This document shows, piece by piece, positions 1 through 38,671 of a stretch of DNA of 38,671 bases. The DNA comes from Nanobdellota archaeon (GTDB lineage: Archaea; Nanobdellota; Nanobdellia; Pacearchaeales; GW2011-AR1). How positions within the stretch are numbered: the first letter of the stretch is position 1; every line of letters starts with the position of its first letter. A program made the translations under genes and the position numbers. The notes beneath the pieces are model-generated. The model was not told the DNA's origin. It did not search any database and worked only from the letters and a program-made list of their open reading frames with translations. The stretch covers positions 1-38,671 of the forward strand of contig DAOWJD010000003.1 in the NCBI GenBank assembly GCA_030640565.1. Direction: 5' to 3'.

Positions 1-851
1 TTCATACAAAAGAAGGAATTTTTTTCTATGGGTTAGATTTAAAATTTGATAATTATCCTACCTTGGGAAAACCCCCAAATTACAAAAAATTAAAAGAACT
101 CGGGAAAAAAGGTGTGAAAGTTTTAATTATAGATGCTCTTTATTCTAGCACTGAAACAAGACCTGGCGGAGAAAAAATAGCACAACACATGTTAGAAGAT
201 GCTATTTCAAAAATGAGGGGAAGAAATTCCGCATTTTTTGTAACAACTTTTTCTTCACATATTGAGAGATTAAATAATATTGTGAAGTTTGCACAGAAAA
301 CAGGGAGAGAAATAGTCTTTCTAGGAAGAAGTTTAAGTAAATATGTTGAAGCAGCATCAAAAGCTAATTCTTGTCCATTCAAAGACAAAGTGAAATTAAT
401 TAAATTCGCAAAACAGCGAGAATCTTTTTTGAGAAGATTAGAAAAAGATAGAGGAAAGTATTTTATTGTTTGCACTGGTCATCAAGCAGAGGAAAATTCA
501 ATTATGGATAGGATCGTTAAAGGGAATACCTCATTTCATTTTAAAGAAGGAGACCATGTTATTTTTTCTTCAAGCATAATCCCAGTCCCGCTAAATATTC
601 TTGCTCGGGAAAAATTAGACAATAGATTAAGAAAAATAGGAGTTAAGATTCAGACAAATGTTCATGTTCACGGACACGGAAGTAGGGAAGACATGAGGGA
701 CTTAATCAGAATGCTGAAACCAAAACACGTGGTTCCTGCACATGGAACTCTTCAGCAAGAAACACCTTTAATTGAACTTGCATCTGAATTTGGATATAAA
801 CTTGGAAAAACCTCTCATCTTTCACCAAATGGAAATGTTCTGAAGTTTTAA
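1..851 (+). CDS. rnj: RNase J-family beta-CASP ribonuclease, C-terminal part (5' end lies upstream of the window)
   Basis: The frame is open from nt 3 (HTKEGIFFYGLDLKFD...), so the TTG at 63 is internal. It shows the RNase J-type segment TTFSSHIERLNNIVKFAQKTGREIVFLGRS and the C-terminal motif HVHGHGSREDMRDLIRMLKPKHVVPAHGT. Confidence 0.8.
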   Translation, partial: HTKEGIFFYGLDLKFDNYPTLGKPPNYKKLKELGKKGVKVLIIDALYSSTETRPGGEKIAQHMLEDAISKMRGRNSAFFVTTFSSHIERLNNIVKFAQKTGREIVFLGRSLSKYVEAASKANSCPFKDKVKLIKFAKQRESFLRRLEKDRGKYFIVCTGHQAEENSIMDRIVKGNTSFHFKEGDHVIFSSSIIPVPLNILAREKLDNRLRKIGVKIQTNVHVHGHGSREDMRDLIRMLKPKHVVPAHGTLQQETPLIELASEFGYKLGKTSHLSPNGNVLKF

Positions 852-940
852 TAGAAATAATTTTTAAACTACTTCTTCTTTAATTTATCATGGTTAAACT
901 AAAATCAGAGATTTTGTACAATCCATTTTAGGAGATAAAA

Positions 941-1330
941 ATGGTTAAAGAGGAGATTCTTTCTGGATTAAAGTATGCTATTGCAAGAGGAGATTCTTTA
1001 GCAAAGGCAATGACGAGTTTCTATAATGCAGGTTATTTAAAAAAAGATGTTGATGAAGCTGCCCGTGTTTTACAAGCTCCTCAATTACCGCAGACACAAC
1101 CAATAACACAACCAAGTACACAACCACAACAAGCACCGCAAACCACTCAACAACCAATTCAACAACCCCTTGCTCCTGTAGTTCAAAGAGTTTCTGCATA
1201 TGAACAAAAACCAAAAAGAAAAGGACTTATGTTTGTTCTTGTTTTCTTCCTAATCTTATTATTAGGGATTTTAGTTGTTATTTTCTTATTTAAAGATGAG
1301 TTAGCAGGGTTGTTAGGTGGTGTTTCATAG
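941..1330 (+). CDS. Small tail-anchored membrane protein with an N-terminal helical module, a P/Q/T-rich linker and a C-terminal TM helix
   Basis: ATG preceded by GGAG (931-934). N-terminus is LSGLKYAIARGDSLAKAMTSFYNAGY. The linker is low-complexity QTQPITQPSTQPQQAPQ. One TM helix (LMFVLVFFLILLLGILVVIFLF). No family recognised. Confidence 0.6.
   Translation: MVKEEILSGLKYAIARGDSLAKAMTSFYNAGYLKKDVDEAARVLQAPQLPQTQPITQPSTQPQQAPQTTQQPIQQPLAPVVQRVSAYEQKPKRKGLMFVLVFFLILLLGILVVIFLFKDELAGLLGGVS
1091..1126 (+). repeat. 3 x 12-nt in-frame tandem repeat (nnnACACAACCA) encoding (x-T-Q-P)3
   Basis: cagacacaacca / ataacacaacca / agtacacaacca are read directly. The repeat continues degenerately to about 1170 as a Q/P-rich linker. 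Confidence 0.85.
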
Positions 1331-1379
1331 TTTAAACCATTATTTGTTACCTTTTCAAAAAGACAACGGAATAGTAATA

Positions 1380-1387
1380 TTTATAAA
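1380..1387 (+). promoter_or_regulatory. TATA box (TTTATAAA) for the 1409 gene; geometry implies a leaderless mRNA
   Basis: The octamer centre is about 26 nt upstream of the ATG at 1409. The same geometry is seen at 14732, 17611, 30415 and 16562. Confidence 0.5.
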
Positions 1388-1408
1388 GTTCAGGTTTCTG
1401 GAAAATGC

Positions 1409-2119
1409 ATGGCAAAGGATTCACCAAGAATTGAGAGAGTAACAAGAATAATTGTTCCTTATAAAAAGAGAGAACTAGCTTTTGATGGCCGTAGTGAAGG
1501 ACCTGGTGAGTATCCACAGATTGGGGGAAGGCTTTTAAAGAGAAATCTTAAAGTTCCAATAGGAGAATATATATCTCCTTTACTTCATGCTGCTTACTTC
1601 AATCCGAAAACTTCAAACGAACTAGAATCAGAAGAAATTAGAAATATTATGAAAGATAAAGGACTCTGGATTTGCAATCTCAATATATGGACCCCTGAAG
1701 GAGTTTATGTTGTTCCTGATTTAAAAGCAATAGGAGGAGATCACACATTAACCCAAGATAACATTGAAGAAATAATCGGGCGCGGAAAAGAGTTAAGTTG
1801 GGGAGGAAGAAGTTTTGGCGAAAGGGGGAAAGCAATATTTGCTCCAAAAGGAACTTATAAATTTGGAACACACACACCAGACTCATTAGCAAGAGATGGT
1901 CTTGTAATTGCAAACCATGGTCTTAGGGGAGCTGAAGAACTTGGAGAAGTTTCTACTGAGTTTAAGAATCCGCCAAAAATTTATGGATATAATATTCGAG
2001 AAGGAGAAGATCCTAAACAAAGAGTAGCTTTTATTTGTGAGACTAAACATAACAGACTTGCCATGGATTATAATTCTGGTTCTTTCAGAGAAAACTATGC
2101 TTTCGGCGTGTTGGAGTGA
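1409..2119 (+). CDS. Hypothetical protein (236 aa, globular composition), upstream of mre11-rad50
   Basis: Long ORF with non-repetitive, non-low-complexity translation and a TATA box at the right distance. I recognise no motif. Confidence 0.6.
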   Translation: MAKDSPRIERVTRIIVPYKKRELAFDGRSEGPGEYPQIGGRLLKRNLKVPIGEYISPLLHAAYFNPKTSNELESEEIRNIMKDKGLWICNLNIWTPEGVYVVPDLKAIGGDHTLTQDNIEEIIGRGKELSWGGRSFGERGKAIFAPKGTYKFGTHTPDSLARDGLVIANHGLRGAEELGEVSTEFKNPPKIYGYNIREGEDPKQRVAFICETKHNRLAMDYNSGSFRENYAFGVLE

Positions 2120-2214
2120 ACTACTAAAACCCTCAACTAGCATAAAAATAATTGATTTAAACCACAACTATTTTTATATACTTCTTCTATACTTTTAAAC
2201 TTGTAAAATATAAA

Positions 2215-3384
2215 ATGGTGAAATTTGCACATACAGCTGATGTCCATTTAGGTGGATGGAAACAACAACCCCTACAAGATTTAAATCTTCAATCATTTAA
2301 GAAAGCTGTAGAAATATGGATAAATGAGAAAGTAGATTTTGTTTTGATTGCAGGAGATTTATTTGATTCTGCATTCCCTCCAATAGATGTTCTTAAAGAA
2401 ACCTTTGCTGAATTTAAAAAACTTAAAGATTCTGAAATTCCTTGCTTTATCATTGCAGGCTCCCATGATTATTCTGTTTCTGGGAAGACTTTTCTTGATG
2501 TTCTTGAAAAAGCAGGATTTTGTAAAAATGTGGTGGATTATGAAGAAAAAGAAGGAAAAATAATTTTAAATCCAACAATTTACAAGGGTGTTGCAATTTA
2601 TGGATATCCTGGAAAAACCTCCAGCCTTGAAATAAATGATTTAAGAAGAGCAGAGTTTAACGAATCTCCAGGATTGTTTAAAATATTCATGATGCATACA
2701 ATGATTGATAAGGCAAAAGGAGATTTGCCTGTAGATGCCTTGGAAATATCAAAAATACCGTTTGCAGATTATTATGCTTTAGGGCATCTCCACATAGATT
2801 TCCAATATGAAAATTTTGTTTATCCAGGACCAATATTTCCAAACAATTTCCAAGAGCTTGAAGATTTAAAATACGGGAGATTTTGCATTATTGATACAGA
2901 ATTAAATGCAGAAAACCAATTTAAAAAAATTGAGTTAAAAATAAAAGAAGTTGTTTTATTCGATATAGAGATAAAAAATGCTCTGCTTGCGACAGAAAAA
3001 ATAATTTCTGAACTTGAAAAAAAAGACCTGGAGGATAAAATAGTTCTTCTTAGGTTAAGGGGAATTCTTGAAACTGGAAAAAACTCAGATATAAAATTTT
3101 CACAAATAGAAGAAGCAGCAAAAAGAAAAAATGCATATTTTTTACTAAGAAACACCCATGAATTAAAAACAAAAGAAGCAGAGCTTGAATTTGAAATAGA
3201 AGAGACAGAAAATATAGAAGGTGAAACAATAAAGACCTACAAAGAACAAAATCCTTCTGATTTTAATAAGTATATTTTCCAATTAATGAATACTCTTTCA
3301 ACAGAGAAACAAGAAGGAGAAACCGTAGAAAGTTTTACAGGAAGACTTTCAGATGAATTTAAAGAAATTCTGCCCTTAAAATGA
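2215..3384 (+). CDS. mre11: Mre11 DNA double-strand-break repair nuclease (calcineurin-like metallophosphoesterase)
   Basis: Ordered phosphoesterase motifs AHTADVHLG, IAGDLFD, GSHD, MMHT and GHLH. ATGA start/stop overlap with the rad50 gene downstream. Confidence 0.9.
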   Translation: MVKFAHTADVHLGGWKQQPLQDLNLQSFKKAVEIWINEKVDFVLIAGDLFDSAFPPIDVLKETFAEFKKLKDSEIPCFIIAGSHDYSVSGKTFLDVLEKAGFCKNVVDYEEKEGKIILNPTIYKGVAIYGYPGKTSSLEINDLRRAEFNESPGLFKIFMMHTMIDKAKGDLPVDALEISKIPFADYYALGHLHIDFQYENFVYPGPIFPNNFQELEDLKYGRFCIIDTELNAENQFKKIELKIKEVVLFDIEIKNALLATEKIISELEKKDLEDKIVLLRLRGILETGKNSDIKFSQIEEAAKRKNAYFLLRNTHELKTKEAELEFEIEETENIEGETIKTYKEQNPSDFNKYIFQLMNTLSTEKQEGETVESFTGRLSDEFKEILPLK

Positions 3385-5450
3385 TATTGAATAAAATCAT
3401 TCTGAATAACATAAGAAGTTACAAAAATGAAGAGATAACATTCCCAGAAGGTTCTATTTTATTATCAGGAAATATTGGCTGTGGTAAAACATCTGTGCTT
3501 CTTGGGATTGAGTTTGCTTTGTTTGGTTTGCAGCCAGGACAGAGAGGGAGTTCTTTATTAAGAAATGGAGAAAAAGAAGGAGGAGTAATTCTTGAATTTG
3601 AAGTTGATGAAAAAAAAATACTTGTTGAGAGAACTCTTAAAAGAGGAAAAACTATTTCACAAAATTATTGTGCAATAAGCATTGATGGAGAAAAACGCGA
3701 ATTTTCTGTTACAGAATTAAAAGACAAGGTCCTTAAAATTCTTAATTACCCCAAAGAATTTTCTAAAAAACAAAATATTCTTTACAAATTTACTGTTTAC
3801 ACACCACAAGAAGAAATGAAACAAATAATTCTACAAGATCCTGATACAAGGATTAATACATTAAGGCATGTTTTTGGTATAGACAAATATAAAAAAATCC
3901 TCGAGAACATATCAATACTTGCTTCAAAATTAAGAGAAGAAAAAAGACTTAAAGAATGGATGATAGAAAATTTAGAACAAGATAAGGCAAATTTAGCTTC
4001 AAAAGAAGATGAACTTGAGGCAAAACATTACAATCTAACCTCAATCGAAAAAGAACTTTTTCTTAAAACAGAAACAGGAAAAAGAATTCAGGAAGAGAAA
4101 GAAGAAATTTCTAAAAAAATAGAAGAAAGAAAAGAGTTGCAACAAGAAATTGAAAAAACTAAAATAATAATTTCAAATAAAAAAGAAAATTTCGCAGGCA
4201 ATTTAAAAATTATAACACAAATTGAAGACCAAATAAATGAACTATCGAAAATAGAATTTAATGAGGAAAAATTCAAAGAACTAGAGCAACAGATAATTTC
4301 AAATAAAAAAGAAAAAGAAACGTTAAATGAAGAAGATCTTAGAATAACATCACAGATAAATTCTCTTAACATACAAAACCAGGAAAACAATGCTTTAAAG
4401 AAAAGAATAATTCAGATTGAAATCTGCCCCACGTGCTTGCAAAACGTTGAACCTGTATATAAGAGCAATGTGGTTAATAAATTAGAATCAAATATTTCTG
4501 GAAATCTTAAAAAAATAGAAGAATTCACTTTTGAAAAGAAAAAAATCCTTAAAACCCGTATGAGTGTTGAAGAAAATATCTCTTTAAAAGAAGAACAGCT
4601 TCAGAAATTAAGCATATTGAAAGTAAGATTACAAGATGTGGAAGAGAAAAAGAAAAGACTTGAAGAGATTAAAAAATTAAACGAATTAATTCAAAAAGAT
4701 ACAGAAATCTTAAATCAACATATAGAAACTCTAAGCAAATTTGTTTTTGAGTTAACAAAATTTGAAAATATTTTTGAAAAGAAACAGGAAGAGCTTGATG
4801 AAGCTTTGAAACAAGAGAGAATAGCAGAAATAAAAGTTGCAGAACTTAAAAAGGAAATCGAAGTTTTTTCAGAACAAGTGGAGGAGTTTAAAGAAAGAAT
4901 AAAAAAGACAGAAGAAATCAGGGAGCAACTTAATTATATTACAAAGCTTGAGACATGGCTTTCAAAAAATTTCTCTTCCCTTATTTCTTTTATTGAAAGA
5001 AATGTGATGATTAAACTTAAAACAGAATTTTCAAAACTTTTTGCAAGATGGTTTTCTATGCTTGTGTCAGATGTTTTCGAGGTAGAACTTGATGATAATT
5101 TTACTCCAATAATAGAATACCAGGATTATGAAATAGATTACCCTCATCTTTCAGGAGGAGAAAGAACAGCAATAGCTCTTGCTTATCGTTTATCGTTAAA
5201 TCAAGTTGTGAATTCTCTTTTAAGTAAAATAAAAACACGTGATATAGTAATTCTTGACGAGCCAACAGATGGATTTTCAGAGCAACAACTTGATAAAATG
5301 AGGGATGTTTTAAGGCAACTTAATGCAAGACAGCTTATAATTGTAAGCCATGAGCAGAAAATTGAAGGGTTTGTGGAAAATGTAATGAGATTCAAAAAAG
5401 AGCATGGGGTTTCAAAAGTGGCCTCTGAAAACTTTACCAACCCTTCTTAA
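3381..5450 (+). CDS. rad50: Rad50 SMC-like ATPase (compact, 689 aa)
   Basis: Walker A GNIGCGKTS. Long K/E-rich coiled coil. Zinc hook CPTC at 4425-4436. Signature LSGGERTAIALAYRL. Walker B IVILDEPTDGF. IIVSHE loop. Confidence 0.93.
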   Translation: MILNKIILNNIRSYKNEEITFPEGSILLSGNIGCGKTSVLLGIEFALFGLQPGQRGSSLLRNGEKEGGVILEFEVDEKKILVERTLKRGKTISQNYCAISIDGEKREFSVTELKDKVLKILNYPKEFSKKQNILYKFTVYTPQEEMKQIILQDPDTRINTLRHVFGIDKYKKILENISILASKLREEKRLKEWMIENLEQDKANLASKEDELEAKHYNLTSIEKELFLKTETGKRIQEEKEEISKKIEERKELQQEIEKTKIIISNKKENFAGNLKIITQIEDQINELSKIEFNEEKFKELEQQIISNKKEKETLNEEDLRITSQINSLNIQNQENNALKKRIIQIEICPTCLQNVEPVYKSNVVNKLESNISGNLKKIEEFTFEKKKILKTRMSVEENISLKEEQLQKLSILKVRLQDVEEKKKRLEEIKKLNELIQKDTEILNQHIETLSKFVFELTKFENIFEKKQEELDEALKQERIAEIKVAELKKEIEVFSEQVEEFKERIKKTEEIREQLNYITKLETWLSKNFSSLISFIERNVMIKLKTEFSKLFARWFSMLVSDVFEVELDDNFTPIIEYQDYEIDYPHLSGGERTAIALAYRLSLNQVVNSLLSKIKTRDIVILDEPTDGFSEQQLDKMRDVLRQLNARQLIIVSHEQKIEGFVENVMRFKKEHGVSKVASENFTNPS

Positions 5451-7030
5451 TTACAGAAATCCTCTATAAAATATTTAACATTTAAAGGTTCTCCAAGAGC
5501 TTTTTCAATAAGTTTATCCCACCGATATTTTTTTCCAGGCATAAAAATCTTTTCTTTCAAATAATCTCCTATTTTTGAGTTAGAATAATCCGGATTTTCA
5601 GAATCTTGTTTTAAGATATCTTTAGAAATATGATGATTTATCTGTGATGCAAGAATCTTTCCTAAAAGATAATTATGATAATAAACAGGAGAACAGGTAA
5701 GATGTATTTTAGAAGCCCAATCTGGTTTATCTCTGGAAAAATCAATCAATTGATATTTTTTCACTAAAGACCACCAAAGTGTATTCAAATCTTGCTCAGG
5801 ATTTTTATACAATTCCCGCTCAAAATAAAATACCACTTGAGACCATTTCAAGAAAACCAATTCATCTAATTTTAATTGTTTTCTTATTTCCTTTTCAATC
5901 TTTTCAACATCTTCACTTTCAAGATTTCCATATCTTTTTATAAAAGTCTTATTCTTAGAATTTCTTCCAAATAAAAGGGCTATCGCCTCTGTTACAAAAA
6001 TGTGTACGCATTCTCTTAACAAAAAAGGAAGAGCTTTATCACAATATTTATCATATACAGCATGACCCAATTCATGCAAGGTTGTTTCCATCCAGGATTC
6101 ATTATTTTTTATATTTTCAATAATTCTCACATCCCCATCATGATCAATATCTATACAACATGCATGTTGATATTTGCCAGGTTTTTCATAGAGATCACTT
6201 CTTTCTAAAATATCTTTAATTTCTAAATTTAATTCCTGATAAAATTTTTTAGTAATTTCTAAAATATCTTTATTATAAATCTTATCTAAATCAATGTCAA
6301 AAATTTCAGGCCCTTCCTGAAAAAACAAGTTATGATAATGCCATGGTTTAAGTTCTTCTTTCTCTATACCATATCTTTTAGAGAAAACATCATCTAATTC
6401 ATTTTTAAGGACTTTGAACGATTCTTGAGTAGATTTTTCAAGTTCTAAAAATATTTTTTCAATTTCTTCTTCTTTTTGTTCATTCAGTTCAAGAGCCATT
6501 ACATAATAGTTTTCAAATCCCAAACTTTTCGCAAGCTTGTTTCTTAATCTCACTAATTCAATCACTTCTTTTTCAATAATTTCCCCTTGTTTTTTACTTG
6601 CTTCCCAGGTTTTCTTAAGTTTTTCAGAATTTTTCTCATTCTTTAAAATCTCTTTTATTTCATTATCTGTTAATTCTTTCCCATCTAGATTTGCTCTAAA
6701 AGTATTAAATTTTTGTTCTATCAAAGCAGACTTTTTTGTTATCTCTTCTATTAGCTTGAAATCTCCTTGACCTGATAAATATCCTAGATAAAGAAGTTCT
6801 AATTGTCTTTTCTCTAGAGGATCTTTAACAATTTCTAAAAACGATTTAATTTTTTTAAAATCCTCTTTATTTGTAAAATATTTCTCTAATTCTATAGCTT
6901 TTTTTTCATAATTTTGATAAGCTTCTTTTTTCCCAGAGATTAGAGCGTCCCAATAAGATAAAGCTGTTTCTATAGAAATCTTTTTTATCTCTTTATTCTG
7001 CTTATCTAGAAAGCTCTTTAATTGATTCAT
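5447..7030 (-). CDS. Gluzincin zinc metallopeptidase, M3 (PepF-like) / M2-like oligoendopeptidase
   Basis: HELGH (TLHELGHAVY) with a downstream Glu in TEAIA about 25 residues later. The C-terminal PDWASKIHLTCSPVYYHNYLLG segment resembles M3B peptidases. No signal peptide. Confidence 0.7.
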   Translation of the reverse strand: MNQLKSFLDKQNKEIKKISIETALSYWDALISGKKEAYQNYEKKAIELEKYFTNKEDFKKIKSFLEIVKDPLEKRQLELLYLGYLSGQGDFKLIEEITKKSALIEQKFNTFRANLDGKELTDNEIKEILKNEKNSEKLKKTWEASKKQGEIIEKEVIELVRLRNKLAKSLGFENYYVMALELNEQKEEEIEKIFLELEKSTQESFKVLKNELDDVFSKRYGIEKEELKPWHYHNLFFQEGPEIFDIDLDKIYNKDILEITKKFYQELNLEIKDILERSDLYEKPGKYQHACCIDIDHDGDVRIIENIKNNESWMETTLHELGHAVYDKYCDKALPFLLRECVHIFVTEAIALLFGRNSKNKTFIKRYGNLESEDVEKIEKEIRKQLKLDELVFLKWSQVVFYFERELYKNPEQDLNTLWWSLVKKYQLIDFSRDKPDWASKIHLTCSPVYYHNYLLGKILASQINHHISKDILKQDSENPDYSNSKIGDYLKEKIFMPGKKYRWDKLIEKALGEPLNVKYFIEDFCN

Positions 7031-7170
7031 AAGTATTTTTAGAAAACACCCCTTAAAATACTTTCGCCGAAAACTTTATAAAATAAGATTATCTCTAAAA
7101 TTTATCGGGTTGGTTCTAAAGAAATTAAATTGGGATATAATAAATTAGAGATAATAAAAAACAAATAAAA

Positions 7171-7839
7171 ATGGACCAGGAATTAAAAGATTCAATTTTG
7201 AAAACAGGAACAACTATTTTAGGAATAGTTTGCAAAGACGGAATTGTGATGGCTAGTGATAGGCAAATTACATTAGGAGAAATGATGGTATCAAGGAAGG
7301 ATTTTTCTAAAACTAATAAAATTAATGATTATCTTTTAGTTTCTTGGGCAGGACAAGTTTCAGATGCTCAAAGATTAAGCAAATTAATTGCAGCAGAATT
7401 AAAATTAAAAGAATTAAGATCAAAAACAAGACCAAGTGTTAAACAATCCGCAAATCTTACTGGTTCGATAACTTTTTCCCAAGTGAGACAACCTTCTATG
7501 ATACCCAGTATAGTTTCTACTTTTGTGGGAGGTTTTAATGAAGATGGTTCTACTGAATTATTTAGAATTGGGGCAGATGGTGCTATAATAGAAATTAATG
7601 ATTATGAATGTACTGGAAGTGGAATGCCTTATGTTCTTGGTCTTCTTGAAAGGCAATACAAAAAAGATATTGGTATTAAAGAAGGAATTGAACTTGCAAA
7701 AGAAGCTTTAAAATCTTCAACACAAAGAGATGTAGGTTCTGGATATGGAATTGATGTATTTACAATCACAAAAGATGGTATTAAAAAAGTAGTTGAGCAG
7801 GAAATAATTGCAGAATACAAAGAATCAAAAAAACAATAA
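7171..7839 (+). CDS. psmB: Proteasome beta subunit
   Basis: Short propeptide followed by the GTTILGIVCKDGIVMASDRQ active-site Thr context. A later ECTGSGMPY segment is typical of Ntn-hydrolase proteasome beta subunits. Confidence 0.9.
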   Translation: MDQELKDSILKTGTTILGIVCKDGIVMASDRQITLGEMMVSRKDFSKTNKINDYLLVSWAGQVSDAQRLSKLIAAELKLKELRSKTRPSVKQSANLTGSITFSQVRQPSMIPSIVSTFVGGFNEDGSTELFRIGADGAIIEINDYECTGSGMPYVLGLLERQYKKDIGIKEGIELAKEALKSSTQRDVGSGYGIDVFTITKDGIKKVVEQEIIAEYKESKKQ

Positions 7840-7893
7840 AAAAGAAGTGTCAATCAAATAATTTAATCATTTTCAATAAATATTTTTGTTAAA

Positions 7894-9778
7894 ATGAACA
7901 TTCTTAAGCACATAACAGATAAGTTGCATAGCAACATTACAGAAGCAAATTTTGAAGGAGCAAATATAGTTCTTTATACAGATAATGAGAAGTTTTTCAG
8001 AGAAGGTGAAGGTAAAATTAAAGAAATAGTTAATGAGTTAAAAAAAAGAATAGAATTAAGAGCAGATCAAAAAATTTTGCCAGAGCAGGAAAAAACCCAT
8101 GAAGAGATAAAAAAAAATTGTTCCTCAAGAAGCTGAAATAACAAATATAATTTTTGATTTTCATAGAAGCATTGTTATAATTGAAGCAAAAAAACCAGGA
8201 ATGGTTATAGGAAAACAAGGCTCTATCCTTAATGAGATTAAAAGAACTACTTTATGGACACCCCAGGTTCAGAGAACCCCTGCAATAAAAAGCAAGATAA
8301 CAGAAAGTATAAGAGAAGTTCTTTATGCAAACAACAATTACAGAAGAAAATTTTTTAATGAGATAGGAAAGAAAATTTACAAAGAGTGGAATCCTGAAAA
8401 AGTTGAAGAATGGGTTAGATTAACTTTCTTAGGAGGAGCAAGGCAAGTTGGAAGAAGCTGTTTACTTCTTCAGACACCAAATTCAAAAGTTTTAATCGAT
8501 TGCGGAATTGATGTAGCAAGCCATGGAAAAGACAGATTCCCTTATTTTGACATTCCTGAATTTGATATAAGAGAACTTGATGCAGTTATAATAAGTCATG
8601 CACATCTTGACCACGCAGGACTTTTACCTTATCTTTATAAAATGGGATTTAAAGGACCAACTTATATGACCCCTCCAACAATGGACCTTACATCTCTTCT
8701 TGCCCTGGATTTTATAGGTGTTGCATACAAACAAGCAGTAGCACCTTTGTTTAGTTCAAAAGATATTAAAGAAATGGTCAAACATTCCATCTGCTTAAAT
8801 TTCAATGAAGTTACAGATATAACTCCTGACATAAGAATAACTCTTTATACCGCAGGGCATGCTCTTGGCAGCGCAATGGTTCATTTTAATATTGGAAATG
8901 GTTTGCATAATTTTCTTTACACAGGTGATTATAAATATGCAAGAACAAGACTTCTTGATCCTGCGATAAACAGTTTTCCAAGAATAGAATCTGTTCTTAC
9001 AGAAGCAACATATGGAGCAAAGTCAGATATTCTACCTCCAAGAATAGAATCAGAAGAAAAGATGATTGAAATAATAAATAAAACAATTGAAAGAGGTGGA
9101 AAAGTTTTGATTCCAGAACTTGGGCTTGGGAGAGCACAGGAAACCATGCTCATTATTCAAGATGCAATAGAATCAGGAAAACTAAAGAAAATTCCTGTTT
9201 ACATAGACGGCATGATATGGGATATTAATGCAATTCATACAGCATACCCTGATTTTTTAAGTAACAAAGTTCGTGCTTCTATTTTTCAGGACCAGAATCC
9301 TTTTATTTTAGACACATTCTCAAGGGTTGGTTCTCACCAAGAAAGGAGAAAAGTTATAGAAGGAGAACCATGTGTTGTTCTTGCAACATCTGGTATGCTT
9401 GTTGGGGGGGCTTCTGTTGAATATTTAAAAGAGTTTGCAGAAAATAAGAAAAACTCCATAGTCTTTGTCTGTTATCAAGGAGTTGGCTCTTTAGGAAGGC
9501 AGGTTCAGGAAGGAATCAGTGAAACAAAAATGAATGTTGATGGAAGAGAGGAAATTGTTAAAATAAATCTCGAAGTTCATACAATTCCAGGACTAAGTGC
9601 CCATGCAGGAAGAAATGAGATAATGTCGTTCTTTAATAATATGAGGCCTAAACCGAAAAGAATAATAGTAAATCACGGAGAAGTTTCTAAATGCCTTGAT
9701 CTTGCCTCTGCACTTTACAAACTTAATCGCGTTGAAACAAGTATGCCAAGAATATTGGAAACTATAAGACTTAGATAG
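7894..9778 (+). CDS. fttA: aCPSF1 (KH + metallo-beta-lactamase + beta-CASP ribonuclease / transcription termination factor), reading frame broken by a +1 shift in an A9 run
   Basis: The 7894-8136 fragment encodes the N-terminal KH-type region. Frame +1, open from 8111, continues as [36 protein letters not shown] (KH GXXG), then HAHLDHAG and beta-CASP motifs to 9778. Deleting one A from 8109-8117 fuses the two fragments. Confidence 0.9.
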
Positions 9779-9786
9779 GGGTGAAG

Positions 9787-10260
9787 ATGAAAATTGGCTA
9801 TAAACCAAAGAAAAAATTTATGAAGGAAGCAATTGATATTGCAAAAAAGGATTTCAAAAAATATGGAGAACAAAGGATTGGGGCTGTTATTGTTAGAAAT
9901 GATAAGATCATAACAAAAAGTGGGAATAAAATTTTCAGAGATATAGATCCTAGTTCACATGCAGAGATAGTCGCAATGAGATTAGCTTGTAAAAAACTAA
10001 AATCTAGGGGTATGTCTGATTGTATTTTATATACGACTAATGAACCATGTTGTATGTGTACTGGAGCCGCAGTGTGGGCTAAAATGAAGGGGATTGTTTA
10101 TGGTGCTAATGTAAAAGATTTGGAAAAGAAAATGAAAAAACAAGGAAAAAATTTTAAATTTTTCATAAGCTGTGAAGAGATATTAAAAAGACAAAAACCT
10201 AGAACCACTTTTTTAATTAAAAATTTTATGAGGAAGGAGTGCGTGGAGTTCACAAAATGA
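9787..10260 (+). CDS. CMP/dCMP-type zinc deaminase (cytidine / guanine / tRNA-adenosine deaminase superfamily)
   Basis: HAE (SHAEIVAM) and PCCMC zinc-binding motifs at typical spacing. The ATG at 9787 is preferred over the GTG at 9781 because a GGGGTGA Shine-Dalgarno-like sequence lies just upstream. Confidence 0.8.
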   Translation: MKIGYKPKKKFMKEAIDIAKKDFKKYGEQRIGAVIVRNDKIITKSGNKIFRDIDPSSHAEIVAMRLACKKLKSRGMSDCILYTTNEPCCMCTGAAVWAKMKGIVYGANVKDLEKKMKKQGKNFKFFISCEEILKRQKPRTTFLIKNFMRKECVEFTK

Positions 10261-11168
10261 AACACAATCTAAAGATAACAGCTATTATTTTGATAATGTT
10301 TGTTATAACCCAATTTATTGGGATTTATGTAGTTGATCATTATTTTTCTGAGGAAAACGAATTACCTTTTGGATTAGAAACACCTGAAATTGAAAAACAG
10401 TCTGATTATTCGATTCTTTTCGGATTCATAATTATTGCTTTTGTAATTGCAATTTGTTTATTCTTCTTCATGGCAAAGTTTAAGATAGCAGTTATTTTAA
10501 AACTCTGGTTTTTTGTTGTAGTAACTATTGCACTTTCAATAACTATTTTTTCTATAACAAGAAATTTTGATAAGCTTATTTTTGGATTACCTTTAATAGC
10601 AATATTAATAGCTCTTCCACTTGCAATTATAAAAATCTTTAAAAGAAACTTTCTTGTCCACAATTTTACAGAACTTTTAATTTACCCTGGAATTGCAGCT
10701 GTTTTTGTCCCTCTCCTAAATGTTTACACAGTTATAGGTTTGCTTGTTATTATTTCAATTTATGATATGTGGGCTGTCTGGCACTCAGGTATTATGCAGA
10801 AAATGGCAAAATATCAAATTAACAAGTTAAAAGTTTTCTCAGGATTTTTTGTTCCTTATTTATCTAAACATACAAGAAAAAGAATAAAGAAATGGAAGAA
10901 AACTCTGAAGAAAACAGAGTTAAAAAAGAAAAAAATTAAGATGAATATTGCAATTCTCGGAGGAGGAGATATTATCTTCCCAATAATTACTGCAGGAGTT
11001 ATGCTTAAAACTCTTGGCCTTGCTTCCGCAATTTTAGTAATATTAGGAGCAACTCTTGGTCTGGGATATCTTTTCTTTTTCTCAGAGAAAAAGAAGTTTT
11101 ACCCTGCAATGCCTTTCATCACAGGAGGAATTCTTATTGGGATAGCTCTTAGTTATCTGCTTTTTTAG
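10257..11168 (+). CDS. Presenilin / signal-peptide-peptidase family (A22) intramembrane aspartyl protease
   Basis: Polytopic membrane protein with YD (SIYDMWAV), GxGD (LGGGDIIFP) and a PAL-like motif (YPAMPF). Lys-rich cytoplasmic loop. ATGA overlap with the deaminase stop. Confidence 0.85.
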   Translation: MKHNLKITAIILIMFVITQFIGIYVVDHYFSEENELPFGLETPEIEKQSDYSILFGFIIIAFVIAICLFFFMAKFKIAVILKLWFFVVVTIALSITIFSITRNFDKLIFGLPLIAILIALPLAIIKIFKRNFLVHNFTELLIYPGIAAVFVPLLNVYTVIGLLVIISIYDMWAVWHSGIMQKMAKYQINKLKVFSGFFVPYLSKHTRKRIKKWKKTLKKTELKKKKIKMNIAILGGGDIIFPIITAGVMLKTLGLASAILVILGATLGLGYLFFFSEKKKFYPAMPFITGGILIGIALSYLLF

Positions 11169-11176
11169 TTTTATAA

Positions 11177-11539
11177 TCAGAATGAAGGTCTAACTCTTAA
11201 CCAAGTGTAGCTATCAGGTAAATTACGTCTTGCAGCCGTACTAGCAGGATGAGGAATACTTTGAATTTTCAATACTTTTTCATCTCTTAATCTTTTTCTT
11301 TCACCAACAAATTCCCAAGCATATCCATATTCAGTTTTTCCCAAATAATATTGTTCAAGATAATTCGCAACATCTTTGGGTGATTGTAAAAAAGATTCAT
11401 CTGATAACGAGGTGTCTTGTCTCCATCTTTTTAAGAATAAAGGACTAGAGTGCCCAAATCCTGATTGTTTAGAATCTATCCTAAAAGGCCCGTGAACCTT
11501 TGAGTCTCTAACTTTCTTTAGTAATGTTTCGTTTTCCAT
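11177..11539 (-). CDS. Hypothetical protein (120 aa)
   Basis: ATG-initiated ORF with globular composition that fills the gap between neighbouring genes. No motif recognised. Confidence 0.5.
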   Translation of the reverse strand: MENETLLKKVRDSKVHGPFRIDSKQSGFGHSSPLFLKRWRQDTSLSDESFLQSPKDVANYLEQYYLGKTEYGYAWEFVGERKRLRDEKVLKIQSIPHPASTAARRNLPDSYTWLRVRPSF

Positions 11540-11642
11540 ATCCTTTCAACAAACTACTTATTTATAAACCTTTCCATAATGTTCCCACTCCAAGAAAGTA
11601 ACACATAGTAAGATTTATAAAGCCTAAACTATATGGATTTTT

Positions 11643-11960
11643 ATGGATACAAAACTACAATTGATGTTAGATAAAGCACGAGCCGTAGATTTAGAAATCT
11701 TAGAACAATATCGTGAGAAAGAAGTTGTTATTAGAACACCCAGATCCAATGTTTATGGAGGAATAATTACTGAAGTAGGATCAGAATTTATTTATGTTAC
11801 TGATTTTAAAGAATATAAGAAGTGGCCCCTAGAAAAATCCCGGGAAAATATTAAGATATTTTTTAATAAGATTCCAGATAGGACATTATCAAGATCTCAG
11901 ATAGAAGAAATTTTTCTTTTGGAAGATGTTGGAAAACAAGGGAGGAAAATAAAATGTTAG
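11643..11960 (+). CDS. Hypothetical small protein (105 aa), weakly Sm-like, overlapping the trmB-family gene by 7 nt
   Basis: KEVVIRTPRSNVYGGIITEVGSEFIYVTD loosely resembles an Sm1-type beta-hairpin. The overlap suggests an operon with the regulator downstream. Confidence 0.5.
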   Translation: MDTKLQLMLDKARAVDLEILEQYREKEVVIRTPRSNVYGGIITEVGSEFIYVTDFKEYKKWPLEKSRENIKIFFNKIPDRTLSRSQIEEIFLLEDVGKQGRKIKC

Positions 11961-12739
11961 TAAAACAAGAATTAATCAACAAAATAAAAGATTATTTTAA
12001 TCTTAATGTTTATGAAACAAAAGTTTGGTTAGCTTTGCTTGGAAAAGGAATAGCTTCTGCAGGAGAAATTGCAGAGATTTCTAGAGTTCCAAGATCAAGA
12101 ACCTATGATGTTCTTGAAGGCCTTGAGAAAAAAGGATTTGCAATCATAAAACTGGGAAAACCAGTTAAATATATTGGAATTAAACCTCATTTAATTATTG
12201 AAAAAATGAAAAACAATGTAAGAAGTGGTGCAGAAGAAAAAATAATAAGCCTTGTAAATTTAAAAGAAACAGAAGAATTTTCAAAACTTGAAAAACTTTA
12301 CAAAGAAGGATTAAACCCAATTAAAAAAGAAGATTATTCTGCAGCCCTTAAGGGAAGATCTAATATATCAAATTACTTAAGAGAAATTCTCCAAAACGCT
12401 ACTAAAGAAGTAATAATTTGTACAAATGCGGAAGATGTAAGTTCTAAATTAAAACTTTTCCAGCAAACTATTAAAAATCTTAACAAAGGAAATATAAAAG
12501 TAAAAATTGCATTGTCTGGAAACGAAAACATGATTAAAAAGATAAGTGGCATCCTTGAGATTAAAATAAAAAAGATAGATGTTGATGCAAAATTCTTTAT
12601 AATTGACAGAAAAGAAATCCTCTTTTATATTTCAAAGGACAAAAATCAAGAAGATGTTGCTGTTTGGATTAATTCTGAGTTTTTTGCTCAGGCCTTTGCA
12701 GTTCTTTTTGATAAGGCAGTTGGAGAAAAAAGTAGATAA
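11954..12739 (+). CDS. TrmB-family transcriptional regulator
   Basis: N-terminal wHTH: YETKVWLALLGKGIASAGEIAEISRVPRSRTYDVLEGLEKKGFA. GGGAGG Shine-Dalgarno upstream. Length and a C-terminal effector-type domain fit TrmB. Confidence 0.85.
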   Translation: MLVKQELINKIKDYFNLNVYETKVWLALLGKGIASAGEIAEISRVPRSRTYDVLEGLEKKGFAIIKLGKPVKYIGIKPHLIIEKMKNNVRSGAEEKIISLVNLKETEEFSKLEKLYKEGLNPIKKEDYSAALKGRSNISNYLREILQNATKEVIICTNAEDVSSKLKLFQQTIKNLNKGNIKVKIALSGNENMIKKISGILEIKIKKIDVDAKFFIIDRKEILFYISKDKNQEDVAVWINSEFFAQAFAVLFDKAVGEKSR

Positions 12740-12745
12740 GCTAAA

Positions 12746-13486
12746 ATGAAAAAAATATTAAGAAATATTTTATTTGCAGGAACAATAATATTAACTAGCT
12801 TATCTCCTATGAAAAATGTTTTAGCTCAACCTCAGGAAGATCCAAAAATAAAAACAAATATTAGTTTAGCAGGAAATCTTACAAACAAATTAAAATTTTG
12901 GGGAATGCCTTTTTTAGAAAGTCCTGCATATTCACAATCAGTAAATGTTAGTAGAGGAAAATTTGGCGCATCTTTAGTAGGAAATTATGACATTAAAAAA
13001 GGAAGATTGTTTGATATAGATATGGGGGTAAGTTTTTCTCAACCAATATTAGATAAATTAAATGCATATTTAGGTTATGTTTTTTTTAATTTTAATCTTG
13101 GAGAAGGATGGGATTATGCATCAATTTTATATGGGGGTTTGTCCGCAGATGTCCCATTAAACCCTTCTGTTACATATAATAGATTATTCAGGTTTGGGGG
13201 TGGAGAATACATAGAAGGCTCTGTTTCTCATGCTTTTCCAATTGGAGAGAAGATAGGGATTTCATTATCCCAAAAAGTAGGACATAATAACAAAGCTGGA
13301 AGAGATAAAACTGGTTTTAGTCATTTAGAAACAGGAATTAGTGTTCCAATACAATTATTAAATAAGGCAAATATTACTCCTTACTTAAACTATCTACATT
13401 CATTGTCAGATGAAGTAAAGAGCGGATTTTATGGTGGAATTAATGTGAGTTATGATTTAACTAAAAAACCTGCAACCCAGAAATAG
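12746..13486 (+). CDS. Secreted beta-strand-rich protein, outer-membrane-porin-like pattern (unknown function)
   Basis: Signal peptide MKKILRNILFAGTIILTSLSPMKNVLA-QP. Repeated alternating hydrophobic/polar strands with Gly/Asn/Asp turns. Final strand is GGINVSYDL. Confidence 0.6.
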   Translation: MKKILRNILFAGTIILTSLSPMKNVLAQPQEDPKIKTNISLAGNLTNKLKFWGMPFLESPAYSQSVNVSRGKFGASLVGNYDIKKGRLFDIDMGVSFSQPILDKLNAYLGYVFFNFNLGEGWDYASILYGGLSADVPLNPSVTYNRLFRFGGGEYIEGSVSHAFPIGEKIGISLSQKVGHNNKAGRDKTGFSHLETGISVPIQLLNKANITPYLNYLHSLSDEVKSGFYGGINVSYDLTKKPATQK

Positions 13487-14732
13487 CCATATCTTTAATC
13501 TTTTGCGCATGTTTCTTTTTCCAGTCATTCAAAAATTTCTTTAAAGTAAAGTTAAGTTTTTGTTTTGCGTAAATCTTGTGTTTTTTTGTGAAAACTTTTT
13601 TGTATTTCTTCTTAAATTTTTTCACATGCTCTTTTTGAGATGTTAAAGGACCTCTAATTAAGAGTTCAGGTTTCTTTTTAACAGTAAAGAAATATTTTGC
13701 AGATTTCTTTCCATTATATTCAAATCCCTTGGATTTTATTTCAAAATATTTTTCAATTTCTTTTCCAAGATGTCTATGGAATTTCAATAATTTGCTTCCA
13801 GCAATATCTCCTTCTTGTTTTTTAGTCCTTGCTTCCAGCAAGATAAACTCATAATTCTTTTTTTTAGCATTTCTCCTTGCTTTTTCAAAATCAATTTTTT
13901 CTATTTCAAATGCCTTTATCGTTGGATTTTTTAGAAACTTCTTACAAGCTTTCTGAAATGCGCGAAATGTTTCATCAGAAAGCGCTGCTAACGCATTTCT
14001 CTGTTTATATGTTGGATCAATAAGAACAATTGGAGATTGGATTTTTGCAGCATTAATATCCATTAAAATTCGTTTCCTGCTTTTGTGATGTTTTTCAATA
14101 TCTATAACTTTTTGCTCTTTGATTTTTGTCATAGCTCTTAGAAATTTTAAAAAACCACCATAATAATAAATCAAAAGTTCTAAAGCATATCCAGAGAAAC
14201 CATTTACATATGATTCAGCCCCATAACAATTGTTTCCATAACAAAAAGCTTTTGCAAGCCGAATGTCGTCGAGGATTTTTTCTGATTTGATTTTCCTTTT
14301 TATATATTTTACATGAGAATAAGATAAATCTGTGATATTTTCTGCTTTTCTAGGATTTTTTATTTTTCTTACAGGAATTACTTCAAAGAAAAAGTCTTTA
14401 GAAACCTTCATTTTAAAATAATCTCTAGAACCATGGATTATAGAGACATTTTTCACATTTTTCAAGATTTTTTTTGTCAGGTCTGAGATGTTCTTGTGTT
14501 TTTTGTCAAATCTAATAAAAACATCAACATCATAACAATCTTTTCTTATTACAGTGGATTTTGCAAAACTCCCCCCGACAAAAACCTCTGCATTTATCTT
14601 CCCAGATTTTATTCTTTTCCCAAGTTTTTCAAGAAAATCTTTTAAAAGATTTTTAACTTGTTTAGATTCTTCTTTAGTTGGCTCTACTCTTGCTAAAACT
14701 TCTTTTAATATAGAATTAATGTTCTTAACCAT
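13461..14732 (-). CDS. cca: Archaeal class I CCA-adding enzyme (tRNA nucleotidyltransferase)
   Basis: GSFAKSTVIRKDCYDVDVFIRF (GS...DxD NTase motif) and RLAKAFCYGNNCYGAESYVNGFSGYALELLIYYYG. The ATG at 14732 is preferred over the TTG at 14738 because the TATA box at 14754-14761 is centred about 26 nt upstream. Confidence 0.88.
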   Translation of the reverse strand: MVKNINSILKEVLARVEPTKEESKQVKNLLKDFLEKLGKRIKSGKINAEVFVGGSFAKSTVIRKDCYDVDVFIRFDKKHKNISDLTKKILKNVKNVSIIHGSRDYFKMKVSKDFFFEVIPVRKIKNPRKAENITDLSYSHVKYIKRKIKSEKILDDIRLAKAFCYGNNCYGAESYVNGFSGYALELLIYYYGGFLKFLRAMTKIKEQKVIDIEKHHKSRKRILMDINAAKIQSPIVLIDPTYKQRNALAALSDETFRAFQKACKKFLKNPTIKAFEIEKIDFEKARRNAKKKNYEFILLEARTKKQEGDIAGSKLLKFHRHLGKEIEKYFEIKSKGFEYNGKKSAKYFFTVKKKPELLIRGPLTSQKEHVKKFKKKYKKVFTKKHKIYAKQKLNFTLKKFLNDWKKKHAQKIKDMAISGLQVF

Positions 14733-14779
14733 ACCCAATATAACATAAGAATATTTATAAGCTTATTGCGGGGGTGCTT

Positions 14780-15499
14780 TTAAATCTTGAAAGCTCTGGA
14801 TTTTAAAAATGATTTTGTTCTCTCAAATTCTTCATCGTAATCAAATTCAGGAGGCATTGATGCTTCAACAACACCTAAAGAACCACCACTAAGCCAATGT
14901 TCAAATACATAATGGCTAAATGTCCATTGAAAATCTTCTTCTTTTGATAATCTAACAATATTCTTTCCTATGACATATGGATTTCTTACATATTTATGAG
15001 CTTTGTCAATACCTTCTACTTCCATATTAATAGCTCTTAATTTAACACTTTGAGAATCACCTTCATATATCAATCTTCTTTTCTTATTGAAAGGGTGGAT
15101 TAAATTATCATATGCAGTGATAACACATTTATGGGTCTCTGCTTGTTGCAACATTTTTTGAACAAAATCAGCTGAGAGTGGTTGGTGACCACATACTAGC
15201 ATAAATCTGGTATCTAATAAATCCTGAAGATAATATGGAATTTTTCTGAAACCACCTTCGACAGGAACCACAAAAGCATCTATATTTTTCTTCTCAACAA
15301 TTCTTCTTATTTCTTTATTATTGTGATAACCACTGGAAATAACATATCTTTCTATTCCTCCCTCTTTTAAGCTATCAATTAAATGACCAATCATAGATTG
15401 TCCAGCATATTCTATTAATGATTTATTTCTAGTTGTATTGTTGGCTGGAGACATTCTTGTACCATAACCCCCAGCAACAATCAATGTTTGTTTTATCAT
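14780..15499 (-). CDS. Sugar-phosphate nucleotidyltransferase (NTP_transferase family)
   Basis: N-terminal LIVAGGYGTRMSP (GxGTR) motif. GGAG lies 8 nt upstream of the ATG. Confidence 0.75.
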   Translation of the reverse strand: MIKQTLIVAGGYGTRMSPANNTTRNKSLIEYAGQSMIGHLIDSLKEGGIERYVISSGYHNNKEIRRIVEKKNIDAFVVPVEGGFRKIPYYLQDLLDTRFMLVCGHQPLSADFVQKMLQQAETHKCVITAYDNLIHPFNKKRRLIYEGDSQSVKLRAINMEVEGIDKAHKYVRNPYVIGKNIVRLSKEEDFQWTFSHYVFEHWLSGGSLGVVEASMPPEFDYDEEFERTKSFLKSRAFKI

Positions 15500-15532
15500 T
15501 TTATCTCCAATAAAAAATAGGTTACATTATAT

Positions 15533-15540
15533 TTTATAAA
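15533..15540 (-). promoter_or_regulatory. TATA box (TTTATAAA) upstream of the nucleotidyltransferase gene
   Basis: The palindromic octamer lies 34-41 nt upstream of the ATG at 15499, which leaves a short GGAG-containing leader. Confidence 0.45.
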
Positions 15541-15545
15541 TATAA

Positions 15546-15577
15546 TGATACTCGCTTTCCCTAAAAGTGATTTAACA
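15546..15577. repeat. Direct repeat copy A (TGATACTCGCTTTCCCTAAAAGTGATTTAACA) flanking the AbrB-NTase cassette
   Basis: Aligns with 16621-16650 at 27 identities over 32 columns (3 mismatches, 2 single-nt gaps). Both copies sit next to a TTTATAAAT box. Confidence 0.7.
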
Positions 15578-15591
15578 CCAATTACATCTAA

Positions 15592-16374
15592 TCAATTAAC
15601 TAATTTTTTTATTTTTATTAACTGATCCTTTAGATAATCATGTAGCTTTTCAGCTTTAATTATGCTAACTTTCTTTTTATCTCCTAAATCATTTTTTATA
15701 GCCAGATATCTTTCATAAGCATCTGTTCCTTTAGAGAGATTTCTGATTATTTTTATAAAATCCTTTTTTGAATAATTTTCATTTTTTATTAGTTTGGCAA
15801 TTATATATAGTGTTCGTATTCTCAAGATAAGAGTGTAAATAATAATATCACTAACGTATTTTTTATTCTTTTTTTTCATTCTTTCTAGAACTTCTTTGAT
15901 TATCTTTAGTTTATCTTCTGTAGTTTTAAGATACCAGTTTATGTTTTTCTTTGTTACCTTAACTTCTATTGAATTAAGATAATTAGAATTTAATAATGGT
16001 TTAGCTTCTTTTATCATCTGTCCGACAGGAAACAAATCTTGATTTAATTTTTGTTTTAATAACTCTAAGGAAATTATCAGCACATTATAAATACCCTCTT
16101 TAATCATCTTTTTATCAATGTCCTCTGTTATAACTAAGATGTCTATATCGCTTTTCTCATCTTCTTCTCCTCTTGCATGACTTCCGGTTAGATAAATCCC
16201 AATTACATTCTTTAAATCAGTGTATTTTTTTATTATAGGGATAACATCCAATAAAATAGTTTCAGAAGTTTTTTTTATTGGTTCAACTCTGACTTCTTTA
16301 TTAAGCCATGATCTTGGAAGTATGACTGCTGAGGAATTACCTGCTTTAATTGCTTTTTTTATTTGAACTTCCAT
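15592..16374 (-). CDS. AbrB/SpoVT-like domain fused to a minimal (Pol-beta-type) nucleotidyltransferase plus a helical C-terminal domain
   Basis: N-terminus AIKAGNSSAVILPRSWLNKEVRVE (AbrB/MazE-like swapped hairpin). NTase motif GIYLTGSHARGEEDEKSDIDILVIT. Helical C-terminal half without an obvious Rx4-6H HEPN motif. Confidence 0.75.
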   Translation of the reverse strand: MEVQIKKAIKAGNSSAVILPRSWLNKEVRVEPIKKTSETILLDVIPIIKKYTDLKNVIGIYLTGSHARGEEDEKSDIDILVITEDIDKKMIKEGIYNVLIISLELLKQKLNQDLFPVGQMIKEAKPLLNSNYLNSIEVKVTKKNINWYLKTTEDKLKIIKEVLERMKKKNKKYVSDIIIYTLILRIRTLYIIAKLIKNENYSKKDFIKIIRNLSKGTDAYERYLAIKNDLGDKKKVSIIKAEKLHDYLKDQLIKIKKLVN

Positions 16375-16562
16375 TATTTTTCCTCCAGATAATCTTCATC
16401 TTCTTCAATTTGCTTTAAAAATTTTTCAGCTATTTCTTTTTTCCAGTAACCTTTAAATACTTCTTTTTCTTTTTGAATTTTTTCTTCATGTTTATCTATT
16501 TGTTTCTGAAGAGATTTTATTCTTTTTTCACGTAATTTCTTCATGCGTTTTTTATCTTTCAC
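16374..16562 (-). CDS. Small K/E-rich coiled-coil protein (62 aa), translationally coupled (TAATG) to the AbrB-NTase gene
   Basis: GTG at 16562 (or ATG at 16544). The TATA box at 16584-16591 is centred about 26 nt upstream of 16562. Highly charged helical sequence. Confidence 0.5.
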   Translation of the reverse strand: MKDKKRMKKLREKRIKSLQKQIDKHEEKIQKEKEVFKGYWKKEIAEKFLKQIEEDEDYLEEK

Positions 16563-16583
16563 GTTCTTACATGTACTTACATC

Positions 16584-16591
16584 TTTATAAA
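16584..16591 (-). promoter_or_regulatory. TATA box (TTTATAAA) for the two-gene cassette
   Basis: Distance to the first codon at 16562 fits a leaderless transcript. Confidence 0.45.
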
Positions 16592-16620
16592 TTTTTCTAT
16601 AAGGGGGCTTAAGTTAATAT

Positions 16621-16650
16621 TGATACTCACTTACCCAAAGGGATTTAACA
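16621..16650. repeat. Direct repeat copy B (TGATACTCACTTACCCAAAGGGATTTAACA)
   Basis: See copy A at 15546-15577. Confidence 0.7.
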
Positions 16651-16729
16651 GGAACTAGCTTTAAAGAAAACTATAAAATATATTTCTAATTGAATAAATC
16701 TTTAAATAAGACTTAAATCTAAAGACAAC

Positions 16730-17038
16730 ATGTCAGAGAAACCTTTATATGAAGATGAACAATTAATGGCTGATTATCATCCTACTTCTCCAGAAGATCA
16801 TTTTTTGCGTATCGGAGGAGAAGGAAGAAAAAAAATAGGCTATCTTATCCAACATGGTATTTTAAGAGAACTAGCTAGAACTCCAAGAGGAGAAATAGAA
16901 AGCAAAATAGACGCTTTTAATCCTGAGATTTTAGCTAAAATAAAAGAAGAAGGGATTAAGATAGATGGATTGCATGTTGCATTATGCCAAGCCCATATAG
17001 AAGAAATGGAAAGGATGAAAATGGCCATTCGAGAATGA
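16730..17038 (+). CDS. Hypothetical protein (102 aa)
   Basis: ATG ORF with globular composition. No motif recognised. Confidence 0.5.
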   Translation: MSEKPLYEDEQLMADYHPTSPEDHFLRIGGEGRKKIGYLIQHGILRELARTPRGEIESKIDAFNPEILAKIKEEGIKIDGLHVALCQAHIEEMERMKMAIRE

Positions 17039-17058
17039 TTTTCTTCAGATAATTTTCC

Positions 17059-17472
17059 TCACGTCTTCTCATCAGGCTCCCTGATTTCCTTCAGGTCTTT
17101 TATATTTGTTTTCAGTGTTGAAGCCAAATCAATTATATATTTTCCTTCTTCTAATTTGTATATTAAGGGCTGGTCTTTTCTGAAAAGCTTTACAATATCA
17201 AGCTCAAATTTCCCTTCACCAGTAACCCTTATTGATTCTATATCAAGAATAACAGGTGCTTGCTGATCAGTGATTCCAACCATCTCCCTTATATCTTTTT
17301 CAACCTGTTTTTTCTGATCTTCAGGAATATTAATAATCTTTTCCTTTACCTCTTTCATCTGGTTATCTCTGATATAAAAGAAAAAATGGCTTTTGCAATT
17401 TGCACATCCTTCAAGCAACTCTCTACTGCCTGGAGAAATAATTCTTGAGCATCTCACACATTGATGGGGCAT
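17059..17472 (-). CDS. Archaeal Zn-ribbon protein (DUF2072 / COG3364-like)
   Basis: N-terminus MPHQCVRCSRIISPGSRELLEGCANCKSHFFFYIRD (CxxC...CxxC ribbon followed by the F-x-Y strand). From memory this matches the conserved archaeal Zn-ribbon family that accompanies a small GTPase. Confidence 0.65.
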   Translation of the reverse strand: MPHQCVRCSRIISPGSRELLEGCANCKSHFFFYIRDNQMKEVKEKIINIPEDQKKQVEKDIREMVGITDQQAPVILDIESIRVTGEGKFELDIVKLFRKDQPLIYKLEEGKYIIDLASTLKTNIKDLKEIREPDEKT

Positions 17473-17581
17473 TTTTTGATATTACTATTTTTATTTTTAA
17501 TAATGAAAGAAAAAGTTCTAGATTAATAAATTTATCTGTATTTATATTATAACTTCAAACTCTTTTGAACTCTTCGCTTCA

Positions 17582-17589
17582 TTTATAAA
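17582..17589 (+). promoter_or_regulatory. TATA box (TTTATAAA) for the wHTH-TM-beta-propeller gene
   Basis: Centre is about 26 nt upstream of the ATG at 17611. This favours that ATG as a leaderless start over the GTG at 17602. Confidence 0.5.
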
Positions 17590-17610
17590 TAATTATCTCT
17601 TGTGTCTGGC

Positions 17611-20034
17611 ATGACAAAAGATAAAAAGTTCATTTTGATGAACCTTAACGACGAGAGATCAAAGAAAGTTGCAGAGGTTTTGAAAAGTGAAACTTGCAAA
17701 AAAATTCTAGATTACTTGGCAGAGAACAAAGAAAAATCAGAAGAAGACATTGCAAACGATTTGGAAATGCCAATTAATACAGTTGAATATAACTTGAAAA
17801 AACTTCTTGAATCAGGATTGATAGAAAAAGCAAAAAAATTCTATTGGAGCAAAAGAGGCAAAAAAATAATTTTATACAAACCAGCAAACAGACATATAGT
17901 AATCTCTCCAAAAAGAAAACCTAGTATGAATGAGCTTAGAACAGTTCTTCCAGTAATTATTGTAGCAGTAGCATTAATCGCATTAATTATTCTTTCAAAT
18001 CAACCCATACAAACAGAATCAAACGATATTCAAACATTTTCCTCATTAGGAGAATTGAAAAGCTTTTTAGAGGAAAATCAAGGAGGTGGAATCTATAGTG
18101 CAGGTGTTGGAGGAGCTAATATGGAAGGATTTTCAGCTTCTGTTGGAGAAAGAACAAAAGAATCTGCTACAGCTCCAGCAAAAACAAGTGCAGATGATTT
18201 TTCAACAACAAACATCCAGGTAGAAGGTGTTGATGAAGCAGATATTGTAAAGAACGACGGAAAATACATTTATATAATTTCAGGAAAAAGACTATTTATT
18301 GTAGATGCTTTTCCTGCAGAAAACATGGAAATACTTTCAGAAACAGAACTTGAAGGTTATCCCACTGAAATGTTTGTTAATAAAGATAAATTAGTCTTGT
18401 TTGTAAGTTCATACAAAAATAGACCAGAAACAGCTGCATTAATTTATGACATAACAGACAGAGAAAACCCAGAACTTGAAAACGAATTTTCAATTGATGG
18501 AAACTACGTCACTTCAAGAATGATTGGAAGCCATGTGTATTTAATCGCAAACCAGTACACTTATTTTGATGATGTTGTATTGCCCGGAGTTTCTGTTGAT
18601 GGATTGAGAAAGGAAATAGCACCATCTGAAATATCCTACTTCCCAACCTCAGATGCAAATTATGCTTTTACAAACATTTTAGCTTTTAATTTAGAAGATA
18701 ATCAATATGAATCACAAACTTACTTGACAGGAACAAGCTCTATAGTTTATGTTTCAGAAGATAATATTTATTTGACTTACACAAAAAGAATAAGTGAACA
18801 AATCTATTTTGAAGAAGCTGTTGAAGAAATAATTTTGCCTTTGCTTCCATCTGACCTAAAAAGTGAGGTAAAAGAAATTATGTCTTCAAATAAACAATAT
18901 CTCGAAAAATCAGAAGAGATTTCTGAAATAATCCAAGATTATTCAAACTCTTTAACAGGAAAGAAAAAATCAGATTTTGACAGAAAACTCCAAGAAAGAA
19001 TAAATGATTTTGCTCTTACTTTACAAAAGAGATTAGAGAAAACAGTTGTCCACAAAATTGAAATCAAAGGATTAGAAATAGATTACATTACAAATAATGA
19101 AGTTCCTGGAAGGATTTTGAATCAATTTTCAATGGATGAACACAAAGGGAATTTTAGGATAACTACAACAACCGGGAATATGTGGAGCTCTGATTCAAGT
19201 TTGAATCATTTATATGTTTTAGATAAAGATTTAGAAATAATTGGAAGTGTTGAAGATTTGGCAAAAGGCGAGAGAATTTACTCTACAAGATTTATGGGTG
19301 ATAGAGCATATGTGGTAACATTTAGACAAGTTGATCCTTTATTTGTAATTGATTTATCAAACCCAGAAAAACCAGAAGTTTTAGGTTATTTAAAAGTCAC
19401 AGGGTTTTCTAGCTACTTGCATCCTTATGATGAAAACCACATTATAGGAATTGGAAAAGAAGCAACAGAAACAGGAAGAGTGCAAGGAGTAAAAATAGCA
19501 TTATTTGATGTCTCAGATGTTTCAAATCCTATAGAAAAAGCAAAATATGAAGTTAAAAAGCAGTGGAGTGATTCAAATGCACTTTATGATCACAAAGCAT
19601 TTTTGTTTGACAAGGAAAAAGAATTGTTAGTACTACCAATTTCCTATTCAGAGCAATCAACAGATCAAGAAGACTTGAAAAGATATGAATACTGGCAAGG
19701 AGCTTTTGTGTTTAAAATAAATACAGAAGAAATAACACTTAGAGGTAAGATAGATCATAAAGGAGACAAAGACGAAAGAGGATATTATTACAGTCCAACA
19801 GCTGTTAAAAGATCATTATATATGGATGATGTTTTATACACAATTTCAGAAGCAAAAGTAAAAGCAAGTTCTTTAATAGATTTAAATGAAATAAGCGTTA
19901 TTGATCTATCTTCCGAACAACCTCCAATTTATTATTCAAAAGAGATTGAAAGAGATAGGGATGTTTTAGAAACAGATGATATTAGTTTACCTATCGAGGA
20001 ACCAATTATAGAACCAACAATTAAAGTTAATTAA
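17611..20034 (+). CDS. Membrane protein: N-terminal ArsR-like wHTH, one TM helix, extracytoplasmic beta-propeller domain (COG4880 / Beta_propel-like)
   Basis: wHTH: KILDYLAENKEKSEEDIANDLEMPINTVEYNLKKLLESGLIEK. TM helix: LRTVLPVIIVAVALIALIILS. The segment TNIQVEGVDEADIVKNDGKYIYIIS and the later FMGDRAYVVTFRQVDPLFVIDLSNP are typical of the secreted beta-propeller family. Confidence 0.75.
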   Translation: MTKDKKFILMNLNDERSKKVAEVLKSETCKKILDYLAENKEKSEEDIANDLEMPINTVEYNLKKLLESGLIEKAKKFYWSKRGKKIILYKPANRHIVISPKRKPSMNELRTVLPVIIVAVALIALIILSNQPIQTESNDIQTFSSLGELKSFLEENQGGGIYSAGVGGANMEGFSASVGERTKESATAPAKTSADDFSTTNIQVEGVDEADIVKNDGKYIYIISGKRLFIVDAFPAENMEILSETELEGYPTEMFVNKDKLVLFVSSYKNRPETAALIYDITDRENPELENEFSIDGNYVTSRMIGSHVYLIANQYTYFDDVVLPGVSVDGLRKEIAPSEISYFPTSDANYAFTNILAFNLEDNQYESQTYLTGTSSIVYVSEDNIYLTYTKRISEQIYFEEAVEEIILPLLPSDLKSEVKEIMSSNKQYLEKSEEISEIIQDYSNSLTGKKKSDFDRKLQERINDFALTLQKRLEKTVVHKIEIKGLEIDYITNNEVPGRILNQFSMDEHKGNFRITTTTGNMWSSDSSLNHLYVLDKDLEIIGSVEDLAKGERIYSTRFMGDRAYVVTFRQVDPLFVIDLSNPEKPEVLGYLKVTGFSSYLHPYDENHIIGIGKEATETGRVQGVKIALFDVSDVSNPIEKAKYEVKKQWSDSNALYDHKAFLFDKEKELLVLPISYSEQSTDQEDLKRYEYWQGAFVFKINTEEITLRGKIDHKGDKDERGYYYSPTAVKRSLYMDDVLYTISEAKVKASSLIDLNEISVIDLSSEQPPIYYSKEIERDRDVLETDDISLPIEEPIIEPTIKVN

Positions 20035-20098
20035 TCATCAATAAACCAATATTTTTACAGTAAGAAAAATTTATTAATTATAATTTCTTCAATATATT

Positions 20099-20449
20099 AT
20101 GTGGAAAAATTTAGCTCCAAAAATAATCAGGCAAAGACTTATAATAGAGGGAAAAGCACTGAATTTAATAGACGATAAACAACTCAAAGAATATCTTTCA
20201 AAATTATCTGATAAATTAGAAATGACTACTCTTACAGAACCAATAGCCCATCTATCTAAAAAATACGGGTGGGCAGGATGGATACACTGGGATTCTTCAG
20301 GATGTCATTTTTATGCATGGGATAAACCTTTTCCTTTCTTTAGCGTAGATATTTATACATGCAAACCTTTTTCAGTTGAAAAAGCAGTTGAATTTACAAA
20401 GAAGTTTTTCAATACAAGAGAAATTGTCTGGAAAGAAGTTAAAGTCTAA
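20099..20449 (+). CDS. S-adenosylmethionine-decarboxylase-like (pyruvoyl enzyme fold, SpeH-related) protein
   Basis: GWAGWIHWDSSGCHFYAWDKPFPFFSVDIYTCKPF aligns by eye to the SpeH core (G-V-V-V-I-S-E-S-H-x-x-x-H-T-W-P-E...D-x-F-T-C-G). A Ser-Ser pair replaces the Glu-Ser cleavage site. Confidence 0.5.
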   Translation: MWKNLAPKIIRQRLIIEGKALNLIDDKQLKEYLSKLSDKLEMTTLTEPIAHLSKKYGWAGWIHWDSSGCHFYAWDKPFPFFSVDIYTCKPFSVEKAVEFTKKFFNTREIVWKEVKV

Positions 20450-20450
20450 A

Positions 20451-20858
20451 TTATCCCTTAAGAAGCAGCTCAATCTTCTTCGGATTTCTTTTTATTTCTT
20501 TTATTATTGTTGCAGGGCCGATAATTGTTACAGCACCCATGTCTTCTCCTGCAATGCTGTTTGCTAGGTTTCTCTTAAATCTGCCAAAAAATCCACCGCT
20601 TTTGCCTCCATTGCCAGAAATTACTGCAAGCTCTATACCTTTAAAATTCTTAACATGACCCATCATAGCCATAGTGTCTTCTATAAGCCTGGTTTCTTCT
20701 TCAGGCTCAAGTTTTCCCTGAATTATCAAAATATTATTTCCTAAAACTATATTCAATATCCTCTTAATCCTCTTAGTACTATCCAAACCCCTTATTTCAG
20801 AATAAGGAAGGAATTGAATTGAAAACCCTTTTATTTTCCCCAGCCTTTTTTTCACCAT
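20451..20858 (-). CDS. Small archaea-specific protein (DUF2073-like) downstream of the GTPase
   Basis: 135 aa with no TM helix. Position directly after the small GTPase matches, from memory, the conserved archaeal neighbourhood. The family assignment is tentative. Confidence 0.5.
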   Translation of the reverse strand: MVKKRLGKIKGFSIQFLPYSEIRGLDSTKRIKRILNIVLGNNILIIQGKLEPEEETRLIEDTMAMMGHVKNFKGIELAVISGNGGKSGGFFGRFKRNLANSIAGEDMGAVTIIGPATIIKEIKRNPKKIELLLKG

Positions 20859-20908
20859 CTTTTCTATGATATATATTGGAAAATATACTTTTTAACTTTT
20901 ACTTACGA

Positions 20909-20926
20909 CGCGAATTTTAATTCGCG
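20909..20926. other. GC-cored perfect palindrome CGCGAATT-TT-AATTCGCG between the GTPase and the DUF2073-like gene
   Basis: Read directly. It is the only CGCG-containing dyad in this AT-rich spacer. It could be a hairpin or a dimeric protein-binding site. Confidence 0.6.
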
Positions 20927-20951
20927 GATGTTTATGTTTAATTTTTAATAT

Positions 20952-21593
20952 TTAGACTTTCTTTGCAAGTTTAAAGATTGATTCATAAAACTCCTCGATG
21001 TTTTTTCCGTATTTTGCACTTATCCCGACAACATCATACTCAGGGAATGCTGCCTCAACCTTTTTTAAATTAGCTCTTTTCAAATCAATTTTGTTTGCAA
21101 CTATTAAAACAGGAATCTTTCTTGCAACAAGATTTCCTATAATAGTAATATTGACCTGATTGTAAGGATTCTGGATAGCATCTAAAACAATTACAACAAC
21201 ATCCATATCATCTAGCCATTTTATTGATTCAATAACTCCTTGTGTAGCTTCTTTAGCCCTGGTTTTAGCCTCTTTTTTCTTTAGTTTGAATTTTAAGAAA
21301 TCTTCATAATCTATTTTTGTGGCAATTCCAGGAGTATCTATTATTTTAAAAGTCATTTTTCTCCCCTTATAACTTATTTCAACTTTTTCTTTAAATTGGA
21401 TAGTTCTTGTTTCATGAGGTATCTTGCTCGTCTTTCCTATCTCTTTATCTGTAAAATCTTTACATATCCTATTAGCTAAACTTGTCTTCCCTGCGTTTGG
21501 TGGTCCATAAAATCCAAGCTTCAGCTCTTTTTTCTGCCCAAATATGTTAAAGAAAATCTTCTTGAAAAAATTTCCAAATGCTTTTCCTACCAT
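20952..21593 (-). CDS. Small P-loop GTPase (Era/Arf-like TRAFAC class)
   Basis: G1 GPPNAGKTS, G3 DTPG, G4 NKID, G5 SAK. Confidence 0.85.
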   Translation of the reverse strand: MVGKAFGNFFKKIFFNIFGQKKELKLGFYGPPNAGKTSLANRICKDFTDKEIGKTSKIPHETRTIQFKEKVEISYKGRKMTFKIIDTPGIATKIDYEDFLKFKLKKKEAKTRAKEATQGVIESIKWLDDMDVVVIVLDAIQNPYNQVNITIIGNLVARKIPVLIVANKIDLKRANLKKVEAAFPEYDVVGISAKYGKNIEEFYESIFKLAKKV

Positions 21594-21647
21594 AATAAAT
21601 TTTATTAAACAGGCTTATTAAATTTTTGTGTGATTATTTGATAATTA

Positions 21648-24338
21648 TTACTTTCTTGACACATTTTTCCATCCTTTATGGGGATTATCTTTTTTTATCT
21701 TTTTTGCTAAACGTATAGGAATTCTAGCCATCCCTGTTCTTTTTCCTTTATATTTTTTCATAACATATTTTCTCTGTTCAGAGCCCCATCCAGATTTTCT
21801 AAGACTTCGAATAATTTTTCTATTATCTAATCCCTTCTTTTTTGAGCTATCCACATATGTAACAATATTATAAAGATCATTTCTGTTTTTGAATAAATAC
21901 TTTTCATATCTTCTTTTATACCAATGATAAATTATCACATAAACTATAATCCCTATAATTACTAAAGAAACCAAACTTAAGATAAGGACAATCATATTTC
22001 GTCTTTCTGGTTCTTCAGAAGGACTTGAAGTATCACTCACAACAAGCTTGTTAATTGGGGGCGCAATAAATGCAGGAAGGTTACTAAACTCAACATCTTC
22101 TGTTGTGTAAAAACTAACTCTTGAAACATCTTTTAAATTCACATAAATAAAATCACCTTTTTCTTCTACGTTTCTATCAAAAACAATACCTTGAAGTTTT
22201 GGAATAATTAAGTAATAATCATAGATTATATCTTTTTTTTCAGTCAGTCTTATTTCAAAAATATTAACTAAAGAATCCACCACTGAATCATACTCTCCAG
22301 AAAATTCATTAAAATCCATTATCAAATCAACATTTTCTTGCTGCCATGTAAAAACAGCATCTCTGTAATTTTCAATTTTTTTTGAATCATAATTTCCACC
22401 ACCAATAGACTGAACAATATCCATATCAATAAAACTTTTTTCAGGAAAGAACGAAAACGAATTCGCTTGTTTTGTTTTAAATATATTCTCAGGAAGCCTT
22501 TTTTTAAGAGCAAGAAGATCTCCAACTATCGCAATATATTCAGTGTGATTTGTTGCTACACTAAATTGCTGCTCAAGTCTTTCCAATTCAGAACTTATAT
22601 TTTCTATTCTTAAGACAGAATTAAGACTTGTTTGATAGAATGTGTCTTGGTTTTGAATATCTATTCTTAGATTTCGGAGATTTATATCCATTTTATTTAA
22701 GGTGGTATTTATTAAATCTTTAGGAGAGCTTACATTAATTTCAAATGTTTTTGAAGAACTAAATCCTCTTGTGTCTGTTACAGTTACCTGTAAATCATAG
22801 AGACCTATCACAGAATAAATATGAATGCCTTTATTTATAGAGGTTGTTTCAGTACTGCCATCTCCAAAATCCCAAGAATAATCAACCACTTCTATATCTA
22901 TGGGAGAAACAACTTCAACTACGAATTCAGTAGGAAATGTGGTGGCTGTTTCCACAGGTGTTAAAGATTTTATTATAGGTACATCTTTAACTTCTATGTC
23001 TTCTGAAAAAATTTCTTCATCATCTAGTTTTAAAGAAAGACTATAATTATCAAGATTAGATGGCACTGAAAATCCTGCTTTATCAAGGAAAAGTCTTTGA
23101 TAATCAGAACTTATCTTTGCAAAATCTTCTGTTAATTCATAAATAGTTGTTGTAGAGGAAGAAATTCCTGCCATATAAGATAAGCTTATGTCTGAGACCA
23201 CTATTTCCTGATTATCTGCACCAGATGCAAATTTAATAGGAATAATACACTCATTAGAACAATCCCTCTCGTACTTTGCTATAATATAATTAAAAATTTC
23301 ATCTTCTATCACTAAATCGCTTCCAGAATTATCCATTTCTGTATCATTTAAGATAAAACTCCCTACGTCATCATAGTATGATGCTTGAGCGAAAATTTCA
23401 AAATCATAAGTATATGCATTATAAAAAAAATCTGTAAAACCGCACACATTATTTTCTTCATGCCTTACCCCATATTTGTCAATGTCTGCTGAGCTTGTTG
23501 TTTTTATACACACAAAAAAATCCCGTGGCTGAGTTGTCTTTAAATTAGAAATAGTACAACTTATTTTTCCAGAACTAGATATATTCTGGATGCAAGATTT
23601 ACGGTCTCCAGTGATTTTATCACGAATAGATATTGTAAAATTAACATTTCCTCCAGTTATTTCTTGAACCTTAGCCCCTATTTTAACTTGGGGGAAAATA
23701 GGCATAGAAATTTCTTGGCAATATTCTGTTGTTGTAATTTGTGCTAATTCTTCTGAATCATCTTCTTCAAAACAACCATAATCTTCTGTCTGATATTGTT
23801 CATATGGTTTATATGCTCTCCAATCAGTTTCATTGTTATCTAATACATCTATAACAAGCTGAGGAACAGATGAAGAGGTAGAATTACTATTTATTCCCAT
23901 AGAAAAAGAAGAGATTGATCCTATTGGCTGAGAACTGGAAATTTTCAAACCAAGAATTTCTGAATCTCCCGAATCTAAAATAAAAGTCTTTGAGGTTTCC
24001 CCATTGGTTGCAGAATAGTCTTTTCCACAATCTAACGGGATGCAGGTGCATGAATCTTTATAAGCAGGATTTTTATCAAGTAACTCTTGAAGACTTGTTG
24101 AATTTCCAGGAGAATTGTCAAAAAAAGAAGAGAAAACAGAGTTTGCAGATTTTTCATCAAAGCTAATATTTATCCAACCATTAATATCAGCTAAAGGCCC
24201 ATATATTTTTTCTATAGAATGGCTAGGTTCCCCAACCATATAACTCCCAGCAAGCGATGATACAAAAATACCTATAGAAAATACAATTAAACCTAACATT
24301 ACAAGCATTTTAACATACTTTTTCAAATAAAACCCCAT
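21648..24338 (-). CDS. Large surface protein: signal anchor, Cys-containing N-terminal region, PKD domain, C-terminal TM helix and basic cytoplasmic tail
   Basis: PKD signature VDYSWDFGDGSTETTS...GLYDLQVTVTDTRG at 22728-22967. TM helix MIVLILSLVSLVIIGIIVYVIIY. The ATG at 24338 with GGTGG 6-10 nt upstream is preferred over the TTG at 24374. Confidence 0.8.
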   Translation of the reverse strand: MGFYLKKYVKMLVMLGLIVFSIGIFVSSLAGSYMVGEPSHSIEKIYGPLADINGWINISFDEKSANSVFSSFFDNSPGNSTSLQELLDKNPAYKDSCTCIPLDCGKDYSATNGETSKTFILDSGDSEILGLKISSSQPIGSISSFSMGINSNSTSSSVPQLVIDVLDNNETDWRAYKPYEQYQTEDYGCFEEDDSEELAQITTTEYCQEISMPIFPQVKIGAKVQEITGGNVNFTISIRDKITGDRKSCIQNISSSGKISCTISNLKTTQPRDFFVCIKTTSSADIDKYGVRHEENNVCGFTDFFYNAYTYDFEIFAQASYYDDVGSFILNDTEMDNSGSDLVIEDEIFNYIIAKYERDCSNECIIPIKFASGADNQEIVVSDISLSYMAGISSSTTTIYELTEDFAKISSDYQRLFLDKAGFSVPSNLDNYSLSLKLDDEEIFSEDIEVKDVPIIKSLTPVETATTFPTEFVVEVVSPIDIEVVDYSWDFGDGSTETTSINKGIHIYSVIGLYDLQVTVTDTRGFSSSKTFEINVSSPKDLINTTLNKMDINLRNLRIDIQNQDTFYQTSLNSVLRIENISSELERLEQQFSVATNHTEYIAIVGDLLALKKRLPENIFKTKQANSFSFFPEKSFIDMDIVQSIGGGNYDSKKIENYRDAVFTWQQENVDLIMDFNEFSGEYDSVVDSLVNIFEIRLTEKKDIIYDYYLIIPKLQGIVFDRNVEEKGDFIYVNLKDVSRVSFYTTEDVEFSNLPAFIAPPINKLVVSDTSSPSEEPERRNMIVLILSLVSLVIIGIIVYVIIYHWYKRRYEKYLFKNRNDLYNIVTYVDSSKKKGLDNRKIIRSLRKSGWGSEQRKYVMKKYKGKRTGMARIPIRLAKKIKKDNPHKGWKNVSRK

Positions 24339-24412
24339 AATTTCCACCACATCTTTCTTTATTAAAAAAGACAAAACCAGTTTATAAATTTGTTTGTGAA
24401 TTTGGTTTTATT

Positions 24413-25363
24413 TTACTTCCTTCCTTTAAAATAAAAAAAACTTGCCATAATCCCTAAAACAAACAAAACCACTCCAACAATATTAGAATTTTTTTGACTT
24501 AAATTACTAACAACATTTCCTGTAATATTAAATGATAAAAAAGCTAATCCAGCCACCAGACCTCCTACAGCTAAAATTCCTGGGACCAAATTTTCAAGTC
24601 GATTACTTTTTTTACAAATAATCTTTTTATGTGTCTTTGCTAAAGCTGCACTAATTGCTTGTGAAACATATACTCCAAGCTTTGGTATGCTTTTCTCTGT
24701 ACCTTGCGTAGAAATTCTCATTGCTGGTCCTAATTCAATATGATAAGCAATTATACCTTTAGATCTAGCATTTTTAATTGATTTTGAATCCTGACCAGTC
24801 AGTGTAATCCTATCATAATTGCCAGAAACCCGCAACTTTTTTAATTTAGAGGCAATTTCAGGTTCTTGATTCTTGATTTTACTACTAATATTTTTCAATT
24901 GATTTTTTATCTTTTTAGCTAAATGTTCAGAATATGATGAAAGATTTTTAGAACCACAACTAACTTCTACACCAAAAGGTCTTTTCTTTCCTCCTTTATG
25001 ACCATGAATCTCTACAAATATTTCAGGAGATGTATCAATTGTATGTTTGAGATAAGTTCCTTCTAATTTATTTGGATCTCTATTTGCTCTTGTAGCTACA
25101 ATAAGTTGGCCTCTGCAATGATCTGCAATATTTCTTGCTACATAAGCAGTATTATTATCAGCAGGTCTTTTCCCTTTAGCAATTGTATTTTCCCCCTTTG
25201 GAGCATTATGAGGAGCAGCCACAATTATTTCATTCGCTCCAAACTTAGTTTCAATTAAATTATTTCTTTTTTTTAATGCATCATGAAATTCATTAGAATA
25301 AGCAGAATCTTGGCGATTTACTTTCATCTTAAAATATTTATTTTTTGGCATAATTTTCACCAT
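24413..25363 (-). CDS. Membrane-anchored protein with an N-formylglutamate-amidohydrolase / PghP-like zinc hydrolase-type domain (tentative)
   Basis: IIVAAPHNAPKGE ... ADNNTAYVARNIADHCRGQLIVATRANRDPNK ... FVEIHGH resembles the FGase-type H/D/H pattern. Two C-terminal TM helices and no N-terminal signal peptide. The start abuts the upstream stop. Confidence 0.4.
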   Translation of the reverse strand: MVKIMPKNKYFKMKVNRQDSAYSNEFHDALKKRNNLIETKFGANEIIVAAPHNAPKGENTIAKGKRPADNNTAYVARNIADHCRGQLIVATRANRDPNKLEGTYLKHTIDTSPEIFVEIHGHKGGKKRPFGVEVSCGSKNLSSYSEHLAKKIKNQLKNISSKIKNQEPEIASKLKKLRVSGNYDRITLTGQDSKSIKNARSKGIIAYHIELGPAMRISTQGTEKSIPKLGVYVSQAISAALAKTHKKIICKKSNRLENLVPGILAVGGLVAGLAFLSFNITGNVVSNLSQKNSNIVGVVLFVLGIMASFFYFKGRK

Positions 25364-26665
25364 CTATTTCTTCTTTTTTGAAAGGATTATTATTGTGTAT
25401 ACCATTGCTATGATAATAAGTGTTGCAACAAGGCTATAAAGATTAAAGAAGGGAAGTGGAATCTGCGCAGGACATGGAGTGTCCCTATGTCCCTCTTTAC
25501 ATTGATCTGCTAAGGCTTGATTCTCTTCTCGACATGTAGGATTACACCCGTCATCCCATGTCCATAAAGCTGTCCAGTCAAATGTTAAAAATCCATCATC
25601 ACAATTATCTTCTGTGAATTGCGTGTAAACACATGTTCCTACTTCAGAACCACCACTCTCAACTGTCCAACTAAAAGCACATTCACTTGTTGTAATATTC
25701 CATGTACAACCACAATTCATTGTTGGGTCTTCACAATCTACAGTAGTTGGAGTACTATCTTGAAGATTAATGTTACAAAAATTAGAATTACAATCATCTT
25801 CATCAGTATAACCTTTACAGAGAATAGGTTCTGGATCATAAGGACATTCAGCAAGAACAAGAAGATCTGGCGTACTACTTGTCACAGTTTCATCTGGGTT
25901 AGCAACAACTGTTGCAACAAAAGAATATTTATCATCATGAGAAGGATTTGCAGTCCATATTCCAGACACACTAGTGCTTCCTGACTCGAAAACAACATTC
26001 TCAGGATTTGTGCATCCACTAATTTCACCATCACAAGCATCAGAACCTCTAAAAACTTCAAAAGAAATAGTTTCTCCATCGCAACTTGTTCCATTAACTA
26101 TTACATCTACATTTGTTTCTTCAACAACTGTTTCAGATTCCCATGTTGCAGATGTTAACTCGCATATTTCAGGATATTCAATTACACAACAAATTTTTGA
26201 CTCATAATTTTGGCTGTCTACAGCTTCAATATGGGCATTTATCAAATTAGATATGTAAACCACTTCGATTTCACCAATTCCACAACTAAATCCTGAATCA
26301 ACACTACTACAATCTTTTAAACTATCATAACAAACATCAGTAGCATAATTTGGAGAGATTAAATCAGGTGCTTCTGCATGAGCATTTGTAGAAGAAGATA
26401 AAGCAATAATTTTATTATTATCTGTACAAGTTGTATCTCCTGTTCCAAAATTACAACATAAAACAGGAACAAAAGTTCCTTGATCTGCCAATGCTCCATG
26501 AGCATTTGTAGAATCAGAAATGCTCATTACAACTTTATATTCATTATTCTCACAATCAGCAGAGCCCCCCATTTCAACCCAGCACATATCAACAGCAGAA
26601 ACAGTGTTAAGTAATATTATTGTTAAAAATAAAAACCCCAGCAGTATCAATATCTTTTTTGACAT
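25364..26665 (-). CDS. Secreted Cys-rich protein with three NAH-motif modules and a C-terminal TM anchor plus KKKK tail
   Basis: Signal peptide MSKKILILLGFLFLTIILLNTVSA-VD from the ATG at 26665; the ORF-track start at 26704 is a TTG. Three C-x(n)-S-x-x-x-NAH-x(n)-CC modules, more than 30 Cys, C-terminal IPLPFFN + TM + KKKK. Confidence 0.75.
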   Translation of the reverse strand: MSKKILILLGFLFLTIILLNTVSAVDMCWVEMGGSADCENNEYKVVMSISDSTNAHGALADQGTFVPVLCCNFGTGDTTCTDNNKIIALSSSTNAHAEAPDLISPNYATDVCYDSLKDCSSVDSGFSCGIGEIEVVYISNLINAHIEAVDSQNYESKICCVIEYPEICELTSATWESETVVEETNVDVIVNGTSCDGETISFEVFRGSDACDGEISGCTNPENVVFESGSTSVSGIWTANPSHDDKYSFVATVVANPDETVTSSTPDLLVLAECPYDPEPILCKGYTDEDDCNSNFCNINLQDSTPTTVDCEDPTMNCGCTWNITTSECAFSWTVESGGSEVGTCVYTQFTEDNCDDGFLTFDWTALWTWDDGCNPTCREENQALADQCKEGHRDTPCPAQIPLPFFNLYSLVATLIIIAMVYTIIILSKKKK

Positions 26666-26691
26666 TTTTAATTGAATTTTATTATTTATTT

Positions 26692-27123
26692 TTATCTGCA
26701 ACAAACTTGTCCTTGTATTGGAGGATTATCAGATGAAACCAATTTTCTTATTATTTTAATTCCACTTTGAACACATTCCCCATTTGCATCAGCAGTTTTC
26801 CATGTTCCTCCTAACCCTGTTACACATGTTTGGTCTGATTCTTGTTGAACAAAACAAGATATTGCAGGACATGTTTCAACATTATATTCTGTGTATAAAG
26901 AATTTTTTGAAAGCTCATCACATGTAGTTATTAATTCATTAGTTACCTTTCTTTCAACAACACAAAAAGCTGTTTTTTGGTTACTTTCACAAGCAAAACT
27001 GCACTGAACATCAATGGGATTTGGTTCTTCTCCTTCTTTATCTAAAATTAAAACAATTCCTACTATAATAACTATTAAAACAAGAATAGCTATAATAACC
27101 CAAATAAGTTTTTTATTACCCAT
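26692..27123 (-). CDS. Small N-terminally anchored Cys-rich extracytoplasmic protein (143 aa)
   Basis: TM helix LIWVIIAILVLIVIIVGIVLIL followed by a 12-Cys ectodomain ending in VCCR. Confidence 0.65.
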   Translation of the reverse strand: MGNKKLIWVIIAILVLIVIIVGIVLILDKEGEEPNPIDVQCSFACESNQKTAFCVVERKVTNELITTCDELSKNSLYTEYNVETCPAISCFVQQESDQTCVTGLGGTWKTADANGECVQSGIKIIRKLVSSDNPPIQGQVCCR

Positions 27124-27203
27124 CTCTTTTTTTACCTAGATATATTAATAAGTTCTATTTTATAAATATTCTTCTTTTATCCTATATCTTTTGTAAAAAA
27201 ATT

Positions 27204-29744
27204 CTAAGAAGCAAAAACAGACTTAATTTTTCCACCTATAAATGAAATTACCTCTCTTATGATATTTGATATGGATTTCATAATATTGTTCTTGTCAGCG
27301 TTTGATTGAAGATATATTGTTCCGTCATAAGGTAAGTCTACATTAACACCATTAAAAGAGCCAGTATTATCAAAATCAATCACATTATCGTCATTTGAAT
27401 TCTGTTGTTCTCCTGTAAAATCATTCTCTTCGTCATCTTCTTCAGGTCCAAAATAATATTCATTAGGAGTTCCAGTTATCTGGCTTTCTCCATAAAACCC
27501 AAGTCCAAGAATATTTTCTAGATAATCTACACTAGGATATTTTGCAAGAGGAAATGTCATGAATGTTTCTTCATAAATAAGTTTTCCTGTTTTTTTGTCT
27601 GCAGGACCTGTTATAGATAAAGGTGTTCCTGCTATCATAATACTTTGATTAGAAGGCATAGATACAGATACAGGAAGATCCCCTCCAATAAATATGTGCC
27701 CAAATTCATGAGAGATAGTTCTATTATTAATATAGGTTCCTCCAAACTTAGGACGTAAGTATACTGTTCCACCATAACCAATTATACCTCCTGCTTTCCT
27801 AGGTTCTGCAAGTCCGTTATAGTACATATTCAAATAAGGAACAACAATTATCCATCCAGGGTCTGCAACTACTCTTACTTTTGGATCAACATGATATTCA
27901 TAGAAATCAAAATGTCCATCACTCCCATTTACAATAAATACTTGCTCTTCATTTATACTATAATTTCCAATAATTCCACTAATATCATTTAAGTCAAGTA
28001 TTTTGTTTTTTATAGTATTCTGATGCTCTTCTGTGAATGTTCCATTTTCTGCTCCAAAAGGATTTTCACTAAGAATCTCAATTCCTATAAGACCGGTATA
28101 ATTTTCAAAATCAGGAAATTCTGAAAGATATTCTCCGTCAAAATCAAATCTTGTGTTTGGTCTGTCCCCTGTTAGTTCTGTCATAAACTGTCTGAATAAT
28201 ACAGGATCATCTTCATAAGGAGCATAAGGCACAGCTCGAACCAAGACACCTGAATGATCATCACCAGCGAGTTCAATTGTTCTTACATAACCTTCATAGT
28301 TTTCATCTGTTCCAATTCTCGCCTGCAGAATAATTTCCTCTAAGTCTGATGCTCTTTCATTTATTTGAAAACTAAATATTCCATTAGAAGTTGTCTCAAT
28401 TTTTCCTGAACCGATATTGATAGAGGTACCTTCATATATTTGGTTGATTTCTAAAGGAAGATAATCACTTGAATAAACCCTTATTACTCCTTGTATTTCA
28501 GTATCATCTTCATTGTTTTCTAAAACACCCGACATATCAACAAGATTATAAATAAATCCTTCAAGCATGGCGGTTCCTTGTTCTCCTTCAAAATCTCCAA
28601 ATTCAAGTTCTACTTCATAATCTCCTGTTTCATCTCTGTTTCCTTCAAGTGTCAAAAGACCGCCAGAATTAACAGAGGCATTTATTTTGCTAGAACTTGC
28701 AGAAAGATAAGCCACAGGATTGTCTTCAGGATTTATATCTGTAGGAACAGGAAGTGTTATTACCTTTAAACTTTCTTCATTAAAGTTCTCATTAGGAATA
28801 GAACCAACCACAGGAGCATAATCTGGAATATCAATATAATCTGTCTCATTTAAATCATATCCAACAGCTTCAAGTATAAAGCGATAATCTCCTTTTGTCG
28901 CTCCATGAATCTCATAGCTAAAAGTTTCAGTATATGAAGGAATAGTGATATCTCTTGTTATAATTAGCTCATAGTTGTCTGAACCAAACTCTTTATAATA
29001 AACTTCTAATACTGCGCTGTCTAATTCTGAGAGAGTTGCATAATACTCAACATTAACATAATCACTAAGATTAACTGTTTGCAAAAGAGAAGGATTTGGA
29101 ATCCATATTACTGTAAGAGTATATGGTTGGGTGTCTGTATCTATTTCATCTGAAACAACAACTTCAACATCAAAATCAGTATCTTCATCAACTTCAGGGG
29201 CTGTTCCTGTGATTAAACCAGAACCAGAATTTATTGAAAGCCATCCAGGAGCATCTGAAAGAGAGTAGGTTAGCGCGTGATTATCCTGGTCTGTAGCTTC
29301 AACCTGATAATTATAAGATTCACCTTCATCAACTTCTGTAACTGGATCAGAATTTATTACAGGAGGATAATTAATAACATCCAGATAAAGGATAGTACTC
29401 ATATCTCCAAAGCCATCAGATCCAAGAATTCTTACCTGAAAATCATCTGGCATAGAATAAATACCCTGATTAACAGTATATATCTGGGCAAAACTATTTT
29501 GATTAACTACTCTGTCTTCAAAAGTATGAATTAAATCATTACCAGAATCATACAACTTTATGCTTATTGTCATTGGAGGAGATATTGTTCCGAAAAAAGC
29601 ACTGAAATCCACTGAATCTCCGTCCTCTATTTCAATTGATTGTGCATGATTGTCATTCCATTCTCCGTAAACAACAACAGCGCTTACAGTATTAACTAGA
29701 AAAATTAAAAATACAGCCAAAAACAAAATTTTTATTGCTTTCAT
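27204..29744 (-). CDS. Secreted 846-aa protein with a He_PIG / cadherin-like Ig domain and a C-terminal HEXXH metalloprotease-like region
   Basis: Signal peptide MKAIKILFLAVFLIFLVNTVSA. PPVINSDPVTEVDEGESYNYQVEATDQDNHALTYSLSDAPGWLSINSGSGLITGT at 29106-29369. HEFGH at 27696-27710. Confidence 0.75.
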   Translation of the reverse strand: MKAIKILFLAVFLIFLVNTVSAVVVYGEWNDNHAQSIEIEDGDSVDFSAFFGTISPPMTISIKLYDSGNDLIHTFEDRVVNQNSFAQIYTVNQGIYSMPDDFQVRILGSDGFGDMSTILYLDVINYPPVINSDPVTEVDEGESYNYQVEATDQDNHALTYSLSDAPGWLSINSGSGLITGTAPEVDEDTDFDVEVVVSDEIDTDTQPYTLTVIWIPNPSLLQTVNLSDYVNVEYYATLSELDSAVLEVYYKEFGSDNYELIITRDITIPSYTETFSYEIHGATKGDYRFILEAVGYDLNETDYIDIPDYAPVVGSIPNENFNEESLKVITLPVPTDINPEDNPVAYLSASSSKINASVNSGGLLTLEGNRDETGDYEVELEFGDFEGEQGTAMLEGFIYNLVDMSGVLENNEDDTEIQGVIRVYSSDYLPLEINQIYEGTSINIGSGKIETTSNGIFSFQINERASDLEEIILQARIGTDENYEGYVRTIELAGDDHSGVLVRAVPYAPYEDDPVLFRQFMTELTGDRPNTRFDFDGEYLSEFPDFENYTGLIGIEILSENPFGAENGTFTEEHQNTIKNKILDLNDISGIIGNYSINEEQVFIVNGSDGHFDFYEYHVDPKVRVVADPGWIIVVPYLNMYYNGLAEPRKAGGIIGYGGTVYLRPKFGGTYINNRTISHEFGHIFIGGDLPVSVSMPSNQSIMIAGTPLSITGPADKKTGKLIYEETFMTFPLAKYPSVDYLENILGLGFYGESQITGTPNEYYFGPEEDDEENDFTGEQQNSNDDNVIDFDNTGSFNGVNVDLPYDGTIYLQSNADKNNIMKSISNIIREVISFIGGKIKSVFAS

Positions 29745-30415
29745 TATCTGTTCCCCCTTCTAGAAAAAGATAAAATTGCTCTTAGATTGACATACATCCC
29801 TCTTTTTAATCCATTTTTTTTAGAACTTATTTCATAACCAAGATTTGGATTTAATTCTAACCCTTTAATTATTTCGAAACTAGGACCGGCATAGACATTC
29901 CAGACAAATTTTTTTTCTAAAACAGAGCTAGTATTTGAGGCAAGTAAAGACTCTTCACTACCTGTTCTCCTTACTAAATTTTCTTCTATCTTTCTGGTGT
30001 GGCCCTCTAGATATCCGCCAATTCCAGTAACCCAAGATATTCCTTTTGCAAGAGGCTGATGATATTCAAAAGATGCTCCAATAGATGGTGAGAAATCCTT
30101 AAGGTCTTCTCTACCTTGGAAATAAACATTTCCAAACATTTCTTCTTCAGTATTCTGTAAATTTATGTTAGGGTATGAACTTATAGGAATGTTTCCTACC
30201 AAAGCAAATCTATTGTATTTTACACCAAATTCTATTCCAAATGATTTATTGATCTCAATTCCTCTTCTTGCTCCTAATATAATTGATAATGGAGCTTTTT
30301 CTTTTTTAGAAGAATCAGACGCATAAACTGCTTGTGAAGGTGATAAGCATGTAGCTAATGCAGCACCTGCCACTATTTTTTTAAAATTAACTTTTTTACT
30401 ATGCCTTTTCGCCAT
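29744..30415 (-). CDS. Exported beta-strand-rich protein (possible lipoprotein / beta-barrel-like), TAATG-coupled to the 846-aa gene
   Basis: Basic N-terminus followed by IVAGAALATC (lipobox-like) and AVYA-SD. Alternating-pattern strands. Last strand is VNLRAILSF. Confidence 0.6.
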   Translation of the reverse strand: MAKRHSKKVNFKKIVAGAALATCLSPSQAVYASDSSKKEKAPLSIILGARRGIEINKSFGIEFGVKYNRFALVGNIPISSYPNINLQNTEEEMFGNVYFQGREDLKDFSPSIGASFEYHQPLAKGISWVTGIGGYLEGHTRKIEENLVRRTGSEESLLASNTSSVLEKKFVWNVYAGPSFEIIKGLELNPNLGYEISSKKNGLKRGMYVNLRAILSFSRRGNR

Positions 30416-30436
30416 AAAAGTGTTACTACTTTGCGG

Positions 30437-30444
30437 TTTATATA
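30437..30444 (-). promoter_or_regulatory. TATA-like box (reads TATATAAA on the minus strand) for the 30415 gene
   Basis: Centre is about 26 nt upstream of the ATG at 30415. Confidence 0.4.
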
Positions 30445-30501
30445 GTTTACTATTAGAACACCATCTTTAGTTCTAAATTAATTAATACAATATAAGTGAA
30501 T

Positions 30502-30855
30502 CTAGGGGGTGTCACGATTGCCATAACTAATATTCTTATTTGACACAGTATCGATTAGGTCTCTCACATCATTTCTTTTGTCAAGCGTATGGTCATATAT
30601 TACTTGCAATCTTTCTTGTTCTTCCTTTGAGCTCTTATAATAATACATAAAATCTTTAAGGTTATTCATGCGATGATCACAGTTTTCTACAGTTATACTT
30701 CCTACTGTTCTCAATTTTTGTACCATTTTTTGTCTCATTTCTTGATTTCCGTTTTTATAGCCTGTTTCATACAAGGTTTTACCACCAAAATAACTTCCAG
30801 TAGTAATTAGACTAATTCCTACAAGTCCGAGTGCAATTTTTTGTTTCAATTTCAT
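30502..30855 (-). CDS. Small N-terminally anchored protein (117 aa), first gene of the surface array
   Basis: TM/signal anchor IALGLVGISLITTGSYF. GGAGG lies 8 nt upstream of the ATG. Confidence 0.6.
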   Translation of the reverse strand: MKLKQKIALGLVGISLITTGSYFGGKTLYETGYKNGNQEMRQKMVQKLRTVGSITVENCDHRMNNLKDFMYYYKSSKEEQERLQVIYDHTLDKRNDVRDLIDTVSNKNISYGNRDTP

Positions 30856-30958
30856 TTTAATACCTCCATCATAATTTAATTGTTACTATTTAGTAGTATA
30901 TTGTAATATTTAAATCTTCCGATTCAAATTTTTATTAAAAACAAAAGATTTATATATA

Positions 30959-31948
30959 ATGGTTGCAATAGATAAAATTATGAGACTAGACATCCTTGAC
31001 AAGAAAATATTATATGAACTTGAATTAGATTCATCACAATCTTGTGTTTCAATAGCTAAAAAACTAAAACGATCAAAAGAGTTAATCAATTTTAGAATAC
31101 ATCGTTTAGAGAAAGATAAGATTCTTCTTGGATGCAGTGCAATAGTGGATATGTCAAAACTAGGCTATTCCACATTCCGAATTTATCTTCGTTGGCAGAA
31201 TATGACTAACGAACAAAAGAAACAATCTTATGATGAAATAAAAGTAAAAGAAAATATTTGGGCTACAACAGTTCTTCATGGTAAATGGGATTTTGCATTT
31301 TTTATAGGTGTAAAATCAGATTATTATATCGAATCTTTTCAGAAGATATGGAATGAAATATTATCTAAATATAAAAATAAAATTGCAGAGAGTAAAATTG
31401 CGATATATTCACCAGTGCATAATTTCAATAAACGATTTTTTATTGATTTTAGCATGCCAGTAAAAATTATCGAACGTATTTACGGAAATAGTTCACCAAT
31501 AGATTTTGATGAAATGGATGAAAAAATTATAAATGTTTATGCAAGTAATGTAAGAACTCCATTAACAAAAATCTCAGAAAAACTTAAAATCACCTCTGAA
31601 GCAGTTAGAAAAAGAATAAAAAAGCTTGAGAATAAAAAAATTATTGTTGGCTACAAAATCAATTTAAATCTTCCAAAAATAGGTTATCAAGGATATAGGG
31701 TTGATTTTTTGTTAAATTCTATATCAAGAAATAAAGAGATTTTTCAATATATTCAAAAACACAAATATTTTTATCAAATAAACCGTTCAATTGGTGGAGC
31801 TGATTTCGAAACAGAAATAGTTGTTAAAAATTTAAACCATCTATTAGAAATTCTTGAAGAAGTAGTAAAAAAATTTAGCGATGTTATTAAAGCGTATGAA
31901 TACTTTGGTTATTCAGAATTCCCAACTCTTTCAATCGTACCCGATTAA
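30959..31948 (+). CDS. Tandem (two-unit) Lrp/AsnC-family transcriptional regulator
   Basis: Two HTH_AsnC-like segments (LDKKILYELELDSSQSCVSIAKKLKRSKELINFRIHRLEKDKIL and MDEKIINVYASNVRTPLTKISEKLKITSEAVRKRIKKLENKKII). Each is followed by an RAM-like alpha/beta segment. Confidence 0.8.
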   Translation: MVAIDKIMRLDILDKKILYELELDSSQSCVSIAKKLKRSKELINFRIHRLEKDKILLGCSAIVDMSKLGYSTFRIYLRWQNMTNEQKKQSYDEIKVKENIWATTVLHGKWDFAFFIGVKSDYYIESFQKIWNEILSKYKNKIAESKIAIYSPVHNFNKRFFIDFSMPVKIIERIYGNSSPIDFDEMDEKIINVYASNVRTPLTKISEKLKITSEAVRKRIKKLENKKIIVGYKINLNLPKIGYQGYRVDFLLNSISRNKEIFQYIQKHKYFYQINRSIGGADFETEIVVKNLNHLLEILEEVVKKFSDVIKAYEYFGYSEFPTLSIVPD

Positions 31949-31991
31949 TTTAAAAAAGTAAACATAAAAATTATTTATGATTTTTAAAAAC

Positions 31992-33404
31992 TTACCCAAT
32001 CATAACTGCAATAGGTTTTAATTTAGCTACTTTTTTGCTTAAATTGGCTTTTTCAGTAACTTTTATTACTTCTTCTACATCTTTGTATGACAATTCAGAT
32101 TCTTCCATTGTCCCTTTAAAACTTCCTTCAAGAATTATATTCTTTTTTGCAAGAATATCTTTTACCTGTTTTTGGTTTAAGGTTTTGTGGGTCCAACTTC
32201 TGCTGTGAGCTCTGCCAGCCCCATGAGCACTTGATGAAAATGAAATCGTTTCAGCTTCTTTTTTCCCTACTAAAACAAAAGAATTAGTACTCATACTTCC
32301 AGGGATTAGAACAGGCTGCCCAACTTTTCTATACACTTCAGATAGTTCTTTTCTGCCAGGTCCAAAACTCCGTGTTGCTCCTTTCCGCACCACTAACACA
32401 TTCTTTTTTTTATTGTCTATCATATGCTCTTCAATTTTTGCAATATTATGACAAACATCATACACTAAACTAGATTTTTTATCTGGAAAATCTTCTTTTA
32501 ATATTTTTCTTATCTCATGCATAATCATTTGTCTATTACAAAATGCGAAATTCGCAGAACACCTCATCGCTGAAAGATATTTTTGACCAATATTGCTATT
32601 TATTGGTGCATAAACAAGTTCTCTATCAGGCAAGTCTTTAGTGCCATATTTATCTTCTGTTAATTTAAGATAATCAGAAGCTACTTGATGCCCTAATCCA
32701 CGAGAACCACAATGAATCATTATTCCTATTTTTCCCTTTTCTAAGCCAAAAACTTTTGCAGTATCTTTATCATAAATTTCATCAATAACCATAATATCAA
32801 TAAAATGATTTCCAGCTCCCAAGGTTCCTAGTTGAGGTAAGCCTCTAGCTATAGCTCTTTCTGAAACATCCTCTGGGTTTGCTCCACTCATTCTTCCATT
32901 TTCCTCTATCCTTTCCAAATCTTCTTTAGTACCATAACCATTATCAATAGCCCATTTTGCACCGTCAACTAAAACTTTTTTTATTGTTTCTTTAGAATAT
33001 CTTTTTCCTCCTCTACCAACCCCTGATGGAATGGTTCTTTTTAGATTATGAAGTATTTTTTCTCTTTTTGGCATAAATTCTTCTTTAGAAATATTTGTTG
33101 TTAATAATCCAACCCCACAATTAATATCATAGCCAATTTCTCCTGGTGAAATTACGCCTTTTTCTAAGTCATATGCAGCTACCCCACCAATACATGCTCC
33201 ATAGCCTTGGTGAGCGTCAGGAAGCACCACAATGTTCTTTAAAACTCCTGGTAAATATGCCATGTTTATTGCCTGTTTAATAGTGTCATCCCGTTTTATT
33301 CCTTCAAGTATTTTTTTAGATGCAATTATCAAAATAGGTACTTGCATTTTTTTCTGTTTTTCTATTTTCCAAAGATTTTCTTCTATTTTTTTGATTTCAA
33401 CCAT
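31992..33404 (-). CDS. rtcB: RtcB RNA 3'-phosphate ligase (tRNA-splicing ligase)
   Basis: PDAHQGYG, GYDINCG, GAGNHFI, HCGSRGLGHQV and SAHGAGR motifs. Collinear and full length (470 aa), so no intein. Confidence 0.93.
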   Translation of the reverse strand: MVEIKKIEENLWKIEKQKKMQVPILIIASKKILEGIKRDDTIKQAINMAYLPGVLKNIVVLPDAHQGYGACIGGVAAYDLEKGVISPGEIGYDINCGVGLLTTNISKEEFMPKREKILHNLKRTIPSGVGRGGKRYSKETIKKVLVDGAKWAIDNGYGTKEDLERIEENGRMSGANPEDVSERAIARGLPQLGTLGAGNHFIDIMVIDEIYDKDTAKVFGLEKGKIGIMIHCGSRGLGHQVASDYLKLTEDKYGTKDLPDRELVYAPINSNIGQKYLSAMRCSANFAFCNRQMIMHEIRKILKEDFPDKKSSLVYDVCHNIAKIEEHMIDNKKKNVLVVRKGATRSFGPGRKELSEVYRKVGQPVLIPGSMSTNSFVLVGKKEAETISFSSSAHGAGRAHSRSWTHKTLNQKQVKDILAKKNIILEGSFKGTMEESELSYKDVEEVIKVTEKANLSKKVAKLKPIAVMIG

Positions 33405-34285
33405 TTTTCTACCTGAGTATTATCCAATAATTTATTCTTTATAGTTTTTTTTATTTCTTCATATTTATTTATACAAAGTTCAAAATAAATAGTTCCAACA
33501 CCATTTTTTCTTTTACCTGTCCTAGATTCAATATTATAAATTTTTTTTAAATATGATTTAAGTTGTAAAATATTTTTTTCTTTATTTGAGCACAATCTAA
33601 TCGTTTTATTCCCCCCACTTATTCTTGCTTTCTTTAACATAATCTCTTTAATGAATTCTTTAAGTTCACTTTTCTTATTTGAAAACTTCCAATAATAATT
33701 TACATAATCATTAACTGCTTCTTTTAATTTTTCTTTTTTACTTGGGTGCAAAAATCCAATCTTTTCTCCAAATTTTATTAAATTCTTTTTTCCATAAATC
33801 CTTAATGAAAAAATATCCCTATCAGTCCTTTTTTTAATTTTTGAAGATATTCCAAGATTTTTTAATATTTTCCCAATTTTTTCTAAACCTTTTTTATTAA
33901 CACTCTCTAATCCAATATGCCTATTTTGATGACTTTTACACGTAACCCATCCTTCACAATCAAAAAATGTTCTTAACCATTTTTTATAAAATTCCCTCTT
34001 TAATAAAGGCACCATCCATTCCCGAGAATAAAATGAACCAAACTTAGAAATAAATTTTTCATATAATTCTTTTTTTTGAACAACACATCTTTCCCCTTCA
34101 TATAATCTTGGTTGGATACCAAAATATTTTTTAAATCTTTCCTGAAAATCTTTTAATAAAATAATATTTGTATTTCTAAGTCCAATACAATAATATTTGT
34201 GTTTTTGAGTTTCTGGATTTTTTATTACATAACCATCAGCACACAAATAAGCATGAATAACAGCTAAGTTTTCATCAAATTTCAT
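33383..34285 (-). mobile_element. Free-standing double-motif LAGLIDADG homing-endonuclease-like gene
   Basis: Two LAGLIDADG-type helices about 95 residues apart: LAVIHAYLCADGYV and WLRTFFDCEGWV. Own ATG and stop. The 3' end overlaps the rtcB start by 22 nt. Confidence 0.8.
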
Positions 34286-34345
34286 ACATAAGTAAAGAAT
34301 CTAAAGTTTAAATACCTTATGTTTATCTGGAACTTTTCTTTTTAA

Positions 34346-34762
34346 TCAAACATCCACCACCACTTGACTAACCCACCTGCCTTTATCTTTTTTTACAAAC
34401 ATATTATGATAAGTTATTGCTTTTATATGAACATCTGCATTATAATTTTTTATATCATCTCCTACAACTTCTGCTTCTATCTCAAATTCTTTCTCATTTA
34501 ATTTTAAGTTCTTTATTCTGCCTGGCAAAAAATTCTTGCTATCAAACAAAACTAAAAACTCTTCTAAAAAATTATATAATAAACTTTCAAAATCTTTTCC
34601 GTTTACCTTAACTTTATAATTTTTTTTCTCTTTAATCTTTTTATTATATAGTATATTAAACAAAGCAAGAGCAGAATTTTCAAAAACCTCGTCGGTGTTT
34701 TTACCAAAAGCTCTGAACTTTATATCTGCAGTGTGTTCTAAAAATTCAAATTTCTTTTCCAT
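34346..34762 (-). CDS. Archease (RtcB activator / RNA-enzyme chaperone)
   Basis: FEFLEHTADIKFRAFGKNTDEVFENSALALF and the C-terminal IKAITYHNMFV...VVVDV. The ATG at 34762 (TAATG overlap with the upstream stop) gives the typical length of about 139 aa. Confidence 0.88.
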   Translation of the reverse strand: MEKKFEFLEHTADIKFRAFGKNTDEVFENSALALFNILYNKKIKEKKNYKVKVNGKDFESLLYNFLEEFLVLFDSKNFLPGRIKNLKLNEKEFEIEAEVVGDDIKNYNADVHIKAITYHNMFVKKDKGRWVSQVVVDV

Positions 34763-36222
34763 TATTTCTGAAATCCCTTTGCTTTTTTCAATAAAACAAT
34801 CCATTGATTAGTCTCATCAATTATTTCTAATCCTAATTTTTGCATAATTTCTTTGAAATCTTGTTTATTTATAATGACCTTTATATATTTGTTTCGTATA
34901 ATAAATTTTTTATCTTGATAAACATATATGTTTGTTAACTTATGATTTTCTATTACTTTTTTGTTAAATAATTTAAATTCTTTATTTTTTCCTTTATCCT
35001 GTTTCTTATTTATAAACAAGAAACCTTTTTCTAGAAGATTATTAGATATAGATTTTAATATTTTAAGAGAATCTTCAAAATCTGTCGCCCAAATTTCTAT
35101 CATACCATTCTTGAAACCAATAAAATTATGGGAATACATGGCCTTAGTTGATTTTATATTTAATTCCTTTATATTTTGTAGAACATATTTCACTTTAGAA
35201 ACATTCTTTGTTTTTCTTTTAGCTATATCTAGCATTTCTTTTGAAATATCTATACCTAAGACCCTATATCTTTTTCTTAATAAATATTTTGAAAAATTAG
35301 CAGTACCTACTCCTAGTTCTACAAGTTGTTCATGCTCTAAATTATATTTTTTAAGTAATTTAATTAAGTTTCTTGCGCTTTTTGGATAATTATAAAGTTT
35401 TTCTCCGATTCCACTATATACCCTTGCTATAATTTTATTAAAATAAACACCTTTGATTTTATTCTCTGCACATTTTCTCACTACTTCATCTAAAAAAGGA
35501 CAAGAAAATGTTAATTTCAATCTAGAGTGTTGGAATAACTGTAGTGGTTTTTTCTCTGCTCTTTTAAATTTTCTTATCAGTTCATTATTTATTTTAGAAG
35601 AGGCTAAGATTAAAAATCCTATATCAGTTTTATTTTTTATTTTCTTAGTTTTTAATTTAATCAATTCTTCTACATTAATACCAAGAGATTTATGCACCTT
35701 ACTTAAAAGATAAATTAAATAACCTTCTGATAAATAATATTTTGAGATACTTTCAACATTCTTTTTAAAGTATTTTTTTCTTTTTTTTAAAAATTTAATT
35801 ATTCTTTCTTTTTCTGTTTTTTTAATTTTATTTCTTATTAAATAATCAAGAATAACCAAATTTATCAACATATCTACAGAATTATTGGATTTTGATTTCA
35901 ATCCACCAAGATATGTATAAACACCACCTTCTTTACTAAAATCAAGTTTTAATTCTTTTTTAATTGGTTTTTCGATTAAATCAAAAATATTCCTTTCTAT
36001 GATTGTAGTATCGTAATCAAAAGGATAGCCTTTGTTCCATCTTATATAATTATTTTTCTCAAAACTTTTTTGTAGTTTTGTTTTAATTTTTCCAAAATTC
36101 TCTCTTTTTAACGGTAATCCTTCCTCTAAAGCTATCTCTAATGCTAAAGAGGGTATAAAATGATGAAATATCTCTTTTTTACCTTTTGGAGATTGAATTA
36201 TTGTATTTAGTTTTCCCCCCAT
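34762..36222 (-). CDS. Two-domain protein: unknown ~290-aa N-terminal domain + class I SAM-dependent methyltransferase
   Basis: Motif I LVELGVGTANFSKYLL, then VLGIDISKEMLDIAKRK. The N-terminal region is not recognised. Confidence 0.7.
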   Translation of the reverse strand: MGGKLNTIIQSPKGKKEIFHHFIPSLALEIALEEGLPLKRENFGKIKTKLQKSFEKNNYIRWNKGYPFDYDTTIIERNIFDLIEKPIKKELKLDFSKEGGVYTYLGGLKSKSNNSVDMLINLVILDYLIRNKIKKTEKERIIKFLKKRKKYFKKNVESISKYYLSEGYLIYLLSKVHKSLGINVEELIKLKTKKIKNKTDIGFLILASSKINNELIRKFKRAEKKPLQLFQHSRLKLTFSCPFLDEVVRKCAENKIKGVYFNKIIARVYSGIGEKLYNYPKSARNLIKLLKKYNLEHEQLVELGVGTANFSKYLLRKRYRVLGIDISKEMLDIAKRKTKNVSKVKYVLQNIKELNIKSTKAMYSHNFIGFKNGMIEIWATDFEDSLKILKSISNNLLEKGFLFINKKQDKGKNKEFKLFNKKVIENHKLTNIYVYQDKKFIIRNKYIKVIINKQDFKEIMQKLGLEIIDETNQWIVLLKKAKGFQK

Positions 36223-36223
36223 C

Positions 36224-36661
36224 TTATTTCTCCCAGCAAAACAATTTCAATTGTCTTGGATTAAACTTAGTAAGTGTTGAAGTTATAAGAATTGATTGCA
36301 CATAAACATTTATTTCAGATTCTCCCTCTAACAAACATGAGCTTTCTGGAGGACAGATTTTTGCAACACATTCAAATAATTCTGGTGTTTTAGCAATTAT
36401 CTTATTCTTTGTTTCAGTAGGAAATGGAGGAAACTCATCCCATTCAATTGTTTCACTTGTTTCAAGAATCTCATTCCTTAAAGTATTGTTTAACTGTATT
36501 TCTTTTAAAATAAACATTTCAATATCATAGACTTGTTCAAAAATATCATCTCTTTGAACCCCTCCTCCGACAACAATAATAGCAGCACCAATCACTATCA
36601 AAATCGCAGCAAAAGCCTCTGCAATTCTTATCCATCCTTTATTGTTTTTTTTACTTATCAT
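36224..36661 (-). CDS. Candidate type IV pilin-like protein (class III signal peptide)
   Basis: MISKKNNKG-WIRIAEAFAAILIVIGAAIIVVGGG: a basic n-region, Gly, then a ~22-residue hydrophobic helix with Glu at +6. Located downstream of the pilus platform genes. Confidence 0.5.
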   Translation of the reverse strand: MISKKNNKGWIRIAEAFAAILIVIGAAIIVVGGGVQRDDIFEQVYDIEMFILKEIQLNNTLRNEILETSETIEWDEFPPFPTETKNKIIAKTPELFECVAKICPPESSCLLEGESEINVYVQSILITSTLTKFNPRQLKLFCWEK

Positions 36662-36680
36662 TTTAAATTTATTAACATCA

Positions 36681-37409
36681 TCACCAAATTCCTACATTTA
36701 GAGAACCGAATTCTCTGACAGCATCTTTACTTATGTATTGTATTGGAAATTCATCAACAAAAACATTTACTAAAACCTCTTTTTCTTCTGTTGAAATAAG
36801 GGTTCCATTGGCATAAATAAAATCAAGTCTAAATTCATTTCCTTGAGCAAGATTTAATTCCAATTTTAAGCTTTCATAATTATTATTATAACTTTCAATA
36901 ATTTGAATTATTCTTTTTTCAAAAATATTTTTTTCAGATTTTATAAGTCCAAAGGTATACTCTGATCCTTCACTTAATGGTTGACAATCAGACATTGTTC
37001 CTGTTTCTGTAGTGTTAAATTCTTCTGACCCATAAATTTTCAAAAATATTTCATTTCCAGGTGTTGCTACAAACAAACCCTGTCCTGAAATTTTAGCGTC
37101 GAGAACATTTCCATCCTTATTGCTTACAATAGTTCTATTCACAATGTCTACTTTATCAAAAAAACCAAGCAATTGCACACATGTTTGGGGGTTTACTGTA
37201 TCAATTAATATAGAAACACTTGTTAGCTCTGCCGAAGCCCTTTCTATTAATACCTCTTTAAAATAATCAAGTAGACCCTGATTATTTCCTGTTCCCAATG
37301 CTGGTCTAACTATTATATAAATAAAAATGATGAAAGTAACAAATATTACAAATGAAAGCACAACTCCCACATGAGATACAACTCCAAGACGAGACATTTT
37401 TCTTTTCAT
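36681..37409 (-). CDS. N-terminally anchored protein, possible pilin-like / pilus accessory protein
   Basis: MKRKMSRLG-VVSHVGVVLSFVIFVTFIIFIYII from the ATG at 37409, which lies 1 nt after the platform-gene stop. The remainder is beta-rich. Confidence 0.4.
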   Translation of the reverse strand: MKRKMSRLGVVSHVGVVLSFVIFVTFIIFIYIIVRPALGTGNNQGLLDYFKEVLIERASAELTSVSILIDTVNPQTCVQLLGFFDKVDIVNRTIVSNKDGNVLDAKISGQGLFVATPGNEIFLKIYGSEEFNTTETGTMSDCQPLSEGSEYTFGLIKSEKNIFEKRIIQIIESYNNNYESLKLELNLAQGNEFRLDFIYANGTLISTEEKEVLVNVFVDEFPIQYISKDAVREFGSLNVGIW

Positions 37410-37410
37410 A

Positions 37411-38250
37411 TCATCCTCCAAAGAGCACATTTGCTCCTGTTGCAATTAAAAATGAGAGTAATATTAAAACAAAAGAATGCCTAATTCCTGCCTTAATGTT
37501 TCCTTCTGATAATTTTCCAATAGCCAGGCCACTAAAAAATCCTTGTGCTAACAAAAGATAAAGAAAAGATGAAGATATTTCCTCTTGAGTTATTGGAGCA
37601 CCACCACCTGCACTTATTCCGGCAACTCCTCCTAAATCAGGAGCCATATCAATAAGCAAAGGAAGTATTTGAAACTGAAGTACGAGAATTATAACTATGA
37701 AAACAAAGAATATAATGTATCCTTGAACCACAAGAGTTGATATGGCAGCTTTCCTTTCTTTTTTTAATTTTTCCACAGTGCTTATTGCTTCTGTGACAGA
37801 TTCAAGTATCCCTCCTATTTCTCCTCCGCTTTTTTCTGCTTGACCTATTAATGTCAAGGCTCTTGATATTGCTCTATTTTTAATATCACGCGAAAAAGTC
37901 TGAAGAGCCTTTGCTAAAGGAATTCCTAAAGAAATTTGATTAGCTAATTTTTTAATATTTTCACTTAAAACTCCATAGGGTTTATCTTTTACATTAATTA
38001 TGCTTTTGTTTATTGGTGTTCCTGTTTTAACACTTTCAACAAGATTTCTTGAGAACTCTAAAAACATTTCTTCTTTTTCAGTAGAAATTCTTGTTTCATT
38101 AATTATTGAGAATACAAAAGGAGCAACACCAATCAAAATACCAGTTCCAAAGACAAAAAAGAAAAATCTTGTTCCAAATAAGAAAAAAGAGAATATAATA
38201 ATAGCTATAGAGAGACCAATCATGATCCAGTGTATTTTTTGAAATTTCAT
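37411..38250 (-). CDS. Type IV pilus / archaellum-type platform protein, T2SSF domain (TadC/FlaJ-like, second unit)
   Basis: N-terminal TM helices. T2SSF-type core NLVESVKTGTPINKSI...LGIPLAKALQTF...RALTLIGQAEKSGGEIGGILESV. C-terminal TM helices. Confidence 0.75.
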   Translation of the reverse strand: MKFQKIHWIMIGLSIAIIIFSFFLFGTRFFFFVFGTGILIGVAPFVFSIINETRISTEKEEMFLEFSRNLVESVKTGTPINKSIINVKDKPYGVLSENIKKLANQISLGIPLAKALQTFSRDIKNRAISRALTLIGQAEKSGGEIGGILESVTEAISTVEKLKKERKAAISTLVVQGYIIFFVFIVIILVLQFQILPLLIDMAPDLGGVAGISAGGGAPITQEEISSSFLYLLLAQGFFSGLAIGKLSEGNIKAGIRHSFVLILLSFLIATGANVLFGG

Positions 38251-38251
38251 A

Positions 38252-38671
38252 TTAGGTTTTAGGTTGTTTTATATGTAAGAATGTCAGGAAAAAAAGATTG
38301 ACAAGTGAAACTGCAAGTATCATCACAAGACTAATCATAGAAGGACTTAACGAAATCCCTAAACCGCTTATTCTCATCATCATCAGCACTAACATTAAAA
38401 CCATAGGAGCAGCAATAACAATGCTGATATATATGTCCATGAGTGTTTCAGCAGTCTTTAATTGTTTTTCCATCTCTAATTTATGCTCAAAAAGAAGAGT
38501 TTTAGATCTTTCTCCAAAGAATTCCGGAAGATTTCCTCCTGATGTTATTGTTGTTGCCAGTCCATTAAACACATCAGCAAGTTTTCTGCTCGGGCTGTTA
38601 AACGACCTATTTCTAAGAGCAGTAACAAGGTCATAACCATAAATATTTATTTCATTTTGAAGTTTTATAAA
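38252..38671 (-). CDS. T2SSF-domain platform protein (TadB/FlaJ-like, first unit), 5' end beyond the window
   Basis: My manual translation shows the frame open to the window edge (FIKLQNEINIYGYDLVTALRNRSFNSPSRKLADVFNGLATTITSGGNLPEFF...). C-terminal TM helices follow. Confidence 0.7.
   Translation of the reverse strand, partial: FIKLQNEINIYGYDLVTALRNRSFNSPSRKLADVFNGLATTITSGGNLPEFFGERSKTLLFEHKLEMEKQLKTAETLMDIYISIVIAAPMVLMLVLMMMRISGLGISLSPSMISLVMILAVSLVNLFFLTFLHIKQPKT

Follow-up and report, generated by a model that had tools for sequence, protein, structure and literature searches.

Do the seven co-directional genes A to G of this locus form a single functional unit? The array (21648-30855, minus strand) lies next to a divergent plus-strand gene, R, in a 38,671-nt contig stretch of a Nanobdellota archaeon that we refer to as the window. 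An earlier note had read all seven genes as one host-contact module under the control of R. We favour, with moderate confidence, a different explanation, in which the locus is a mosaic on a core of conserved, uncharacterised cell-surface genes found in Woese-/Pacearchaeota-type Nanoarchaeota; any role in host contact or vesiculation is putative. The closest loci were found in Woesearchaeota/Pacearchaeota MAGs, and the source organism is a tiny DPANN archaeon, probably with a symbiotic lifestyle.

Organization of the array and topology of its products

The seven consecutive minus-strand ORFs described earlier are present in the ORF list of the window at the coordinates claimed, and public gene calls for the contig concur (117, 223, 846, 143, 433, 316 and 896 aa from A to G). 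The tight spacing is also as described: the B stop and C start share 1 nt at 29744 (TAATG), the F start abuts the E stop (25364/25363), and the remaining gaps within the array measure 86, 80, 26 and 74 nt. Export signals were judged from hydropathy alone, without a dedicated signal-peptide predictor. Strong Kyte-Doolittle hydrophobic segments were found at the N-terminus of C, D, E and G, as a C-terminal TM helix in E and G, and as two C-terminal TM helices in F. The proposal that all seven proteins carry a signal peptide, an anchor or TM helices holds for C, D, E, F and G; A and B show just short hydrophobic N-terminal stretches in an 11-aa window. The products are mostly extracytoplasmic or membrane-anchored, as had been suggested, with the exception that F is anchored and not exported (see below).

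Domain and motif searches recovered the He_PIG and PKD domains, the HEFGH motif, the Cys-rich proteins and the divergent two-unit Lrp gene. With their adhesion-type domains, the products matched no named system in Pfam, NCBIfam, PHROGs or PADLOC, in agreement with the earlier note, and E, D, the core of C and the greater part of G fall in no Pfam family. Searches of the locus against PHROGs and PADLOC returned nothing relevant; given the uniform composition and the lack of phage or defence matches, the region is unlike a foreign island. N-glycosylation sequons are not enriched, which counts against a surface core.

Four families recur in related loci

The array was compared with 86 related loci, and gene order was read in 7 E-anchored loci and in G-anchored species-representative genomes (n=80). 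Just four families, C, D, E and G, recur in relatives. A check proposed beforehand was whether at least four families recur together, and these four do so in 8 of the 86 loci. E and G co-occur in 71/86, and all 7 E-anchored loci have the order C/D/E/G between rtcB and arvA. In 50 of 57 assessable genomes, and in 32 of the 33 loci with a full 10 kb upstream, E is found upstream of G in the same orientation. Most genomes with G lack C and D, which makes the full set of four genes a subclade trait. A, F and R were absent from all 86 loci and B was present in 3, close relatives only; the seven genes and their regulator are not a conserved module. Judged by gene content, the array is not a single unit and is best read as a mosaic, with A, B, F and R as recent local additions; as a conserved unit, the earlier seven-gene model is largely refuted.

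The E and G families are limited to Nanoarchaeota-type genomes, in which their architecture is constant. Their ectodomains evolve fast (33-66% identity for G and ~30-64% for E, compared to 72-93% across loci for the neighbouring ArvA), as expected of exposed proteins. In the explanation that we favour, the constant part of the locus is E followed by G, in a fixed chromosomal slot flanked by rtcB on one side and by arvA-arvB-arvC-cca on the other; D and C precede this pair in a subclade, and in this genome the slot has additionally gained B (coupled to C), F, A and R.

C, D and E

C (27204..29744, minus strand) is an acidic protein of 846 aa, predicted to be secreted, with a He_PIG domain (residues 127-212, 29109-29366, E=3.3e-14), a beta-rich middle and a C-terminal metzincin-like domain that contains HEFGH (27696-27710). 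Its core (residues 213-750) is conserved in 26/86 loci and HExxH is retained in 21 of 27 matches. In the family alignment HExGH, a Met ~20 residues downstream and an Asp are described as invariant, and one relative has REFGH; after HExxH, C of the window has D/L and most relatives G-H. A PDB profile search gave snapalysin-type proteases as top matches (E=0.39), and several family members matched Peptidase_M43, Reprolysin or M10 (best Pfam value 6e-4, for one member), all of these metzincin matches falling below family thresholds. The top weak matches are metzincins only (snapalysin M7, pappalysin/cytophagalysin M43, reprolysin M12B, matrixin M10), with which C shares HExGH, a Gly-rich continuation with His or Asp and the downstream Met. 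It differs from them in that the spacing to the third ligand is off by one residue in most members (HEFGHxFIGxGH) and that the domain is fused to clade-specific He_PIG and beta-sandwich modules. Combined, these features suggest a divergent zinc peptidase of the metzincin type at the C-terminus of C. Of the two hydrolases predicted earlier, this one has some support and the other, F, has none. C might act as an extracellular protease on E, G and D or on foreign (host) envelope proteins.

D (143 aa, 26692..27123, minus strand) is, from its ORF, hydropathy and Cys count, anchored at the N-terminus and has an ectodomain with 10 Cys. The gene occurs in 14/86 loci, with 10 Cys in most, and lies directly upstream of E in nearly all; the D-E pair is kept even when both genes are inverted together (locus L019). 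On this gene order, D is a fixed upstream partner of E within a subclade.

E (25364..26665, minus strand) is a Cys-rich, probably disulfide-rich type I membrane protein of 433 aa and 28 Cys. Behind its signal peptide it has a head of three S-x-x-T-N-A-H repeats (26171-26587), then an Ig-like sandwich and a stalk rich in Cys, followed by a TM helix. Among its homologues (n=66), His56, His96 and His145 are invariant and the Cys pattern is conserved. The AF2 model (pLDDT 91.9) matched Ig-like domains only in Foldseek, and neither Foldseek nor PDB searches revealed a functional analogue. The conserved C-terminal end (25367-25474) comprises the motif CPAQIPLPFF, the TM helix and the basic cluster KKKK. 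This is the tripartite layout of archaeosortase-type sorting signals (PGF-CTERM, PEFG-CTERM, Heimdall-CTERM, Loki-CTERM), although the matches are sub-threshold (E=0.077-1.3). No archaeosortase gene was found in the window.

G and the nature of the E-G pair

G (21648..24338, minus strand) is a type I membrane protein of 896 aa with beta-sandwich domains, a PKD domain (22731-22979, E=1.2e-11), helical and alpha/beta domains, a TM helix (21930-22010, from hydropathy) and a conserved cytoplasmic tail of ~70 residues (21729-21929, from identity comparison). It has ~74 full-length homologues, and a search of species-representative Woese-/Pacearchaeota genomes gave relatives at 324 places. Conservation is highest in the tail, which is 52.5% identical to distant members compared to 24-40% for the ectodomain and holds the two peptides that are the most conserved anywhere in G. 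The AF2 model of G has a pLDDT of 87.1; the parts outside the PKD domain had no functional analogue in Foldseek or PDB searches.

E and G are near-universal, mostly single-copy and constant in length. In these respects they resemble core parts of the envelope more than variable adhesins specific to a host. Large DPANN surface proteins, the SPEARE proteins of Nanohaloarchaeum antarcticus, have reportedly been proposed for host interaction. The proteins of this locus resemble them in being exported, multi-domain and equipped with adhesion-type domains in a small-genome DPANN archaeon; in contrast, E and G, of moderate size and single-copy in most cases, are conserved in hundreds of species rather than being giant, lineage-specific or variable.

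E and G, with or without D, might be simple structural envelope or S-layer-type proteins. In such an arrangement G would form a membrane-anchored stalk and E its canopy or partner, neither having a specific function in host contact or vesiculation. Their near-universal presence, constant length and conserved Cys pattern are consistent with this. Sulfolobales SlaB is a membrane-anchored S-layer stalk protein, to which the domain order in the AF2 model of G may be comparable: after the signal sequence, a series of beta-sandwich and PKD domains leads into a helical segment and then, at the C-terminus, a TM anchor. The Methanosarcina YVTN/PKD surface-layer protein 1L0Q was a further match to the PKD domain. 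However, past generic PKD/Ig folds no similarity to known S-layer families was found in Pfam, NCBIfam, Foldseek or PDB, and a strongly conserved cytoplasmic tail of 70 residues is unexpected in a purely structural anchor. We regard a solely structural pair as unlikely.

In the reading that we favour, a conserved surface core set within a mosaic locus, export would proceed via Sec and E, G and D would remain membrane-anchored, giving an exposed envelope or adhesive layer that the tail of G would link with the cytoplasm.

The arvA-arvB-arvC neighbourhood

Downstream of G, on the same strand, lie arvA (OapA; 20952..21593; 54 nt from G), assigned by GTPase families as a small Arf-like vesiculation GTPase, arvB (OapB; 20451..20858; PF09846, E=1.3e-15) and arvC (OapC; 17059..17472; PF09845, E=2e-21). 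arvA directly follows G on the same strand in 72 of 73 assessable species-level genomes (median gap 56 nt), and arvB lies downstream of arvA in 52/52 loci. arvB and arvC are split here by two inserted plus-strand genes; in relatives the two genes adjoin, or a single small ORF intervenes. The strongest conserved linkage of the region, G-arvA-arvB, runs beyond 21648, where the earlier note had set its boundary.

ArvA drives vesicle formation in Haloferax, and ArvB is SepF-like with no predicted membrane-binding domain (PMC10927574). The window carries homologues of all three genes of the Haloferax volcanii ArvA-ArvB-ArvC (OapABC) operon, and arvA is followed by arvB, an order reported there for 93% of the genomes surveyed. 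In contrast to that operon, arvA has its own promoter here, arvC is parted from arvB, and none of the surface genes C-G has homology to an Arv protein.

G could be imagined as the transmembrane partner of ArvA-ArvB-ArvC, that is, a cargo receptor, recruiter or membrane anchor whose basic/aromatic tail would bind ArvA or ArvB and couple surface events such as host contact to budding or bridge formation. The adjacency of G and arvA, the conservation of the tail and the lack of a membrane-binding domain in ArvB all fit. The published survey covered the genes downstream of arvA and not those upstream (PMC10927574), and our literature search gave no paper tying ArvA to a G-like protein in DPANN. 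Against such a partnership, the spacer between G and arvA contains a strongly conserved BRE/TATA promoter of arvA (AATCACACAAAAATTTAATAAGC, 21613..21635, minus strand). With a matrix score of 21.8 it is the highest-scoring site of the window, and in 73 genomes conservation is position-specific from -41 to -20 relative to the ATG; co-transcription of G and arvA is therefore not required. Moreover, the unrelated cca is equally syntenic (52/52) and rtcB nearly so, which makes adjacency weak evidence within the clade, and L070 has G with no arvA downstream. We consider this partnership distinctly improbable.

Local insertions between rtcB and arvA

Rigid synteny holds for the region as a whole and extends to the unrelated rtcB and cca; co-location alone is therefore no proof of joint function. 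One could argue that the rtcB-arvA interval is a permissive insertion hotspot for unrelated surface genes, with E and G kept by inherited gene order and no joint function at all. The content of the rtcB-E interval does vary, other loci carrying a Por_Secre_tail protein, radical SAM genes or HEPN/nucleotidyltransferase pairs, and the window has acquired A, R, F, a LAGLIDADG gene and a methyltransferase. Pure inheritance of gene order nevertheless accounts poorly for the joint inversion of D and E, for the 1-nt B/C overlap and for E directly adjoining G, within 600 nt, in 39/57 genomes despite ~30-35% sequence identity, and a hotspot devoid of joint function seems quite unlikely. A conserved core that receives local insertions remains the reading we prefer.

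Among the local additions, A (30502..30855, minus strand; 117 aa) is lineage-specific and has a hydrophobic N-terminal segment (11-aa hydropathy peak at residues 7-17) and no family match in Pfam or NCBIfam. B (29744..30415, minus strand; 223 aa) has a signal-like N-terminus with a short hydrophobic stretch; its homologues are limited to L002, L003 and L011, in each case directly upstream of C.

F (24413..25363, minus strand; 316 aa) is a lineage-specific insertion that separates E from G and ends in two TM helices. It has a strongly basic composition (53 K+R compared to 22 D+E) and no signal peptide; its soluble domain probably faces the cytoplasm, leaving F anchored and not exported. Just four homologues were found, all without the TM helices and located elsewhere, not near E or G. 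They keep AAPH, DPNK and EIHGH, short His/Asp-containing motifs that we take to be reminiscent of metal-dependent amidohydrolases. The label "FGase-like" given to F earlier, for N-formylglutamate amidohydrolase (FGase, PF05013), was not supported: neither the single sequence nor a profile matched Pfam, NCBIfam or PDB at any threshold tried.

R (30959..31948, plus strand) is a two-unit Lrp/AsnC regulator with two HTH_AsnC and two LrpA/Lrp-like stretches, separated from A by a 103-nt spacer. Its close orthologues (81% and 76% identity) adjoin deoxyhypusine synthase, hydrolase and amylase genes and not surface genes; the neighbours of the 81% orthologue are metabolic genes. From these contexts, R is a lineage-specific neighbour outside the conserved block.

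Promoters and transcription units

A promoter matrix was derived from the 73 conserved arvA promoters and used to scan the window (77,310 positions). Core scores upstream of B, D and G were 9.7, 8.5 and 10.6; as just 76 of the positions scanned reach 8, the three TATA-type boxes noted earlier exceed chance. The B site ends 19 nt ahead of the ATG. The BRE/TATA-type site upstream of G (24379..24401, minus strand; matrix score 13.9) is one of just 30 positions with a core score of at least 10. Scores were low upstream of A (2.1), E (4.3) and F (1.6). Three or more promoters lie inside the array, so it is not a single operon. That all seven genes form one host-contact module under R, as their shared direction, tight spacing and divergent regulator had suggested, is very improbable in view of these promoters, the 0/86 recurrence of A, F and R and the unrelated contexts of R orthologues and F homologues. 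The mosaic locus would instead be read as several transcription units, B-C, D-E-F, G and arvA.

Gene content of the array

The seven minus-strand ORFs described in the earlier note (A to G, 30855 down to 21648) were all present, and the public gene calls of the contig agree with them, giving products of 117, 223, 846, 143, 433, 316 and 896 aa. The reported spacing was also found: the stop of B and the start of C share 1 nt (TAATG), the start of F abuts the stop of E, and the remaining gaps are 86, 80, 26 and 74 nt. D and E, noted as Cys-rich, carry 10 and 28 cysteines. Export or anchoring had been proposed for every product. Hydropathy analysis supported N-terminal hydrophobic segments in C, D, E and G, a C-terminal TM helix in E and in G and two such helices in F, but export of F was not upheld. 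F is anchored by its two C-terminal TM helices; as it lacks a signal peptide and is strongly basic, its soluble domain probably faces the cytoplasm. By the same analysis, the N-termini of A and B are hydrophobic over short stretches only. The FGase-like label (PF05013) given to F was not supported, as five Pfam, NCBIfam and PDB searches with the single sequence and with a 4-sequence profile gave no match; F has only four homologues, which lack TM helices and lie in other gene contexts.

The window has a GC content of ~30% with no compositional island, and tRNA and Rfam scans of it were empty. A phage or defence origin of the locus was rejected, as PHROGs and PADLOC gave no relevant match and the composition is uniform.

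Conservation of a putative surface-protein core in a fixed slot

The recurrence of each family was scored by tblastn and HMM searches across 86 related loci, fetched via E homologues or via G. G was found in all 86, as is inevitable for the 80 loci anchored on G, and E in 71. Among the G-anchored genomes, E lies on the same strand and upstream of G in 50 of the 57 that could be assessed and in 32 of the 33 with the full 10 kb upstream. The core of C (residues 213-750) recurred in 26 loci and D in 14, immediately 5' of E in nearly all of these, even with the pair inverted. B was restricted to 3 loci of close relatives, each time just upstream of C, and A, F and the divergent two-unit Lrp/AsnC gene R (30959-31948, plus strand) were found in none. 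Iterated HMM searches with D and with the C core extended neither family. E and G occur together in 71 loci, joined by C in 25, by D in 13 and by both in 8. The earlier note had proposed that the seven genes and R form one host-contact module; four of the families (C, D, E and G) do recur together, in 8 of the 86 loci, but the seven genes and R do not recur as a set.

E has 66 homologues and G about 74 full-length ones. Where source names are given, these are Pacearchaeota, Nanoarchaeota or Nanoarchaeia, the few others being probably mis-binned. When one genome per GTDB species was scanned with the G alignment, 324 G-encoding stretches were returned, and the best 80 of these lie nearly all in Woesearchaeota, Pacearchaeota or Nanoarchaeota MAGs, which bears out the view that the source organism is a reduced DPANN archaeon. 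Four contigs carrying the G-arvA pair (L010, L038, L084 and L077) were binned in Bacillota, Patescibacteria, Omnitrophota and Aenigmarchaeota-type (Ainarchaeum) MAGs and are probably mis-binned nanoarchaeal contigs. Across the loci, identity is 33-66% for G and about 30-64% for E, compared with 72-93% for the neighbouring ArvA; ectodomains that diverge far faster than ArvA would fit a surface exposure of E and G. A second copy of G was present in only 1 of the 80 G-anchored loci.

Seven loci fetched via E share a backbone in which the genes for T2SSE, a small ORF, two T2SSF proteins, two unknown genes, (archease) and RtcB are followed by those for a 620-860-aa protein, a ~144-aa protein, E and G, and then by ArvA/OapA, ArvB/OapB, ArvC/OapC, the CCA enzyme and TrmB. 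In the window, the segment 36224-38572 (minus strand) is the final part of a type IV pilus/archaellum-like operon. It encodes a T2SSF protein (37411-38250, minus), the C-terminus of a second one (38252-38572, minus) and two conserved unknown proteins (254 and 145 aa, minus); many related genomes carry the same genes at this position. A gene for a 486-aa methyltransferase (34762-36222) is also inserted into the conserved backbone, and a free-standing LAGLIDADG_3 homing-endonuclease-like ORF (33383-34285, minus) shares 22 nt with the start of rtcB; no such ORF lies between archease and rtcB in any related locus. Two types of RtcB occupy the slot 5' of the surface genes in the related loci (L005-L007, L015, L016, L018, L022 and others). 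The first, of ~470 aa, is 47-68% identical to the RtcB of the window (31992-33404) and usually accompanied by archease; the second, of ~390 aa, shares only ~28% identity with it and is often found on the other strand, with no archease gene. Genes for a phage-type integrase, for a HEPN/nucleotidyltransferase pair and for radical-SAM/NUDIX proteins were also seen between rtcB and E in relatives (L003, 101-907; L005, 6533-7592; L008, 3943-7970), so that the slot behaves as an insertion hotspot.

Combined, the best-supported reading is that of a mosaic locus, with a conserved nanoarchaeal surface-protein core that always comprises E and G, and D and C in a subclade. This core would sit in a fixed slot between rtcB and arvABC-cca, enlarged in the window lineage by what appear to be later additions, B, F, A and R. 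The near-universal presence of E and G, their constant architecture and the mostly single copy of G speak for a core role in the envelope or in adhesion, not for variable host-specific adhesins. The locus adds an uncharacterised form to the familiar archaeal clusters of surface-protein genes; what the earlier note had observed largely stood, and its interpretation was retained only in part. Woesearchaeota and Pacearchaeota are uncultivated, although abundant, and have tiny genomes; to our knowledge, their envelope and host-contact proteins are essentially undescribed. By separating the conserved core (E and G in about 300 species-level genomes; a subclade adds C and D) from local noise, the analysis yields concrete and for the most part single-copy candidates for the surface layer of these cells.

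Transcription units and the divergent regulator

A promoter matrix was built from the BRE/TATA element kept 5' of arvA in 73 genomes. It scored 9.7, 8.5 and 10.6 in the spacers before B, D and G, which supports the three TATA boxes reported for the array, a score of at least 8 being reached at only 76 of the 77,310 positions of the window; the scores before A, E and F were 2.1, 4.3 and 1.6. Promoter-like sites before B, D, G and arvA imply separate transcription units B-C, D-E-F, G and arvA. A sigma-70 promoter and intrinsic-terminator scan showed no enrichment, and such models do not apply to archaea.

R is, as proposed, a two-unit Lrp/AsnC protein, with two HTH_AsnC domains in Pfam and two Lrp-like units in NCBIfam: residues 183-312 cover positions 2-131 of 141 of the LrpA model and residues 8-114 cover positions 10-117 of 164 of the Lrp model. 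The AsnC-type HTH and the effector (RAM) domain are each present twice, which places R in the Lrp/AsnC family; as its scores are below the equivalog cut-offs, it is a family member and not itself a named orthologue. Its own orthologues (81% and 76% identity) adjoin genes for deoxyhypusine synthase, an alpha/beta hydrolase, a DUF362 Fe-S protein and an amylase. The small ORFs divergent from the R orthologue in one locus (L091) were considered as counterparts of A and rejected, as they have no similarity to it. A single operon or module under the control of R was abandoned because of the promoter-like sites within the array, the lack of R in all 86 loci and the different context of its orthologues.

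Domains of the C, E and G proteins

In C, the predicted He_PIG domain (PF05345) was recovered at residues 127-212 (E=3.3e-14, 53.5 bits for a gathering cut-off of 24) and the HEFGH site was located at 27696-27710. A search of a library of 1.84 billion representatives with full-length C was dominated by He_PIG repeat proteins, and the ~20 matches covering the core were used for the family alignment. The 19 aligned members of the family all keep HExGH, and one relative carries REFGH. With respect to the motif sought (HExxHxxGxxH/D), the third zinc ligand is offset, the family consensus being HEFGHxFIGxGH and the window sequence HEFGHIFIGGD. In the alignment, an invariant Met (M703), a candidate for the Met-turn of metzincins, lies 20 residues past the second His of the motif, and an Asp is also kept. 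No curated peptidase family or solved structure matched C significantly, the best PDB profile being snapalysin (E=0.39); the Pfam families M43, Reprolysin and M10 were matched by several members of the C family (best E=6e-4), the window sequence matching none of them. At the sequence level, these features are consistent with a divergent metzincin domain at the C-terminus of C, below every threshold.

The AF2 model of E (pLDDT 91.9) consists of a signal helix, an all-beta head (residues about 27-165), an Ig-like sandwich and a Cys-rich beta/alpha stalk. The head (26171-26587) is made of three tandem repeats, ~45 residues long and each containing S-x-x-T-N-A-H. The His of the three repeats, invariant in 60 homologues, could bind a metal or ligand on this possibly pseudo-threefold head. 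In Foldseek and PDB profile searches, matches were limited to the Ig-like part of E, and no known fold was found for the head. At the C-terminus of E (25367-25474), a juxtamembrane CPAQIPLPFF motif conserved in the family precedes a TM helix and KKKK, a layout that looks like a tripartite archaeosortase-type sorting signal. All CTERM models were below their cut-offs on this segment (Heimdall-CTERM 13.5 bits vs 24, PEFG-CTERM 11.9 vs 25, Loki-CTERM sub-threshold), and no archaeosortase or sortase gene was seen within the window. Any enrichment of N-glycosylation sequons was not significant.

The PKD domain reported in G was recovered with Pfam (E=1.2e-11; PF18911 and PF00801, 44.9 and 37.5 bits for cut-offs of 27 and 23.5). 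Profile matches to collagenase PKD domains reached 2.4e-21, and Foldseek aligned the ColG PKD domain with the AF2 model of G at a TM-score of 0.86, normalised to the target. This model (pLDDT 87.1) comprises several beta-sandwich domains, the PKD domain, a four-helix segment, an alpha/beta domain, a TM helix and a three-helix cytoplasmic domain; of these, only the PKD domain has convincing relatives, whether by structure or by sequence. Foldseek searches with whole chains (E against PDB; G against PDB and against BFVD) gave nothing beyond generic matches to Ig-like, PKD and beta-sandwich domains (query-normalised TM 0.06-0.2), and a low-probability match to archaeal fusexin (probability 0.35-0.38, TM 0.14) was discarded. 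The cytoplasmic tail is the best-conserved part of G, with 52.5% identity to distant members compared with 24-40% for the ectodomain. Its motif is WYKRKYExYLFKNRNDLYN...KKGL..EI...LKKAGW.SEQI.Y, and the two peptides picked as most conserved by the genome scan both lie in it. The tail is not a sorting tag common to several surface proteins, as a tail HMM found only G and one unrelated protein with a generic three-helix motif.

Linkage of G with arvABC

The array as noted ends at 21648, and its strongest neighbour link, arvA directly after G, had been missed. The gene for a 213-aa GTPase (arvA, 20952-21593, minus) lies 54 nt beyond G and is followed by an OapB-family gene (arvB, 20451-20858, minus) and an OapC-family gene (arvC, 17059-17472, minus). 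The small GTPase, OapB (PF09846, 1.3e-15) and OapC (PF09845, 2e-21) are all present; ArvA matches GTPase families, and Arf over N-terminal residues 10-50, with a whole-protein score equal to the 22.3-bit cut-off. In 72 of the 73 G-anchored genomes that could be assessed, arvA comes directly after G in the same orientation, with a median gap of 56 nt, and arvA-arvB-arvC was present in 52 of 52 related loci. Our literature searches returned no report of the G-arvA linkage or of these protein families. OapA/B/C were renamed ArvA/B/C once ArvA had been shown to drive the formation of extracellular vesicles in Haloferax volcanii, the only organism for which this role has been shown; the same study found ArvA in seven DPANN phyla and analyzed only the genes downstream of it, and what the GTPase works on in DPANN was explicitly left open (PMC10927574).

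As a control, 52 of 52 loci had the functionally unrelated cca gene downstream and 26 of 33 had rtcB upstream, indicating that rigid synteny in this clade extends beyond functional units. The G-arvA linkage is tempered by this equal synteny of cca and by the very conserved promoter that arvA has of its own in the spacer. We consider it improbable that G is the missing membrane-spanning part of the ArvABC machinery, that is, a surface receptor whose tail would recruit ArvA or the SepF-like ArvB, surface contact (e.g. with a host) leading to budding, vesicle release or intercellular bridges, with E, D and C as extracellular partners. If true, the link would be an archaeal analogue of the coupling between a cargo receptor and Arf/Sar1. 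The position of G directly 5' of arvABC and its conserved tail make this an attractive, cheap and testable hypothesis on the target of ArvA in DPANN. If the linkage reflects inherited gene order only, the analysis still shows that the "module" of seven genes plus a regulator is a lineage-specific mosaic.

The G-arvA spacer (21594-21647; core 21613-21635, minus) contains the promoter element AATCACACAAAAATTTAATAAGC, kept position by position in 73 species-level genomes. The distance from the end of its TATA box to the ATG is 19 nt, and this spacing suggests that the arvA transcript has no leader, or nearly none. The segment ATCAC(A/G)C, upstream of the BRE-like part, could be a candidate regulator binding site. 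In the arvA-arvB spacer, a perfect 7-bp GC-rich inverted repeat (20909-20926, CGCGAAT TTTA ATTCGCG, in a genome of 30% GC) was not kept in 67 related spacers. Between arvB and arvC, an insertion on the plus strand (17602-20449) carries an AdoMet-decarboxylase-like gene (20099-20449) and a gene for an 810-aa HTH and beta-propeller protein (17602-20034); in the gene tables of seven related loci, arvC is directly after arvB or after one small ORF.
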